Assembly (NCBI GenBank): GCA_964387845.1
Contig: CAYLXA010000006.1
Coordinates: 96,001 to 160,000 of the forward strand
Source of the DNA: an uncultured bacterium
Lineage (GTDB): Bacteria; Omnitrophota; Omnitrophia; Omnitrophales; Abzuiibacteriaceae
DNA length: 64,000 bases
Reading direction: 5' to 3'
Below, piece after piece: positions 1 through 64,000 of this stretch (the stretch's first letter is position 1; each line of letters opens with the position of its first letter). The position numbers and the translations under genes were made by a program. The notes beneath the pieces were generated by a model. It ran no database searches. It saw only the letters and a list, made by a program, of their open reading frames with translations, and had not been told where the DNA came from.

Positions 1-3000
1 GCCGAAGAAGCGATTGAGCTTGTGTCGGCGGCACAAAAGAAAAGTGCTGTCGAGCAGCCGGTCTTGCTTTCGGATCTACCGCCCTTGTCCTATAGCCAAT
101 ACCGCTCAGAACAAACCCCGGGCGAACAGCTTTCCGGAATTGATCAATTCGTTTCAAAAGATATTGCGGAACAAATGAGAAAGGATGCCAGCATTTTCTC
201 ACCGCTTGCCGGCGCACCAGTCGGAACGCCGACGTATGGATTTAGGGACCAAAAGGGCGGGGATATTTTTGAAACTGAAAATCTGAGCGCGCTTGAGCTT
301 AAGAATCTTGAGAATGAAAGCGAATTTCAATCTGCGGATTTCGCGACTTCCATTCATGTTTTTCTCAAAGCGCGCGATTTGATTAACCGAGGGGCTGCCG
401 AACGCCGGCTCGAGCTTTTCCTCGAAGCGCTTCGAAAAGTCGAGCTCAGTCCGGACGGCTTGCTGTATGACCGTTACGATATCAAGCGACATTCTAAAAT
501 AGGCGAGAAGACCAACCTTCAAACATCTAAAGCTATCTACGAATTGGCGGTTCAAATCCAGAGCGAGTACGAACAAATCGCAAAAGGCCGTAGCAAGATT
601 GATATTCGCCTGATCAAAGAAAAGAATCTGATCCGGCTGGCAGGTTTGGTCAAAGAAAAATTTACGCGCGCACAAAACATCCGCTTACCTGAAATTCCGC
701 AGCCCGAATTGCCGAAGCGGTTGTTTGTCGAAAAAGATGCCGAACCGCTTCAAATCGAAGAATCCGTCGCAGCATCCAAGCCTTTGCTTGCGCCTGAAGT
801 GGTGCGCGTACCTCAAACCGCAGCGGTGAGCGGTGAGCGTGCGGTTGTTTCGAGCGTTGAAGAAATTGAGTTGGTGGCAGTGTCAACCCGGCCGCTTGTC
901 GAAGAAAAAGTTTTGGAGCCGGCCGTTGAAAAGCAAGAGCCGGCGGTTGCGCTTGTTGAATCAATTCCGGCGCCGGAGCAGGAAAAAGTTGAACCAAAAC
1001 CGGCGGTCATATCAGTCCAATACGAAATGCCGGGAAAAGGCGGTGATGTTAAAGTCGCTTATCCGGAATTTGAGCCCGGCCAAGTTCAAGTCATGTTCCA
1101 AACGGAAGTATCCGTTCCGGAAAAACCGGCTCCGGTTCCTGCTTCTGCTCCGCCTAGCACGACTCAAGCCAATCAGCCGGCAAGCCTTCAGGCAATTGAA
1201 GAAAAAACAGTTCAAGCCGTTCCGGCCGCAGCGCCGAGTTTGGTTTCGGCGAATAAGCCCGTTTCAATTGATGAAAGAGAGCCGGTTGAAATGGAAATCA
1301 AAATTGCCCAACAGCCTGAGAAGGTTGAAGAAGTTGAAAAGGCGGAACCAAAGGTGCCCGCCCAAAAGTTGCGCATTCAGCTTCCGGATTTCAAGCGATG
1401 GATAAAATCCGCCAAAATTGCGGCTGCAGGACTCGTGGCACTTTCCGGCGCCTGGGTCAATGAAGTTTCGGCAAAATTTCAAGCAATTCCTCCCGCTACT
1501 GTTCAAAAGGCACCAGAAGTAAAAGAAGCCAAAGAAGAAATCGTAAAAGAAGAAATTGCACTCACTCCGCCCGTCAAAATTGAAGCACCAAGCCAGGAAA
1601 AATGGACGGATCTTGAGCATCAAAAGACGGCCGATGTAGTCATGGCGGCTTTGCGCAGCGCGCCGCAGGATTTGCGCGAGAAAGTTTTGGAACTTATCCG
1701 GTCAAAAGCCGGCGCTCCGGATTACATCCGAGAATTTGATGATTTGGTTCCGGTTCCTGAAGACATTCGCTCGCGCGCCAAAATAGAAACTGTCTCTCCG
1801 GGGCAGGAAATTAAATATTTCGGTGAAAAAGAATTTTGGGACGCCATGCAGGCAATTTATCCGCCGGATAAGGATCGTCCGCATTTTACTCCGTCTTATA
1901 TCCGCGACAATAAAGTTGCGATGACGCATGAAGAATTATTGAACCGAAAAGACCTTGAAATTTACGTGAATGGCCGATCGCTCGGCCAAAAATCAGCCGA
2001 TCATTTACGCCAATCTAAAGAACTCGAAAAATTACCCATTTTCTTTATCCGTGTCGGCGCCGGTTTTGTCGGCTTTGATTATACGGGTGCGACGATTTCA
2101 ATCGGTTTGCGCGGCCAATATTCATTGGGCCATGATTTAGCCGAGTGGCGGCAGGTGCTTAATGTGATGTCGGAAGAACATAAAGTAGCGGCAGATATTC
2201 TGAAACGTTACGTTGCGTTCAGGGCCGTTGGATATCAATACGCACAAGCGCAAGAAAAAGTGAGTAATGCGGATGCGGAAATCAAACGCATGAACGAACA
2301 GCTTGCGAAGGGAATCTATCAAGTCGCAACTCATCAGGACGAATACGCGATCGGAAAAGCCATCAGCATCATTCAGCATGAAATTAAAACTCAGCAACAA
2401 TGGCGTTACAACCAGTACGACACGAGCCGTGTTTTAGGCGAAATCATGAAGCTTGACTCGCGTCAAGTGCATGTTGAATTAAATTCCGATTATGTGCGCC
2501 AAATCCGAAAAGAGTTTGCGGATGCGCCCAATTCTCTGAAATCGTTGGATCCCTATAAGCAGCAGGAAATTTATTTGAAGACAGCGATGGAAATTTTGAG
2601 TGACCGGATTGAATTGGCCCAGAGGCACCTGTCCAGCATCAGCTACGAACTTCGTTTCGATATCTTTTTGGCCAATAAGGCTTCGGACCTTTTGGCTCTG
2701 ATCGGCGGCTTTGGCGTCAGGAAAGGCAACGACCGGACACTTGGGCAAAAATACATTGACATCGCCAAAAAACAGATCGACCGCTACAAACAGTACGGCG
2801 ATGAGCGTTACAAGGTTGAAAAACTGGTTCGTGATTATCAAAAATTGAAAGAAAGATACGACACGACCTATACGGAATCCGTGAAGGCAGCGCAAAAACA
2901 TTATGAATTGGCCAAAAAGTTGGATGCGCTCGAAGTCATTCCGATTAACGAACTAGAACAGGCTTGGAAGGCCTATGAAAGTCAACTCAAGGAGAAAGAT

Positions 3001-6000
3001 GCGCTGTATGTACAACTTCAACGCATTGTTGCTGAGATGGAAGGGCTCCGCACTGCCCAGCTTTCAGCAGAATCGATTGAGAATCCGTCGCCAACCATGC
3101 GCGAACTTCAAAAGCTTGAGCAGCGCCTCAAAGATACGGATCAAATTGATTCGTTGGTTCAAATCAGGGAAGCCGAAGGTGTCACCGGCAATGAGCTTCA
3201 GTTTTATAAACGCATCCAGCAAAATCCGGACAAGGAAAGATCGGATATTCAAGCGGAGCGGGTTGAATTGGTAAGACAGCTGCGCGAAGATGCGAGCCGC
3301 ATTAGAGCGATTCAGGATAAAAGCGGGCTCAATATTGATTATCTCTATCCTCTGGATTCTCGAAAAGGTGAATGGATGTGGAAAACCGGCCGGGCAATCA
3401 AGGGGTTGGACGGTAAATATTACACAATCCCAATGCTAATTCCCATTAAGGCCGAATACCAGAGTTATGCGGAAAGTTTGATGGAACGCGGCCTCGCAAA
3501 ACAAAATTTCCTGGGTAACTTTCAATCATCATTTTCGGACCGCCATATTGAAGACCAAGCTCACGAGTTAATGAACCGGTATCTCGAAATCAGGCCGAAA
3601 GACGGACAAAAGCCTGCTTGGAGCCGCGAGGAACGAACACAGAAGATAAAAGAATTTAATGAAATGGCAGAGAGTTATTTAAAACGCCTCGAGGAACTTG
3701 TTCCGGCCTACGCTGCGCTTGATTATGCAGGAAGGCCGAAAAGTTATGGCGAGCGGCTCATGTCCGATGAGGAGTGGCAAAATTTTCACAGCGAATACAA
3801 AAAATTCGAGCGCAGTTATTATGCTGCGCAAGAAATGGTTGCGGAATTAAGCCAGGAAATTTTGCCGGCGACAGGCGATGCCGTCAATCCGCAGATTGAT
3901 GTCTTAAAAGCGCAAAAGTTAGCGGCTGAAACGGCCAAAAAATCAATCGATCTCAACATGTTTGATGAAGCGACAAACATCGCCGATGCTTCTGATTTGA
4001 CAATCCCTGAGCATATCATCGGGCCCGCGACTGTAAGGGCACAAACCACCGATGTGCCGGTCCGGGCTTGGCAAGAAGGCTTATTGTCGGCGGCAATGCC
4101 GATGATCCGAAAGCAGTCCAACGTTCTTTTTGACCTCAATATCCAGGGCTACAACTTCGAATTAGAAAGACTCTTCAAAAAAGATTTTGAAACCAAGGAA
4201 CTCCAGGCAATTCCCGTAATCGGCTGGTTTGTTCCGGGCAGCGATTCTGAAATTACGGAAATGAGAGCGCAGGTGTTGGTTATCCGCCAGAAAGTCATGA
4301 AGCCGGATGACAGCGGTTCGGGCGGCGGCCTTGGCGGTGGCATGGGTGGTGGCGGGCAATTACAGCTTCCGGGCAAATTGGGCAAACTCCAACAAATGAT
4401 GGGACAGATGCAGCAATTGATGGGTTCGTTTCAGGGCCTTGGAAACGGCGCGCAAACATTTCTCGGTGCGGCTGGTCAACGGTTTCCGATGGTAGCCCGT
4501 GCACAGGGCTTGCTGCAAGGAATCAATGCTCAGCAGCAAATCTTTAATCAATTTACAGGCGGCCAGAATTCTTCCCTCCTGCCGTTTGTCACAGGTCAAA
4601 TGAATCAGCTTAATCAAACCGGCCGGATTCCGTCTGTCGGTCTCGCGTCTTCCGGAGCGACAGGGCCGCACGGAGCACTGCAAACATCGACACCGGGCCG
4701 AGTCAGCGGCGAAGCTTATTCGGCGGATGCGTTTAATCAGGGACTTGATTCACTCAGGCAGGGCGGTGATTTAGCGAAGGAAGTGACGGGTAAGCTGCAA
4801 GGTCAAGGCGGTGAGCAGGGTGGTATGACAGAAGAGATCGAATATGAAATTGCCGGCGTGTTTACGGTCCAATTCAAATTAACGGGCAGCAATGAAGAAA
4901 AACAGAATCAGCTGCGCACTCTTATTGCACTTAATGAACAAAATAAAGTGCTTTACGAAACTGACCAGCAGAAGAAACTCCTCGAAATCGCAATTGATTA
5001 TGAGGGTAAGGTCCAGTTGCTCAGGGCAAGAAAGCTTCACCGCGAATTTGTCAATACCACACGGCGAGCTATCCTCGATAAATTCACCGAGTGGCGTGTA
5101 ACGCCGGCGAAACAGGTCGAATTTGAAGCAGATTTAGCCGTCATCGACAAGAACATTGACGACCTAGAAAAAGAAATCGCCGAGACGCCCAATAAAATCA
5201 GGGAAGCGCTGAAGGTTACACCGGAAGCTGCCAACGGCCTGCTGCACATGATGAAATCTGAAATCGAAAAGCACGGCATTGTCGATATTCGCGAACTGAA
5301 CGGCATTGAGAATTTACGCCGCCAAATTGTTGAGAACCCATATGCCGACCGGGCCGCAGGGTACCGTGTGCTTGCTGCTCAGCTGGAAGAATCGCGCGCA
5401 AAGTTATTTGAGAAAATCAAGAACGCTTATCAGGTTGAGCTGAGCGTCAGCACAAAGCTGGAATTCAATGTGGTGCTTCAGGAATTGGGTTACGCGATCC
5501 GCAATGCAGTCGCGGGTGAACAGCGCGGTACGATTAATGATTTTCTGGGTCAGATTCAAACGGGCCTGAATCCGCAGGAAATGCAAGGCCAAAGAGACCG
5601 GTTAGAGGCGTTGACGACCGCGATCCGGAAAAGCGGTCTCAAGCGCGAAGTGATGGATGCTTTATTTGAAGTTGCGATCGTCGAACGTGTCATGCAGGAA
5701 CGGGTCCGTCAAAATGAGAAAAATCGAATGGAGCAGCTCATTCGTTTAGAGGAAGCGAAGCTGCGTCTTCGGCGCGAAGAAATCCAGCTTGCAAAAATCC
5801 ATGAACAGAAAAGAATCACGCCCGCGGACAATTGGATCAAGCAAGTCCTTCTGTCCGCGGAGATCTATATTCAGGAGCTTTTGCTTATGGGTGCGCGGGA
5901 TGATCTGGCGAAAGCGATAATGCAGTCGCTTTCTGCGATCGCGATGAGCGAGGAAGAAATCCGGTCTTTGCAGGTTTTAACCAACGCAGAGCAGAGAATT

Positions 6001-9000
6001 CATGAATCAAACCGCCGGATCGGTCTCCTACAGGCGCAAGCCGTTGAAAGTGATGTGTCAACCCGGGAAGAATTTTTTGAACTCCAGAGAGAGTTGAAAT
6101 GGCTTTATGAGCGAAGAGACCAATATTCCTTGCCAAGCACACCGGACGGCTCTTTGAATGAGTTAGACCAAAAAATTGCAGAAAATCATAAAGCCATTCA
6201 AGCATTGGTTGCTGATGCGCTTCTGCGCAATCCGAAAATCAAAGAAAAAGTTACGAAAGAAGAAGTCATTCGTGATGAGCTCTTAATTTCTAAAAAGAAT
6301 ATCGAAGAAGAAAAGCAGGCTGTGATCAGCCGCCACGATCAAGAGGTGAAAGTGATTTTGGATCCGATGATCCAGCTCCATCAAGAACGTGCACAATTGG
6401 GAATTGATGCGGCCAATCGGCTCGATGTTGAGCGCGCCAAAAAGGGAGAGGACCCGGTTTTGGTCGAGCTCAGCGATGCGCGCCTTGCGCAAAGCGTGAG
6501 CGAAGTGGAGGGAATTGACCGAAACGCTGTCTTGGATGTGATGAGTAAGGTCATGAACGTGATCGGTGATATTGAAGTGGCGCAAACCATGCTGCGGGAA
6601 TGGGACGGAAAAGCGTTACCCCGTTACCTGGATCGCCTGCTCAGGAATCTGTATTTTCTGGCCGGCACCAATCAATTAGACGATGTGCTGCGCGGGACGG
6701 CGCAAGGGTCATTCAAAATGGGTATCGGCGGTTCGCTCATTAGCGATGAAGACCTGAGAAATTTAATCCGCGCGGAAGCCTCGCGCTGGGCGATTCGTGT
6801 GAAAGAAGTTGTCCGCGATAAGATCATCCGGGACGAGCAGGCAAAAATCTACAGCGAATATCTGCAGTATGTCAGTTTGATTGAAGAACTTTATATCGAC
6901 CTCAAAAATATCCGAGCCCTCGAGAAAGCAATCAAGGCTTACGAAGCCCGCGCTAAACGCCAATACGATACAGAGCGCTTAAACGATGCAACCGGCCCTT
7001 ATGAAAAATTAGAACAGGCGAAAGTCCGGCTTTATGTGTCTTTAAAAAGAATCAAGGTCCAGCGCGCACAGCTCGAATTTTTGACTCAGGAATATTTACC
7101 GCACAATGTGTCGGTCTTTAAATCCGTCAAGGCGTCAGGGAAGAGTGTTGAGGAAAATCTGGAGATCGAATTCCGAACCTCGGCGGCTCATGAACAAGGC
7201 GTCGACTTGGAAGCGCTTGGGGCCATGCTCAGCGGTGAAGTGGCTGCCGAAAATCCGTTTCCGGCCGGTTCCGACAAGGCAGTGTTTTGGAATAAATTTT
7301 ATAGATCCAATATCCGCGGCGATGAATTTATCCGTGAAGTCCGCAAGCTGCGGATGTCTCCGGAAGATGTGTCAAAACTCAAAAAAGAAAACGGGCTCGA
7401 GCAATGGATTTGGGGTTCTTCGGACAATCAGTTTCAAGTCGCAAAGGCCATGAACGAAAATTTAAATGCCGATGCCATTGGCTTTTTCCTATTTCCATTT
7501 GGCAGCTTCAAGTTTGACATCAACGCGTTTTTGGGCGGTTCCTGGGACTTCAAAAATAAACCCGAGTTCTTGAATATTATCAACGCTTCAGCCGAAGTGG
7601 AGTTTGACTGGGGCGCCAAATGGCAAGCCTTCCAATCGGCCGTTCAGAAATCTTTGAATGAAGCGTTTAAGCTAGATGAAATTTCAAATGACGCCGTCCG
7701 CCGACGCCATCAAATGCTCATGGAATATGCGTTTATGCAAATCATGTACGAAGCGTCCCAAGAAATATTGAAAACCGCCATCGAAAATGAATCCACATGG
7801 TATAAAGCGCTCATGAGGGGCAAGATTGACTGGGATAAATATTACACATCAAACACGCACGGCCTTGCGCGTATTTGGGACCTCGAGCGTACATTAAAAG
7901 AAGAATGGGTTGCATTGCATGCAGCCAGCCGCAACATTCAAAATTCTCTTGAGGAATCAGGAATTCAAAGCACCTCTGTTTTGATCCAGTCTTTCCCGCT
8001 TCCATTGCCGCCTGAAATTGAACACAAACTGGTGTCGGAAGCCGAGATTCAATTACAAGAGCATGCCGCCCAACAAGAAAAGGCGGCTCTTGAAAAAGCT
8101 GCCCAAGATGCAGCTGCAAGAACGAAATTCTTTTCCGAATTTAAAGACTTATTTTCAAGATTAAAATCACTGACCGAGAACATGTTGGTTAATCTCGAAA
8201 ACGTCATGAATAAACTCGGCGACCTGCAGGATCAATATAAGCCCACGCAGCATCACGGGGAGCTCTCACCTGAAGCAAAAGCAATTTTGCCTGACACGAA
8301 TGAATTTCTGAGAGTCTTGAAAGTCAAAACCCAGAGCGGTGTTGATTCTGTTGATTTGGAAACATTTGCCGAACGAATGGCAACGTTTGGAAGAGAGCGG
8401 CATATGTCGTCCGAGGATCTGCAAAATCTAATACGGTCTGCGATTGAAATTGCCAAAAAATTAGAAGCTGCACCGGGCGAAGCCCCGAATGAATTACAGA
8501 CAAAATGGGCTGCCATGTCTGCGCCCGGCACAAAAGCGGACGGCTCTGCGTTCTTGATGAGTGAACGTTGGCCGCCATTCCTGGAAATTCCTTTGCGGCA
8601 TCTGTTTACTCAGGAAGAAATCATACGCTCGAGAGGTTCTATCGCTGATAAGAATCTCAATTTATATCAAATCGGCGCCATTCTACTTTCCGCTATGCGC
8701 GAGCAAGCGGCTAAGGAGCTGGACTATCGGTTTGAGAACAATTTAGACGAACTGGTAAACGGTGTTGAAGCCTACAAACAAATCCGTGCCGGCTCCGGCG
8801 ATGCGTCAGCTGTGCAGCGCTATCTAAGTTGGTATAGGAAATGGGTGATCCCCGTAGGCAGTGCCGAGTCACTATTTTCAACCGGAGTTCTCCTTTACCG
8901 TCCTTGGGTTAAATTCCAAAGAGCCGGGGATCAGGAAATTAACATTGATGACATCAGACAGCATTGGTCGTTTGTGTCAACGTCATTTGTGAAGCATATT

Positions 9001-12000
9001 CAAAAATCCGAGAAATTTCAGGCAATCGCGCAATATTTAGGTCTGGATCCGGTTGAGTTTTTTGACAGTCAAAAAGATCAAGGCAGGCTCTACGCCATTA
9101 TTTCAGAACTGCTTAATACCGGCATTATTAAGACGCTGCCGACAACCGAAGCCGAACTGGAAGCTCTGAACGCCGAAATTGATCATTTCTTTGGCGAGCT
9201 CATGCCTTTGATTGAAGAACGCAAGTATTTCTACCTGACCGTAGGCGCTCTTCCGAATTACAGTGATTTAACCCAAATGCAGCATTACACCGCATTGGAC
9301 GGCAGATTAACAGGAACCGGCGGAGCGGAACTGCCATTCGCTAAATTCCAAGAAGATGCAGCGCGGATGGAAGACGGTATCGGCAAGTTACAAAAACTCT
9401 TACCTTCCGATATTATTTTTTATCAGCAAGTTAAAGAGGCGAAAAATGTTTTGGATGTTATCAAGAATGCCTCCGATTACTCTCAAATTTCAGACTTAGA
9501 AGGTCTCATGGACCATTTGCGAGAAATCGTGGACTACGCCCGCGAAACCTATGCGTCGTTGCTGCTGGGCGATGCCTACTATCATTATGGATTTTTCCGG
9601 GAGAATAAAGCAGTGCTGGTCCAGTTAAATTTAATAGATAAAAAGGATCTTAACTCCAAGGGGGCGCTGAAGCCGGATAGCTTGCGGCCAGTTACGCAAA
9701 AGTATAACCAGCTACTTCTCCATTCAAAGGATTACATTGAGCATTTTTACTTGGGTAAACCAATTGATTTCTCAAGCATGGATCAAATTGGTGTTTGGAA
9801 TGCGCTTGCGCAGACCAAAGCCGCCGGTTTGGATGATACGGTTTTCTCTGCGTATTTGAATTGGGCAAGCCGAATTGCAGGTATTCGTGAGAAAAGTGCG
9901 CTGTCCGATGCTAACCGCGAGCTTGCAGCGCAATTATGGAAAATCATTCCGGGACTTCAAGATAAAATATCAGAACAAAAATATGCGGAAGCTCTCGCAT
10001 CAGGCCTTGCGGTCCATATTCTTTTAAATCCCGAGCTGACCGAAGCTGATTTGATCCAGCTCATACAAAATATCAAGGCAATGTTGCAGAATCCGGAGTT
10101 GGTAGAGAGCGTTATACGAGAGTCACAGTCGGAGCTGGAAATTATATACGGCGAATTACGCTCCATTGATTTAACACGGCAGAAAGATTTTGGCATTTTC
10201 TTCAACGCATTTGCGGAAGCCCATGAATTGGGATTCAGCCAGTTTCTGGTCCGTCATCAGAGAACTATGAATTTGATTCAAGAGCATCAACGCATCCGGG
10301 AGCAGGAGAAAGGCACCGGCTCTCGAGCGGAAACCGCTTTGAGCCGCGCTATCCTGATCGGCAGTCAAATTGAAAGAGTTAAGAACGGTGACGGCGCAGT
10401 ACAGATTGATGAAATCTCATTCTTCCAAAATCAAAAAGCGCGCAATTCGGTCATGTGGGTTTTGAGCGGCATGGCAGACGAAGGTGTTGATCCTTTTGTT
10501 TTGAAATCTGAAGCTATTTTGGATTTTCTTAGGGAATTTTATTCAGATCAGCCGGTTCGTTACGATCATCTTGGCCGTGTTAGCGTGGATGCCGAGTCGA
10601 AAACAGCTGTGGAATTAGCAGCCGAGCTTGCTCGTGAGCGTGAAGTTGTATTTCAAGGCCAGGACGCACTCACTATTTCGGCAGAAGGCATCAAGCAAAG
10701 CCGTGTGATTTGGAACCGGGTGATGGCAGAGTTGGGCGGCATGGCGGACGAAGGCCTCCAAACCTGGATCCAAAAGCATCGCGGCAGCGATAAGCAAATC
10801 GGCGTCTTTCCAATGCTCTCAAACCGCGAACAGTTGAACAAATTATTTCCGTCTATTGAAGCATTCTATCAATCTATATTTGGAGCTGCCAATACACCCG
10901 AAATCAATCCAGAGACTTTCAAAGCCAATAAAAGGGTACAGATGCTTGTCACAGCCTGGTTGGGTTCGGCTGCTGAAGAGGGATTGGCAGAATGGAACGC
11001 CAAAAGCGATGTGATTGCTCGAATATTAAGCAATCCTGAAGAAAGAAAGCAAGTGATCGAAGCAACGCGGGAATATGCACATGCTCTGGAAAAAATATTG
11101 AAGATTGATTATCCGGAAATCAGCGAACAATCTTTGGTTGATGATCGCCGCGCGCGCGCTTTGGTTTTGGCTTGGACGGGCGCGCAGCAAGAGGACGGAA
11201 AAGTAAAATGGGCACGGAAAAACTCGGATATCATCACTTTCTCAGAGCGAGTCAATGCGCAAGCCGATTTTGCGGAGGGATTGGATAATGTCACGAGGCA
11301 TTATTATGAGGCCAAGTATGGGGAAGCGGTCGGCAGGTCCTGGACGCCGAGCCAACGAGGCCAGCAAGTCGGTTTGATTTTCATGCTGGCACGCCAGTAT
11401 GTGGAAAATCCAAATCTAACGGATGGCCGGCTGATCGAGTATGTTAACGCAATGGCTGATCTTGCCCCTGTCTTTATCGGAAGAGATGCATCATCCCGTT
11501 CGTTTGATCAATCCAGAATTCATCAAACCTATTTGAGGCTGATTGGTGAGACGAAATCGCGCCATGATCAGCAGCATGAAATGGGATGGGTTGATGCAGA
11601 ATTGGCGTATATGGCCGAACTGATTGGCTGGGATGGAGTTAATTGGAAGAAGCGAGACCGCTGGCGCTCACTAAGTTCTTCCGAAAAAATCGAGCACCGC
11701 TATCGAGTGCTCGAAAAAGCGACGGACCCTGTGATCCAGCAAGAAGCCAGGGATTTGATGGCGCTGGTTTCTTCCAAATCTTCGGATCAATGGGATCTGC
11801 GCGCTCATCCTTCAGACTTGGGCTTTTTGGTGACATGGGCAGACATGAAAATGGAGGCCGGGGAAGCAACCGATCTTTTCGGACAATACCGGCATGTGAT
11901 TGATTCTTCGGCATTCAGCCGTTATTTAAAGGAATTTGATATTGCCCAAGAATTCCGAAAGGAACTTGCGTCGACTTTTTCTGAAGTTGTGAAGAAGGCG

Positions 12001-15000
12001 AACGGGGAAGACGCGGACCGAAACCAAATCGAGCGTTTTTATGAACTCATGGGCCGCGTGTCATCTTTTGCGAAATTTACATCACTGCAATTTGATCAAA
12101 AAATAAAAGTCAATTTGGAAGTCATCGATGCGCTGAAGCGCTATTATGGCCAGTCTGCTTCTGATTCCAGCCAGGCAATGATCGACGGCGTCATTGATTT
12201 GTTATCCGTCCTTAAGATTGAGCCGGTTGAGCTGGCCGGAATGCAAGCTGAGAATTATTATCAACTCCGCGAAATGATGTACCTCATGGCAAAGATTTCT
12301 GAATACCGCAGAAACCGCGAGATGGCAAATGACGGCCCCGTTCCGCAAGCCTATGTTGAAGATATGAAAAGGGAATATAGGTCTGTTTTTGTTGAAAGTA
12401 TGCTGCCGGGATTTGCGCAGAAAATAGTGCCGGCCAAACACGGAAAATTGGAAAACTGGATCGGTGATTTTGAAAGCATTATCCGTGAATTGGCTGATTA
12501 TCCCATAGAGCTTGAGAGCAGCGATGCAATTTCTCAATATAATTTTGCGCGATTCCTGAAAAATCTAGAAGAGGAAGGCATTGTGCTTGATGACGCGTCA
12601 GTTAAAATTTACGAGCGGGTGTTCAAGCAGTACCAGCTCATGGGCCTCGCAAGCTGGTGGCTTGATCAGAAGCTTCCTGAGGCCGAGGAGCAATTTACGC
12701 TTTCTGAAATTAAAGAAAGGATTCAGAGAAAGAAGCTTGTCTGGGCTCTGAATGAGAAATACTGGAATTCAGAAAGTTTGCACATGCCAGTAACTGCGGA
12801 CGAGATATCATTCTTGGCCGATTTAGAGCTTTACGAAGACGAGTATGAACACTTTTTTAGAATGAGTGCCCTTTTCCAGAACTGGGCATCAGCTCACTTG
12901 GGCCGCCATCTTTTCTTTGATGAAATTATCTACTTCTATTTTGCTCCCGGTAAATATTTCGGTGACCTGGTCATGCCATTCCGCGGCGGCTTGTCTCGGC
13001 TTTTAACTTGGGGCCAGGACCCCGATTTGCTCTCCAGGTTTAGAGCGAAACATTTATTTGAAAATGTTTTAACCGGACCCGAACAAGCGCTTTATCAAGT
13101 GGCCATGAATCGAGAGAATGAAGAAAGGCGCTTTATTTTGTGGCATGGACAGAAACAGTTGCTAAGAGTGATTGGGCTGGGCCCGGATTATGAAGATTAC
13201 TGGTATGACATTCTGCATGAAAAGCAAACGCTGGGCGAATATGCAAGCGAGAAATATCTTAAAGAGTTGTTGGTAATGGGGCGTGTTCTGAGCGAGGGTG
13301 TTCGATGGCTTGCACTCGGCAATCACTTTTCATATGACGACAACATGCTGACTGATGAATTTAAGCGGAATCAATACATCATTTTAAGGCTGCTGACACG
13401 CCGCGAATACCGCATATTGACTTCAGATGAAGAGAAAATGAGCATCAAAAAGTTGATTGAGTATACGCGCGATCAAACCAAAAACAAGAAAGTCGAAATT
13501 GAAAATCCTTCGGAATGGGTTGAATCGCTAAAGGAATTAGCCCGAGCCCATAATCGTGTTATTGAAACCGAGCAAGAGCTTAAAGAAATCATTAAAAGTA
13601 TTTTATGGGATGCGGAAACGATTATCGACGAAGCTGATCGCGAATACGATGTGAAGCTTGATCAGGATTCTGTCCTGAAAGTAATCATGGAGCAGCGCAT
13701 CAACGGAGAGCTGCATCAAATCACCAAAGCAGAAGAAATGATTACAAAACATTTCGCCAATTCAGTTATTGGCAGGAATTCGATCGAATTGAGCAATGAA
13801 GAAAATCAGATGCCTGTCTCTGTATTGATTGAAAAATGGCTCAACGATTATGAACTTCAAAATACGCCGATTGCAGGCCTGAAAGACCGCTGGATATTGG
13901 CTGCCAATGACAGATCGTTGGATTATGTTTCGATTAAGACGATCTTTTCAGACCTTAAAACAATGCAGGACGCTTGGCGTAATGCGCCGCTGTTTAGGCC
14001 GATGGATTTAATCGAGTCATTAAAACTTGTGAATAAAGTCCGGCGCTTTGGTTTGGATAATATCGGCATTGTGGAGCCTGAAATATTAACGCCCGTTCAA
14101 AGAACGGAAAAATATAAGAAGAATAAGAAATTGTTTTTAGGAATGATCGGAAGCGATTTGATCGCGGATTCAACACAGCAAATCGCCATTCTTTTCAACC
14201 AGCAAACTAAAAACTGGAGCATTCAAAAAACAATTGACGATCTTGAGAAAGACAAATCAATTGAAACAAAACAAGAAAGCTTCCGCTTGATCCATGGTGC
14301 CGCCGTTGTATTGGTCCTGTCTCTTATTTTAGTAACCATTCGGGCGCATTATTTGAAATGGAGACAAATGCAGTCGGCTAAGAAGGCAGGGCTGCCGACA
14401 CCGCAAACGCCGTATCGCCAGGGTTTGTTCAAGAAAGTGAGCGAATCGGTTAAAGGGTTTTCGCCTTTGACTTGGGTCAATATTATTTATTTTGCCTCGG
14501 TGTTGCTGATCGCCGGCTCTATGTCGTGGGCTTACTTTGTTGCGCACGCTTGGGCAATTTCACATTCAACGTTTTCGACTTTGATGGTCATTATGTTTTC
14601 TTATTTGAGTTTAACCAACGCTCACATCTTGGTTGATCGTCTGATTACGCTCCCAAAATTCAGGGACCGATTATTTAGAAAGCAGCCTGTGGATGATGTA
14701 AAAACACCTAATTTTAAAGATGCTTTCCGTGCAGGAAATTTTCCTCCCGGGCATCAGGCGGTTGTTGCCATTATCACTCAAGCCAAAGGGAACACTTTTG
14801 GGAAGCTTGATCAAAGAACCGGCGAGTTGAAAGGGCAAGTGATTGAAAATTTAATGGTCTCATTAAAGAATAATCCCGGCGTGCCCGGTGTCATTATTCA
14901 GGCCGGACAGGATTTGGATGATGTAGAAACGAACCGGCAAATCCGCATGATCGAGGCGCTTGAGAAGGCGTTAGGAACGCGCGTTTATTATTTCAGGCGC

Positions 15001-18000
15001 AATAATTTATTTTCGGCAGGTGATATCAATCTTGAGAAGAAATTCGGTGCTTTCCAGGAATATATGCGATTTGTCGGTGACGGAGCTATGTTTGCCGAGA
15101 ATGAAACCGATCAATATCCGGGCCGTCACTTTGGCTTGGATGTTACGAAGAATGTGAGTTGGGTTGCGGGTTGGACAGTTTTAGCAGCAACGCTTTTCAA
15201 TGCATTAATTCCCGGGCTGTTATTGAATCCTCTTGGGCTTGTCGTTGGCATTCTGGGAATTTCTCTTGGCGTTGGGTATCTTTGGACTTTGTGGAAATAT
15301 GGGCAAGCGAAGCGAATCTCAATTAAGACCATTGTCGGAAAGAATGAGCTCTCGGCGTTGACGCGTTCAACCCTTCCATATTATGACGTCATCTACGGCG
15401 ACTTAGGAGCGATCGGTTTTGTCGATATGGAAAGCGGACAATCTCTCCAAGGAAGCAGGACTTGGCGTGCGGACGAGGCATATTGGCAAAAAATAAAATT
15501 AGACACTGAACACCCGAACAAAATTTGGCTTTCATTTATCTTGGACGACAAAAACAAAGTTGGCATGAACTCTACCAACGAAGACACGGAGGGTCTGACA
15601 GAGGCGGATCGATGGCTGCGAGACCGAATGAAAGTTGAGAACCCTCTTGAGCGGCGCGAACAAAATGCCTATTACGAAGCAGTTCGAAAAGCAGCGGAAA
15701 CGATGTATCGCGAAAGTTGGGCAGCCATGGGGCAGCCCGTTTATGAAATTGGCAACCCGAATGCCAGCATGTTTTCGGAGATGCTTTCAATTGCTGCCCG
15801 AGTCGGTGAATTTTATGCGGGCGCGCAGAAAATATTCGGCCGCGGACGGGCGAATTTTACCGGCAAAGGGCCCGTTGTCGTGGACAGGTGGCTGCATGGA
15901 ACGCGTGAACGCCATCAGAAAATCATGTGGGGTTTCGGCTTGGGCAGTATCGGCGGTGTTTTGGTGGGTGCGCTGATTTCGTCTTTGCTCTTTGGTGTTG
16001 GGAATATCGGCTTCGGAATGCTAATTGGATATTTCTTGGGCGGAGCAATCCTCGGGAATTTTGAAATGCGGTACGGAACCGCATACGGCGTTATTTATTA
16101 CGGAGAACTTTCACATGATTATGCGGAAGGCGGCAGTGTGGGTGCGGCCTATCTCAGCAATGTCGGAATCACGGAAGATGCAACAACGGATTTGGCTAAA
16201 GAGAACGAGCGCGGCCCAACGCGCTGGTTCCAAGGCGTTATCCCGTACTGGCGTCATCAATTTGGCCCGGGCTACACACTCATTGATCGTTGGATGATGT
16301 TTCTGGCGGAGAAAATGTATTTAAATGATACGTTGTTCCTATTTTGGTTAATAGGCGGATTTGTCGGGATTACGTTTTCCGGTTTGGCTGACACTTTCTA
16401 TCCAGTGGCGCGTCTTCAAGAATATTCAGAACCTCTTTATGCAATGGGGTTGTATATATTGAACATGTTGGTCATCATAGGTTTTGCTAACTTTGTTGGA
16501 GCTTTTTGGAAGAGCGCCGATAACGCAGGCGTCGCTACTTCTAAGGAGAGGTTCCAGGCAATTGCTCGTTCCACGATGATTTATCTCAACAAACCCTTTA
16601 TCACGACCGCATACGCAATTCCGAACTTGTTCCGCGTATTAGTCGGCGGCGAACATCCGAGAGCGCGCGATTGGGCTCCGGAGCACAAGCTTAGGGCATT
16701 GGTTTTTGGATCACTTATTGGGGCAATTAATTTACTCTTACTTGCCAACCTTTTTGTCGGCTGGGTGTCGATTTCGTGGATGGTGCCGGCGGCAGTTTTT
16801 GTGGCTTCATTTTATGCGATTCATCGTTTGGCGGGGCGGTATATTCCGGTAGCCCGAATTTTTGCGGAACTTTTATATTTAACTCTCAAATTTTCTCTAT
16901 TTGCTATTCCAATCGTGGTTTTATCGGCCTATTCGTATATAAATGAACCTTTAGTGGCTTTTCTCGAGAAATTCTCGTTCATCAGCTTTATCAGCGCACC
17001 TATCCAGGCGCTCTTGATTCAAATTTTCGGAACTATCATTTTAGAGGCCAAAGCATTGAAATGGATTCGTGAACTTGAAGAAATTTTAAAAGAACCGCTG
17101 CCTTGGAGAGGGTTTACGCTGGTCGCCGGGTCGAAGGGGCCTTTGAAAATGTATGAATCGGCTGTGATGGTAAAGTGGTCGTTGATTACTACCGTTGCGG
17201 TGATTTTATCCCACGTAGTCATCACCTCTAACTTTTGGGTTATTTCAGGATGGGGAATTCCTCTCTTCGTGTCCTGGTCAATTGGGTGGTTTTATGTTTG
17301 GTATACCTCAAAAATGATGCCTGATTTTGTTCGTGAAACAAAAACAGATAAATCCGGAGAAGTCATTAAAGATGCTCAAGGTAAAGCCAAACTATTCCCG
17401 CGGCTATGGAAATCTATACCGAAACTGGCCATCGCCGAACTTGTAAAGACTTCGAAGAATAAAGAAGATAAGGAGATAATCAGAATCGGAGATGTGCAGA
17501 TTAAAATGGAAGACATTCGATGGAGGACGGTCCCGACCATTCTCTTTCTTTATACGAAAGAAGCCCTGTCTCTTAGCAGTATGAAGCAAAATTTGAATCC
17601 AAGTGTTCTTTGGAAGAAAATTAAATCTGCGCCTGCGCGGGCAGACCATTGGGCAAATGGTCTTTTTATGCTCGGAGTGGTGTTCGGCACTTTCCTATTT
17701 TTGGGTGTTGTGATCGGCACTCCGCTTTATTTATGGTTCGGGACCGGTCACTTATTTTTACCAACCGCATCGTTCTGGTCGAAGGTCGGAATCGTTTGGC
17801 AGTATTACATCGGAGCCGTAGTTGCCGCTCTGGTGTTGCCGGGCGTGTTTGGCCATTTATTTGCATTGACCGTATTTCCGCTGGTTTGGATCAATCGCCA
17901 ACTTGTCTTAATTAAAACGTTCTTCACGAAGGTTGTTGATACCAAGGGGCCTAATTTTAAAAAGGGCCATGACGACAAAGGATCGCCCGAAAGTATTCAA

Positions 18001-21000
18001 GAAGGCGTGCAAAATGTTCAACTCGAAGTTGCTAACTTTATTTCTCAAATTTCAAACCGCAAGATTTCAGGATTTGCCGATGAAGTGATGAGAGAAAAAG
18101 ATCCGGTCAAAATATTCGACATGTTCTTCAATCTGGATGCTTTTAAAATATGGAAATTTAGGATCGGCGGCAGTCTTTTCAGGTGGATTCATCAAGTAAA
18201 AATGAAGCGAGAAGCTTGGCGGATGAGTCAGCGTCCAGACGATTATATGTCGGTTGCACAACATCAGAACGAGATGTTTATTGCCTTAAAGGCGCTTTTT
18301 GAAGGCCGTACAGATTTTCTGAATCAAAAGACTTTTGATAAACAGGCTTTAGATTCCGCGCTCTTGAAGCGGCTACAAGAAAGCGTGGACAGTTTGAGCG
18401 AGAGAGAAAAAACATTGCTTGCCTTGACGGTTGTGCTCAAAGATTTTGGTAAAATCGCGACTGCAGGCCCCCTGGACCCTGTTGCAGGTTCGAATATCGT
18501 AGAAAAATTGCTGACAAAGCTCCAATTTGATCCGAAAGATGTCCACTTTATCAAGCAGCTTATTCTCAGAAACCGCGAGCTTGGGTCATTGCATTGGGGT
18601 GAAAAAGACCCGCTCAAGATTTTATCCGGTTTGGAAGTTGAAAAAACAGAGCTATTTCTAAAACTGCTGACCATTATTTATGTGGTGGATGTTTCGGCGG
18701 TAGGCACGGGAAAGCTAACCTCCACACATTTAAGTAATGCATTATTTATGCAGGATCAAAGCAACCTTTATTCCTTTGCTTTGACCTGGCCCGAGTTTCG
18801 CGCGGCAAGTTTTTATAGTAAAGCCGCAGGGCAGGTATTGGATTTAAACCAGCCGCAGTTTACCAATCATATAGATCCGGTTTTGTTGCAGGAAATCAAA
18901 GAGAGCGGCGGAAATTATGATTTCCGGGAATTTATGTATAACGTTACATTTCAAAGAGCGATCAATATTTTCCGCTATTTTGTCCGGAACGGACACCCCG
19001 AAAATGTCACCAAACTTTTATATATCTTTTTCAGGCTGTATCAAATTACCGGTATGAAATACATCGGAATTTTGGATGACAGCGAGCCGGTAGCCGAAGC
19101 TTTGGATAAAAAACTGTCCTCGATTTCATGGGAGGAGCTCCGGTTTGCTCGTGTTGAAGCCCCGTCTGTTGAAGTGAAATTGCAGAAAGAAACGGAGTGG
19201 GATACGACGCGGGATACTGTCTATGCTATCGAAAAGAGCACGGTGGTGGTAAGAAAGAAAACAAATTTAGATACCGTAGAAACCGTTCTGAGCCTGCCTT
19301 TTCAATATACGGATGACCACCAGCAAGTTCTTATTAACGCAGATCCGGACCCGTCCCCCCGCTCAGAGCTTCGCCAAATTAAAATCGGTGATTTGACATG
19401 GCTTTCTTCTATCAGTGAGTTTCAGAAACTCAAGGCTACAAACCCAGCTCGCGCAGCTCATATGGCAGAAGTGGTTCGATATTTTAAAGCATTTTCCGAA
19501 GGTGATTTTGCCTATTTTGCGGAAAGGCTGCAAGATCGTGCTGCAACTCAGCCGGACAAAATTGCAAGGTTTGAAACAAAGATGAGTGATCTCAAGAAGA
19601 AATTCGATAGTTTGAACGATGACCAGCGTTTGGCGCTGTGGCTTGCGGTCAATCTACACGATATCGGCTATTTAACCGGCGGAAGCAAAGACGAGAGCAC
19701 GCGAGGTTCCGTCTTGGCTGAAGAAATTTTGACACGGGAAGGCGTAAAGGAATCTGTAGTTGACCTTGCAAGCCGGATCGTGCTCGCGCATGAACTGTTG
19801 GGCAATGTGGTGGTCGGAGAGCGCGCACCGCAATCGGCCTGGCCCAGCATCGCGCCGTTATTTGATTTTCTGCAAATCCACACGGTGGTTGATGTGGCTG
19901 GTTATGGGTTGATGACTACTTATGTGTTGGATTGGTTTTTGGAAGTCAAAGACAAGTTAGAGCAGATTGCACAGACTTTTGATCAATATAGGTTGGAACG
20001 TTTGGTCAAGCCGGCTCCTAATGCTGATGCTATTAGTGCAGATGCTCTGGAGCATTTAAACGATGCTATCCGAAAAATTTTTGGAGATGAAGAAGAGATT
20101 TTGCGTTCTGTGCTGCGAAGCCGAGTTGAATTTTTAAGCCGCTCCAGCACCATTGCCCGCAAATTGGCTGCAATAGATCCTTCATATGAAGGTTATGCCA
20201 AATTTATGCGCATGGCCGGGCATCTCGCTCTCTTGGCGGGTGAGGACGCCAGCATTTCTGTTTTCAGCGATTTAGATCGGTTTGATGGCCGGCCCACTTC
20301 TAAAAAGGATATGGATCAGGCGTTGGAAGCTATCGCTCAGCGCATATTAGAATTGCCAAACACGATCAGTATTACGGATGCACGGTATCATTTGGAAGAG
20401 TCGGGTTGGAGGAGTTATTTTGAAGTTCCAATTATGCGTAAAGAGAATCAGATTACAATTTCAACGGTCAAATCGCACAAACCTCTTCTTGTATCGGAGA
20501 GCGATCTTTCAAATATCAGCGCGAATCAACTTCCGGTTCGCGATGCATGGGGAGTTGAAGCGAGAATTTTTAAAGACGAGTCTGGTGAGCATGGCGAAAA
20601 GGGAAAGTGGTATTTAAAAGTTGAAAACCTTTCTGATCGAGAACAATATCCTTGGGTTAAGTTTCCGTTTGAAATTTTTAAAGAGTTATACACGCCATTT
20701 TTTATAAAGGATGTTTCAAAAAGCCAAGCGCGATCCGGCTACGATATTTTATTTAATGCTAAAGGCCAGAATGGCAAGCCGGGAAATATCAATCCCGAAA
20801 CGGGTGAAATAGTCTTTCATTTAAGATCGTATCAACACCACCTGTTTGATCTCAGCACGATCAGCGTCATTGAAGATCGAGAGGTGCAAGATCAGGAAGG
20901 TGCGGTGAGTATTCATCGCATTATCCCGTCACAATTTTTTGAGCTTGGGCGTTCAGAGCTTCGGATTGCGGAAAATCGGGCGAGTGCTGCACCGGCCGGA

Positions 21001-21606
21001 TTGGTGGACGCGGTTTCATCCGCTCAACAAATGAAAAATGTCCAACGCTTGACAGCGCTTGAAGCTTCTCTGGGCGGGTATGATGCTGCGAATCGCGCGG
21101 TTGGGAATTTCTTAGCGCTTAACCTTGGTGAATTAGTTCCGAGCGTGCAAGGGTCAACGCGTGTTGTGATTGATTTGACCAGTTTCGATAATCTTGCTTC
21201 CGTCAGCGACTTGTTTAACAGTCAATCCATCGTGACTGTGCGCGCGGCAAATGAAGCGCAAAAGGCAAAATTAATAGCAGAGCAGGTTGAGCTGGGTATT
21301 TCCACTAAAGAATTGCGTATCATAACAGGTGATTTGGAAACAATTGTCCGCGGCGAGTGGGAAAAGCTGGGCACTGACTCACCTGATGCGCTCAGGCAAA
21401 TCATACCGCTTACCGGAACGGAGCGTTATCATGGGGCGATTGCCAGGGCGACGATTTTACAAGCTGTGCCTGGTGTTAACATCTTATCAACACAAGAGTT
21501 ACCGATGGTCAAAGACAGTGCTAAACACAGGATTTCGGTGGAAGACCTTGTGTTTGCAATGCAAGTAGCGGAAGAGGCAGAGAGACTGATCGGCCGTTTC
21601 GCGTAA
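1..21606 (+). CDS. giant multidomain protein (5' partial, at least 7201 aa within the window); membrane-anchored, with HD-domain modules; family unknown
   Basis: Frame 1 is open from nt 1, so the start lies upstream; the ORF track gives a GTG at nt 22. There is no in-frame stop until the TAA at 21604-21606. The reading frame is consistent and carries recognisable protein-like segments (hydrophobic helices, an HD motif, coiled coils). All ORFs in other frames and on the other strand within it are short. Confidence 0.9.
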   Translation, partial: AEEAIELVSAAQKKSAVEQPVLLSDLPPLSYSQYRSEQTPGEQLSGIDQFVSKDIAEQMRKDASIFSPLAGAPVGTPTYGFRDQKGGDIFETENLSALELKNLENESEFQSADFATSIHVFLKARDLINRGAAERRLELFLEALRKVELSPDGLLYDRYDIKRHSKIGEKTNLQTSKAIYELAVQIQSEYEQIAKGRSKIDIRLIKEKNLIRLAGLVKEKFTRAQNIRLPEIPQPELPKRLFVEKDAEPLQIEESVAASKPLLAPEVVRVPQTAAVSGERAVVSSVEEIELVAVSTRPLVEEKVLEPAVEKQEPAVALVESIPAPEQEKVEPKPAVISVQYEMPGKGGDVKVAYPEFEPGQVQVMFQTEVSVPEKPAPVPASAPPSTTQANQPASLQAIEEKTVQAVPAAAPSLVSANKPVSIDEREPVEMEIKIAQQPEKVEEVEKAEPKVPAQKLRIQLPDFKRWIKSAKIAAAGLVALSGAWVNEVSAKFQAIPPATVQKAPEVKEAKEEIVKEEIALTPPVKIEAPSQEKWTDLEHQKTADVVMAALRSAPQDLREKVLELIRSKAGAPDYIREFDDLVPVPEDIRSRAKIETVSPGQEIKYFGEKEFWDAMQAIYPPDKDRPHFTPSYIRDNKVAMTHEELLNRKDLEIYVNGRSLGQKSADHLRQSKELEKLPIFFIRVGAGFVGFDYTGATISIGLRGQYSLGHDLAEWRQVLNVMSEEHKVAADILKRYVAFRAVGYQYAQAQEKVSNADAEIKRMNEQLAKGIYQVATHQDEYAIGKAISIIQHEIKTQQQWRYNQYDTSRVLGEIMKLDSRQVHVELNSDYVRQIRKEFADAPNSLKSLDPYKQQEIYLKTAMEILSDRIELAQRHLSSISYELRFDIFLANKASDLLALIGGFGVRKGNDRTLGQKYIDIAKKQIDRYKQYGDERYKVEKLVRDYQKLKERYDTTYTESVKAAQKHYELAKKLDALEVIPINELEQAWKAYESQLKEKDALYVQLQRIVAEMEGLRTAQLSAESIENPSPTMRELQKLEQRLKDTDQIDSLVQIREAEGVTGNELQFYKRIQQNPDKERSDIQAERVELVRQLREDASRIRAIQDKSGLNIDYLYPLDSRKGEWMWKTGRAIKGLDGKYYTIPMLIPIKAEYQSYAESLMERGLAKQNFLGNFQSSFSDRHIEDQAHELMNRYLEIRPKDGQKPAWSREERTQKIKEFNEMAESYLKRLEELVPAYAALDYAGRPKSYGERLMSDEEWQNFHSEYKKFERSYYAAQEMVAELSQEILPATGDAVNPQIDVLKAQKLAAETAKKSIDLNMFDEATNIADASDLTIPEHIIGPATVRAQTTDVPVRAWQEGLLSAAMPMIRKQSNVLFDLNIQGYNFELERLFKKDFETKELQAIPVIGWFVPGSDSEITEMRAQVLVIRQKVMKPDDSGSGGGLGGGMGGGGQLQLPGKLGKLQQMMGQMQQLMGSFQGLGNGAQTFLGAAGQRFPMVARAQGLLQGINAQQQIFNQFTGGQNSSLLPFVTGQMNQLNQTGRIPSVGLASSGATGPHGALQTSTPGRVSGEAYSADAFNQGLDSLRQGGDLAKEVTGKLQGQGGEQGGMTEEIEYEIAGVFTVQFKLTGSNEEKQNQLRTLIALNEQNKVLYETDQQKKLLEIAIDYEGKVQLLRARKLHREFVNTTRRAILDKFTEWRVTPAKQVEFEADLAVIDKNIDDLEKEIAETPNKIREALKVTPEAANGLLHMMKSEIEKHGIVDIRELNGIENLRRQIVENPYADRAAGYRVLAAQLEESRAKLFEKIKNAYQVELSVSTKLEFNVVLQELGYAIRNAVAGEQRGTINDFLGQIQTGLNPQEMQGQRDRLEALTTAIRKSGLKREVMDALFEVAIVERVMQERVRQNEKNRMEQLIRLEEAKLRLRREEIQLAKIHEQKRITPADNWIKQVLLSAEIYIQELLLMGARDDLAKAIMQSLSAIAMSEEEIRSLQVLTNAEQRIHESNRRIGLLQAQAVESDVSTREEFFELQRELKWLYERRDQYSLPSTPDGSLNELDQKIAENHKAIQALVADALLRNPKIKEKVTKEEVIRDELLISKKNIEEEKQAVISRHDQEVKVILDPMIQLHQERAQLGIDAANRLDVERAKKGEDPVLVELSDARLAQSVSEVEGIDRNAVLDVMSKVMNVIGDIEVAQTMLREWDGKALPRYLDRLLRNLYFLAGTNQLDDVLRGTAQGSFKMGIGGSLISDEDLRNLIRAEASRWAIRVKEVVRDKIIRDEQAKIYSEYLQYVSLIEELYIDLKNIRALEKAIKAYEARAKRQYDTERLNDATGPYEKLEQAKVRLYVSLKRIKVQRAQLEFLTQEYLPHNVSVFKSVKASGKSVEENLEIEFRTSAAHEQGVDLEALGAMLSGEVAAENPFPAGSDKAVFWNKFYRSNIRGDEFIREVRKLRMSPEDVSKLKKENGLEQWIWGSSDNQFQVAKAMNENLNADAIGFFLFPFGSFKFDINAFLGGSWDFKNKPEFLNIINASAEVEFDWGAKWQAFQSAVQKSLNEAFKLDEISNDAVRRRHQMLMEYAFMQIMYEASQEILKTAIENESTWYKALMRGKIDWDKYYTSNTHGLARIWDLERTLKEEWVALHAASRNIQNSLEESGIQSTSVLIQSFPLPLPPEIEHKLVSEAEIQLQEHAAQQEKAALEKAAQDAAARTKFFSEFKDLFSRLKSLTENMLVNLENVMNKLGDLQDQYKPTQHHGELSPEAKAILPDTNEFLRVLKVKTQSGVDSVDLETFAERMATFGRERHMSSEDLQNLIRSAIEIAKKLEAAPGEAPNELQTKWAAMSAPGTKADGSAFLMSERWPPFLEIPLRHLFTQEEIIRSRGSIADKNLNLYQIGAILLSAMREQAAKELDYRFENNLDELVNGVEAYKQIRAGSGDASAVQRYLSWYRKWVIPVGSAESLFSTGVLLYRPWVKFQRAGDQEINIDDIRQHWSFVSTSFVKHIQKSEKFQAIAQYLGLDPVEFFDSQKDQGRLYAIISELLNTGIIKTLPTTEAELEALNAEIDHFFGELMPLIEERKYFYLTVGALPNYSDLTQMQHYTALDGRLTGTGGAELPFAKFQEDAARMEDGIGKLQKLLPSDIIFYQQVKEAKNVLDVIKNASDYSQISDLEGLMDHLREIVDYARETYASLLLGDAYYHYGFFRENKAVLVQLNLIDKKDLNSKGALKPDSLRPVTQKYNQLLLHSKDYIEHFYLGKPIDFSSMDQIGVWNALAQTKAAGLDDTVFSAYLNWASRIAGIREKSALSDANRELAAQLWKIIPGLQDKISEQKYAEALASGLAVHILLNPELTEADLIQLIQNIKAMLQNPELVESVIRESQSELEIIYGELRSIDLTRQKDFGIFFNAFAEAHELGFSQFLVRHQRTMNLIQEHQRIREQEKGTGSRAETALSRAILIGSQIERVKNGDGAVQIDEISFFQNQKARNSVMWVLSGMADEGVDPFVLKSEAILDFLREFYSDQPVRYDHLGRVSVDAESKTAVELAAELAREREVVFQGQDALTISAEGIKQSRVIWNRVMAELGGMADEGLQTWIQKHRGSDKQIGVFPMLSNREQLNKLFPSIEAFYQSIFGAANTPEINPETFKANKRVQMLVTAWLGSAAEEGLAEWNAKSDVIARILSNPEERKQVIEATREYAHALEKILKIDYPEISEQSLVDDRRARALVLAWTGAQQEDGKVKWARKNSDIITFSERVNAQADFAEGLDNVTRHYYEAKYGEAVGRSWTPSQRGQQVGLIFMLARQYVENPNLTDGRLIEYVNAMADLAPVFIGRDASSRSFDQSRIHQTYLRLIGETKSRHDQQHEMGWVDAELAYMAELIGWDGVNWKKRDRWRSLSSSEKIEHRYRVLEKATDPVIQQEARDLMALVSSKSSDQWDLRAHPSDLGFLVTWADMKMEAGEATDLFGQYRHVIDSSAFSRYLKEFDIAQEFRKELASTFSEVVKKANGEDADRNQIERFYELMGRVSSFAKFTSLQFDQKIKVNLEVIDALKRYYGQSASDSSQAMIDGVIDLLSVLKIEPVELAGMQAENYYQLREMMYLMAKISEYRRNREMANDGPVPQAYVEDMKREYRSVFVESMLPGFAQKIVPAKHGKLENWIGDFESIIRELADYPIELESSDAISQYNFARFLKNLEEEGIVLDDASVKIYERVFKQYQLMGLASWWLDQKLPEAEEQFTLSEIKERIQRKKLVWALNEKYWNSESLHMPVTADEISFLADLELYEDEYEHFFRMSALFQNWASAHLGRHLFFDEIIYFYFAPGKYFGDLVMPFRGGLSRLLTWGQDPDLLSRFRAKHLFENVLTGPEQALYQVAMNRENEERRFILWHGQKQLLRVIGLGPDYEDYWYDILHEKQTLGEYASEKYLKELLVMGRVLSEGVRWLALGNHFSYDDNMLTDEFKRNQYIILRLLTRREYRILTSDEEKMSIKKLIEYTRDQTKNKKVEIENPSEWVESLKELARAHNRVIETEQELKEIIKSILWDAETIIDEADREYDVKLDQDSVLKVIMEQRINGELHQITKAEEMITKHFANSVIGRNSIELSNEENQMPVSVLIEKWLNDYELQNTPIAGLKDRWILAANDRSLDYVSIKTIFSDLKTMQDAWRNAPLFRPMDLIESLKLVNKVRRFGLDNIGIVEPEILTPVQRTEKYKKNKKLFLGMIGSDLIADSTQQIAILFNQQTKNWSIQKTIDDLEKDKSIETKQESFRLIHGAAVVLVLSLILVTIRAHYLKWRQMQSAKKAGLPTPQTPYRQGLFKKVSESVKGFSPLTWVNIIYFASVLLIAGSMSWAYFVAHAWAISHSTFSTLMVIMFSYLSLTNAHILVDRLITLPKFRDRLFRKQPVDDVKTPNFKDAFRAGNFPPGHQAVVAIITQAKGNTFGKLDQRTGELKGQVIENLMVSLKNNPGVPGVIIQAGQDLDDVETNRQIRMIEALEKALGTRVYYFRRNNLFSAGDINLEKKFGAFQEYMRFVGDGAMFAENETDQYPGRHFGLDVTKNVSWVAGWTVLAATLFNALIPGLLLNPLGLVVGILGISLGVGYLWTLWKYGQAKRISIKTIVGKNELSALTRSTLPYYDVIYGDLGAIGFVDMESGQSLQGSRTWRADEAYWQKIKLDTEHPNKIWLSFILDDKNKVGMNSTNEDTEGLTEADRWLRDRMKVENPLERREQNAYYEAVRKAAETMYRESWAAMGQPVYEIGNPNASMFSEMLSIAARVGEFYAGAQKIFGRGRANFTGKGPVVVDRWLHGTRERHQKIMWGFGLGSIGGVLVGALISSLLFGVGNIGFGMLIGYFLGGAILGNFEMRYGTAYGVIYYGELSHDYAEGGSVGAAYLSNVGITEDATTDLAKENERGPTRWFQGVIPYWRHQFGPGYTLIDRWMMFLAEKMYLNDTLFLFWLIGGFVGITFSGLADTFYPVARLQEYSEPLYAMGLYILNMLVIIGFANFVGAFWKSADNAGVATSKERFQAIARSTMIYLNKPFITTAYAIPNLFRVLVGGEHPRARDWAPEHKLRALVFGSLIGAINLLLLANLFVGWVSISWMVPAAVFVASFYAIHRLAGRYIPVARIFAELLYLTLKFSLFAIPIVVLSAYSYINEPLVAFLEKFSFISFISAPIQALLIQIFGTIILEAKALKWIRELEEILKEPLPWRGFTLVAGSKGPLKMYESAVMVKWSLITTVAVILSHVVITSNFWVISGWGIPLFVSWSIGWFYVWYTSKMMPDFVRETKTDKSGEVIKDAQGKAKLFPRLWKSIPKLAIAELVKTSKNKEDKEIIRIGDVQIKMEDIRWRTVPTILFLYTKEALSLSSMKQNLNPSVLWKKIKSAPARADHWANGLFMLGVVFGTFLFLGVVIGTPLYLWFGTGHLFLPTASFWSKVGIVWQYYIGAVVAALVLPGVFGHLFALTVFPLVWINRQLVLIKTFFTKVVDTKGPNFKKGHDDKGSPESIQEGVQNVQLEVANFISQISNRKISGFADEVMREKDPVKIFDMFFNLDAFKIWKFRIGGSLFRWIHQVKMKREAWRMSQRPDDYMSVAQHQNEMFIALKALFEGRTDFLNQKTFDKQALDSALLKRLQESVDSLSEREKTLLALTVVLKDFGKIATAGPLDPVAGSNIVEKLLTKLQFDPKDVHFIKQLILRNRELGSLHWGEKDPLKILSGLEVEKTELFLKLLTIIYVVDVSAVGTGKLTSTHLSNALFMQDQSNLYSFALTWPEFRAASFYSKAAGQVLDLNQPQFTNHIDPVLLQEIKESGGNYDFREFMYNVTFQRAINIFRYFVRNGHPENVTKLLYIFFRLYQITGMKYIGILDDSEPVAEALDKKLSSISWEELRFARVEAPSVEVKLQKETEWDTTRDTVYAIEKSTVVVRKKTNLDTVETVLSLPFQYTDDHQQVLINADPDPSPRSELRQIKIGDLTWLSSISEFQKLKATNPARAAHMAEVVRYFKAFSEGDFAYFAERLQDRAATQPDKIARFETKMSDLKKKFDSLNDDQRLALWLAVNLHDIGYLTGGSKDESTRGSVLAEEILTREGVKESVVDLASRIVLAHELLGNVVVGERAPQSAWPSIAPLFDFLQIHTVVDVAGYGLMTTYVLDWFLEVKDKLEQIAQTFDQYRLERLVKPAPNADAISADALEHLNDAIRKIFGDEEEILRSVLRSRVEFLSRSSTIARKLAAIDPSYEGYAKFMRMAGHLALLAGEDASISVFSDLDRFDGRPTSKKDMDQALEAIAQRILELPNTISITDARYHLEESGWRSYFEVPIMRKENQITISTVKSHKPLLVSESDLSNISANQLPVRDAWGVEARIFKDESGEHGEKGKWYLKVENLSDREQYPWVKFPFEIFKELYTPFFIKDVSKSQARSGYDILFNAKGQNGKPGNINPETGEIVFHLRSYQHHLFDLSTISVIEDREVQDQEGAVSIHRIIPSQFFELGRSELRIAENRASAAPAGLVDAVSSAQQMKNVQRLTALEASLGGYDAANRAVGNFLALNLGELVPSVQGSTRVVIDLTSFDNLASVSDLFNSQSIVTVRAANEAQKAKLIAEQVELGISTKELRIITGDLETIVRGEWEKLGTDSPDALRQIIPLTGTERYHGAIARATILQAVPGVNILSTQELPMVKDSAKHRISVEDLVFAMQVAEEAERLIGRFA
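690..1610 (+). other. Pro/Glu/Val/Ala/Lys-rich low-complexity linker region of the giant protein
   Basis: The translation is dominated by PAVEK, EPKV, PEQEK and APVPASAPP type segments. The biased codon composition creates long spurious ORFs in alternative frames and on the - strand. Confidence 0.7.
4306..4828 (+). other. Gly/Gln/Met/Asn-rich intrinsically-disordered-like segment of the giant protein
   Basis: Translation: DDSGSGGGLGGGMGGGGQLQLPGKLGKLQQMMGQMQQLMGSFQGLGNG...GQGGEQGG. Strongly low complexity, prion-like or FG-like in composition. Confidence 0.7.
10436..11330 (+). repeat. four (possibly five) tandem protein-level repeats of about 75-80 aa inside the giant protein
   Basis: Recurring motif basic-x-V-x-W/M-x-L/V-x-A/G-x-L/G-G-x-A-[DE]-E-G-x-x-x-W-x-x-K-x-S/D-D. 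The copies read NSVMWVLSGMADEGVDPFV, SRVIWNRVMAELGGMADEGLQTWIQKHRGSDK, KRVQMLVTAWLGSAAEEGLAEWNAKSD and ARALVLAWTGAQQEDGKVKWARKNSD, spaced about 230-250 nt apart. Confidence 0.6.
14281..17930 (+). other. polytopic integral-membrane domain embedded in the giant protein (about 12 or more hydrophobic helices with large intervening loops)
   Basis: The translation contains many hydrophobic stretches of 20-25 aa. Examples are AAVVLVLSLILVTI, VNIIYFASVLLIAGSMSWAYFVAHAW, LGLVVGILGISLGVGYLWTLW, GGVLVGALISSLLFGVGNIGFGMLIGYFLGGAILG, LVFGSLIGAINLLLLANLFVGWVSISW and LFMLGVVFGTFLFLGVVIGTPLYLWF. They are separated by polar loops of 50-250 aa. Confidence 0.75.
15930..16065 (+). other. glycine-zipper (GxxxGxxxG) transmembrane hairpin within the membrane domain
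   Basis: GFGLGSIGGVLVGALISSLLFGVGNIGFGMLIGYFLGGAILG has Gly every 4th position over two predicted helices. A second helix pair at about 15181-15300 (LGLVVGILGISLGVG) shows a similar pattern. Confidence 0.5.
18390..18615 (+). other. degenerate HD-like module (KDFGK in place of HDIGK) in the giant protein
   Basis: LLALTVVLKDFGK...IVEKLLTKLQF...FIKQLILRNRELG parallels, motif for motif, the canonical module about 1.2 kb downstream (LALWLAVNLHDIGY...LAEEILTREGV...LASRIVLAHELLG). His residues are replaced by Lys and Arg. Confidence 0.45.
19610..19915 (+). other. HD-domain (HDIG-type metal-dependent phosphohydrolase) module in the giant protein
   Basis: Motif L-A-V-N-L-H-D-I-G-Y (HD codons at 19657-19662), followed by VLAHELLGN and VVDVAGYG. 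This fits the HD superfamily motif order H/HD/H/D. Confidence 0.6.
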
Positions 21607-21650
21607 AAGTACTCATTTTTTTAAATCGCACGGCCGATAATTAATTTGAT

Positions 21651-22241
21651 ATGAACGATACTCCTAATAATAATCCATCACAGCCGAAAGCCTCAGACAG
21701 AAGGTCCGTCCGCAACATCATCATTCACAAGCCGATGCAGCAGCAGTTTACGCTCATCACGATTGCGATCATGATGTTCTCGGCGTGCGGTGTGAGTTTC
21801 GTTATCCATTCGACACTTCATGAAACGATCGCGGACAGTGTGGGAAGGATCGGCGGAATCGGCGCATATACGATCCTTTCGGATGTCAGTTATGATTTGA
21901 TCGTCCGCGTTGTTCTTGTTTTCTTTGCAACGATTATTGCAGTCGGGCTTTTCGGCATATTTTTCCTGCACCGGGTTGCGGGGCCGGCGTACCGGTTCCA
22001 TCAATTGTTTAAAAGCCTGAGCCGCGATCAAATTCCGTCGGATGTCACGCTGCGCGAGAAAGATTTCTTCAAGGAAATCGCGGTTGAATTGAACATGGTT
22101 TTTAAGTCGCTCCGGAAGCGCCAGCAGGCGATTGAACAGGTCGAAACCATCATCTCATCCATGTCCTCAGCGCAGCTGCCGCCCGAGACCAAGCAAAAAG
22201 TGGAACAGCTTCGTTCTATTCTCCAAGAGTTAAAGAAGTAG
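21651..22241 (+). CDS. small membrane protein with two TM helices, a HAMP-like linker and a C-terminal coiled coil; hypothetical
   Basis: 196-aa ORF 44 nt after the giant gene. Hydrophobic helices FTLITIAIMMFSACGVSFVI and LIVRVVLVFFATIIAVGLFGIFFL, then HRVAGPAYRFHQLF and a charged helical tail. The antisense ORF 21693-22031 is rejected. Confidence 0.6.
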   Translation: MNDTPNNNPSQPKASDRRSVRNIIIHKPMQQQFTLITIAIMMFSACGVSFVIHSTLHETIADSVGRIGGIGAYTILSDVSYDLIVRVVLVFFATIIAVGLFGIFFLHRVAGPAYRFHQLFKSLSRDQIPSDVTLREKDFFKEIAVELNMVFKSLRKRQQAIEQVETIISSMSSAQLPPETKQKVEQLRSILQELKK

Positions 22242-22277
22242 AATCGCCGGCTTTACCTCCTAAAATGCCTTATTGCC

Positions 22278-22305
22278 TTGACAATATATAGAAGCTGAGT
22301 ATAAT
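22278..22305 (+). promoter_or_regulatory. sigma70-type promoter: TTGACA (22278-22283), 16-nt spacer, TATAAT (22300-22305)
   Basis: Perfect consensus -35 and -10 hexamers with a 16-nt spacer, lying 77 nt upstream of the nusA ATG. Confidence 0.7.
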
Positions 22306-22310
22306 TACTT

Positions 22311-22359
22311 CACTTTTTGTGGTGACAAAAGTGGGCCCAATGCCCACTTTTTTTATTTT
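22311..22359 (+). terminator. leader attenuator: antiterminator-like hairpin CACTTTT/AAAAGTG (22311-22333) overlapping an intrinsic terminator-like hairpin (AAAA)GTGGGC-CCAAT-GCCCAC(TTTT) with a 7-T run (22327-22359)
   Basis: Two mutually exclusive inverted repeats share AAAAGTG. The second is a GC-rich 6-10 bp stem with a 5-nt loop, followed by TTTTTTTATTTT, immediately upstream of the nusA RBS. Confidence 0.55.
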
Positions 22360-22381
22360 GAAGGAGAATTTAGGTGTCAAA

Positions 22382-23602
22382 ATGGCACAAGGCCTATTGA
22401 GTATTTTAGAAGCAATCGAGAAAGAAAAGGGAATTCAGCGCGAAGTCCTCTTGGAGGCAATCCGCTCGGCCCTTATTTCCGCATGCCGTAAAACCTTCGC
22501 CAATCCGGAAGGTGTGGATGTCCAGATTGATGTGAATACGGGCGCTATCCACGTACTGGAAAACGGGAAGGAAGTTTTTAACGCCGATTTCGGCCGTATT
22601 GCCGCACAGACCGCTAAGCAAGTCATCATGCAGAAAATCCGTGAAGCGGAGCGCGAAACTATCTTAGGCGAATTTACCAAAAAGGCCGGTGATATCGTAA
22701 CCGGGCACGTTCATCGCGTGGAGGCACGTGCGATCCTGGTAGATCTCGGAAAAGCGGAAGGGATTTTGCCGGCTCGCGAGCAATCCGCCAACGACGATTA
22801 CCGCCAAGGCGATGTAATTCGTGCGTATGTTGTCGAGGTGAAAAAGACAACGCGCGGCCCCGAAATTATTCTGTCGCGCGCACATGAAAATTTGGTCAAG
22901 AAAATGTTTGAGATCGAAGTCCCCGAAATTCATGACGGCATTGTTGAAATCAAGGGCGTATCACGCGAAGCCGGTTCGCGTACTAAAATCGCCGTGATTT
23001 CGCACGATGAAAAAATCGATTCCGTCGGTTCCTGTGTCGGCATGCGCGGCCAGCGCGTTAAAAATATTGTTCGCGAAATCGGCGGCGAAAAAGTCGATAT
23101 CATCCGCTGGAATGAAGATCCCGATATTTTTATACGGAATGCTTTAGGCCTTCCTGAAAACTCTGAAGTGAAACTCAACAAGAAAGAACTTGCCGCCGAA
23201 ATTTTGGTAAGCGATGATCAGCTGTCGATTGTGATCGGCAAGAAAGGCCAGAACGTTCGCTTAGCGTCAAAATTAACCGGTTGGCGGCTTGAAATCCGTC
23301 CGATGAGCCAACGTGTTCCGATTGAGTCGCTTGACGGCGTGGGTAAAAAAACGGCGGAACTTTTGAAAGGCGCGGGTATTAACTCTATCAAGGACTTGCT
23401 GAAAACGAGCGCCGAAGAACTCGTGAAGATCGAAGGGATCGGCCAAAAGACGGCCGAAAAAGTCATTGCCGCGGCGCATCAAGCGATCTTTCAAGGTAAG
23501 CCCCAGGAAGCAGCAGCGCCAAGCGAGGCTGAGGCCAAAGAAACAGGAGCAGAAAGCCGGCAAGAAAACGAGGCTGAAAACCAGGAAAGTAAAGACAAAT
23601 GA
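22382..23602 (+). CDS. nusA: transcription termination/antitermination factor NusA
   Basis: MAQGLLSILEAIEKEKGIQREVLLEAIRSAL matches the NusA N-terminus, followed by S1, KH and a C-terminal acidic repeat region. Start taken at ATG 22382 (AGGTG RBS 5 nt upstream) rather than the track's GTG 22319, which would read through the leader terminator. Overlaps infB by ATGA. Confidence 0.93.
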   Translation: MAQGLLSILEAIEKEKGIQREVLLEAIRSALISACRKTFANPEGVDVQIDVNTGAIHVLENGKEVFNADFGRIAAQTAKQVIMQKIREAERETILGEFTKKAGDIVTGHVHRVEARAILVDLGKAEGILPAREQSANDDYRQGDVIRAYVVEVKKTTRGPEIILSRAHENLVKKMFEIEVPEIHDGIVEIKGVSREAGSRTKIAVISHDEKIDSVGSCVGMRGQRVKNIVREIGGEKVDIIRWNEDPDIFIRNALGLPENSEVKLNKKELAAEILVSDDQLSIVIGKKGQNVRLASKLTGWRLEIRPMSQRVPIESLDGVGKKTAELLKGAGINSIKDLLKTSAEELVKIEGIGQKTAEKVIAAAHQAIFQGKPQEAAAPSEAEAKETGAESRQENEAENQESKDK

Positions 23603-25899
23603 AAGTTAACGAACTCGCCAAAGAGCTTGGCGTCTCAAGCAAAGAACTTCTCGAAGTCTTGAAGGAGAAGGATTCTAAACTTAAGAATCAGTTTACCGAG
23701 CTTGATAAAAATCAAATCGCTTACGCCAAGAAACATGTAAAACCTTCCGCAAAAACGAAGAAAGAAACGAAGGTCGCCGTAGCTCAAAAAGAAAAAATCA
23801 GTGCGGCGCTCAAAAAATTATCCGAAAAAGCCGCAAAAAAAGAAGCAAAAGAAAAGGAAGTCAAGGCCGCTGCCAAAGCAAAAACAGTGGAGGTTAAGAA
23901 GCCCGTTGCGCCAAAGCCCGTTGCGCCGAAAATTGAAAAGCCGGCTGTGCCCGCAAAGCCGGCTCCTGAAATTAAAAGAGCACCTGCGAAATCAGTGCCT
24001 TTGACAAGTTCGCCGGTAGCCGCAAAACCGTTTGTTGCACCAAAAGCCCATCCAGAAGTTAAAAAGCAAGAAAGGCCGGTTTTTGTACCTAAATCAGCGC
24101 CTGTTGTCCAAACACCTCCTTCTCCGCCACCGGTTCAGGAAAAGAAGCCGATTAAGCTTGATATTCCGATTACGGTTGGTAACTTGGCGAATGCGTTTAG
24201 CATGACGCCTGCCGAATTAATCAAAGCGCTCATCAGCATTGGTGTATTTGCGAATATTAACCAGCTTTTAAATGATGAGATTGTCTTTAAAGTTGCAGCG
24301 GAACTCGAAATCAAAGTCGAAAAAAATGAAGCCGTTTCCGAAAAAATTTACAGCGCGAAAAAAGAAGATCCTAAGAAATTAAAGTTCCGCGCTCCCGTGG
24401 TCACGATGATGGGCCATGTCGATCACGGAAAGACATCGCTCCTGGATGCGATTCGCAAAACACATGTGGCGGCAGGCGAGGCCGGCTACATCACACAACA
24501 CATCGGTGCTTACATGGTCGAGCTTCCGGGAAAAGGTTATGTCACATTTCTCGATACCCCTGGCCATGAGGCGTTTACTGCCATCCGTGCCCGCGGAGCA
24601 CACGTGACGGATATGGTTGTTCTTGTGGTGGCGGCCGATGACGGCATCATGCCGCAAACGCGCGAAGCGATTGATCACGCGCGCGCCGCTGAATGCCCAA
24701 TCATTGTCGCAATTAATAAATCCGATTTGCCGGCTGCCAATCCGCAACGCGTGATGACACAGCTGCAAAAAATCGAACTCGTTCCCGAGGAATGGGGCGG
24801 TAAGACAATTTGCGTGAAGGTTTCTGCAAAAACCGGTGATGGAATTGATGAACTGCTCGAGATGCTGCTTTTACAGGCGGAAGTTATGGAACTCAGAGCC
24901 AATCCTGATTGCGAAGCGCAGGGGACGGTTCTTGAGGCCAAGCTAACAAAAGGCCAGGGAGCGGTTTCGACCATTCTTGTTCAGCGCGGCACGCTGCATG
25001 TGGGTGACGTGGTTGTGGCGGGCCCTTATTTCGGCCGCGTGCGTGCGATGAAAAACGATCGCGGTAAAAATGTGAAAGAAGCTCGGCCCTCCCATGCCGT
25101 TGAAGTGCTCGGCCTTTCCGGTGTTCCGGATGCCGGAGAGCTTTTCGCGGTGGTGGGTGATGAAAAAATGGCGCGTACGATTGCAGAAAAGCGCGAGCTT
25201 GAACTCCGCGAAAGAAGTATGCAGGGCATTCATTCGAAACACATGTCTCTGCAAGAGCTTTACAGCAAGATTAAAGAAGGCCAGAAGGAGCTCCGGCTCA
25301 TCATTAAGGCCGATACCCAAGGTTCTATCGAAGCGCTTTCGCAGATGCTTGAAAAATCGTTTTCAGATAAAATCAGTGTTCGCATTATTCATACCGGGGT
25401 CGGCGGTCTTAACGAATCAGACGTCATGCTCGCAGTCGCAAGCGATGCCATTCTGATCGGTTTTCATGTGAAATCCGAAACGCGCGCACAGGAGATCATC
25501 GAAAAAGAAGGGATTGATGCCCGCTTTTACAGCATTATTTATGAAGTCGTGCAGGATGTCCAAAAAGCGCTCGAAGGGTTGCTGGAGCCGACCCTGAAGG
25601 AAGTGGTCGAAGGAAGGTTTGAAATTCGTAAGATTTTTAAATCATCGAAAGTCGGCACAATCGGCGGCGGTACGGTGATTAAAGGCAAAATCAGCCGCAA
25701 CAATCCCGTTCGCGTGATCCGCGATAATATTGTCGTATTTGAAGGAAAGCTGGCGTCATTAAAACGGTTTCAGGATGATGCGCGCGAAGTTCAGGAAGGC
25801 TTTGAATGCGGTGTTGCCGTACAGGGTTTTGACGGGATTCAGGAAAAAGACATTGTGGAGTCCTACCGCGTTGATAAAATCGCGACGAAACTCGTTTAA
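23599..25899 (+). CDS. infB: translation initiation factor IF-2
   Basis: 766 aa. Lys/Ala/Pro-rich N-terminal region, then the GTPase G-domain ([24 protein letters not shown]) and the conserved C-terminal domains. Confidence 0.95.
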
Positions 25900-25904
25900 A
25901 TCAA

Positions 25905-26186
25905 ATGATTTTGGGAACGCTCCAGCTTGAACTTTATTTCCCGGATCCTCAATCTTTGAAAGAAAAACGCCACATTTTAAAAAGCGTTCTCACACGGCTG
26001 AAGCAGCGGTTCAATGTTTCAGTGGCCGAGCTGGATAATATGGGCAAATGGCAGTCATCGATTATCGGTGTTGCCTATATCGGAAGTAACCGGAACGATG
26101 TGGACCGCGGTTTGAATTCGGTGCTCGAGTTTTTTGACGCAGAAGATAAGCTCGAAGTGGTCAGGCAAATGAAGGAGTTATTGTAA
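25905..26186 (+). CDS. DUF503 family protein (YlxP-like)
   Basis: 93-aa ORF between infB and rbfA, the conserved position of the ylxP/DUF503 gene. MILGTLQLELYFPD...VAYIGSN is typical of that family. Confidence 0.7.
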   Translation: MILGTLQLELYFPDPQSLKEKRHILKSVLTRLKQRFNVSVAELDNMGKWQSSIIGVAYIGSNRNDVDRGLNSVLEFFDAEDKLEVVRQMKELL

Positions 26187-26554
26187 TGCAGGGAAAAAGA
26201 GCAGATAAAGTCGCAGAACTTGTGAGAATGGAGCTGAGCTCAACGGTTTTGACACGCCTCAAGGATCCGCGTGTCGGATTTATCACGATTACGCGTGTCG
26301 AGATGAGTAATGACCTGCAAATCGCAAAAGTTTTTTACAGTGTTTTAGGAGACCGCGAGAAAAAGCGTGCCACCGGCGAAGCGCTCGAGCATGCGCGCGG
26401 ATTTTTACAGCGCGACGTGGGTGATGTTTTGAAGCTCCGCTACACGCCGCATTTACAGTTTCATCTCGATGAATCCGCCGACAATTCCGAAGAAGTTGAA
26501 AATATCATTAAAAAAATACATACGAATACTGGAAAAAATCCGGGTCAATTATGA
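26186..26554 (+). CDS. rbfA: ribosome-binding factor A
   Basis: 122 aa. RADKVAELVRMELS...DPRVGFITITRVEMSNDLQIAKVFYSV is a typical RbfA sequence. Overlaps the neighbouring genes by 1 and 4 nt. Confidence 0.92.
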   Translation: MQGKRADKVAELVRMELSSTVLTRLKDPRVGFITITRVEMSNDLQIAKVFYSVLGDREKKRATGEALEHARGFLQRDVGDVLKLRYTPHLQFHLDESADNSEEVENIIKKIHTNTGKNPGQL

Positions 26555-27555
26555 CAACGATCAAAACAAAGCAAAATAAGGTCGATCACCAGATTGCCGA
26601 ATTCTGCAAAGGGCTTGAGTCTAAAAGCCACTTTATATTAGCGTCGCATGTGAACCCGGAAGGCGATGCGGTGGCGTGTCTTTTGGCGATGGAATCGCTT
26701 TTGAAACGCCTGGGGAAAAAGACCATTATCGTTTGCGAAGACCCGTTTCCTGCGAGACTCCGGTGCCTGGACTCCAAACATTGGAATCAAGTGAAAGACG
26801 TGAAGCTTGATCCGAATCAGTACGATGCGCTGGTAGTGGCCGATTGCCCGACGCTGGAGCGCGTCGGAACAACACGTCGATTCGTCAACGAAAAAACAAC
26901 GATTTTCAATATTGATCACCACGTCACGAATTTACGGTTTGGGACTTATAATTTTGTGCAGCCCAAAGCCTCTGCATGCGGCGAAGTTGTGTATGAGTTC
27001 TTTAAATACTTTAAACTTCCGCTGACCAAAGAAGAAGCGGCCGCGCTCTACGTTTCGATTTCGACGGACACCGGTTCATTCAAATACAGCAACACCACCG
27101 TCGGTTCTCATTTAATTGCGGCGGAGCTAATTAAAACCGGCATTGATATCGAAGCGATCAACGAAGATCTTTATGCGACCTATTCGCTCAATCAAATGAA
27201 GCTTTACAGCCTCTTGATGGGACGTGTCCGCAACGAATTTAACGGTCAAGTGGCTTGGGTGGGAATGCGCCGTCACGATCTTCACAGTTCCGGCGCGACG
27301 TATGAAGATGCCGAAGGTTTTATCGATTTTTTGAAGTACATGCAGGAAGTGCAATTTGCGTTTTTTCTTCTTGAAACCGAAACGCCGAATCAAATCCGCG
27401 TTTGCCTGCGCGCCAAAGGCCATCATGATGTCAGTAAAATCGCGATCCATTTTGGCGGCGGCGGACACTCCAAAGCGGCTGGCTGTATTATTGAAGGTAC
27501 GCTCCAGAAAGCGGCGGATTTGCTGCTCGCTGAAATCCGGAAAGAATTGAAATAA
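26551..27555 (+). CDS. nrnA: DHH-family phosphoesterase, NrnA-like (oligoribonuclease / pAp phosphatase)
   Basis: 334 aa. DHH motifs (HVNPEGDAVAC, VVADCPT, NIDHH) and a DHHA1 GGGH motif (FGGGGHSKAAG). Confidence 0.8.
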   Translation: MTTIKTKQNKVDHQIAEFCKGLESKSHFILASHVNPEGDAVACLLAMESLLKRLGKKTIIVCEDPFPARLRCLDSKHWNQVKDVKLDPNQYDALVVADCPTLERVGTTRRFVNEKTTIFNIDHHVTNLRFGTYNFVQPKASACGEVVYEFFKYFKLPLTKEEAAALYVSISTDTGSFKYSNTTVGSHLIAAELIKTGIDIEAINEDLYATYSLNQMKLYSLLMGRVRNEFNGQVAWVGMRRHDLHSSGATYEDAEGFIDFLKYMQEVQFAFFLLETETPNQIRVCLRAKGHHDVSKIAIHFGGGGHSKAAGCIIEGTLQKAADLLLAEIRKELK

Positions 27556-27562
27556 GCCATCC

Positions 27563-28261
27563 ATGAACGGAATCCTCATCGTTGATAAAGAAAAAGGCTG
27601 GACATCGCACGACGTGTGCGCTTTTATCCGAAGCCGTTTTAAGATCAGTAAAGTCGGGCATGCCGGCACGCTGGATCCTTTGGCAACGGGCTTGCTGGTT
27701 GTTTTGCTGGGGCGCGCGACAAAATTATCCCAGTCGTTATCGGCTTGCGACAAAGAATATAACGGTACGATGCGGCTTGGCATAAAAACCGATTCACATG
27801 ATTTGGAAGGAAAAATATTGGAAGAAAGATCTTGGCAGGATGTGACGCCCGAAAAGCTGGAAACCGTTTTGGCCGGTTTCCGAGGCGATATTGAACAAAT
27901 GCCGCCGATGGTTTCAGCGCTCAAACACAAAGGCGTTCGTCTTTATAAATTGGCGCGGCAGGGCAAAACGGTTGAACGGGAAAGCCGAAAGATCACAGTG
28001 CATCAGCTTGAAGCGACAAAAATTCAATTCCCCGATGTGGATTTTACCGCCCGGGTTTCAAAAGGCACCTATTTACGGACGCTTGTTAATGATATCGGAG
28101 AAAAATTAGGATGCTTTGCTTCGCTGGCATCATTGCGCAGGACCCGCTGCGGCGATTTTAGTATTGAAGATGCGATTACAATCGCGCAGTTGAAAGAATT
28201 GAAAGCCGATTCGCTGGGGCGCTGGGTGCGCATGGCAACGCTGGCTTATTCCAGCGCATAG
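27563..28261 (+). CDS. truB: tRNA pseudouridine(55) synthase
   Basis: MNGILIVDKEKGWTSHDV...GHAGTLDPLATGLLVV carries the TruB catalytic Asp motif. Confidence 0.93.
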   Translation: MNGILIVDKEKGWTSHDVCAFIRSRFKISKVGHAGTLDPLATGLLVVLLGRATKLSQSLSACDKEYNGTMRLGIKTDSHDLEGKILEERSWQDVTPEKLETVLAGFRGDIEQMPPMVSALKHKGVRLYKLARQGKTVERESRKITVHQLEATKIQFPDVDFTARVSKGTYLRTLVNDIGEKLGCFASLASLRRTRCGDFSIEDAITIAQLKELKADSLGRWVRMATLAYSSA

Positions 28262-28266
28262 TTTTT

Positions 28267-29289
28267 ATGATTCATGTTGTGACCGACTTGAAGCGGTTCC
28301 GAAAGAAGGAACACGCGGCGCTGGTCGTGGCGCTGGGTAATTTTGACGGCGTACATACGGGTCATCAGGCAATTCTGAAGCAAATCCGCGACCATGCGCG
28401 TCAGATCAATGGCAATGCCGCGGTTTTGACTTTTGAGCAGCATCCGCAGCACGTTTTGCACAAAAAAGGCGACCCGCTGCTTTTGACGTCGTTTCATCAA
28501 AAGCTGGCGCTTTTGGAACAAAACGGGATTTCGCTTTGCATCCTTGAGAAGTTTACGATTGATTTCTCGAAACAATCGCCCGAGCAGTTTGTTAAAGAAG
28601 TGTTGATCGGGCATTTGGGTGCAAAAGCTGTTTGCATGGGCTTTAATGCCAAATTCGGCCGCGACCGGACGGGCGATGTGCAGAGCATGCACGATCTGGC
28701 CGAGAAGTATCACTTTCGTTTTTTGGAAATCAAGCCGGTTGAGTCGGGGCATGTGTCGGTCAGCAGTACCGAAGTCCGCGCCAGCATTACAAAAGGCAAT
28801 TTGGAATCCGCCGCTCAATTTTTAGGCAGGCCTTTTTCGGTTTATGGAACGGTGGAGCGTGGCTCAGGGCGCGGTGTGGCGTTAGGTTTTCCAACCGCCA
28901 ACCTAAAATTGTCGAGCGAAGTGCTCCCGCCTTGCGGCGTCTATGCGGTATGTGCCGATTTGATCGAAGAAAAGATCAAAACCACGGACGATGGTTTTTC
29001 TTTTGAGAAAACCACGGCTCAAAAAGGCATGCAAGGGGTTCTGAATTATGGCTTGCGGCCCACCTTTGAGGCGGGTCAAAACCCCCGGATGGAAGTGCAT
29101 TTATTAGGTGAAAATCGGGATTTTTTGAGTAAAACGCTCGAAATCTCGTTTATTCGTAAGCTACGGGATGAAAAGAAGTTCGCAAATCCCGGAGAATTGG
29201 CATCTCAAATTAAGGAAGATATTAAAGACGCAAAATCGGCATTTTCTGGTAAAATGTCCGGTCTTGGCATTATTCAAAAAGGTAATTAG
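28267..29289 (+). CDS. ribF: bifunctional riboflavin kinase / FAD synthetase
   Basis: 340 aa. Nucleotidyltransferase N-terminus (LGNFDGVHTGHQ) and a C-terminal riboflavin kinase domain (GFPTANL...VEVHLL). Confidence 0.92.
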   Translation: MIHVVTDLKRFRKKEHAALVVALGNFDGVHTGHQAILKQIRDHARQINGNAAVLTFEQHPQHVLHKKGDPLLLTSFHQKLALLEQNGISLCILEKFTIDFSKQSPEQFVKEVLIGHLGAKAVCMGFNAKFGRDRTGDVQSMHDLAEKYHFRFLEIKPVESGHVSVSSTEVRASITKGNLESAAQFLGRPFSVYGTVERGSGRGVALGFPTANLKLSSEVLPPCGVYAVCADLIEEKIKTTDDGFSFEKTTAQKGMQGVLNYGLRPTFEAGQNPRMEVHLLGENRDFLSKTLEISFIRKLRDEKKFANPGELASQIKEDIKDAKSAFSGKMSGLGIIQKGN

Positions 29290-29302
29290 GAGGAGTTTAA
29301 GA

Positions 29303-29572
29303 ATGAGTATTACGAAAGAAAAGAAAACTGAAATTGTGAAGTCATTTCAGAAAGCGAAGAACGATACCGGCTCTTGTGAAGTCCAGGTCGCTGTTTTGAC
29401 CGAAAGGATCAATAAGCTGACGGATCATCTGAAAACCAATTCAAAAGACAAGCATTCCAAACTGGGTCTTTTGAGGATGGTTGAACGCAGAAAGAAGCTT
29501 CTGGCTTATTTGTCGAAAACCGATGAAAAGACTTACAAGTCGCTGATCGGCAAGCTGGATATCCGGAAGTAA
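29303..29572 (+). CDS. rpsO: 30S ribosomal protein S15
   Basis: MSITKEKKTEIVKSFQKAKNDTGS...LGLLRMVERRKKLLAYL is the S15 sequence. AGGAGG RBS at 29287-29292. The track ORF start at 29168 is an upstream in-frame extension, which I rejected. Confidence 0.93.
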   Translation: MSITKEKKTEIVKSFQKAKNDTGSCEVQVAVLTERINKLTDHLKTNSKDKHSKLGLLRMVERRKKLLAYLSKTDEKTYKSLIGKLDIRK

Positions 29573-29638
29573 GCGGGTATTGAAGAATTGAAGAGAAGAA
29601 AAATAAAATTCAGAGGGAAGTAGAGGGGATAAAAGAGA

Positions 29639-31762
29639 ATGGCTACAAAAGTTAGCGCGAAAGTTGGTAATGAAGAAGTTAGTATCGAAACAGGCAAGTT
29701 GGCAAAACAAGCGGACGGTTCGGTTTTAATCCAGGCGGGCGGCACGGTTGTGCTGGTCAGCGCAGTTGCGGAAAAGGAAGTTGATGAAGGGCAGGATTTC
29801 TTCCCGCTTACAGTGGATTATCGAGAGAAAACTTACGCGGCCGGCAAAATTCCCGGAGGATTTTTTAAACGCGAAGGCCGTCCGACCGAGAAAGAGATTT
29901 TAACGAGCCGCTTGATGGATCGCCCGATCCGTCCTCTTTTCCCCTCAAATTATTTAAACGAAGTTCAAGTGATTGCTATGGTTCTTTCCGTGGACGGTGA
30001 AAACAACCCCGATACCCTCGCGATGGTCGGTGCCTCAGCCGCTCTCATGGTTTCCGGAATTCCGTTCGAAACGCCGGTCGGCAGTGTCCGGGTCGGTATG
30101 ATCGGAGAAGAATTTGTGATTAATCCGACTTACGCGCAAATGGAAGAAAGCCGATTGGATCTGGTTTTGGCTGCAACCGAGAAAAACGTAACGATGATTG
30201 AAGCCGGTGCCCATGAGCTTTCGGAAGAAACCATTCTGAAAGCCATTCAATTCGGCCATTCAAAAGCTCAGGAATTAATCCGCATCCAGAAAGAGCTGGC
30301 AGCCAAGTGCGGAAAGTCTAAACCCAAAGTTGCCGAGCGAGTAATTCCCGCGAACGTGGCAAAGCAAGTCAAAGACAAAGTCGGCAATGAATTTTCCAAA
30401 ATTTTTAAACTTCCGACAAAGGAAGAGCGCGCAGATGCCCGCACCGAACTTTATAAGGCAGTGTTGGCAAGTTTTAATGCAGAGGCTCCGGATTTCAAAG
30501 AGGGTGATGTGAAGTATGCTTTTGATGTTCTGGAAGAACAATTCGTCCGCATTGCGATAGCCGATAAGCATCAGCGCCCGGACGGCCGCCAGTTAACGGA
30601 ATTTCGTAAAATTACGTGCGAAACCGGCATATTGCCCAGAACGCACGGCTCTTCGCTTTTTACGCGCGGCGAAACTCAAAGTCTTTCAACCGCTACCTTG
30701 GGCAGCGGCCAAGATGAGCAGAGAATCGATGCGTTGGAAGGCGAAATGTTCAAGCAGTTCATGCTCCATTACAATTTCCCGCCGTTTAGCGTGGGCGAAA
30801 CAGGGCGCAACAGCGGCCCGGGCCGCAGAGAAATCGGCCATGGCGCGTTGGCTGAGCGGGCATTAAGAGCTGTTATTCCTTCACAGGAAGAATTTCCGTA
30901 TGTGATTCGTGTGGTGTCGGAAATTTTGGAATCAAACGGTTCCAGCTCCATGGCCTCGGTCTGCGCCGGAACTTTGGCGCTGATGGATGCCGGCGTTCCG
31001 ATTAAAGCGCCCGTGAGCGGTATTGCGATGGGCCTTGTGACGGAAGGCGATAAATGGTGCGTTTTGACCGATATCGCAGGCGTCGAAGACCATTTGGGTG
31101 ATATGGATTTCAAAGTCGCCGGAACCAAGCAGGGCATCACGGCGCTTCAAATGGATATTAAGATTTCAGGAATTTCGGAAGCGATCTTGAAAAAAGCACT
31201 CGAAGACAGCAAGGTCGCACGCCTCAAAATTTTGGATATTATGTTGCAGTCAATTCCGTCTGCGCGTAAAGATTTGTCCGAATTTGCACCGCGGATTACG
31301 ACGGTACGCGTAAATCCGGAGAAAATCGGCGAATTGATCGGCCCCGGCGGTAAGAATATTAAGAAAATTATCGCAGAATCCGGTGCCAAGGTTGATATCG
31401 AAGATGATGGCCGTGTCAATGTGTCCTCAAATGACGCAAAGGCAGTTGAAATGGCCTTGAAAATGATTTCAGCGATTGCTGAAGAGCCCGAGCTTGGGAA
31501 AATCTATCAAGCCAAAGTTCGGAAGATCGCTGCGTTCGGTGCATTTTGTGAAATTTTGCCCGGCACGGATGGTCTGCTGCACGTTTCTGAAATTGCCGAA
31601 GGATTTGTGAAGAAAGTGGATGATTATTTGAAAATGGGCGATATTGTTCCCGTCAAAGTCATCAACATTGACGAAAACGGCAAAATCAGCCTGAGCCGCG
31701 TAAAGGCACTGAAAGAATTGGGCATCACGGATACCAAAACAGCAGCGAGTCCCAAATCTTAA
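29639..31762 (+). CDS. pnp: polyribonucleotide nucleotidyltransferase (PNPase)
   Basis: 707 aa. Two RNase PH domains plus KH and S1 domains. Canonical position after rpsO. Confidence 0.95.
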   Translation: MATKVSAKVGNEEVSIETGKLAKQADGSVLIQAGGTVVLVSAVAEKEVDEGQDFFPLTVDYREKTYAAGKIPGGFFKREGRPTEKEILTSRLMDRPIRPLFPSNYLNEVQVIAMVLSVDGENNPDTLAMVGASAALMVSGIPFETPVGSVRVGMIGEEFVINPTYAQMEESRLDLVLAATEKNVTMIEAGAHELSEETILKAIQFGHSKAQELIRIQKELAAKCGKSKPKVAERVIPANVAKQVKDKVGNEFSKIFKLPTKEERADARTELYKAVLASFNAEAPDFKEGDVKYAFDVLEEQFVRIAIADKHQRPDGRQLTEFRKITCETGILPRTHGSSLFTRGETQSLSTATLGSGQDEQRIDALEGEMFKQFMLHYNFPPFSVGETGRNSGPGRREIGHGALAERALRAVIPSQEEFPYVIRVVSEILESNGSSSMASVCAGTLALMDAGVPIKAPVSGIAMGLVTEGDKWCVLTDIAGVEDHLGDMDFKVAGTKQGITALQMDIKISGISEAILKKALEDSKVARLKILDIMLQSIPSARKDLSEFAPRITTVRVNPEKIGELIGPGGKNIKKIIAESGAKVDIEDDGRVNVSSNDAKAVEMALKMISAIAEEPELGKIYQAKVRKIAAFGAFCEILPGTDGLLHVSEIAEGFVKKVDDYLKMGDIVPVKVINIDENGKISLSRVKALKELGITDTKTAASPKS

Positions 31763-31784
31763 ACCAAAAGCGCTGAGGCAAAGC

Positions 31785-32240
31785 ATGGCGCGCCAAAAAC
31801 TCGAACTTCTCATCAAGCGCCTTCCGCATCATGAAGGCCTTGAGATGCCTGCCTATATGAGCGAGCATGCAAGCGGGATGGACTTAGTGGCTGCCGTGAC
31901 TGAGCCCGTGACACTTTTGCCAGGCAAGCGCGCCCTCATTCCAACCGGTATTTCGATCGCAATTCCCGAAGGTTTCGAAGTGCAGGTACGCCCGCGGAGC
32001 GGACTTGCGCACCGACACGGAATCGGTGTTTTGAATTCCCCCGGAACGATTGATTCGGATTACCGCGGCGAAATTCAGGTAATCCTGATTAATTTAGGCG
32101 ACCAGCCTCATATCATCGAACGAGGTGCCCGGATCGCCCAAATGGTCCTTTCGCCTACCTATCAAGCGGAAATCAAGGTTGTCCCCGAACTGGACGTTAC
32201 TATAAGAAACCACGGCGGTTTCGGCCATACCGGCTTTTAA
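31785..32240 (+). CDS. dut: dUTP diphosphatase
   Basis: 151 aa. SGMDL, RSGLA and GTIDSDYRGE dUTPase motifs. Confidence 0.92.
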   Translation: MARQKLELLIKRLPHHEGLEMPAYMSEHASGMDLVAAVTEPVTLLPGKRALIPTGISIAIPEGFEVQVRPRSGLAHRHGIGVLNSPGTIDSDYRGEIQVILINLGDQPHIIERGARIAQMVLSPTYQAEIKVVPELDVTIRNHGGFGHTGF

Positions 32241-32251
32241 GGGGAAAATTC

Positions 32252-34543
32252 ATGAAGAAGGAAAGAATTAACGAAATAGTAGGGCTTTTTTATCTGTTGG
32301 CGAGTCTTTTTACTTTGATCAGCCTGCTATTTTATGATTTTCAGGACCATTCGTTCTACACGTCGGTTCCGAATCATCCGATCCAAAACCCGGCCGGCAT
32401 CGTCGGCGCTTATTTGGCGCATTATTTGGTCCTGACTTTCGGTTTCGGATCTTTCAGCGTTCCGATTCTTTTACTGTTTTGGTCATCCTGTTATTTTCTC
32501 CAGAAAGTCCCTCAAAAAAAATTCCTGGAAATCATCGGCATCCTCATCGCGATTTTCTCGGTTGCGAGCATTTTGTCGCTGATCGCACAGTCTACCTGGC
32601 AAGTCCGCTCAGGCGGCCTGTTGGGTTATTATTTTTCGAGCATTCTGGAACGCTATTTTGGTTTTTGGGGCGGGCTTTTAATGGCAACGTCATGTTTGCT
32701 TCTGGCTACACTTTTATTCACCGACTTTCTTTTGTACCCCATTTTTCAAAAAATATGGAACTCGGTGGCCAATTGGTTCCTGGCAAAATCCGTCAAGGAT
32801 GCATTCTTAAAACCCAAGAAGCCGACGGTGCTTGTAAAACCAAAGTCCAAACCCAAGGAAGAGCCGAAAGTGCCCGCCAAGAAGCCCGGTAAATTTTTGG
32901 AGCTCATGCCGATTAAAATCAAGCAGTTCAGGCCCGGAGCGCCGGAACCTGCGGAAAAGAAGCCGGTCAAATTTAATTTAATGGCGAAGGAAAAGATTGA
33001 AGAAGACGCGCTGAAGAAAGCAAAAGCGGAAATTAAAAAACCGGAGAAGATTGACATTCCCACGGAAGGTACCATTCAAATTTCGAATGCGCCCGCGAAA
33101 CGGAGCGGCCAGTATGTTTTCCCGTCTATCGACCTGCTTCATGTGCCTAAAAATGCCGGAATGGCGGTTGAGGAAGATTTCAAACGCAATTCCGAGATTC
33201 TTGAAGAAACGTTCCGCGATTTCGGAATCGAAGTCAAAGTTGTTGAAGTGGAGCAGGGGCCCGTGATTACGCGCTACGAAATTATGCCGGCGCCGGGCAT
33301 GAAGGTCGCGCGCATTCTGGCTTACTCGGATGATTTGGCGCTGGCAATGAAGGCGCCCAGTATCCGGTTTATTGCGCCGATTCCGGGCAAATCCGCCATC
33401 GGCGTTGAAGTGCCGAATTCTGTTTCTTGTTCTGTGTTTCTGCGCGAGATGATTGAGACCAAAGAATTCAAGCAAGGAAAAGCCAAATTACCGCTCACGC
33501 TCGGTAAGGACACGAGCGGAAAACCGATGATCGCCGATTTAACTGAAATGCCGCACATTTTGATTGCGGGCACAACAGGAAGTGGAAAAACGGTTTGCGT
33601 CAATTCCATCATTGCCGGGCTTTTGTATTCCAAGTCGCCGGATGATTTGAAATTCGTGATGATCGATCCAAAAATGGTTGAAATGACGGTTTACAAAGAT
33701 CTTCCGCACATGCTGACGCCGGTCGTGACGGACGTGAAAAAAGCGGCGGTGACGCTCAATTGGGTGGTCAGCGAAATGGAGCGCCGTTATAAATTTTTCG
33801 CGCACGCCGGCGCCCGCAACATTCAAGCGTTTAATGCCCGCGAAGATAAACAGCCGGCTGAAACCGAAGCCGGCACGCTGCCCGAGCGGCTCCCTTACAT
33901 CGTAGTCGTGATTGACGAGCTTGCTGACCTCATGATGGTTGCTCAGGACAAGGTAGAAGGCGCCATCACGCGGCTTGCGCAGCTTTCGCGCGCAGTCGGC
34001 ATTCATTTGATTTTAGCCACACAACGGCCTTCTGTTGATGTTATTACGGGCGTGATCAAAGCCAATTTTCCGGCGCGTATTTCGTTTAAAGTGGCATCTA
34101 AAATTGATTCGCGAACGGTTTTAGATACGAGCGGCGCTGATAAATTGATCGGAAAAGGCGACATGCTTTTCCTTGAGCCCGGACGCGAAAAACCCGTGCG
34201 CGGCCAGGCGGCTTATGTTGCCGATGCAGAAATTAATGCAGTCGTTAAAGCCATCAAGCAGAATGGTTCTCCAAGTTATCATCCCGAAATCCAGCAAATT
34301 CAGGAAGGCAAAACGTCGCAGGTGTCATCCGAAAAAGATGAAATTTATGACGAAGCGGTTCGTGTGGTATTAGAAACGCGCCAAGCCTCTGTCTCTGTCT
34401 TGCAGCGGCGTTTGAGGCTCGGTTACGGCCGCGCGGCGCGCATTGTCGATATGATGGAGCAGGAGGGCATTGTCGGGCCTCCGCAAGGCAGCAAGCCGCG
34501 TGAAATTTTAGTCGAGAAATACGAAGACGTCGCCAAATCCTAA
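32252..34543 (+). CDS. ftsK: DNA translocase FtsK
   Basis: 763 aa. N-terminal TM helices, a Pro/Lys-rich linker, an FtsK/SpoIIIE ATPase (GTTGSGKT Walker A, VIDELADL Walker B) and a C-terminal gamma winged-helix (VLQRRLRLGYGRAARIV). Confidence 0.93.
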   Translation: MKKERINEIVGLFYLLASLFTLISLLFYDFQDHSFYTSVPNHPIQNPAGIVGAYLAHYLVLTFGFGSFSVPILLLFWSSCYFLQKVPQKKFLEIIGILIAIFSVASILSLIAQSTWQVRSGGLLGYYFSSILERYFGFWGGLLMATSCLLLATLLFTDFLLYPIFQKIWNSVANWFLAKSVKDAFLKPKKPTVLVKPKSKPKEEPKVPAKKPGKFLELMPIKIKQFRPGAPEPAEKKPVKFNLMAKEKIEEDALKKAKAEIKKPEKIDIPTEGTIQISNAPAKRSGQYVFPSIDLLHVPKNAGMAVEEDFKRNSEILEETFRDFGIEVKVVEVEQGPVITRYEIMPAPGMKVARILAYSDDLALAMKAPSIRFIAPIPGKSAIGVEVPNSVSCSVFLREMIETKEFKQGKAKLPLTLGKDTSGKPMIADLTEMPHILIAGTTGSGKTVCVNSIIAGLLYSKSPDDLKFVMIDPKMVEMTVYKDLPHMLTPVVTDVKKAAVTLNWVVSEMERRYKFFAHAGARNIQAFNAREDKQPAETEAGTLPERLPYIVVVIDELADLMMVAQDKVEGAITRLAQLSRAVGIHLILATQRPSVDVITGVIKANFPARISFKVASKIDSRTVLDTSGADKLIGKGDMLFLEPGREKPVRGQAAYVADAEINAVVKAIKQNGSPSYHPEIQQIQEGKTSQVSSEKDEIYDEAVRVVLETRQASVSVLQRRLRLGYGRAARIVDMMEQEGIVGPPQGSKPREILVEKYEDVAKS

Positions 34544-34553
34544 TTTTCTTCCG

Positions 34554-35276
34554 ATGTCTGCCCAGTTTTTGATCATCCGCCACGTCCCGCACGAAAGCGC
34601 CGGCACGATTGAATCTTTCCTTGTGCAGCACAAAATCAGCTTTGAATATTTAAATGCTTACGACGGCGCGAAAGTTCCGCATGATTTGAACCCGTATCAG
34701 GCGCTGATCGTGATGGGTGGGCCGATGAATGTGGATGAGACGCGCGAATTTCCGTTCTTAGCGGATGAAGTAACACTTATTCAAAACACAATCAAAAACA
34801 AAAAACCGGTAATCGGCGTGTGTTTAGGCGCTCAACTCATGGCGAAGGCGCTCGGCGCCAAAGTCTATAAAGGCCACAAAAAAGAAATCGGCTGGTTTCC
34901 GATCGAATGGTCAAAAGACGCTGCGTTAGATCCGGTATTCAATAATATTAGCAAAACTGCCAAAACCGTTTTTCACTGGCACGGCGACACGTTTGATCTG
35001 CCGAACGGCGCTGTGCGGCTTGCCTCATCAAAAGAATACCCCAACCAGCTTTTTAAGTATGGAAATTCTGCGTATGCGTTCCAATTTCACGTTGAAGTGA
35101 CGGCAGATATGGCGCGTGATTGGATGAAAGAGAATCAAAGTGATTTTTGGGGCACGGAGAGTTATCTGGATCCCAAGTCCGTGACGGCCGATGCTGATAG
35201 CAAGGCCAAAGTTTTGGCCGATCTAGCGTTTCCGATTTATGAAAAACTCTTCCGTCAGTTTGGTCTGATCCTATGA
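34554..35276 (+). CDS. class I glutamine amidotransferase-like protein
   Basis: 240 aa. GATase1 nucleophile elbow (GVCLGAQL) and an H..E catalytic region (FQFHVEV). Confidence 0.75.
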   Translation: MSAQFLIIRHVPHESAGTIESFLVQHKISFEYLNAYDGAKVPHDLNPYQALIVMGGPMNVDETREFPFLADEVTLIQNTIKNKKPVIGVCLGAQLMAKALGAKVYKGHKKEIGWFPIEWSKDAALDPVFNNISKTAKTVFHWHGDTFDLPNGAVRLASSKEYPNQLFKYGNSAYAFQFHVEVTADMARDWMKENQSDFWGTESYLDPKSVTADADSKAKVLADLAFPIYEKLFRQFGLIL

Positions 35277-35962
35277 AGTACAAAGCCGTTTTTTTTGATG
35301 CCGGCGGCACGCTTTTCGAGCCCAATCCCTCTGTCGGTGATATTTACGCGCGGATTGCCTCTGATTTTGGCATGAAAACGGACGTTCAAAAAATTGAAGC
35401 TGCGTTCCGCGCGGAATTTTCAAAGCGGGACCGGGCAGCGAATATGCATGCGCACGATACGGAAAAGAACGAAAAGCTCTGGTGGAAGGAGCTGGTGAAA
35501 GCAGTTTTTGAGAAAACCGTCCAAGTGCAAAACTTTGACTCGTTCTTCGAAGCATTGTATGATTATTTCGCGACGGCTGCGGCCTGGCGCCTTTTTCCGG
35601 AATCGGTGAGTGTTGTTGACGAATTAAGGAAGAAAAACCTTATTTTGGGCATCGTTTCCAATTGGGATTCACGGCTTCATTCAATCTGCAAACAAATGGG
35701 CTTGGACAAGCGCTTTGATTTTATTCTGGCCTCAGCGGTTGTGGGTTCTGCGAAACCTAATTCCGGAATTTTTCAGGAAGCATTGAAGCAGGCAAATGTT
35801 GCCGCCAGCGAAGCGTTGCATGTGGGCGATAGTATCGAGAATGATATTGAAGGCGCGCACCGGTCAAAAATTGATGCGCTTTTGATCGACCGAAGCGGCC
35901 GCGAAACGGAAAACATCAAAACAATTCGGTCGCTCAGTGAAATTGTGCCGCATTTAACATAA
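35273..35962 (+). CDS. HAD-superfamily hydrolase (subfamily IA-like)
   Basis: FFDAGGTLF motif I, SNWD motif II and a GDSIENDIEGA motif IV region. Confidence 0.8.
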   Translation: MKYKAVFFDAGGTLFEPNPSVGDIYARIASDFGMKTDVQKIEAAFRAEFSKRDRAANMHAHDTEKNEKLWWKELVKAVFEKTVQVQNFDSFFEALYDYFATAAAWRLFPESVSVVDELRKKNLILGIVSNWDSRLHSICKQMGLDKRFDFILASAVVGSAKPNSGIFQEALKQANVAASEALHVGDSIENDIEGAHRSKIDALLIDRSGRETENIKTIRSLSEIVPHLT

Positions 35963-35971
35963 AGAGGAATC

Positions 35972-36205
35972 ATGATTCAGCCGCAAGAAGTGCACGCCAT
36001 GCTGCAAGCCGCGTTTCCGGATGCTGAAGTCAATGTCGACGACATGACCGGCAGCTTGGATCATTTTCAAATTTTTATTATTTCAAAACAATTTCAGAAT
36101 AAATCACGCATCGAACAGCACCGGATGGTTCAGGTGCCATTGCAAGCGGCCTTGAATGACGGCCGGATTCACGCGGTTCAAATCAAAACGGCAGTGATGC
36201 CTTAA
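35972..36205 (+). CDS. bolA: BolA family protein
   Basis: 77 aa with the BolA signature (HFQIFIISKQFQNKSRIEQHRMV). AAGAGGA RBS upstream. Adjacent to a monothiol glutaredoxin. Confidence 0.75.
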   Translation: MIQPQEVHAMLQAAFPDAEVNVDDMTGSLDHFQIFIISKQFQNKSRIEQHRMVQVPLQAALNDGRIHAVQIKTAVMP

Positions 36206-36219
36206 CAAAGGAGCGGGTA

Positions 36220-36546
36220 ATGTCGGACGATTTTCACAAACGGGTTAGCGAACAAGTAAAGAACAGCAAAATTCTCGTTTACATGAAGGGTAACAAGCAG
36301 CAGCCTATGTGCGGATTTTCGGCGCGCGTGGTTCAAATTCTCAATGATATTGGAAAGCCGTACGAAACTGTTGATGTGCTGTCAAACCTCGAAATCAGGA
36401 GCCGGATGGAAGAATTTTCAAAATGGCCTACGTTTCCGCAGGTTTTTATCGGCGGCGAATTTATCGGCGGCTGCGATATTGTGAGCGAAATGAGCGAAAG
36501 CGGGGAATTGGAACCTCTGATTAAGAAAGCGTTTGGAGAAGCATGA
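36220..36546 (+). CDS. grxD: Grx4-family monothiol glutaredoxin
   Basis: CGFS active site (QQPMCGFSARVVQILN). 108 aa. Confidence 0.9.
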   Translation: MSDDFHKRVSEQVKNSKILVYMKGNKQQPMCGFSARVVQILNDIGKPYETVDVLSNLEIRSRMEEFSKWPTFPQVFIGGEFIGGCDIVSEMSESGELEPLIKKAFGEA

Positions 36547-37892
36547 ATTTAACCGAAGATCTCGAGCAGGCTATTGCGGGAAAGGACAAGCTCAAAGTTG
36601 AGAACTTGTTTTCTTCCTTGGCCCCGCTGGATGCGGCACAGGCGGTTGCTCAGCTGTCCAAGAAAAATCAAAGGCAGCTTTTTGCATTGCTGAATGCCAA
36701 GCAAGCGGCCGGCGTTGTGGAAGCGATGCCGAGCGTAGAACGCTCCACGATTATTAGAGGCATCTCGCAGGAAAAAGCTTCCGGCATTATGGATGCGATG
36801 GAGTCTGATGAGTGTGCCGATCTTCTGCTGGAGCTGCCGAAAGACAAGCGCGAGCAGCTGATTCAGGGCATGACGCCGACCGGCGCCCAAGAAGTCCGCG
36901 AACTTATCTCATATCCCGAAAATTCTGCCGGTAGTTTGATGGCGAAGGAATACATTGCCTTCGATAAATCCGCAAAAGTTTCGGAAGTTCTCAAATTTTT
37001 GCGGAATCACTCAGCCACATTTGATCAATACAGTGTCTCATACGTTTATGTGCTTAATCAAGACAAGCAACTGATCGGCGTTCTTCGGCTTCGGGATTTG
37101 ATTTTAAAAAGTTTGGACGCTTCAATCGAAGAGATTATGATCCGCAACCCGATCTCTATTTCGGTTAATGCGCCTGTCGATGAAGTGAAGGAATTGTTTG
37201 AGCAGCATCATTTCTTAGCACTACCGGTAGTTTCGGCCAATCAAAGGATGGCTGGCATCATCACAGCCGATGACGTCAGAAAAACCACGGAAAAATCCAA
37301 CATCGAAACCTTGCTTCGTTTTACTGGTATCGGCGGCGGGGAAGAGCTGCGCACAATGCCGCTTTTTGTCAGGATCCGTAATAGGCTGTCATGGCTCAGT
37401 CTGAATATCGGTCTCAATGTGATTTCGGCAAGCGTGATTGCTCTTTTCCAAGACACACTCCAGGAAGTAATTGTGATGGCGGTATTCTTGCCGATTATTT
37501 CCGATATGAGCGGATGTTCAGGCAGTCAGGCGATGGCAGTGAGTATTCGCGAGCTGACACTAGGCCGCATTTCATTCAAAGATTACCGCTCGATACTTGG
37601 CAAGGAAATTGTTATGGGTTTGATCAGCGGGCTTATTCTTGGGCTTGAGATCGGCCTTATCGCATTTTTGTGGAAAAAAATGGCCATACTAGGTGTTGTG
37701 GTAGCGCTGGCGCTTTGGGCCAATACCTTGATAGCGGTTGCGTTTGGCGGTATTCTTCCTGTCTTTCTACGAAAATTTAGATGGGATCCGGCAATCGCTT
37801 CCAGCCCAATTTTAACGACTGTCACGGATGCAAGCGGATTTTTTATTGCACTGAGCCTGACCAGTCTATTCCTCCCGTACTTTTCGCAGTAA
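36543..37892 (+). CDS. mgtE: magnesium transporter MgtE
   Basis: 449 aa. MgtE N-domain, a CBS pair and a C-terminal 5-TM MgtE channel domain. Confidence 0.9.
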   Translation: MNLTEDLEQAIAGKDKLKVENLFSSLAPLDAAQAVAQLSKKNQRQLFALLNAKQAAGVVEAMPSVERSTIIRGISQEKASGIMDAMESDECADLLLELPKDKREQLIQGMTPTGAQEVRELISYPENSAGSLMAKEYIAFDKSAKVSEVLKFLRNHSATFDQYSVSYVYVLNQDKQLIGVLRLRDLILKSLDASIEEIMIRNPISISVNAPVDEVKELFEQHHFLALPVVSANQRMAGIITADDVRKTTEKSNIETLLRFTGIGGGEELRTMPLFVRIRNRLSWLSLNIGLNVISASVIALFQDTLQEVIVMAVFLPIISDMSGCSGSQAMAVSIRELTLGRISFKDYRSILGKEIVMGLISGLILGLEIGLIAFLWKKMAILGVVVALALWANTLIAVAFGGILPVFLRKFRWDPAIASSPILTTVTDASGFFIALSLTSLFLPYFSQ

Positions 37893-38055
37893 ATTCTATT
37901 TTTTTGTTGGAAAGCACGCGCTGAGTTTGTTATACTTCTCACTCAGGCGGCACAAGTTTTTATCACAATACATAATTGATCAGCGCACACCTCGTTGTCC
38001 AGCCGTTCTGAATGAACATTTTTATTTCATCCGTTAGCCTTTTTTAATCAATTCT

Positions 38056-39687
38056 ATGGAAGCAGAACCAGTTTTGGGCGGCGCTTTCTTTGGCCGCCGC
38101 GACGTGCTTGAGCGTTTAACCAAACGCTTGCGGGCCTTCGAATCCGGTTACCGGCACAACGTCGGCTTGATCGGTCCGGCCTGGGTCGGAAAGTCCTCCA
38201 TTTTGGCTCAGTTTTTAAAGATTGAGCGTTCCAAAAATACCATTCCCATCTTTATTCGAATTGAAGAAACCGATTCCTTCCAGGCTTTTTCAAGGAAGTG
38301 GTTGGGTAGTATTTTGTATGCTTACCAGCGCTATCTGGAACTTGCCCCGCCCAAAGATTATCAAACCCTGATTAAGCAAATGAAGCGCCGCTTGCCCCAT
38401 GTTTTAAAGAGAATGCGCACGGCGCGCCGGCTGGCAGATTCCGGCCAGTTTGACTCAAGCTACCGGGAGCATTTGGCACTTTTAGCGACATTGGCACAGG
38501 AGTCAGGCAAAAAAATCCTGCTGGTGATGGATGAATTTGACAGAATCGCCAATCTGCCGCTTTCGGACCCGTTTTCTCAGCTTGGCAAGGAAGTGATGGT
38601 CCAGAAAGATGCCATGTTCATTGTGTCCAGCTCCAAGCCGGATGAAGCGCGTTACATTTTTCAGGAAAAATTGTCGCTTCTTTTTTCAAATTTTGAACCG
38701 ATTGAACTCGGAAATCTGAATTTCGACGAAGGCGAAAGTTGGATCGCGGAACGTCTTGGCGCCGCGTTTCAAGACCGCTTTCTCCGGCGCGTACTGCTTG
38801 GAATTACCAACGCGCATCCGTACTATTTAGACATTCTCATCAAACGGCTGGAAAGCTTGCTTGCTACGCGAGAGCAAAAGCAAGTCACAAAAGTTTTGCT
38901 GGCGCAAGCGTTTGAAGAAGAGCTTTTCTCTCACCAGGGCACTTTGTATCAGCATTTTCTAATGCAGGTTTTTCAGTTGACGCGCAACCGCTTTAACGTA
39001 GTTTATGCCGACGTGCTTTTATCGATTGCGCTTGGCAAGAAAAAGATATCCCAAGTCGCCAAATTTCTCGAGAAGCCGGCCGATGAAGTTAAAAAGATTT
39101 TGCAGCGGCTTTTGCATGACCGTTTTGTGGAGAAGAAAGGTGTCTTTTTTGCGGTGCCCGATTCGCTTTACCGTTTCTGGCTTCAGGAAGTTTATTATTT
39201 AAAGCGTGCTTCTTTTGATTTGGATCTAACCGATACCCGTCAGGCATTCCGAAAATCTATCGAACGGACATTTGAATTTTTTGCCAAAGAAGATAGCAAG
39301 GATGTATCGCGGCGCATTGAGGAGCTTTTCCGCCAGTTTGGAAACGAAATTGTAGAGCTTGGGCGGAAGAAAATCAAATGCCCGCGCTTTTCTGATGTCC
39401 AATTCAAGCCGACCAACGGACGTGTGTTTCCGGTGGTTGCCAAAAATCAGAATACCAAATGGATGTTCCAGATTGTCCGGGAGCGCGCCCGCGAGGAAGA
39501 CGTGCGGCTATTTCTGGATGACATGAATAAACTAAAAAGTACCGTCCAAAAAAAGGTGATGATTACGCTTCGGGGCGTTGAATTAAATGCAAAGTTATTG
39601 GCGCAAGAGTCGAAAATTCAGTTGTGGGATTTGCGCGAATTGAACGCGCTTTTAGATTTATATAATCAGCCCAAGTTAATTTTGTAA
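38056..39687 (+). CDS. AAA+ ATPase of the archaeal-ATPase / DUF234 type; function unknown
   Basis: 543 aa. FFGRRDVLERL...GLIGPAWVGKSSIL (Walker A) and LLVMDEFDRI (Walker B) resemble the Arch_ATPase family. C-terminal part of unknown function. Confidence 0.75.
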   Translation: MEAEPVLGGAFFGRRDVLERLTKRLRAFESGYRHNVGLIGPAWVGKSSILAQFLKIERSKNTIPIFIRIEETDSFQAFSRKWLGSILYAYQRYLELAPPKDYQTLIKQMKRRLPHVLKRMRTARRLADSGQFDSSYREHLALLATLAQESGKKILLVMDEFDRIANLPLSDPFSQLGKEVMVQKDAMFIVSSSKPDEARYIFQEKLSLLFSNFEPIELGNLNFDEGESWIAERLGAAFQDRFLRRVLLGITNAHPYYLDILIKRLESLLATREQKQVTKVLLAQAFEEELFSHQGTLYQHFLMQVFQLTRNRFNVVYADVLLSIALGKKKISQVAKFLEKPADEVKKILQRLLHDRFVEKKGVFFAVPDSLYRFWLQEVYYLKRASFDLDLTDTRQAFRKSIERTFEFFAKEDSKDVSRRIEELFRQFGNEIVELGRKKIKCPRFSDVQFKPTNGRVFPVVAKNQNTKWMFQIVRERAREEDVRLFLDDMNKLKSTVQKKVMITLRGVELNAKLLAQESKIQLWDLRELNALLDLYNQPKLIL

Positions 39688-39688
39688 T

Positions 39689-40195
39689 ATGAGAAAAACA
39701 TCTCGGAAAACAGTTCGGAAATCAAGCCAGCAGCTTCTATGGGCGCCTTGGCGAGCGCCTTACATTCAGCATATTGCCCAACCCAAAGGCTGTGTTTTTT
39801 GCAGGGCGATCAGGAGTTCAAAAGATGCTGAAAATCTCGTAGTGAAGCGCAGCCGTCATTCGTTTGCAATTCTGAATTTGTATCCTTACAACAATGGCCA
39901 TCTGCTCATCGTGCCGAAACGCCATGTACCGGAATTCAGCCGGCTTACGGATCGTGAAATCCTGGATTTGATGGCCCTTCAAAATAGTATGCTGAAACGC
40001 ATCAAACAAAAACTGAAACCGGACGGATTTAATGTCGGCGCCAATCTCGGCAGAGTCGCGGGCGCCGGAATTCCGGGTCATTTGCATCTGCACATCGTTC
40101 CGCGCTGGCGCGGCGACACCAACTTCATGCCGGTTATCGGAAAGACCAAAGTCATCTCTCAATCGCTTGCGGCATTGCGCGATCTGCTACAATAG
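39689..40195 (+). CDS. HIT-family hydrolase
   Basis: Histidine triad GHLHLHIVPRW, with an upstream CVFC zinc-binding-like motif. 1-nt gap after the ATPase gene. Confidence 0.85.
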   Translation: MRKTSRKTVRKSSQQLLWAPWRAPYIQHIAQPKGCVFCRAIRSSKDAENLVVKRSRHSFAILNLYPYNNGHLLIVPKRHVPEFSRLTDREILDLMALQNSMLKRIKQKLKPDGFNVGANLGRVAGAGIPGHLHLHIVPRWRGDTNFMPVIGKTKVISQSLAALRDLLQ

Positions 40196-40198
40196 GGC

Positions 40199-41314
40199 AT
40201 GATTTTAACCCGCAAGGAATATGAAGACCGCGAATCCCAGTTTTTAGCTCCTTACGCCGTCAAAAGCGCCGAAAGCCGCGGCCGCGATTATTCCGAAAAA
40301 GAGCATGAATACCGCACTTGTTTTCAGCGTGACCGGGACCGTATCGTGCATTCGACCGCATTCCGGCGTCTTCAGTACAAAACCCAAGTCTTTGTAAATT
40401 CCGAAGGCGATCATTATAGAACTCGCCTGACTCATACCATCGAAACTGCGCAAATCGCACGCACCATCGGCCGGACGCTTGGCCTGAACGAAGATTTGAT
40501 TGAAGCAATTGCGCTCGCGCATGATTTGGGCCATGGGCCTTTCGGTCATGCCGGTGAGTGGGCGCTTGAGTCCCTGATGAAAAATCATGGCGGCTTTGAA
40601 CACAATCTGCAGGGAATCCGAATTGTCGAAGAGCTTGAAGAAGTATATTCAAACTTTCCTGGCCTTAATTTAACATCCGAAGTACGGGAGGGCATGAAGA
40701 AGCATCAGCAGAACATATCGTTATCATTTGAAGCGCGTGTGGTCGATTTGTCGGACGAGATTGCCTATGACAGTCATGATTTGGATGACGGAATCCGTTC
40801 AGGCTATCTTTCCGGATCGGATCTTGAGAAGCTCGCGATTTGGAAAAAAATTAGCCAATATTTGGGTACCAAATCTAACCTGAAGCAGGACCCGTCGTGG
40901 CGGCGCGCCGCGATCCGGCTTCTCATCAACCATCAGGTGAAGGATTTGCTTGAGACGACTAACCGAAATCTTAAAAAACTTAAGTCTGCTAAAAAATTAT
41001 CATCCGACATAATTATCCGCCTAGTTCATTTTTCTTTGCCGGTACGGAAATGGAAGAAGGAACTTAAAAGTTTTCTGCATGAAAATCTTTATAATCATTA
41101 CCGCGTTGTTCGCATGACCGATAAGGGGCAGCGGATTATCCGGAAATTGTTTCGGGCATATCTCGATAAGCCTAAGCAATTATCGCCCGGTATCCAACGG
41201 CGGATCGGAAAAGATTCTATCGAGCGGGTGATCTGTGATTACGTTGCCGGAATGACAGATCGGTTTGCACTGGATGAATATAAGCGGTTATTTGACCCGG
41301 ATGAACGGGTTTAA
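40199..41314 (+). CDS. dgt: dGTP triphosphohydrolase-like HD-domain protein
   Basis: HSTAFRRLQYKTQVF...THTIETAQIARTIG...LAHDLGHGPFGH...DRFALDEY are the signature motifs of the dGTPase family. Confidence 0.85.
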   Translation: MILTRKEYEDRESQFLAPYAVKSAESRGRDYSEKEHEYRTCFQRDRDRIVHSTAFRRLQYKTQVFVNSEGDHYRTRLTHTIETAQIARTIGRTLGLNEDLIEAIALAHDLGHGPFGHAGEWALESLMKNHGGFEHNLQGIRIVEELEEVYSNFPGLNLTSEVREGMKKHQQNISLSFEARVVDLSDEIAYDSHDLDDGIRSGYLSGSDLEKLAIWKKISQYLGTKSNLKQDPSWRRAAIRLLINHQVKDLLETTNRNLKKLKSAKKLSSDIIIRLVHFSLPVRKWKKELKSFLHENLYNHYRVVRMTDKGQRIIRKLFRAYLDKPKQLSPGIQRRIGKDSIERVICDYVAGMTDRFALDEYKRLFDPDERV

Positions 41315-41326
41315 CGATGTAAGTAT

Positions 41327-42994
41327 TTGTTCAGAAACGACTTATATCGGCCGATTGACAAGATACACCTCAGTGCTACAATCAATGCTGTCAAAAGGAA
41401 TCTTGGGCGAATGAGTCGTTCTAATGAACATAAGAGTGTTATTGAAAGATTTCTCCTAACAAACCCCGGCTGGATAGAGGGGTATCGCGTTTTCAATCGT
41501 CTCTTCGGACATCCTCTCGGCTGGCTCTATATTATCCACGAAGGCAAAAGCAGGCTTATCCGGCTTAATCAAAAAGGTAACTGTTCTTTTTTTGCCTCAT
41601 CAGCAAGCAATCAATCCGGTTGCGTCGGTTTTTTGCTTAAATATTGTGAACAACTCAAGGATGATGCCGACAAAAAAGCTTTCAAGCCTTTCAACTATAA
41701 ATGCGCCTACGGCCGCAAGGGATTGGTATTCAATCTTGAGTATTTAAATCAACTCAAGGGTTATTTGATCCTGTGCGCAACGTCGAAGAGCGAGAAAGAA
41801 ACACGCGATTTAATGCCCCTTTTCAATCAATTCCTGAAAAGCCAGATTGAGCTTGCCTACAAGGCATTCGAGCTCCAAAATTTTTACGAAACCGTTCATC
41901 CGCGTGCACTCGCGCTTTCGACCATGCATTCGGTTCATCGAGTCATTAGTTCCTCGCTTCACTTGAATGAACTTCTTCCAAAAATTGGCAGGCTGTGTGC
42001 GCAAATTTTGAAAGCCCAAGGGTGCACGATTTTCTTATTAGATGAAGAAAGAAAATATTTGGTCCCGCACTTTCATCTGCAAAATAAAAAAGATATCGGA
42101 AAGCGTTCGCGTCTCCAAGTTGGTAAGGGCGTCGAAGGGAAGGTGGCAGAAACCGCTGAATTTCATGTTTCGCGAAATTCAATTTCAGTTCCTTTTATCG
42201 AAGAAGATGTGATCGGCGTTATCACGCTTCGCGACAAGGTGGGTGGGGAAGCATTTGGAAAAATGGATATGGAAATTTTGAAGACTTTGTCCGAGCAGGC
42301 TGTTGTGGCGATTAAGAATGCAAAACTTTTCGAAGAAACCGAGCATTTGACCCACAGCAGTATTCAGGCGATCAATGAACTGCTTGAAATGAGCTATGAA
42401 GGAAGTAATATGCAGCTTCCTTTATTCGGGGAACTTGTTTTCGAAATGGGTAAGGATTTGCGCCTTTCCAGCATGGAGTTAACGCATCTTCACCGTGCCA
42501 CTTTTTTGATCGATGCTGGCCATCTGGGTACGCCGGCTCATATATTAAAAAAGAAAACCCAGCTCACGAAGCGCGAGTTCGACGCGATTAAAGAGCATCC
42601 GCATGCCGGTGCCGCGGTTTTGAAGAAAATGGGTGCGTTGAAGCCCGTTATTCCGATTATTTTGCACCACCATGAGCGCTACGACGGCAAAGGCTATCCA
42701 CAGGGATTGAAAGGCGATGAAATTCCGCTCAGCGCCAGGATTATGGCGGTGGCAGATGCTTTTTTTGCGATCACTGCCGAGCGGCCTTACCGCCCGGCCC
42801 GAACTCATGCAGAGGCGATTAGCGAAATTAAAAAGAATTCAGGCACGCAATTTGACCCTGCCGTGGTTGCGAGCTTCGTAAAAGTGGTTGAAAATCCCGA
42901 ATTTATGAAGAAAATAACAAGGTGGGAGCAGGCGCGCGATAAAACTGAGCGCCATGGACCGAATTCAAAACAAGAAACAGCTTTTGTTAATTAA
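41327..42994 (+). CDS. GAF-domain / HD-GYP-domain protein; the HD dyad appears to be replaced by ID
   Basis: GAF-like central region, then HHHERYDGKGYPQGL (GYP motif), EHPHAG and AVADAF. The segment aligned to the HDIGK motif reads LIDAGHLG. Confidence 0.75.
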   Translation: MFRNDLYRPIDKIHLSATINAVKRNLGRMSRSNEHKSVIERFLLTNPGWIEGYRVFNRLFGHPLGWLYIIHEGKSRLIRLNQKGNCSFFASSASNQSGCVGFLLKYCEQLKDDADKKAFKPFNYKCAYGRKGLVFNLEYLNQLKGYLILCATSKSEKETRDLMPLFNQFLKSQIELAYKAFELQNFYETVHPRALALSTMHSVHRVISSSLHLNELLPKIGRLCAQILKAQGCTIFLLDEERKYLVPHFHLQNKKDIGKRSRLQVGKGVEGKVAETAEFHVSRNSISVPFIEEDVIGVITLRDKVGGEAFGKMDMEILKTLSEQAVVAIKNAKLFEETEHLTHSSIQAINELLEMSYEGSNMQLPLFGELVFEMGKDLRLSSMELTHLHRATFLIDAGHLGTPAHILKKKTQLTKREFDAIKEHPHAGAAVLKKMGALKPVIPIILHHHERYDGKGYPQGLKGDEIPLSARIMAVADAFFAITAERPYRPARTHAEAISEIKKNSGTQFDPAVVASFVKVVENPEFMKKITRWEQARDKTERHGPNSKQETAFVN

Positions 42995-43018
42995 TGTCAG
43001 ACAACCAGGGAAAATGAA

Positions 43019-43246
43019 GTGAATGACCTTTCAGCCGTTAATCCAGCCGGTCCGACGCCAAAAATCAGCTTGAAAATCGAAAAACCGCGTGACCAAAGTA
43101 TTCACGGTTTTTTTAACACGCTTCTAATCATTTCGTTTTTATTGATTGCTGCGACTTTGTGGGTGCTCGCGCTTGAATATTTGGACATGCCGGCACCGAT
43201 GTGGCTTCTTGATTTGATTGATGAATTGAAGCTCATTTTCGCTTGA
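43019..43246 (+). CDS. small single-pass membrane protein, hypothetical
   Basis: 75-aa ORF with the hydrophobic helix LLIISFLLIAATLWVLAL. No recognisable homology by eye. Confidence 0.4.
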   Translation: MNDLSAVNPAGPTPKISLKIEKPRDQSIHGFFNTLLIISFLLIAATLWVLALEYLDMPAPMWLLDLIDELKLIFA

Positions 43247-43255
43247 TAATTAGAT

Positions 43256-43720
43256 ATGACACGACGCGTTGCCCTCAAGCCTGCCGCCATCCTTCTGATT
43301 CTAGGTATTTTTTTGGCTTTCCCGTGGCTGAGCGGCTACACGTTTCTTCAATATATGAAAATGAAGCACAGTGTTACGATTCACGGTTTTTGGTATCCTT
43401 CTTATTTCCCGATCGGAAAGTTTTATGTGCGTCAATTAAATGCGGATTGGAAAGATGATTTTCGAATCCAGTCCGGGACGCTTGAAGTCCAATATAATCC
43501 GTTTCTGTTTTCAATTTCGCGCGGTGGTGTTTCGTTGAAAGGGCGCGATCTGGAGGTTTCGGTGAAGAAATTGAACTCAAATCTCAAAGTGAAAGGGCCG
43601 TTTGTCGTAAACCGGTTTGATGCCAAGCTGGAATTGCGGCCTCGCGCAGAGCCCTTCATCCACTCGCTTGAAATTGACTCGCCGGTGATTCAATTCAAAA
43701 TCAACGGGCAATCGGCATGA
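43256..43720 (+). CDS. hypothetical exported / membrane-anchored protein
   Basis: 154 aa. N-terminal signal-anchor (AAILLILGIFLAFPWLSG). Overlaps the next gene by 4 nt. Confidence 0.5.
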   Translation: MTRRVALKPAAILLILGIFLAFPWLSGYTFLQYMKMKHSVTIHGFWYPSYFPIGKFYVRQLNADWKDDFRIQSGTLEVQYNPFLFSISRGGVSLKGRDLEVSVKKLNSNLKVKGPFVVNRFDAKLELRPRAEPFIHSLEIDSPVIQFKINGQSA

Positions 43721-44439
43721 ACCTCTATTCCGGAAAAAATTTCTCAGCACCTTCTGTGCTGATTTCGCTGTGTGTGCACGCCGGTATTTTACTCATCGGC
43801 CATGCGGCAGTAGCGTATTCGTGGGTGATTCCGATTCAGACGGAACAGAGCATCCTGCTTGAGTTAAATTCGTCGGCATCCCATCCAAAATCGTCCGCAC
43901 AGAAAGCGGCGCTGCCCAAGACCGAAGAGAAGCCGCAGAATCCTGCGCCGGAAAAGGAAAAATTAGCGGATGCGGCGCCAAAAAATTCAGGTTGGGACAA
44001 CCGCGAATTTCAAGACCGGCAAGCCAGGATGGATCAAAAAATTGAACTAATCCGTGAACAAATTAGAAAAATCAAAGAAGGCCAATCCACAGGCGCCGAA
44101 TTGAAAGGCTTCGAGCTGATTTCGGCAGGCCTTGATAGCGAATCGTGGCGGTCTTATTTGGCAAAGCTTCGGCGGCAAGTTCTTGAAAAATGGTATCCGA
44201 TGATTCTTTCACGAGAAAGCCAATTAAAAACCAGCGAAGCGCGGCTTGATTTCTATATCGGGACGGATGGGCGAGTGGTGGCTTATGAAATTGCAGATTT
44301 AAAAGGCGTGCCTGTTTTTGGTGAAATTTGTTTGGAAGCTTTCCGGCGTGCTATTGGGACCGAAGCAAGCCTTGCGAGACAAGCGGTGAAGCCCGTCGGC
44401 AATTTCCTAAAGGTGTCGCTCTTTTTTTATTACCAATAG
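43717..44439 (+). CDS. TonB-family C-terminal-domain protein (N-terminal TM anchor, Pro/Lys-rich linker, TonB-C-like domain)
   Basis: VLISLCVHAGILLIGHAAV anchor. PKSSAQKAALPKTEEKPQNPAPEKEK linker. C-terminal WYPMIL...DFYIGTDGRVVAYEIADLKGVPVFGEICLEAFRRA resembles the TonB-C fold signature. Confidence 0.5.
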   Translation: MNLYSGKNFSAPSVLISLCVHAGILLIGHAAVAYSWVIPIQTEQSILLELNSSASHPKSSAQKAALPKTEEKPQNPAPEKEKLADAAPKNSGWDNREFQDRQARMDQKIELIREQIRKIKEGQSTGAELKGFELISAGLDSESWRSYLAKLRRQVLEKWYPMILSRESQLKTSEARLDFYIGTDGRVVAYEIADLKGVPVFGEICLEAFRRAIGTEASLARQAVKPVGNFLKVSLFFYYQ

Positions 44440-44545
44440 AACCAGGCTCTGCCCAAGTCAAGTATTGAAGCTTTTTTTCCGAAATATGAAGCACTGCTCT
44501 TGGGTTATTTTAAAGAGTAAATTTTTCGGGTCTGGGTGATGATTT

Positions 44546-46036
44546 ATGAAATTGTTGGGTGAGTTTTTGCAGGATATCCGGTATCAATGGAATGGCCGGG
44601 GATCTTTATTTGTTCCGGTTCATCGCGTGGTATCGGATTCGCGCATTGTTCAGAAGGGTGATATTTTCGTTGCGTTGAAAGGGCCGCTTGCGGACGGCCA
44701 TGATTTTATACCGCATGCGGCAAGCCGTGGCGCAGCGGCCATTATTGCGGAAACCAAGCTGAATCCGTCAACCAATCTCCAAGACACCGCTTTTCTCCAA
44801 GTCGAAGACAGCCATTTTGCATTCAGCCGTTTACTGACAAGATTGCACGGCCTGGAGGCACGGCCCATTCAATTAATCGGCGTTACAGGCACCAACGGCA
44901 AGACAACGATTACTTACTTGATCCGATTTTTGCTGAACCAGCTTTCGGCTTGCGGCCTAATCGGAACCGTGCGCTACGAGTGGGCGAATAAATCCATCGA
45001 GTCTAAAAACACAACACCGGGCCTCGGGCAGCTCATTCCGCTTCTTTCCGACATGGTCCAAGACGGCATGAAATATTGTGTGGCTGAAATTTCAAGCCAC
45101 GGGCTTGATCAAAACCGCCTTGCCGGGCTTGATTTCACGGCTGCTGTTTTTACGAACCTGACGCAAGACCACCTGGATTATCACCGCACGCTTGAAAATT
45201 ATTATTTGGCAAAACGCAAACTTTTTGTATCTAAGCCGGCGCCGAAATTTTCGGCGGTTAATTTAGACGATGAGTACGGCCGGAGACTGTTGTCGGAGTT
45301 GGGCAAACGTGCCGTTAGTTTTGGTTTTGACGCGGGCGCTACTTACCGTGCTCAAAATGAAAAAGTAACGCTCGAAGGTTCCGAGTTTGATCTCATTTAC
45401 CGGGGGGGAACCCACCGCGTTAAAACCAATTTACCGCTCCGGCATAATATTTATAATGTCTTAGCGGCGCTCAGCATTCTTTCAGAACTTGATTTTGCTC
45501 TGGAGCAATTAATCCCGCTGCTTCCCAAGTTTCCGGGCGTGCCTGGGCGCATGGAGCGTGCAGATGCGAAGGGCGGCGCGCTTGTGTTTGTGGATTACGC
45601 GCACACGCCGGACGCTGTTTTTAATGTGCTGTCATCGGCGCGGCCGCTTGTAGGCGGAAAAATCATCACCGTCTTGGGCTGCGGCGGCAATCGCGATAAA
45701 GGCAAGCGCCCTTTGATGGGCCGTATCGCCGGTGAAGGATCTGACATTGCAATCGTGACGAGTGATAATCCAAGAAATGAAGAGCCGCAATCGATTCTGG
45801 ACGCCATTCGGCCGGGGATAGCGGAAGGCAGGCAAGCCGAATTTATTTTAGACCGCAAAAAAGCGATTGAGCGCGCCATTGAATTGGCGGGCCCCAAAGA
45901 TGTGGTGCTCATTCTCGGAAAAGGACATGAAAAGTATCAAATCGTCGGCGATCAAACGCTTCCGTTTGATGACGTTGAGGTTGCGCAAGAATGTTTAAGA
46001 AAAAAGGCGGGTAAATCACATGCTGTCCATTCCTGA
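44546..46036 (+). CDS. murE: UDP-N-acetylmuramoyl-L-alanyl-D-glutamate--2,6-diaminopimelate ligase
   Basis: 496 aa. Mur ligase motifs (GVTGTNGKTT, DNPR...E). First gene of the dcw-type cluster. Confidence 0.92.
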   Translation: MKLLGEFLQDIRYQWNGRGSLFVPVHRVVSDSRIVQKGDIFVALKGPLADGHDFIPHAASRGAAAIIAETKLNPSTNLQDTAFLQVEDSHFAFSRLLTRLHGLEARPIQLIGVTGTNGKTTITYLIRFLLNQLSACGLIGTVRYEWANKSIESKNTTPGLGQLIPLLSDMVQDGMKYCVAEISSHGLDQNRLAGLDFTAAVFTNLTQDHLDYHRTLENYYLAKRKLFVSKPAPKFSAVNLDDEYGRRLLSELGKRAVSFGFDAGATYRAQNEKVTLEGSEFDLIYRGGTHRVKTNLPLRHNIYNVLAALSILSELDFALEQLIPLLPKFPGVPGRMERADAKGGALVFVDYAHTPDAVFNVLSSARPLVGGKIITVLGCGGNRDKGKRPLMGRIAGEGSDIAIVTSDNPRNEEPQSILDAIRPGIAEGRQAEFILDRKKAIERAIELAGPKDVVLILGKGHEKYQIVGDQTLPFDDVEVAQECLRKKAGKSHAVHS

Positions 46037-47432
46037 AATCGCCGGCGCGTGCCGCGGAAAAATCATTGGTCTGCAAACCAGTGTCCTGTCGGGCATTTCT
46101 ACGGATACAAGGAATATTAAGCCGGGTTCGGTTTTTTATGCGTTGCGCGGAAAGAATTTTAACGGCCATCAATTTTTACAAGACGCTTTCCGGAAGGGTG
46201 CCGCTGTCGCCGTCGTTGATGACCAATTTGCCAGAGCGTCATCCGAAGCCTTGTCGCAGCTCGGCGCTTCCAACACGCTTATTGTTGTTCCGGATGTTTA
46301 TCGAGCGCTTTTAGATTCTGCGTGTGCTTACCGCCAAAAATTCAAGATTCCCGTCGTAGGTATCACCGGAAGCGCCGGAAAAACGACGACAAAGGAATGT
46401 GTTCGCGCCATTTTAGGCTTGCGTTACCAAACACTTTCCAACATTGGTAATTTCAATAATCACATTGGCCTCCCGCTCAGTATTTTCGAAATGAATCAAG
46501 CAACGCAGGCCGCTGTCTTCGAGCTTGGCGCCAATAAATCCGGCGATATTCGCGAACTTTGTGAAACAGCCCGGCCAACCGTTGGTGTTTTGACCTGTGT
46601 TCAGCCCGTTCATTTGGAGGGATTCGGCTCTCTCGACAATATTTACAAAACCAAGCTTGAGCTTGCCGGATGGATCGCATCTCAAAAAGGTGTCATGATT
46701 ATTTATGGTGACGACCCCGAGCTTTTGAAAAGAGCGAAAAAAATTTCTTCTAAACTAAAAACATTCGGCCGGGGGAAAGGTTGTGATTACCGCGTTTCAA
46801 ACGAGCGGCAAGACGGTGAGCGGATTCGTTTTACAATCAATGAAAAATTCGACTTTTCCGTGAAAGCCATGGGCCTTTTCAACGTGCTGAATTTTGCAGC
46901 CGGCATCGCGGCGGCGGCCGAATTGAAATTAGATTTGAATGATCTTGCCCGGGATTGGCACGACTTTCAGCCGGCAGCCAATCGGTTTGAAATCGAACGT
47001 ATGGAAAATCCCAAGGTTGTGTTTGTCAAAGATTTTTATAATTCCAACCCGGTTTCATTTCAGATTGCTTTGCAAGCATTTGAAGCGCTTCCATCCGAAG
47101 GCAGGAAGATCATTGTGGCGGGTGATATGCTCGAGCTTGGTCCGGATGCAGCGAAATATCATGGGGAGTTGGGAGAGCAAGCCGGCAAAAGCCGCGCGAA
47201 CGCTTTCATTTATATCGGAAAATACGCAGAGCCCGCCGCAGCCGCAGCGCGGAAGCTCAACCATCAGATTCAGATTGCGACATTTTCCGACAATCAACAT
47301 GCAGCCGATTATTTATCCGGATTTTTACGTGACCGCGACTGTGTGTTTATGAAAGCTTCGCGCGGCATGAAGTTTGAAGAAATTTTGAATGCACTTAAAA
47401 ATGTTCCGGATTTATCGTTAACACATCCGTAA
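46020..47432 (+). CDS. murF: UDP-N-acetylmuramoyl-tripeptide--D-alanyl-D-alanine ligase
   Basis: 470 aa. GITGSAGKTTTKE P-loop and Mur ligase C-domain. Overlaps murE by 17 nt. Confidence 0.92.
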   Translation: MLSIPEIAGACRGKIIGLQTSVLSGISTDTRNIKPGSVFYALRGKNFNGHQFLQDAFRKGAAVAVVDDQFARASSEALSQLGASNTLIVVPDVYRALLDSACAYRQKFKIPVVGITGSAGKTTTKECVRAILGLRYQTLSNIGNFNNHIGLPLSIFEMNQATQAAVFELGANKSGDIRELCETARPTVGVLTCVQPVHLEGFGSLDNIYKTKLELAGWIASQKGVMIIYGDDPELLKRAKKISSKLKTFGRGKGCDYRVSNERQDGERIRFTINEKFDFSVKAMGLFNVLNFAAGIAAAAELKLDLNDLARDWHDFQPAANRFEIERMENPKVVFVKDFYNSNPVSFQIALQAFEALPSEGRKIIVAGDMLELGPDAAKYHGELGEQAGKSRANAFIYIGKYAEPAAAAARKLNHQIQIATFSDNQHAADYLSGFLRDRDCVFMKASRGMKFEEILNALKNVPDLSLTHP

Positions 47433-47445
47433 GGAAAGGGGAAAC

Positions 47446-48534
47446 GTGTTTTATTATTTTCTTTATCCGCTGAGTGATCATTCAATTTTGTTTAACGTTT
47501 TTAAATACATCACATTCCGCTCGGTCGGGGCGAGCGTGACCGCCTTTTTGTTCTGCATTTTTATGGCACCGGCCGTTATTGATTGGCTGAGCCGTTTGTG
47601 CGTGGTCAATTCCACAAAGCGCGAACATGCGCAATCGATTCATAAATTCTATGAGCATAAAGGCAAAGTGCCGACAATGGGCGGCGTTCTGATCGTCGGC
47701 AGCATTCTTCTTTCGTGCCTTTTGTGGGGCAATTTCGGAAACGCGTTTTTTAATTTATCGCTGATTGTCTTGATTTTGTTTGCCGCTGTCGGTTTTTTGG
47801 ATGATTACATTAAATTGAAATCTAAAAGCTCAAGAGGCCTAAGCGCGCGCGTCAAATTGGCGGGACAATTGGGCGCTGGTTTACTGCTCGCAGTTTATCT
47901 TTTTTGGGATCCTGCAGTGGATACTAAATTATTTATTCCGTTTTTCAAGACTGCCACCGTGATGCTGGGCTGGCTTTATATTCCGTTTGTGGTGCTCGTG
48001 CTGGTCGGTACATCCAACGCCCTTAATTTAACCGATGGGCTTGACGGGCTTGCGATCGGCTGCTTCACCATCGCAGCTGGTGTTTTTGGGCTTATTTGCT
48101 ATATCGTGGGCCGTATCGACTATGCCACTTATTTAGAAGTCCGCTATATTGCCCAAGCAGCGGAACTGTCCATATTTTGCGCGGCCCTTGTCGGCGCGGC
48201 CCTTGGTTTTCTTTGGTATAATTCCTATCCTGCGAGTATCATGATGGGCGACACAGGCTCTCTTGCACTTGGCGGCGCGTTGGGCACGATTGCCATTTTA
48301 GTCAAAAAGGAAGCTATTTTAATCGTCGTCGGCGGCGTTTTTGTGTGGGAAGCGCTTTCTGTTATTTTGCAGGTGTTTTGCTATAAAAATTTTAAAAAGC
48401 GGATATTTTTAATGTCGCCCTTTCATCATCACCTACAACTGAAAGGCTGGCCCGAATCCAAAGTGACGATCCGGCTGTGGATTGTCGCGTTTATTTTGGC
48501 GCTTCTCGGACTCAGCATGCTGAAATTGAGATGA
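47446..48534 (+). CDS. mraY: phospho-N-acetylmuramoyl-pentapeptide transferase
   Basis: 362 aa polytopic protein. NLTDGLDGLA and MGDTGSLALG MraY motifs. Confidence 0.93.
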   Translation: MFYYFLYPLSDHSILFNVFKYITFRSVGASVTAFLFCIFMAPAVIDWLSRLCVVNSTKREHAQSIHKFYEHKGKVPTMGGVLIVGSILLSCLLWGNFGNAFFNLSLIVLILFAAVGFLDDYIKLKSKSSRGLSARVKLAGQLGAGLLLAVYLFWDPAVDTKLFIPFFKTATVMLGWLYIPFVVLVLVGTSNALNLTDGLDGLAIGCFTIAAGVFGLICYIVGRIDYATYLEVRYIAQAAELSIFCAALVGAALGFLWYNSYPASIMMGDTGSLALGGALGTIAILVKKEAILIVVGGVFVWEALSVILQVFCYKNFKKRIFLMSPFHHHLQLKGWPESKVTIRLWIVAFILALLGLSMLKLR

Positions 48535-49829
48535 GCTCAACTCAAGAAGCGAAAACCGGTTCTGAAACGGCCAACACCGCTGTGAAGTTGGTCGGCGAGT
48601 CTGTTTCTGTCCTTGGGCTTGGAAAAAGCGGATTTGAAAGCGCGAAGTTTCTTGCCAAGCGCGGCGTTCAAGTGTTTGCCAGCGAATCCAAATTCTCGCC
48701 GGAATTACTCAAGCGCAAAGAAGAGCTCGAACAGCTTGGTGTCCGCGTTGAAATCGGAAAACATTCCATCCGATCGATCGCGCGGGCCGATCGTGTCATT
48801 ATTTCTCCCGGGATCCCGCCGTCTGCGCCGGTCTATGAATCGCTTCGGAAAAAGAAAATCCCGATTTGGAGCGAAATCGAACTGGCATATCAATTTTGCC
48901 CGGCACCCATTATTGCCGTGACCGGGACGAACGGAAAAACGACCGTCACATCATTAATTGCGCGAATTTTATGCGCCAATCAGTTTCATGCGATTTCCTG
49001 CGGCAACATTGGCAACCCGCTGATCGGTGAAATCGAAAATTTAACGGATCAATCCATTGCTGTCACTGAGGTTAGTTCGTTTCAACTCCAAAACATTGAT
49101 CAATTTCGTCCCTATATCGGTATCGTGCTTAATCTCACCGTTAATCACCTAGACTGGCACGCCAATTTTGCAGAATACGCGGCAGCCAAATGGAACTTGT
49201 TTAAAAATCAAAGGCCGCACGATTATGCGTTTTTAAATGCCGACGATATTGAAAGCATGCACCGCGCGGATTTGATTCAATCGCAAAAAGTTTATTTCAA
49301 CGGCGGCGAGCACGAAAACCCGAATTTTGCGGCGTGCCTTGCAGTGGCGAATTTGTACCGGCTGGATGATCACAAAACGCGAAAAATCATCGATGAATTT
49401 CCCGGCATTGAGCATAGGCTCGAAAAAGTGCCGTCCCGGGATGGTTTTCGGTACTTTAATGATTCGAAATCAACGACAATCGCATCGCTCGGTTGGGCGC
49501 TTGACCGGATGAAAGACAAAGCCGTATTAATCATGGGCGGTAAGCATAAAGGCGGTGATTTTTCGGTCTTACGCGATAAAATAAAATCAAAAGTTCGTTT
49601 TTTGGTTTTAATCGGAGAGGCCGCGCCGGTTTTGGAGAAAGCCTTTGGAAGAATTGTTAAAACCATGACGGCGCCCAATTTGGAACAAGCGGTCCGGCAG
49701 GCGCGTGCGGCGGCTTGCGCAAGTGACGCCATTTTATTTTCGCCGGCGTGTGCAAGTTTTGATATGTTCGAAAATTACGAAGACCGGGGCCGGAAGTTTA
49801 AAGCCATTGTTCAAAGCTTTCAGAAATAA
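48531..49829 (+). CDS. murD: UDP-N-acetylmuramoylalanine--D-glutamate ligase
   Basis: Start taken at ATG 48531 (ATGA overlap with the mraY stop; MSSTQEAKTG...VSVLGLGKSG) rather than the upstream in-frame extension at 48477. GTNGKTT P-loop. Confidence 0.9.
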   Translation: MSSTQEAKTGSETANTAVKLVGESVSVLGLGKSGFESAKFLAKRGVQVFASESKFSPELLKRKEELEQLGVRVEIGKHSIRSIARADRVIISPGIPPSAPVYESLRKKKIPIWSEIELAYQFCPAPIIAVTGTNGKTTVTSLIARILCANQFHAISCGNIGNPLIGEIENLTDQSIAVTEVSSFQLQNIDQFRPYIGIVLNLTVNHLDWHANFAEYAAAKWNLFKNQRPHDYAFLNADDIESMHRADLIQSQKVYFNGGEHENPNFAACLAVANLYRLDDHKTRKIIDEFPGIEHRLEKVPSRDGFRYFNDSKSTTIASLGWALDRMKDKAVLIMGGKHKGGDFSVLRDKIKSKVRFLVLIGEAAPVLEKAFGRIVKTMTAPNLEQAVRQARAAACASDAILFSPACASFDMFENYEDRGRKFKAIVQSFQK

Positions 49830-49869
49830 AACCGGCCAACATTAATCTTCATGATTATTTGAGATCCTC

Positions 49870-50979
49870 ATGTCACAAGAATCCAGAAGCATTTTTATTG
49901 TGATGCTTCTTTTAATTGCCGTCGGCGTGATCATGATCTACAGCGCTAGCGCGGTGTTTGCGGACCAATTGTTCGGAAGTTCCACTTATTTCCTGCGCCG
50001 TCAGCTTTTTTATTTAATTTTGGGCCTTCTGGCGTTCGGTGTTAGTTACTATGCAAACCCCGAATTTTTAAGAAGTCACGCAAAGGGGCTCATGATTTTC
50101 GCTTTTTTCATACTGCTCCTCGTTTTTATTCCCGGGCTCGGCCATTCGGCGGGCGGTGCGCGGCGCTGGATCGGTTTCTCGTTTTTTACATTCCAACCTG
50201 TTGAATATGCGAAACTGGCGGTTTGTTTGTATCTATCGGACTACCTCACCCGAAAAATGAAATTGATGGTAACGGGGGACCATATGGTTTTAGTTCCGCC
50301 TATCGCAATACTGCTTTTTATGCTCTCACTTTTAATCGCGCAGCCTGATCTTGGTTCAACTATTTTTGTTTTAATGATCGCAGGCATTTTGTTCATTTTG
50401 GCCGGCATCCGGCTGAGATATATTGCCATGGCAGTGGTTCCGGTCGTTTTTGCCATCGTTATTTTGATCATCAAGGCGCCGTACCGGATGAACCGCATCG
50501 CGGCTTTCTTGGATCCCTGGAAGGACCCGCGCGGCACGGGATTTCAAATTATTCAATCGTTTCTTGCGTTTTCATCCGGGGGCGTGAAGGGTGTAGGGCT
50601 CGGCCAAAGCACCCAAAAATTATTTTATTTGCCGCAAAGCTACACCGATTTTATCTTTTCAATTATTGCCGAAGAGCTTGGTCTTATCGGCGCGTTGTTT
50701 GTGGTTTCGCTCTACGGTTGTTTTTTTGTGATGGGCGTCCGGATTGCCAACAAAACACACGACCCGTTTTACCGCCTCTTTGCTTATTCACTGGTGCTGA
50801 TTATTACACTGCAGGCTTTGATCAATATTCTGGTGACAACCGGGCTTGTGCCGACCAAAGGGCTTCCGCTTCCGTTCGTCAGTTACGGCGGTACTTCACT
50901 TATTTTTAATATGATCGCAGTCGGTCTTCTGCTGGCGATTGACCGTCATATTGTTTATAGATCTCCCGCTTATCGTTAA
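49870..50979 (+). CDS. ftsW: peptidoglycan glycosyltransferase FtsW (SEDS family)
   Basis: 369 aa with about 10 TM helices. Conserved FtsW/RodA motifs (PDLGS, SGGVKGVGLGQS, TDFIFS). Confidence 0.9.
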   Translation: MSQESRSIFIVMLLLIAVGVIMIYSASAVFADQLFGSSTYFLRRQLFYLILGLLAFGVSYYANPEFLRSHAKGLMIFAFFILLLVFIPGLGHSAGGARRWIGFSFFTFQPVEYAKLAVCLYLSDYLTRKMKLMVTGDHMVLVPPIAILLFMLSLLIAQPDLGSTIFVLMIAGILFILAGIRLRYIAMAVVPVVFAIVILIIKAPYRMNRIAAFLDPWKDPRGTGFQIIQSFLAFSSGGVKGVGLGQSTQKLFYLPQSYTDFIFSIIAEELGLIGALFVVSLYGCFFVMGVRIANKTHDPFYRLFAYSLVLIITLQALINILVTTGLVPTKGLPLPFVSYGGTSLIFNMIAVGLLLAIDRHIVYRSPAYR

Positions 50980-50983
50980 CGCT

Positions 50984-52072
50984 ATGAGAGAGGCGCCAAA
51001 ACATTCGATAGTGATTACAACCGGAATGACGGGAGGGCATTTTTTCCCGGCTTTGAGTTTTGCGGAAAGTTTTGCAGCCGCACATCCTGATTTTGAAGTT
51101 CATTTTCTGCTTCCGCGCGAGAATAAACGATTTGATCTGGCACGCGTGAATCCTAAAATTTCCTTTCACCCGATTCCAGTCGAGCCTTTTCCGCGCGCTT
51201 TTAGTTTAAAGCTCATGTCTTTTTTGATACACTATCTGCGTTCTTTGAGAGCTACTTTTCAATTTTTTTCCCGCAGAAAACCGGCGGTAATTGTAAGTTT
51301 CGGGAGTTACGGCTCATTTCCAGGTGTTTTATGTGCTTGGGTTCTTGGAATTCCCGTAGTCTTGCATGAACAAAACCGGATTGCGGGCTGGGCAAATCGT
51401 TTGGCGTCTTTTTTAGCAACGTATGTGGCGGTATCGTTTTCTGATACGAGCGGGATCGTGTTGAAAGGCAAAATCAAAAAAGTCGGATATCCGCTTAGAA
51501 AAGAAATTTTGGAAGCGGCTCATAGAAAACAGAGCGAGGCAGCAAACAGCCGGCCGGCGAATATTCTCGTTTTGGGAGGTTCACAGGGTGCCTCAGCCAT
51601 CAATGAGGCTGTTTTAGAGCTCTTCGATAAATTATCTGTTGAGGAAAAACAAAAATTAGCCGTAATACATATCACCGGCGAGGCGCAGCATTCCGAGGTT
51701 TTGAAGCGCTATCAAGCGAACGGCGTGAAACATCAAGTGTTCGCGTTTTCGGATGAAATGCATCGCTGGTACGAGCAGGCGGATCTTGTGATTGCGCGTG
51801 CCGGCGCAGGAACGGTCTTTGAGTTGATCGAATTTAATTTGCCGTCGGTTTTGATTCCGTATCCGTTTGCACATTCGCATCAATTCAAAAATGCGCAATA
51901 TTTGGAAGAAAAACGGATGGCTATGATTATCGAACAAACGGAATTAACAGCGACGCGGCTTCACAGTGCAATTTTTGAAATGTTGAAGCGTTTTGATCAA
52001 AAGGACAAGTCGCCGCGCGTGATGCAAAATCCGAATCAAAATTTTATTCAGTTGGTTGATCAATTGATTTAA
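50984..52072 (+). CDS. murG: undecaprenyldiphospho-muramoylpentapeptide beta-N-acetylglucosaminyltransferase
   Basis: Start taken at ATG 50984, just after the ftsW stop (MREAPKHSIVITTGMTGGHFFPALS...). GT28 N- and C-domains (GGSQGA). Confidence 0.9.
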   Translation: MREAPKHSIVITTGMTGGHFFPALSFAESFAAAHPDFEVHFLLPRENKRFDLARVNPKISFHPIPVEPFPRAFSLKLMSFLIHYLRSLRATFQFFSRRKPAVIVSFGSYGSFPGVLCAWVLGIPVVLHEQNRIAGWANRLASFLATYVAVSFSDTSGIVLKGKIKKVGYPLRKEILEAAHRKQSEAANSRPANILVLGGSQGASAINEAVLELFDKLSVEEKQKLAVIHITGEAQHSEVLKRYQANGVKHQVFAFSDEMHRWYEQADLVIARAGAGTVFELIEFNLPSVLIPYPFAHSHQFKNAQYLEEKRMAMIIEQTELTATRLHSAIFEMLKRFDQKDKSPRVMQNPNQNFIQLVDQLI

Positions 52073-52097
52073 GAGCAGTCAACCATGAGGGCGTCCT

Positions 52098-53510
52098 ATG
52101 ACACAGTTACAGCAGGCGGTTAAGGACATTCAAAGTCTTTTACAGCCCGGAAAACGGGCTCATTTAATCGGTGTGGGCGGCGTCGGCATGAGTGCGCTTG
52201 CCAAGGTTTTGAAGCATATGGGCCTTGCCGTCAGCGGATCCGATATGAAAGCAGGCCGCGTCGCTTCCGAGCTCACTTCCGGCGGCATTCAGATTTTCAA
52301 CGGGCATGATAGCCACAACGTTTCCAATTGCGATTTCATTATTTATTCTTCCGCCATCCGTGTTGACAATCCCGAAAGGCGCCAGGCGCTGATTAGCGGT
52401 ATTCCGTCTTTTCATCGCGCAGAAGTTTTGTCGAATATCATGAACCGGGGTATTTCAATCGGCGTTACAGGCACGCACGGTAAAACAACCACATCGGCCC
52501 TCATTAGCTTTTTGCTTCAAGCTGCAGGTTTACGCCCGACTTGTTTGGTGGGTGGTAATATTTTAAATTTCGGATCCAACACGCTGCTTGGCGATCCCAA
52601 TCTTTTTGTCGCAGAAGTGGACGAGAGCGATAAAAGCCATTTGAATTTTAAGCCTGATTTTGCGGTTTTGACCAATCTCGAAGAAGACCACATGGATGTC
52701 TATCAGGATTTTGCGAATCTGCAGCTCGCATTTTCCCAGTTTGTCGAAAACATTCAGCACTCGGGACATGTGATCTTTTCGGCGCACGATTCAAACCTAA
52801 AGGAGATTACGCGCATTACAACCCGCAAAACGGATTACGGATTGTCGCGCAATTACGGTTTTGGAGCAGAAGAAGTTGTGTTGGAGGGCTTTCAGTCGCG
52901 CTTCCGGCTTTACGAAAAAGGTGAATTTATTTCAACGGTTTCGCTAACCGTGCCGGGCATGCACAACGTGCTGAATGCGCTTGGCGCAATCGCGACGCTC
53001 AGAACCTTTGGAATTCCGTTCAGAAGTTTCGAAGCAGCGCTCCCCAAATTTCGCGGTGCCGGACGTCGGCTCGAGGTGAAGCTTGAGCATCGCGGCTGGA
53101 CCGTTATTGATGATTACGCGCATCATCCCACGGAAGTGATTGCGTCATTGAAAGCAATTCGGACATTGGGCAAACCGACGACGGTGGTGTTTCAGCCGCA
53201 CCGGTATTCGCGCATGCAGTATCTCGGAGAGTCGTTTTCTAAAGCATTTCATCATGCAGATTGCCTCATTTTAACGGATATTTACAGTGCAAATGAAGAG
53301 AATGCAAAAGGAATTGATGTGAGCGACTTGTATGAAATGGTAAAAAGTGCCGGGCATCCGAATGTTCGCATGGTAGCCCGCGATCAATTAATCGATCATT
53401 TGCTCCAGGACTCCGCAGGCGAAGGCGTGGTTGCCTTTCTCGGAGCCGGAGATATCGGAGAGGTGGCCTGTGAATTTGCCGAACGGCTTCGTGGTTCCGA
53501 TCCAGAATAA
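52098..53510 (+). CDS. murC: UDP-N-acetylmuramate--L-alanine ligase
   Basis: 470 aa. GVGGVGMSALA and GVTGTHGKTTTS motifs. Confidence 0.92.
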   Translation: MTQLQQAVKDIQSLLQPGKRAHLIGVGGVGMSALAKVLKHMGLAVSGSDMKAGRVASELTSGGIQIFNGHDSHNVSNCDFIIYSSAIRVDNPERRQALISGIPSFHRAEVLSNIMNRGISIGVTGTHGKTTTSALISFLLQAAGLRPTCLVGGNILNFGSNTLLGDPNLFVAEVDESDKSHLNFKPDFAVLTNLEEDHMDVYQDFANLQLAFSQFVENIQHSGHVIFSAHDSNLKEITRITTRKTDYGLSRNYGFGAEEVVLEGFQSRFRLYEKGEFISTVSLTVPGMHNVLNALGAIATLRTFGIPFRSFEAALPKFRGAGRRLEVKLEHRGWTVIDDYAHHPTEVIASLKAIRTLGKPTTVVFQPHRYSRMQYLGESFSKAFHHADCLILTDIYSANEENAKGIDVSDLYEMVKSAGHPNVRMVARDQLIDHLLQDSAGEGVVAFLGAGDIGEVACEFAERLRGSDPE

Positions 53511-54405
53511 CGTTCCGCTTTGCCGGTTTTCAACTTTGCAAATCGGCGGCCCGGCTGCCTATTTTGCAGAGCCGGATACGCGCGAAGCACTATTACCGCT
53601 TCTGGAATTTCAAAAACAGGAAAATCTCCCGCTTCTTGTAATCGGCCGCGGTTCCAATATTTTATTTTCCGACGAAGGATTCCCAGGGCTTGTTATTTCG
53701 CTTCGGAAATTTGAACTCGAACGCATTCAATTCAATCCCAAAGGCCTAGTAAAAGTTTCCGCCGGTATGAGCCTTTTTCGATTGTCCGCATTATGCCAGG
53801 AGCAGGGAGTGAGCGGGCTTGAATTCATTTGCCACATTCCCGGCACTGTCGGCGGTGCTTGCGCCATGAATGCCGGTTTCGGCCGCGCCGGGGTTCATTA
53901 TCAGGAAATCAAAGACGTTCTAAATTCGGTCACGGTTTTGGATGCGGCAACAAGCAAATTGCGTGTGATTCAACGCAGTGAAATTGATTTTCAATACCGC
54001 AAAAGCAGTCTCGAGCGGGAAATTGTTTTAGATGCCACGTTCCAATTAAAGCCATCCACACGCGAGGCGGTGCGAGATGAAGTAAAAGCCAACTTTGCTT
54101 ATCGGAATTCCGTGCAGGATCTGCGCTATCCGAGCGCCGGATCCGTTTTTAAGAATCCGAAAAAACCCACGGAATCAGCCGGGAAGCTGATCGACCGCGC
54201 AGGGCTTCGCGGAACGCGGATCGGCGGCGCCATGATTTCGGAAAAACACGGCAATTTTATTTTAAACGTCGGAAATGCAAAGTCAGCCGACGTTTTGCAG
54301 CTTATTGATTTGGCAAAATCTCGGGTTCTTGAGCAGTTTGGTATTGAGTTAGAGCCCGAAGTAAAACTGATGGTGCCCGGCTTGTCGTCTGCGTGCGCCG
54401 TTTAA
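53431..54405 (+). CDS. murB: UDP-N-acetylenolpyruvoylglucosamine reductase (start uncertain; may use an internal GTG around 53470-53495)
   Basis: FAD-binding domain (LCRFSTLQIGGPAAYF, LVIGRGSNILFSD) and a MurB C-domain. The ORF-track start overlaps murC by 80 nt, so the true start is probably further downstream. Confidence 0.85.
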   Translation: MPFSEPEISERWPVNLPNGFVVPIQNNVPLCRFSTLQIGGPAAYFAEPDTREALLPLLEFQKQENLPLLVIGRGSNILFSDEGFPGLVISLRKFELERIQFNPKGLVKVSAGMSLFRLSALCQEQGVSGLEFICHIPGTVGGACAMNAGFGRAGVHYQEIKDVLNSVTVLDAATSKLRVIQRSEIDFQYRKSSLEREIVLDATFQLKPSTREAVRDEVKANFAYRNSVQDLRYPSAGSVFKNPKKPTESAGKLIDRAGLRGTRIGGAMISEKHGNFILNVGNAKSADVLQLIDLAKSRVLEQFGIELEPEVKLMVPGLSSACAV

Positions 54406-54435
54406 TGCAAACTCCACAACATTGACAGGGAATTC

Positions 54436-55365
54436 GTGAAATCGTTTAATCAAATCTGCGTACTTTTGGGAGGTAACTCGCACGAACGTGAAATTTCAAT
54501 CCGTTCTGGATCTGCAGTGGCCGAAGCGCTTGTCCGCTCCGGGTTCGAAGTCTCGCAGCTTGATGCTAAAAACGGCTGGCGTGAAAAACTCAAAAATAAA
54601 AAACCTGACGCAGTATTTGTGGCGCTTCACGGTACCGGCGGAGAAGACGGCGAGGCGCAAAAAGTTTTAGAGGGCCTCGGAATCCCTTATGTCGGTTCCA
54701 GCCCTGATGCAAGTTTGGATGCTTTTGATAAACTCCGCTCCAAAAGAATATTCGAGAAAGAATCCATTCCGACCCCGGCCTGGGCCCTCATCACCGGAAA
54801 AAATTGGAAAAAGAAAATTGAAGAGCTGAAAATCCCGATTTTTATCAAGCCGATTGCCGATGGTTCCAGCATCGGCGTTGAATTAATCGAATCTGAAATT
54901 GAACTAGAGCCGACGATCGAAAAGAGCCTTAAACAGTACGAATCCATCATTGTTGAAACTGCAATCCAGGGAAGGGAGTTTACGGTCGGTATTTTAGGAG
55001 ACCAGGCGTTGCCCGTATTGGAAGTGAGGCCGAAGCGCCGTTTTTATGATTACACAGCCAAATATACGAAAGGGCAGACGGATTATCTCGTCCCGGCACC
55101 GATTGATGAGAATTTTGCCGTCAAGCTTCAAGCGCTTGCGTTAAAAACGCACTTAGCTTTGGGGCTTCGCGATTTTTCAAGAGTTGACATGATTGTTGAT
55201 CTGGCCGGAAATCCGTATATTTTAGAGGCCAATTCAATTCCGGGTTTTACTGAAACAAGTCTTTTGCCAAAAGCGGCCCAAGCAGTCGGAATTAGTTTTG
55301 ATAAGTTGTGCGTGAAATTAGTAGAGCTTGCGTATCAGCGAGTTGCGGGGAAGGTTTATGCGTAA
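54436..55365 (+). CDS. ddl: D-alanine--D-alanine ligase
   Basis: 309 aa ATP-grasp enzyme. VLLGGNSHEREISIRSG N-terminus. VALHGTGGEDG. Confidence 0.92.
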   Translation: MKSFNQICVLLGGNSHEREISIRSGSAVAEALVRSGFEVSQLDAKNGWREKLKNKKPDAVFVALHGTGGEDGEAQKVLEGLGIPYVGSSPDASLDAFDKLRSKRIFEKESIPTPAWALITGKNWKKKIEELKIPIFIKPIADGSSIGVELIESEIELEPTIEKSLKQYESIIVETAIQGREFTVGILGDQALPVLEVRPKRRFYDYTAKYTKGQTDYLVPAPIDENFAVKLQALALKTHLALGLRDFSRVDMIVDLAGNPYILEANSIPGFTETSLLPKAAQAVGISFDKLCVKLVELAYQRVAGKVYA

Positions 55366-56167
55366 GCGTTCAAACCGCGGAAAATCAAAAAATATTTTCG
55401 TCCGTCTTTTTGAAAAAATATTTCTTTTGTTTTTCTTGCTATGGAAAAGCATCCCAATCCTAATTATTGCCGCAATTTTTTACTTCTCATTTTTCGGTGT
55501 CAAAGATTTGTTAAGTGCGGATTCTCATTTTCAAATCGCCAGTCTTAAAATTTTTCCGCGCGGCATATTGACTGATCAGGAATATCAGGCGCTCGAGCGG
55601 CGTTCAACCGGTGTTAATTTACTCAAAGCCGACCTCCGGACGCTCAGGGCAATGATTGAAACAAATCCCAAAGTTAAGCAGGCGGATGTGGTCCGAAAAC
55701 TTCCAAATGAACTGGAAATTACGCTGACGCCTCGAAAAGTGGCCATGCAGTTTCGGACGTCGCCCCGCGGCCCGTTCTACACGCTCGGCGAAGATGCGGT
55801 CGTGATGTCGTCGGCAGATTCCCGGGATTTATCGCTCATTGAATTCTCGAATTTTGACTATGCCGCGAAACGCCTTTCGCCTCTTGACCGTTATTCCGAT
55901 CCTTCTTGGCACAAGCTCCAGTCGATTTTGGACTCTTTGAAAAAGCATGACGCAACAAAGCGGGAAAAGGTTGACCGCGTATCAGTTGATAAAACCGGAA
56001 ATTTTACGGTGTCGTTTGTAGGCGGTCTTGAGCTTGTACTGCGTGATACGAGCGATATGACAAACCAAAAAATGATAGCGCTCGGGAACTTGTTGGCGTC
56101 ACCGGAACGGGACTTGATTGCTTATATTGATTTGCGCCACCTTGACATTATTTTGAAGTACAAATAA
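55358..56167 (+). CDS. ftsQ: cell division protein FtsQ (POTRA domain)
   Basis: Start taken at ATG 55358 (overlaps the ddl stop; MRKRSNRGKS...). Single TM helix, then POTRA and FtsQ beta-domain-like sequence. Confidence 0.8.
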   Translation: MRKRSNRGKSKNIFVRLFEKIFLLFFLLWKSIPILIIAAIFYFSFFGVKDLLSADSHFQIASLKIFPRGILTDQEYQALERRSTGVNLLKADLRTLRAMIETNPKVKQADVVRKLPNELEITLTPRKVAMQFRTSPRGPFYTLGEDAVVMSSADSRDLSLIEFSNFDYAAKRLSPLDRYSDPSWHKLQSILDSLKKHDATKREKVDRVSVDKTGNFTVSFVGGLELVLRDTSDMTNQKMIALGNLLASPERDLIAYIDLRHLDIILKYK

Positions 56168-56185
56168 AACAACGCACCGTTTAGC

Positions 56186-57424
56186 ATGAACCAAAAGCCG
56201 CTTATCCGCTACATTCTGCACATCGGTACCGTCAAAATATCGTTCCTGAAAATACTCTTTAAACCGACCGGCCAGCGCGAAATTTTAAAAACCGTAACCT
56301 GCAGTTCGGACGGTTTTGACAAAGGAGTCGTGACAGACCTGTCCAAGGCTGCCGAAAGCATTCACCAGGGGCTTAAAGTGATTACGAGCGGTTCTAACGA
56401 GTCGCTGATTCCATGCCGGGTCGTCGTGTCAAACGGCCATCTTAAAAACTATACCTATTCGAGTTCGCTTTATTTTTACGGCAATTCGCATGAGCTCAGC
56501 ATGAAGGATGTCCGCGATGTGATTGCCCAAACCCGCAGTGTAGCCACAATCCCGCTGAACGAAATGATTATCCAGGCTATTCCGCAGGAATTTTTGGTAG
56601 ACAATATGGCTGGTATTTCAAATCCGATCGGCCTCGAAGCGACGCGGCTTGGCGTTACGTTACGGCTTTTTACGACCGAATATAGTATTTATCAAAATTT
56701 ATTAAAAGCAACCGAGCGCGCCGATGTAGACGCGCGGGATATCGTACCGACCTCTCTGACATCCGCTCACGCCGTCCTCACACAGGAAGAAAAGCAGGAG
56801 GGTGTAATCTTGATTGATGTGGGCGGTCACGCAACACATGTGGTTGCGTTTCAAAACGGCATTTTGCAGGAATCAAAATCATTTCAGGATGGATCTGAGG
56901 TGATTACGGATGCTCTTGCGCGAAAATACAATCTCAAACTGGATGAAGCGCGCCGCGTTAAAGAAACCTATGCTTCTTTGTCAAAGAAGCCTGAATTTGC
57001 CGACGAGCTTATCCCGATTTGCGACAAGGAAGGGCATAAAAGCTCACATGTTTCAAAATCGGAATTGCAAACCGAAATTGAAAGTTCTCTTTCAATTTTT
57101 ACGCACAAACTGCTGGACCCGGCGCGTCACATGATTAAAAAGCACGCACCAATTACGCAAGTTGTCATGACAGGCGGCGGCGCGAAGCTGGACGGTCTTT
57201 TAGAGTTTGTTCAGCAGGAGCTTGGCTCGAGCGTGCGGCTCGGTGTTGCGAAGAATATTTTTGGAGATCAAAAAGTCATTAATGATCCCGCTTTCGCGGG
57301 CGCCATCGGCGCTTCGGACTATTCTAGTTTTATCATGGATCCCATCACGGTTCTCAACCAATCCGGAAACGCGGTTTATAAAATCCTCAACACGGCCAAA
57401 CGCTGGGTTTCCGAATACTTCTGA
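56186..57424 (+). CDS. ftsA: cell division protein FtsA
   Basis: 412 aa actin-fold ATPase (LIDVGGHATHVVAF, MTGGGAKLDGL). It is not followed by ftsZ. Confidence 0.88.
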   Translation: MNQKPLIRYILHIGTVKISFLKILFKPTGQREILKTVTCSSDGFDKGVVTDLSKAAESIHQGLKVITSGSNESLIPCRVVVSNGHLKNYTYSSSLYFYGNSHELSMKDVRDVIAQTRSVATIPLNEMIIQAIPQEFLVDNMAGISNPIGLEATRLGVTLRLFTTEYSIYQNLLKATERADVDARDIVPTSLTSAHAVLTQEEKQEGVILIDVGGHATHVVAFQNGILQESKSFQDGSEVITDALARKYNLKLDEARRVKETYASLSKKPEFADELIPICDKEGHKSSHVSKSELQTEIESSLSIFTHKLLDPARHMIKKHAPITQVVMTGGGAKLDGLLEFVQQELGSSVRLGVAKNIFGDQKVINDPAFAGAIGASDYSSFIMDPITVLNQSGNAVYKILNTAKRWVSEYF

Positions 57425-57490
57425 AGTTTGTTTTCCTCTTTATATTTAGCTGACCGACTGCTATAATTCACACCTTATTAACCGCTTATC

Positions 57491-58615
57491 ATGACTGCTA
57501 CTATTATGACTCAAGACATACGCAAACTTCCGCTGCACAACACGCACGTTCAGCTGGGCGGTAAAATGGGCGCTTTCGGCGAATGGGAAGTGCCGCTTTA
57601 CTATTCAAGCATTCTCGAAGAGCATGCAGCCGTCCGTGAAAAATGCGGGATTTTTGATATTTCTCACATGGGCGAAGTTTGGTTTAGAGGTTCGAATGCG
57701 CGCAAAGCGCTCAATTCTTTGCTTCCGGGGAAAATTGAAAAGCTGGTGCCCGGCAAAGCCGTTTACAGCCCGATGCTGAATGAGCGAGGCGGCATTGTGG
57801 ATGATTTGATTGTTTCGCAGATTGACGCGGATTCTTATCTCGTGGTTGTCAACGCCGCCAACGTGGAAAAGGATTACAATTGGTTTCTGGCGCACAATCC
57901 GTTGAAAGCTGAAATTGTTAACGAAAGCGATGCGTTCGGTTTGTTAGCGGTTCAGGGCCCCGAAAGCGCAAAAGTCGTGTCGCAAGTTTTTTCAGACGAT
58001 ATTCTCAAGCTTCCGTATTACCACATCCAAAAATCGGACATTCCCTGGAAGGGAAGTTATATTTCCCGGACCGGTTACACGGGAGAAATCGGCTTTGAAA
58101 TTTTTCTGGCCCAAAAAAATTTAAAACCCGCGTATAATACATTTCTTGAAATTGGAAAATCGTTCGGAATCAAACCCATTGGATTTGGCGCGCGCGATAC
58201 TTTGAGGCTTGAGTCCTGCATGCTGCTGTACGGGCAAGACATGAATGATGACACCTCGCCGCTCGAAGCCGGGCTTGAATGGACTTTGGATCTCGAGAAA
58301 GATTTTGTCGGAAAAGATCCGCTCGTCAAATTAAAAACGCAGGGAATCGCGAAGAAGCTTGTCGGATTTGAAATGATTGACCGCGGACTTGCGCGCCATG
58401 ACTATTCTGTTTTTAAAAACGGAAAAATAATCGGAAAAGTAACGAGCGGAACGTTTGCACCGACTTTGAAGAAAAATATCGGTCTAGCCTATGTCGATAC
58501 GCCGGAATCTGCGGTCGGCAATGAAATTCAAATTCAGATCCGAGACCAACAGGCGAAAGCCAGAATTGTGAAAACGCCTTTTTACAAAAAAAATACCACG
58601 AAGGAGATTGTATGA
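57491..58615 (+). CDS. gcvT: glycine cleavage system aminomethyltransferase T
   Basis: 374 aa. Typical GcvT N-terminus (LHNTHVQLGGKMGAFGEWEVPLYY...FDISHMG). Confidence 0.93.
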   Translation: MTATIMTQDIRKLPLHNTHVQLGGKMGAFGEWEVPLYYSSILEEHAAVREKCGIFDISHMGEVWFRGSNARKALNSLLPGKIEKLVPGKAVYSPMLNERGGIVDDLIVSQIDADSYLVVVNAANVEKDYNWFLAHNPLKAEIVNESDAFGLLAVQGPESAKVVSQVFSDDILKLPYYHIQKSDIPWKGSYISRTGYTGEIGFEIFLAQKNLKPAYNTFLEIGKSFGIKPIGFGARDTLRLESCMLLYGQDMNDDTSPLEAGLEWTLDLEKDFVGKDPLVKLKTQGIAKKLVGFEMIDRGLARHDYSVFKNGKIIGKVTSGTFAPTLKKNIGLAYVDTPESAVGNEIQIQIRDQQAKARIVKTPFYKKNTTKEIV

Positions 58616-59001
58616 ATTTCCCGAAAGAACTGCACTATACCAAAACACACGAATGGGCTAAGAAAAACGCGGATTCGGTGACGGTCGGCATCAGCGATTA
58701 CGCGCAGCATGAAATCTCGGACATTGTGTTTGTTGAGCTTCCGAAAGTCGGCCAAAAAGTGGCGCAGGGGAAGGCGATTTCTGTGGTAGAATCCGTGAAA
58801 GCCGCGTTCGATATTTATGCCCCGGTGTCGGGCACGGTGAAATCGATTAACACAACGCTGGAATCGGACCCGTCGATTGTTAATCGCGACTGTTATGGTA
58901 ACGGCTGGTTTTTTGAAATCACGCCGGATAACGCGGGTGAATTAAGTTCGCTTTTATCTGCCGAACAATATGAGAGTTTTTTAAAGGAAGCTGCGCACTA
59001 A
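58612..59001 (+). CDS. gcvH: glycine cleavage system H protein
   Basis: 129 aa. Lipoyl-lysine motif ESVKAAFDIYAPVSG. Confidence 0.93.
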   Translation: MNFPKELHYTKTHEWAKKNADSVTVGISDYAQHEISDIVFVELPKVGQKVAQGKAISVVESVKAAFDIYAPVSGTVKSINTTLESDPSIVNRDCYGNGWFFEITPDNAGELSSLLSAEQYESFLKEAAH

Positions 59002-59004
59002 TTT

Positions 59005-60348
59005 ATGCATTATTTTCCGCTCACGAATGAAGAACGCCAGGAAATGCTCGACACGATCGGTGTCGAGAATTTTGGCCAGATTTTAACGCCGATCCCTGCC
59101 AAACTTAAAAATCCCGCGCTGGATATTCCGCCGCATTTGAGTGAAATCGAAATTAACCGTTTGCTCGGTGATTTGGCGGCGAAGAACCTGCACTGCAAAA
59201 ATCGTTCATCATTCTTAGGTGCGGGTGCCTATGATCATTTTTCACCTTCGATTGTTAACGAGATCATTTCCAGAAACGAATTCTACACGGCTTACACGCC
59301 GTATCAGGCAGAGGCATCGCAGGGGACTTTGCAGGCGATCTTTGAATACCAGAGTTTAATTTGCGAGCTGACCGGCATGGATGTGTCCAATGGCTCGCAT
59401 TATGACGGCGCCACAGCGCTTGCGGAAGCCGCGCTCCTCAGTTTAACTAAAACACAGCGCGCCAAAATTTTAATCGCGCGATCGGTTCATCCGGATTATC
59501 GGAGAGTCGTGCAAACCTATGTCGAAAGACCGGGACATCAAATCGAGGAAATTCCGTTTCTGGCGGACGGTAATCTCGATAAGGAATTCTTGAAGAAGAA
59601 ACTAACGAATGAAGTTGCGTCCGTGATTATCGCAAGCCCGAACTTTCTGGGATTGGTCGAAGATTTGGAAGGGCTTTCGGATCAAATTCATCAAAACGGG
59701 TCACTTTTTATTTTGGTTTCGAATCCGTTGTCGCACGGTTTTTATAAAACACCGGCGGAACTCGGCGCTGACATCAGCTGCGGTGAAGGGCAGCCGCTTG
59801 GGATTCCGATGAGTTACGGAGGTCCCTGGCTCGGGTTTTTTGCTACAAAGCGCGAGTTGGTCCGTCAAATTCCGGGTCGTCTTGTGGGTCTTACAAAAGA
59901 TTCGGATGGAAAACGCGCATTTTGCCTCACCCTTCAGGCCCGCGAGCAACACATCCGCCGTGAAAAAGCCGCTTCCAATATTTGTACCAACCAAGCGCTT
60001 TGCGCGCTTGCGGCTTGCGTTTATATGGCTGCAATGGGCAAAGCCGGTATCCGACAGGTCGCGGAGCTCAATATTGAAAATGCGGTGTATTTACGCCGGG
60101 AAATCGCGAAATTAAGGGGGTTTAAAATTCTGACCGCCGGCCCCATTTTCAATGAGTTCAGCGTGATTTGCCCCAAGCCCGTTTCGGATATTAATCGCGA
60201 GCTTTTAAATCAAGGCATTATCGGCGGCTACAATGCTTCTAAGAAATACGATGAACTCGAAAACACGATGGTTATTTGTGCGACAGAAACTAAAACCAAA
60301 GAAGAGCTGGACCGGTTTGTGAAAGTGCTCGGGCAGGTTGCGTCATGA
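59005..60348 (+). CDS. gcvPA: glycine dehydrogenase (decarboxylating) subunit 1
   Basis: 447 aa. N-terminal half of the split P-protein. Confidence 0.92.
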   Translation: MHYFPLTNEERQEMLDTIGVENFGQILTPIPAKLKNPALDIPPHLSEIEINRLLGDLAAKNLHCKNRSSFLGAGAYDHFSPSIVNEIISRNEFYTAYTPYQAEASQGTLQAIFEYQSLICELTGMDVSNGSHYDGATALAEAALLSLTKTQRAKILIARSVHPDYRRVVQTYVERPGHQIEEIPFLADGNLDKEFLKKKLTNEVASVIIASPNFLGLVEDLEGLSDQIHQNGSLFILVSNPLSHGFYKTPAELGADISCGEGQPLGIPMSYGGPWLGFFATKRELVRQIPGRLVGLTKDSDGKRAFCLTLQAREQHIRREKAASNICTNQALCALAACVYMAAMGKAGIRQVAELNIENAVYLRREIAKLRGFKILTAGPIFNEFSVICPKPVSDINRELLNQGIIGGYNASKKYDELENTMVICATETKTKEELDRFVKVLGQVAS

Positions 60349-61868
60349 TGAAAACCAATGCTTCGATTGGGCTTCAATCAACGGATGACCGTTTGATTTT
60401 CGAAAAAAGCAAATCCGGAAAGCTCGGCGCATCGCTTCCGGCCCGCAAATTCACTTCCATCGATCTTACCAAAGAAGTGCCGGCAAAATATCAACGTGCT
60501 CAAGCTGCGAAGATGCCCGAAGTCAGCGAGCCTGAAATCGTGCGCCACTACGTGAATTTATCGAAGAAGAATTTCAGTATCGACACGCATTTTTATCCGC
60601 TCGGTAGCTGCACGATGAAATATAACCCCAAAATTAACGAAAAAGTTGCCCGTTGGGACGGTTTCGCGGCCGTGCATCCGTATCAGCCGGAGCACGAAGT
60701 CCAAGGATTCTTGCAGATTTTTCACGAGCTTTCAAAATATCTCTGTGAAGTTGTGGGAATGGACGCGTTTACTTTGCAGCCCGCCGCCGGCGCGCAAGGT
60801 GAAATGTGCGGCCTGATGCTTGTGCGCGCGTATCATCAATCACTCGGCAATCATAAAAAAACAAAAGTCATTGTGCCGGATTCCAGCCATGGCACGAATC
60901 CCGCGACCGCAGCGCTGGCGGGTTTCACAGTGGTTCAAACGCCGTCTAATTCGCGCGGCAGAACCGATTTAAAAGCCTTAAAAGAGCTTGTGAATGAGGA
61001 AACAGCGTGTTTGATGCTCACAAACCCTAACACGCTCGGCCTTTTTGAGGATGAAATCCTGGAAATCGGTGAGATTGTCCACAAACACGGTGCGCTTCTT
61101 TATTATGACGGTGCTAATCTCAATCCTTTGCTCGGCATCGCCCGGCCCGGCGACATGGGTTTTGATATTGTTCATATCAATTTACATAAAACATTCTCAA
61201 CACCGCATGGCGGCGGCGGCCCCGGCGCAGGCCCGGTCGGTGTTAAAAAGAAGCTCGCCGAATTTTTACCGAGCCCGGTTTTATCGAAAGGCAGTGAAGG
61301 CTTTTTTTGGGATTACAACCGTCCAAAATCGATCGGCAAGCTGAAATCTTTCTATGGAAATGTCGGCATGCTGCTGCGTGCCTATGTCTATATCCGGACG
61401 CTCGGATTAGAAGGTTTGAAGCAGGTGAGCAAAGATGCGATTTTAAATGCCAATTATTTACGCAAGAAACTCGAAGGGGTTTTACAAATTCCTTTTCCGG
61501 AATTCTGCATGCATGAGTTTGTTGCAACGGTCCGGAATTACAAATCAAAGAACCTCCATGCCAGCGACGTTGGCAAAAGACTGCTCGATTACGGCATTCA
61601 TGCGCCGACCGTTCATTTTCCGCTTGTGGTGGAAGATGCGCTGATGATTGAACCGACGGAAACTGAATCAAAAGAGGCGCTTGATAAGCTGGTGGAAGCG
61701 TTGAAAGCGATTGTCAAAGAAATCGAGCAGGATCCGCAGATTGTGTTGACCGCGCCGCACACGATGCCCGTCAAACGCCCGGATGAAGTGCAGGCGGCGA
61801 GAAAGCCGATTTTAAGTTGGCGCGATTTTCAAGGCGAGCAAGCAGCCAATACGCCTAAAGCGGCGTAA
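60345..61868 (+). CDS. gcvPB: glycine dehydrogenase (decarboxylating) subunit 2
   Basis: 507 aa. PLP-lysine region (HINLHKTFSTPHGGGGPG). Confidence 0.92.
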   Translation: MMKTNASIGLQSTDDRLIFEKSKSGKLGASLPARKFTSIDLTKEVPAKYQRAQAAKMPEVSEPEIVRHYVNLSKKNFSIDTHFYPLGSCTMKYNPKINEKVARWDGFAAVHPYQPEHEVQGFLQIFHELSKYLCEVVGMDAFTLQPAAGAQGEMCGLMLVRAYHQSLGNHKKTKVIVPDSSHGTNPATAALAGFTVVQTPSNSRGRTDLKALKELVNEETACLMLTNPNTLGLFEDEILEIGEIVHKHGALLYYDGANLNPLLGIARPGDMGFDIVHINLHKTFSTPHGGGGPGAGPVGVKKKLAEFLPSPVLSKGSEGFFWDYNRPKSIGKLKSFYGNVGMLLRAYVYIRTLGLEGLKQVSKDAILNANYLRKKLEGVLQIPFPEFCMHEFVATVRNYKSKNLHASDVGKRLLDYGIHAPTVHFPLVVEDALMIEPTETESKEALDKLVEALKAIVKEIEQDPQIVLTAPHTMPVKRPDEVQAARKPILSWRDFQGEQAANTPKAA

Positions 61869-61878
61869 GAATCTTTCA

Positions 61879-62631
61879 ATGATGACTCTACGCGTAATTT
61901 CAAGCCCAAGCCTTGATTGTTTCTCTCAAATGGCAATCGACGAGGCGCTTTTTTTGATTGCCCAAGATTCCGAGTCAGCCCAACCGATCATTCGTTTCTA
62001 TCAGTTTTCAAATCCATGCTGCACAATCGGATTCTCGCAAAGACGCCTGCCGCTTTTAGAATCCATCGAAAACCAAAATCTGCCATGGGTGAGGCGCCCG
62101 ACGGGCGGCGGCGTGGTTTGGCATACGAACGACATCATTTTTTCGATGGTCCTTCCGGAATCGATTCATCCGGATTTTCATTGCGCTCCGGAAACTTACC
62201 GGCTCATCCACGAAGCCGTTGTTTCGGCCCTCACAGCATTTTCAATCAATCCAGAGTATTTTTCAGAAAATGAAAAGCAAAAAACGCCCGATGAGTTGAT
62301 TTGCTTTGATCATCCGGTGAAGAACGATGTTTTGCTGAATGGCGATAAAATTGCGGGCGGTGCCGAGCGCCGGTCAAATCACTACGTGCTGCATCAAGAA
62401 TCGCTTCAGTTGCACGGAATCGCTGTTCAGGATTTCAAAACGCAATTAATCCGGGAATTTGAGATAAAATTCGGATGGATGAGTGAAGCTTCAGAAATCA
62501 CGGATTCTGAAATCGCGCTGTCTGAAAAGTTAAAACGTTTCAAATATCAAACATCAGAATGGAATTGGAAAGGGAAAACCGGTTTTCAAAAGGATCATGA
62601 GCAAAAGACTTTCGCCGCCGCAGCTGACTAA
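61879..62631 (+). CDS. lipoate-protein ligase / octanoyltransferase family protein (BPL_LplA_LipB domain)
   Basis: 250 aa. RRPTGGGVVWH and KIAGGAERRS motifs of the LplA/LipB catalytic domain. Adjacent to the gcv operon, whose H protein requires lipoylation. Confidence 0.75.
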   Translation: MMTLRVISSPSLDCFSQMAIDEALFLIAQDSESAQPIIRFYQFSNPCCTIGFSQRRLPLLESIENQNLPWVRRPTGGGVVWHTNDIIFSMVLPESIHPDFHCAPETYRLIHEAVVSALTAFSINPEYFSENEKQKTPDELICFDHPVKNDVLLNGDKIAGGAERRSNHYVLHQESLQLHGIAVQDFKTQLIREFEIKFGWMSEASEITDSEIALSEKLKRFKYQTSEWNWKGKTGFQKDHEQKTFAAAAD

Positions 62632-63022
62632 CAAGCTTGATATGATCGAAAATAACGAAATTATCCAGAAGCTTAAAAAATTAAGCGATTTGTATCCCGA
62701 ATACAAAATCGAAGGCTACAGTTTTCTCTTAACCGCGCTCAATTTCACTGTGTCAAAACTCTCGAAGCCTCGGCATGTCTCGGGGCAGGAATTATTAGAA
62801 GGAATCCGCTTGTTTGCGCTGGATCAGTTCGGCCCTCTCGCGAAAACGGTGCTGAATCATTGGGGTATTTATAAAACCATCGATTTCGGCAATATGGTTT
62901 TTGCTTTAATCGAAGTTGATTTAATGCGCAAAAATGACGATGACTCTATTGAGGACTTCCGGGACGGATTTGAGTTTGAAACCGCATTTCAAGCGAAGTT
63001 AAGCTTTAGCGATGATTCATGA
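62597..63022 (+). CDS. hypothetical protein (possible start at ATG 62642)
   Basis: 141-aa ORF bridging the ligase gene and the helicase gene (ATGA overlap with the helicase start). No recognisable motifs. Confidence 0.4.
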   Translation: MSKRLSPPQLTNKLDMIENNEIIQKLKKLSDLYPEYKIEGYSFLLTALNFTVSKLSKPRHVSGQELLEGIRLFALDQFGPLAKTVLNHWGIYKTIDFGNMVFALIEVDLMRKNDDDSIEDFRDGFEFETAFQAKLSFSDDS

Positions 63023-64000
63023 TATCAGCCGATGAGCTTCTAAAAGACCTAAACGATGTGCAGCGCGACGCGGTCGCGGCAGACCCTTCACAGCCGCTTT
63101 TGATTGTAGCGGGCGCCGGAAGCGGCAAGACACGGATTTTAACCCGCCGAATCGCATATTTCATCGCTAACAACATCCCTTCATTTCATATTCTCGGCAT
63201 TACATTTACCAACAAGGCCGCCGAAGAAATGCGCAAGCGTGTCGGCCAAATGGTTCATCATCAGGTCTGGATTTCCACGTTTCATTCAACGTGTTTGCAA
63301 ATTCTTCGAATGGACGGCGAGAAAATCGGACTCAAAAAAAGTTTCGCAATTTATGATGATACGGATCAGATTATTTTGATTAAGGAGTGCATGAAAGATT
63401 TGGGAATCAGCGACAAGCATATCAATCCCAAAGGTGCACGCGAAATGATTCAGCGCGCCAAAGACCAGCTCAGAACGCCGGAAGAAGTTGCGGAAGGTGC
63501 GCAGGATTATTTTGAAGAAACGGTCGCTAAGATTTATTCGCTTTATCAAGAAAAGCTTTCGGGCCTCAATGGCTGCGACTTTGGCGATTTGATTATGAAA
63601 ACCGTTCAGCTTTTCAACGCCCATCCGGGCGTTCTTGCGAGCTGGCAGGACCGGTTTCGTTATATTTTAATCGACGAGTATCAAGATACGAATCACGCGC
63701 AATATTCATTTGTGAATCAGTTGGCGGATAAATACAAGCAAATCACAGTAGTAGGCGATCCGGACCAATCGATTTACGCCTGGCGCGGCGCCAACATTGA
63801 GAACATTCTCCATTTTGAAGAAGATTATCCGAAGTGCTCGATATTGAAACTCGAGCAGAACTACAGGTCTACTCAAAACATTTTGGACGCGGCCAATAAC
63901 TTGATTCAAAAAAACGCCAGCCGAAAGCCCAAAAATTTGTGGACCGAGAATGATGAAGGCGAAAAGATTTCGCTTTATGAGGCGACGGATGAGTTGGATG
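63019..64000 (+). CDS. pcrA: UvrD/PcrA-type ATP-dependent DNA helicase (3' end outside window)
   Basis: [47 protein letters not shown]...[10 protein letters not shown]...LIDEYQDTN...GDPDQSIY. Helicase motifs I-III. The frame stays open to the window end. Confidence 0.9.
   Translation, partial: [327 protein letters not shown]

Follow-up and report, generated by a model that had tools for sequence, protein, structure and literature searches.

The canonical cluster of division and cell-wall genes (dcw), as found in E. coli and at 31 control loci, runs mraZ-rsmH-ftsL-ftsI-murE-murF-mraY-murD-ftsW-murG-murC-murB-ddl-ftsQ-ftsA-ftsZ. In the window, the 64-kb stretch of DNA analyzed here, the eleven central genes from murE to ftsA keep their usual order and orientation and are tightly packed. 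However, the 3' end lacks ftsZ and is followed 66 nt on by a glycine-cleavage operon, while the 5' end lacks mraZ-rsmH-ftsL-ftsI and carries three small membrane proteins in their place. The question is whether the genes missing from both ends have been lost or are merely encoded elsewhere.

The core occupies positions 44546-57424 of the plus strand as eleven co-directional genes assigned with Pfam and NCBIfam. It opens with the meso-DAP-adding ligase gene murE (44546..46036; NF001126, 530.7 bits against a cut-off of 373, and Mur ligase domains), followed by murF (46020..47432; Mur_ligase, Mur_ligase_M, and Mur_ligase_C domains, and cluster position), mraY (47446..48534; Glycos_transf_4, E = 4e-34), and murD (48531..49829; MurD-like_N plus Mur ligase M and C domains), a 432-aa gene call whose start was taken from a Logan contig. 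Next come ftsW, encoding a SEDS glycosyltransferase (49870..50979; TIGR02614, 400.7 bits against 337.5), murG (50984..52072; N- and C-terminal Glyco_transf_28 domains, 362-aa gene call), murC (52098..53510; Mur ligase domains), murB (53470..54405; FAD_binding_4 and MurB_C), and ddl (54436..55365; Dala_Dala_lig_N and Dala_Dala_lig_C). The divergent ftsQ (55358..56167) is recognized by POTRA_1 (32 bits, cut-off 23) and has no NCBIfam match in the window; its ortholog at locus L002 additionally shows a weak FtsQ_DivIB_C match. The last gene, ftsA (56186..57424; TIGR01174, 224.8 bits against 175.85), encodes an actin-like protein that carries a 1C insert and ends in an amphipathic helix. A further divisome gene, ftsK (32252..34543, plus strand; FtsK_4TM, FtsK_alpha, FtsK_SpoIIIE, and FtsK_gamma), lies 10 kb upstream, unlinked to the cluster.

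The organism, an uncultured bacterium, belongs to the Omnitrophota of the PVC superphylum, within the Omnitrophia and Omnitrophales and close to Abzuiibacterium, a placement that bears out the PVC affiliation suggested by the first-pass annotation. The PVC marker TIGR04138 is found at 62597-63022, all named relatives closest in FtsA belong to Candidatus Omnitrophica (40-54% identity), and the top FtsW loci are Omnitrophota genomes assembled from metagenomes. Among these are Abzuiibacterium crystallinum and Danuiimicrobium aquiferis, which fall within the Omnitrophia/Omnitrophales and each have an estimated completeness of 100%. This identity and the anatomy of the cluster can together be regarded as practically certain.

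At the 3' end, the 66 nt that the first-pass annotation placed between ftsA and the glycine-cleavage operon are exact, since 57424 is the last base of the ftsA stop codon and gcvT starts with ATG at 57491. This spacer (57425..57490, plus strand), where ftsZ would be expected, contains a promoter-like TTTATA-17-TGcTATAAT at 57439-57467, detected by a consensus scan and a candidate promoter by consensus match alone, and no terminator-like hairpin. The 3' boundary of the cluster is gcvT (57491..58615, plus strand; GCV_T, E = 1e-86), the first gene of an operon ordered gcvT-gcvH-gcvPA-gcvPB-lplA. As part of a metagenome assembly, the window could in principle reflect a chimeric contig or a binning error fusing ftsA to an unrelated glycine-cleavage operon. 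The same junction is nevertheless found at loci L002, L004, and L009 and, independently assembled, in sequences from Logan, ENA, JGI, and NCBI: identically in SRR15237813 from the same organism, in SRR10398028 and SRR25730292 from an 83% relative, in ERZ978390 and JGI 3300027835 from a 51% relative, and in PCVY01000047. This recurrence rules out the chimeric contig, and the probability left to any such artifact is negligible.

Within the 64 kb, Pfam searches of all large open reading frames revealed no FtsZ, class B penicillin-binding protein (PBP), MraZ, or RsmH, and tblastn of the window at E ≤ 1e-3 did not find them either. The best score of the FtsZ HMM against the six-frame open reading frames of the window was 7.9 bits, compared to 515 bits for a positive control, and the model matched nothing either in the window or in 19 Omnitrophota loci. 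Across 16 Omnitrophota lineages, spanning 24 to 100% FtsA identity to the window, ftsZ never lies 3' of ftsA, whereas it does at all 31 control loci from other phyla, starting 18-444 nt past ftsA (Fisher p = 6.7e-13, for lineages that are phylogenetically non-independent). The gene that follows ftsA in these 16 lineages encodes instead GcvT, BatD, a peptidase U32, aminotransferases, an epimerase, or YggS-ProC.

The literature points in the same direction. Supplementary Note 1 of Seymour 2023 surveyed 421 Omnitrophota genomes and reported no genuine ftsZ; the lone copy was put down to bin contamination or a very recent archaeal transfer, and the FtsZ-bearing 'Omnitrophica OLB16' was found to fall outside the Omnitrophota. 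The accessible part of its tables holds entries for ftsA, ftsQ, ftsW, ftsI, mreB, and ftsB, and none for ftsZ, tubulin, minC, minD, zapA, or sepF. A tubulin-family protein of strong divergence could escape the standard marker and KO models on which this survey relied. Two papers on PVC division, in their accessible parts, credit the Omnitrophota with FtsZ or a conserved dcw cluster. One of them, a 2016 review, bases its claim on the misassigned OLB16, and the other, as far as its accessible text goes, sampled a single Omnitrophota genome.

A simple rearrangement would leave a canonical ftsZ elsewhere in the genome, tethered by FtsA as usual. This reading can draw on the fact that 64 kb are all of the genome that was seen, on the clear relocation of the 5' block in this clade, which demonstrates that cluster rearrangements occur, and on the reviews that count the Omnitrophota among the FtsZ-bearing PVC phyla. 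It is nonetheless improbable: the 421 genomes without genuine ftsZ included close relatives of the window with an estimated completeness of 100%, ftsA and ftsZ are unlinked in 16 of 16 lineages and in none of the controls, the genome behind the FtsZ statement in the 2016 review is no Omnitrophota member, and residues putatively contacting the FtsZ tail are largely gone from Omnitrophota FtsA, as described below. Loss of ftsZ rather than its relocation is thus strongly favored at the 3' end. Synteny, the literature on the whole phylum, and the altered FtsA together indicate that canonical ftsZ is very probably absent from this genome, and FtsZ, a near-universal division protein, appears to have been lost throughout the Omnitrophota. 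The cluster would then stop at ftsA because this lineage, like its whole phylum, lost ftsZ outright instead of moving it.

The FtsA left behind has been remodeled. In T. maritima FtsA, residues R301 and E304 reportedly bind the FtsZ tail (PDB 4A2A). They align with R300 and E303 of E. coli, an Arg/Glu pair which we take to be the FtsZ-tail-binding site. In E. coli numbering, R300 is present in 32/32 FtsZ-linked control FtsAs and in 0/58 from the Omnitrophota, E303 in 32/32 against 11/58 (47 lost), and D242 in 32/32 against 0/58. Compared to the E. coli, Vibrio, and T. maritima proteins, the window FtsA is changed at the R300/E303 pair, D242, and E255 of subdomain 2B. The change in the 2B helix that bears the pair could mean altered polymerization instead of lost FtsZ binding, as this helix also lies near the longitudinal FtsA-FtsA interface. 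The divergence of Omnitrophota FtsA spans all subdomains, beyond 2B. The acidic residue of phosphate-1 is H in the window (controls, DIGT; E. coli, EIGT), and phosphate-2 reads DVGGHATH as opposed to DIGGGTxD; the degeneracy of these nucleotide-binding motifs casts doubt on filament dynamics powered by ATP hydrolysis.

Despite an identity of merely 19-25%, the window FtsA shares its fold, domain layout, and 1C insert with the FtsAs of E. coli and Vibrio (7Q6D, 7Q6F, 7Q6I) and T. maritima (1E4F, 4A2A), as well as the C-terminal amphipathic helix. The solved structures closest to it are those of FtsA in 7q6g and 7q6d. Its AlphaFold model (pLDDT 89.3) retrieved only FtsA among the top 19 Foldseek matches, with TM scores of 0.77-0.87 to FtsA structures. 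FtsA passes TIGR01174 in both Omnitrophota clades, its C-terminal ...AKRWVSEYF motif is conserved throughout the phylum, and its terminal helix has a hydrophobic moment of 0.59 (E. coli membrane-targeting sequence, 0.57). Within the clade of the window, 1C is the most conserved subdomain (77% pairwise identity). With a dN of 0.10, and dN and pN/pS equal to those of mraY and murB, ftsA is a real gene under purifying selection, and its product is, judging from these comparisons, functional.

One alternative is that this FtsA is a relic or has been repurposed, being on its way to loss or holding a membrane-associated role of the PilM kind outside division. The degenerate phosphate-1 and phosphate-2 motifs would agree with this, as would a score of 135 bits to E. 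coli-type FtsA, compared to 271 for a control from an unrelated phylum, and the fact that other FtsZ-less PVC phyla (Planctomycetota and Chlamydiota) have for the most part lost ftsA too. Such a fate is quite unlikely, given that ftsA matches mraY and murB in its low dN and pN/pS, that it keeps its place in the dcw cluster directly 3' of ftsQ in Omnitrophota classes separated by deep divergence, that the membrane helix and 1C are strongly conserved, and that the protein scores 224.8 bits as FtsA against 36 as PilM, with TM scores of 0.8 and 0.6, respectively. On present sequence comparisons, the best reading is that the Omnitrophota retain FtsA in an altered, remodeled form.

The 5' end has a different history. 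As the first-pass annotation had claimed, murE is preceded by small membrane proteins instead of mraZ, rsmH, ftsL, and ftsI: three plus-strand open reading frames, each with a single N-terminal hydrophobic segment and none with a Pfam match. The first (43019..43246; 75 aa, one hydrophobic segment by hydropathy) marks the 5' boundary of the cluster and has a 70-aa counterpart in the same place at L009. The second (43256..43720; 154 aa) encodes a bitopic protein with a TM-like N-terminal segment, no Pfam or NCBIfam match, and counterparts before murE at L009, L010, L012, and L013. The third (43717..44439; 240 aa) encodes a TonB/TolA-like bitopic protein, with weak NCBIfam TolA/TonB matches, a TM segment, a charged linker, and a C-terminal domain, and is kept 5' of murE across the clade; it sits where other bacteria have ftsI. 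Of the 63 loci whose sequence extends 2.5 kb or more 5' of murE, only the window and four close relatives lack rsmH, ftsI, and mraZ there, and distant Omnitrophota retain mraZ-rsmH-ftsL-ftsI directly 5' of murE. A search for ftsI in the clade of the window did not locate it; the accessible survey tables (Seymour 2023) record ftsI (K03587) in at least two Omnitrophota genomes. The absent block fits a rearrangement limited to this clade, in which an ancestor would have split it from murE, hence the start of the cluster at murE, and the detached genes are probably still encoded elsewhere. The earlier suggestion that missing genes may simply lie elsewhere thus suits the 5' end, and comparison with relatives separates a 5' gap confined to one clade from an absence of ftsZ common to the phylum.

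FtsZ-less PVC bacteria with peptidoglycan are known from the Chlamydiota and from Planctomycetota such as Phycisphaerae, Brocadiia, and Planctopirus. Like them, the Omnitrophota keep peptidoglycan synthesis, ftsW, ftsI, ftsQ, and ftsK in the absence of ftsZ. The first-pass proposal of a PVC lineage that lost FtsZ and kept its peptidoglycan genes is upheld by the 0/16 lineages with linked ftsZ, the negative survey of 421 genomes, and the missing tail-binding residues of FtsA. Contrary to the Omnitrophota, the Chlamydiota and Planctomycetota have also lost ftsA and ftsB, with few exceptions, and their dcw clusters are fragmented, while the Omnitrophota have ftsA beside ftsQ, their cluster being otherwise intact, and the accessible tables (Seymour 2023) list ftsB (K05589) for at least one genome. 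In Verrucomicrobium spinosum (Verrucomicrobiota), also a PVC relative, the peptidoglycan pathway is canonical and ftsQ adjoins ftsA, but ftsZ follows ftsA directly in an essential ftsQ-ftsA-ftsZ.

Taken as a whole, division without FtsZ and with a remodeled FtsA, ftsZ being lost and the 5' block relocated, is the likely explanation of this locus. The cell would still make lipid II by the complete pathway and retain the septal synthase FtsW together with a class B PBP as its partner, besides FtsQ and FtsK. The conserved amphipathic helix would place FtsA on the membrane, and the strongly conserved 1C may organize or activate late divisome proteins. FtsA could thereby take over as the scaffold close to the membrane in cells that lack a Z-ring, perhaps in concert with MreB by analogy with MreB and FtsK in Chlamydia, the loss of FtsZ-tail contacts and the degenerate nucleotide-binding motifs being part of its remodeling for this role. 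That FtsA itself acts in division without FtsZ is somewhat favored.

Divergent tubulin-family proteins occur in PVC bacteria, for example BtubA/B of Prosthecobacter. By this precedent, FtsA might anchor, through its changed interface, a strongly diverged protein of the tubulin/FtsZ type or some other cytoskeletal scaffold that escapes standard models, which would agree with the strong purifying selection on FtsA, with a 2B region altered and not deleted, and with a published ftsZ absence that depends on standard marker and KO models. This is unlikely, as no such gene adjoins ftsA in 16/16 lineages, the accessible survey tables (Seymour 2023) hold no tubulin-family Pfam entry, and the present analysis found no positive evidence for it.

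The loss of FtsZ in the Omnitrophota was already known, from a supplementary note only, and has been overlooked by reviews of PVC division; the retained FtsA had not been described previously. Walled Omnitrophota probably divide by a mode as yet undescribed.

The division and cell-wall (dcw) cluster of the window consists of eleven close-set, co-directional genes at 44546-57424 on the + strand, identified with Pfam and NCBIfam models as murE-murF-mraY-murD-ftsW-murG-murC-murB-ddl-ftsQ-ftsA, an order that is identical in 80 related loci. FtsW reaches 400.7 bits against TIGR02614, and FtsQ is divergent, yet above the POTRA_1 cut-off. The peptidoglycan pathway is kept, with murB through murG, mraY, ddl and ftsW all present and under purifying selection; a 2026 preprint likewise reports a full pathway for 176 complete Omnitrophota genomes. 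Both ends of the cluster differ from the usual arrangement. The gene directly after ftsA is gcvT and not ftsZ, and mraZ-rsmH-ftsL-ftsI is missing from its place directly before murE. The first-pass annotation had described the cluster in these terms, and its gene identities and both flanks stand after Pfam, NCBIfam, tblastn and HMM searches. The 66-nt spacer that it gave between ftsA and the glycine-cleavage genes is exact in the sequence, with the ftsA stop codon ending at 57424 and gcvT (followed by gcvH-gcvPA-gcvPB-lplA) starting at 57491. Within this spacer, no terminator-like hairpin is found, and a promoter-like extended -10 site (TTTATA, 17 nt, TGcTATAAT) matches the consensus at 57439-57467 (+); the gcv operon may have a promoter of its own.

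A domain scan of all large ORFs in the 64-kb window detected no FtsZ, class B PBP, MraZ or RsmH. For FtsZ, tblastn with the E. coli and B. subtilis proteins returned no match in the window, and with an HMM derived from 31 FtsZ proteins the best score was 7.9 bits, versus 515 bits for the positive control.

The organism belongs to the Omnitrophota. Its closest name-bearing FtsA homologs are all from Candidatus Omnitrophica (40-54% identity, with other relatives at 83-84%), and the best matches of an FtsW profile, searched against one genome per species, are Omnitrophota MAGs. The window also encodes a Minf_1886-family protein at 62597-63022 (+), which scores 138 bits (cut-off 60) against TIGR04138 'Plancto_Ver_chp', a PVC-specific marker; in every close relative, its gene comes after lplA and ahead of a UvrD helicase. 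The guess of a PVC organism in the first-pass annotation, which had left the phylogenetic placement to be checked, was right. Three loci of the window's clade can be named from the genome table of Seymour et al.: Abzuiibacterium crystallinum (L009, 2.5 Mb) and Danuiimicrobium aquiferis (L012, 3.0 Mb), both with 100% estimated completeness, and a member of family 01-FULL-45-10b (L013), all three in the class Omnitrophia, order Omnitrophales.

The window is core chromosome rather than an island, as is shown by the ordinary, standard block nusA-infB-rbfA-(DHH/nrnA-like)-truB-ribF-rpsO-pnp-dut at 22319-31762 (+). Upstream of it, at 22-21606 (+), lies a giant ORF that encodes no fewer than 7194 aa and probably extends past the window start, because bases 1-21 hold no in-frame stop. 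Three 2400-aa segments of this ORF gave no Pfam domain. Very long proteins are reported as an Omnitrophota hallmark in two preprints (one from 2026; West-Roberts 2023).

When dcw loci of other genomes are compared, the absence of ftsZ after ftsA turns out to be a property of the phylum. In 31 of 31 control loci from other phyla, including Nitrospirota, Acidobacteriota, several Desulfobacterota-type lineages, Nitrospinota, Firestonebacteria, Atribacterota and Binatia, ftsZ lies 18-444 nt after ftsA. By contrast, no FtsZ match is found in the 1.9-10 kb 3' of ftsA in 16 Omnitrophota lineages, four of which are vaguely labelled ('bacterium', 'uncultured Planctomycetales') and were assigned by inference, because their layout matches that of the others. 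The FtsA proteins of these lineages range from 100% down to 24% identity to that of the window. The comparison with relatives called for in the first-pass annotation extends its observation: ftsZ is unlinked from ftsA in every Omnitrophota lineage and in none of the controls (Fisher's exact p = 6.7e-13, for lineages that are not phylogenetically independent). An assembly artefact, with next to no probability, is refuted by the occurrence of the ftsA-gcvT junction in six independent assemblies.

The assignment of the vaguely labelled loci is supported by the approximately 90% identity of L035 to the Omnitrophota locus L027, and by two Omnitrophica-like FtsI proteins, those of L020 and L024, which group with Omnitrophica-named proteins at 61-73% identity among the matches listed. 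The public labels of L020, L024, L035 and L056 read 'uncultured Planctomycetales', 'uncultured Planctomycetia' or 'bacterium', yet their dcw layout is of the Omnitrophota type; the organism names given at NCBI are probably inexact or mistaken.

The gene that takes the place of ftsZ varies with the clade. It is gcvT in the family-level relatives of the window, BatD in the loci L006, L010 and L011, and a U32 peptidase, aminotransferases or an epimerase elsewhere. In L027 (17260-18850) and L035 (17233-18823), ftsA is followed by yggS (PLP-binding, Ala_racemase_N) and proC, with a slight overlap, and in one control only (L051) yggS-proC is found about 0.85 kb 3' of ftsZ. A clean excision of ftsZ from an ancestral ftsA-ftsZ-yggS-proC order is hinted at by these two loci, but was set aside as too thinly supported by a single control.

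There is a strong likelihood that the genome of the window has no ftsZ at all, and the published record on the phylum points the same way. Seymour et al. (2023), whose set comprises 421 genomes from 276 species, state in a supplementary note that ftsZ is absent from Omnitrophota genomes. The lone ftsZ copy reported for the set shares 89% identity with a protein of archaea, and the FtsZ-bearing 'Omnitrophica bacterium OLB16' is placed outside the phylum in the same note. Among the entries listed in the accompanying annotation tables are ftsA (TIGR01174, K03590), ftsQ, ftsW, ftsI (K03587), mreB, mreC, mrdA, rodA and ftsB; K03531, TIGR00065, PF00091, PF12327, minC, minD, zapA and sepF do not occur among those entries, which serves as supporting evidence only. 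A canonical ftsZ elsewhere in the genome, the finding that would reduce the case to a rearranged cluster, is highly improbable. A divergent partner of FtsA that escaped detection is another reading, and an unlikely one. That the Omnitrophota lack ftsZ has already been published, although the statement is confined to a supplementary note and goes against reviews of division in the PVC superphylum. A 2016 review counts the Omnitrophica as FtsZ-bearing via OLB16 and leaves open whether the absence in two other genomes is genuine, and a 2025 study groups Ca. Omnitrophota, sampled with one genome, with phyla of 'highly conserved' dcw genes.

The 5' end of the cluster tells a different and more local story. 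At least 2.5 kb of sequence precedes murE in 63 loci; in 58 of them rsmH lies 5' of murE, and most of these 58 also carry mraZ and have ftsI next to it. The other five are the window and the loci L009, L010, L012 and L013, all of the window's clade. More distant Omnitrophota (L014, L020, L024, L027, L035 and L056) have the canonical mraZ-rsmH-ftsL-ftsI adjoining murE; in L014, for example, the ORFs before murE score 360 bits for MraW and 276 bits for PBP_dimer plus Transpeptidase. Since distant members of the phylum keep these genes in place, the 5' truncation is a rearrangement restricted to the window's clade within the Omnitrophales, and not a trait of the phylum. The FtsW of the window is 89% identical to that of its close relative whose FtsA is 83% identical (hereafter the 83% relative), with a dN of 0.078, and because FtsW is held under such strong constraint, a gene for its class B PBP partner very probably lies elsewhere in the genome. 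A search for the ftsI of the window's clade with an Omnitrophota FtsI profile did not find it, the best 120 matches all belonging to the other Omnitrophota clade (clade B), as relatives at least 52% identical to the clade-B query.

Directly before murE, the window carries three small ORFs (75, 154 and 240 aa; 43019-44439, +), each with one N-terminal hydrophobic segment, in agreement with the small membrane proteins noted there in the first-pass annotation. The 240-aa product has weak similarity to TolA/TonB, with a TonB_C-like C-terminal region. A trio or pair of such bitopic proteins is kept before murE in the clade (L009, 3305-4710; L010, 3453-4749; L013, 2380-3699). The small ORFs occupy the place of ftsL/ftsI in other bacteria and are separated from murE by a 106-nt gap; they may be co-transcribed with it. 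Their identity as divergent FtsL/FtsI was ruled out, as they hold no PBP domains and only one TM segment each, and the last one is TonB_C-like. Further 5', at 38056-42994 (+), are encoded a STAND/AAA_16 NTPase (543 aa), a HIT protein, an HD phosphohydrolase (HD_assoc) and a protein with GAF and HD_5 domains (HD-GYP-like), and the HIT-HD-GAF/HD stretch is syntenic ahead of the small ORFs in L009 and L010.

The ftsA gene of the window is under purifying selection, and its product has the FtsA fold and a membrane helix. The protein scores 224.8 bits against the FtsA model TIGR01174 (cut-off 175.85) and only 36 bits against PilM. Against the 83% relative, dN is 0.10 and pN/pS is 0.13 (dS being saturated), values that match those of mraY and murB and are below those of murF, murG and ftsQ. 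An SHS2_FTSA domain at residues 85-161 corresponds to the 1C insert that replaces subdomain 1B of the actin-like fold. The AlphaFold model, built on a 58-sequence alignment, has a pLDDT of 89.3, and its top 19 PDB matches in Foldseek are all FtsA (TM 0.77-0.87), including the T. maritima FtsA:FtsZ-peptide complex 4A2A, with PilM and MreB next. At the C terminus, which ends in NTAKRWVSEYF and is conserved throughout the Omnitrophota, a helix is predicted at residues 396-411 after a disordered, low-confidence linker. Its hydrophobic moment is 0.59, against 0.57 for the E. coli membrane-targeting helix. The best-conserved part of the protein in the window's clade is 1C, with 77% pairwise identity versus 47-55% for the other subdomains; in E. 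coli, 1C interacts with late divisome proteins and makes the lateral contact within double filaments of FtsA. Next to these signs of a maintained gene, the reading of FtsA as a relic or as a protein put to another use is very unlikely.

Nevertheless, this FtsA is not of the usual kind, scoring 135 bits against E. coli-type FtsA, versus 271 bits for an Atribacterota control. As judged from an alignment of 58 Omnitrophota FtsAs with 32 FtsZ-associated ones (those of the 31 control loci and of E. coli), residues that are invariant in the latter have been lost from the former. In E. coli numbering, R300, E303, D242 and E255 are each present in 32/32 controls, and in 0/58, 11/58, 0/58 and 6/58 Omnitrophota proteins, respectively. 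In the FtsA of the window, S and I stand at the positions of R300 and E303, and in a further 53 FtsA homologs, most of other phyla, the Arg is found in 44 and the Glu in 46. The pair maps to R301/E304 of the T. maritima protein, which reportedly form salt bridges with FtsZ's C-terminal peptide in 4A2A. Both phosphate-binding motifs have changed as well. Phosphate-1 (residues 11-17) reads LHIGTVK in the window, against DIGT.K in controls, with the Asp replaced by His, or by Tyr in most relatives. Phosphate-2 (residues 211-218) reads DVGGHATH, against DIGGGTxD, and some relatives lack the first Asp too; G214 is present in 32/32 controls and 6/58 Omnitrophota, and D217 in 29/32 and 1/58. These substitutions suggest that ATP hydrolysis by this FtsA would be weak or nil. 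The divergence from controls is about equal in all four subdomains and not confined to 2B, and the idea that only the FtsZ site decayed was rejected on these grounds; what stands as evidence is that particular residues, invariant elsewhere, have been lost. A literature search found no publication describing FtsA retained without FtsZ, and the combination of ftsA and ftsQ in an otherwise intact dcw cluster, a putative FtsZ-binding pair lost from FtsA across the phylum and degenerate nucleotide motifs appears to be undescribed.

How such a protein might act can be outlined from these features. FtsA would be held on the membrane by its C-terminal amphipathic helix, and its subdomain 1C would organise FtsQ, FtsW/FtsI and FtsK, the last of which is encoded at full length (4TM, alpha, motor and gamma) at 32252-34543 (+), 10 kb 5' of the cluster. 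FtsK is the key early divisome protein in the FtsZ-less Chlamydia, and in Planctopirus its gene is the sole dcw gene that is essential. The proposed Omnitrophota mode would parallel the divisome of Chlamydia, which is based on MreB and FtsK. That FtsA acts in division with no Z-ring present is, by a small measure, the favoured reading.

Among bacterial division proteins FtsZ is the most conserved, and it is an open question how walled cells divide in its absence. Studies of such division have until now been limited to Chlamydia and planctomycetes, and in Chlamydiota and Planctomycetota ftsA is mostly lost as well, whereas the Omnitrophota keep it. If the Omnitrophota lack FtsZ and keep FtsA, FtsQ, FtsW, FtsI and FtsK, they would offer a natural experiment on FtsA acting alone, and the joint loss of Arg and Glu in 2B would serve as a simple sequence marker of FtsZ-uncoupled FtsAs. 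The chances are about even that the Omnitrophota are a third FtsZ-less PVC phylum, and the sole one with an otherwise intact ftsQ-ftsA dcw cluster, in which a remodelled, membrane-anchored FtsA organises septal peptidoglycan synthesis without any Z-ring. This would correct the reviews that count the Omnitrophota as FtsZ-bearing. Some members with genomes of 2.5-3 Mb may, judging by this size alone, be free-living, which would contradict the claim of a review that, among free-living bacteria, only planctomycetes divide without FtsZ. An additional FtsZ-less PVC lineage, possibly arising from a separate loss, would alter the divisome assigned to the last PVC common ancestor, and the Omnitrophota would represent an intermediate stage of divisome erosion, in which FtsZ has gone first and FtsA has been kept.
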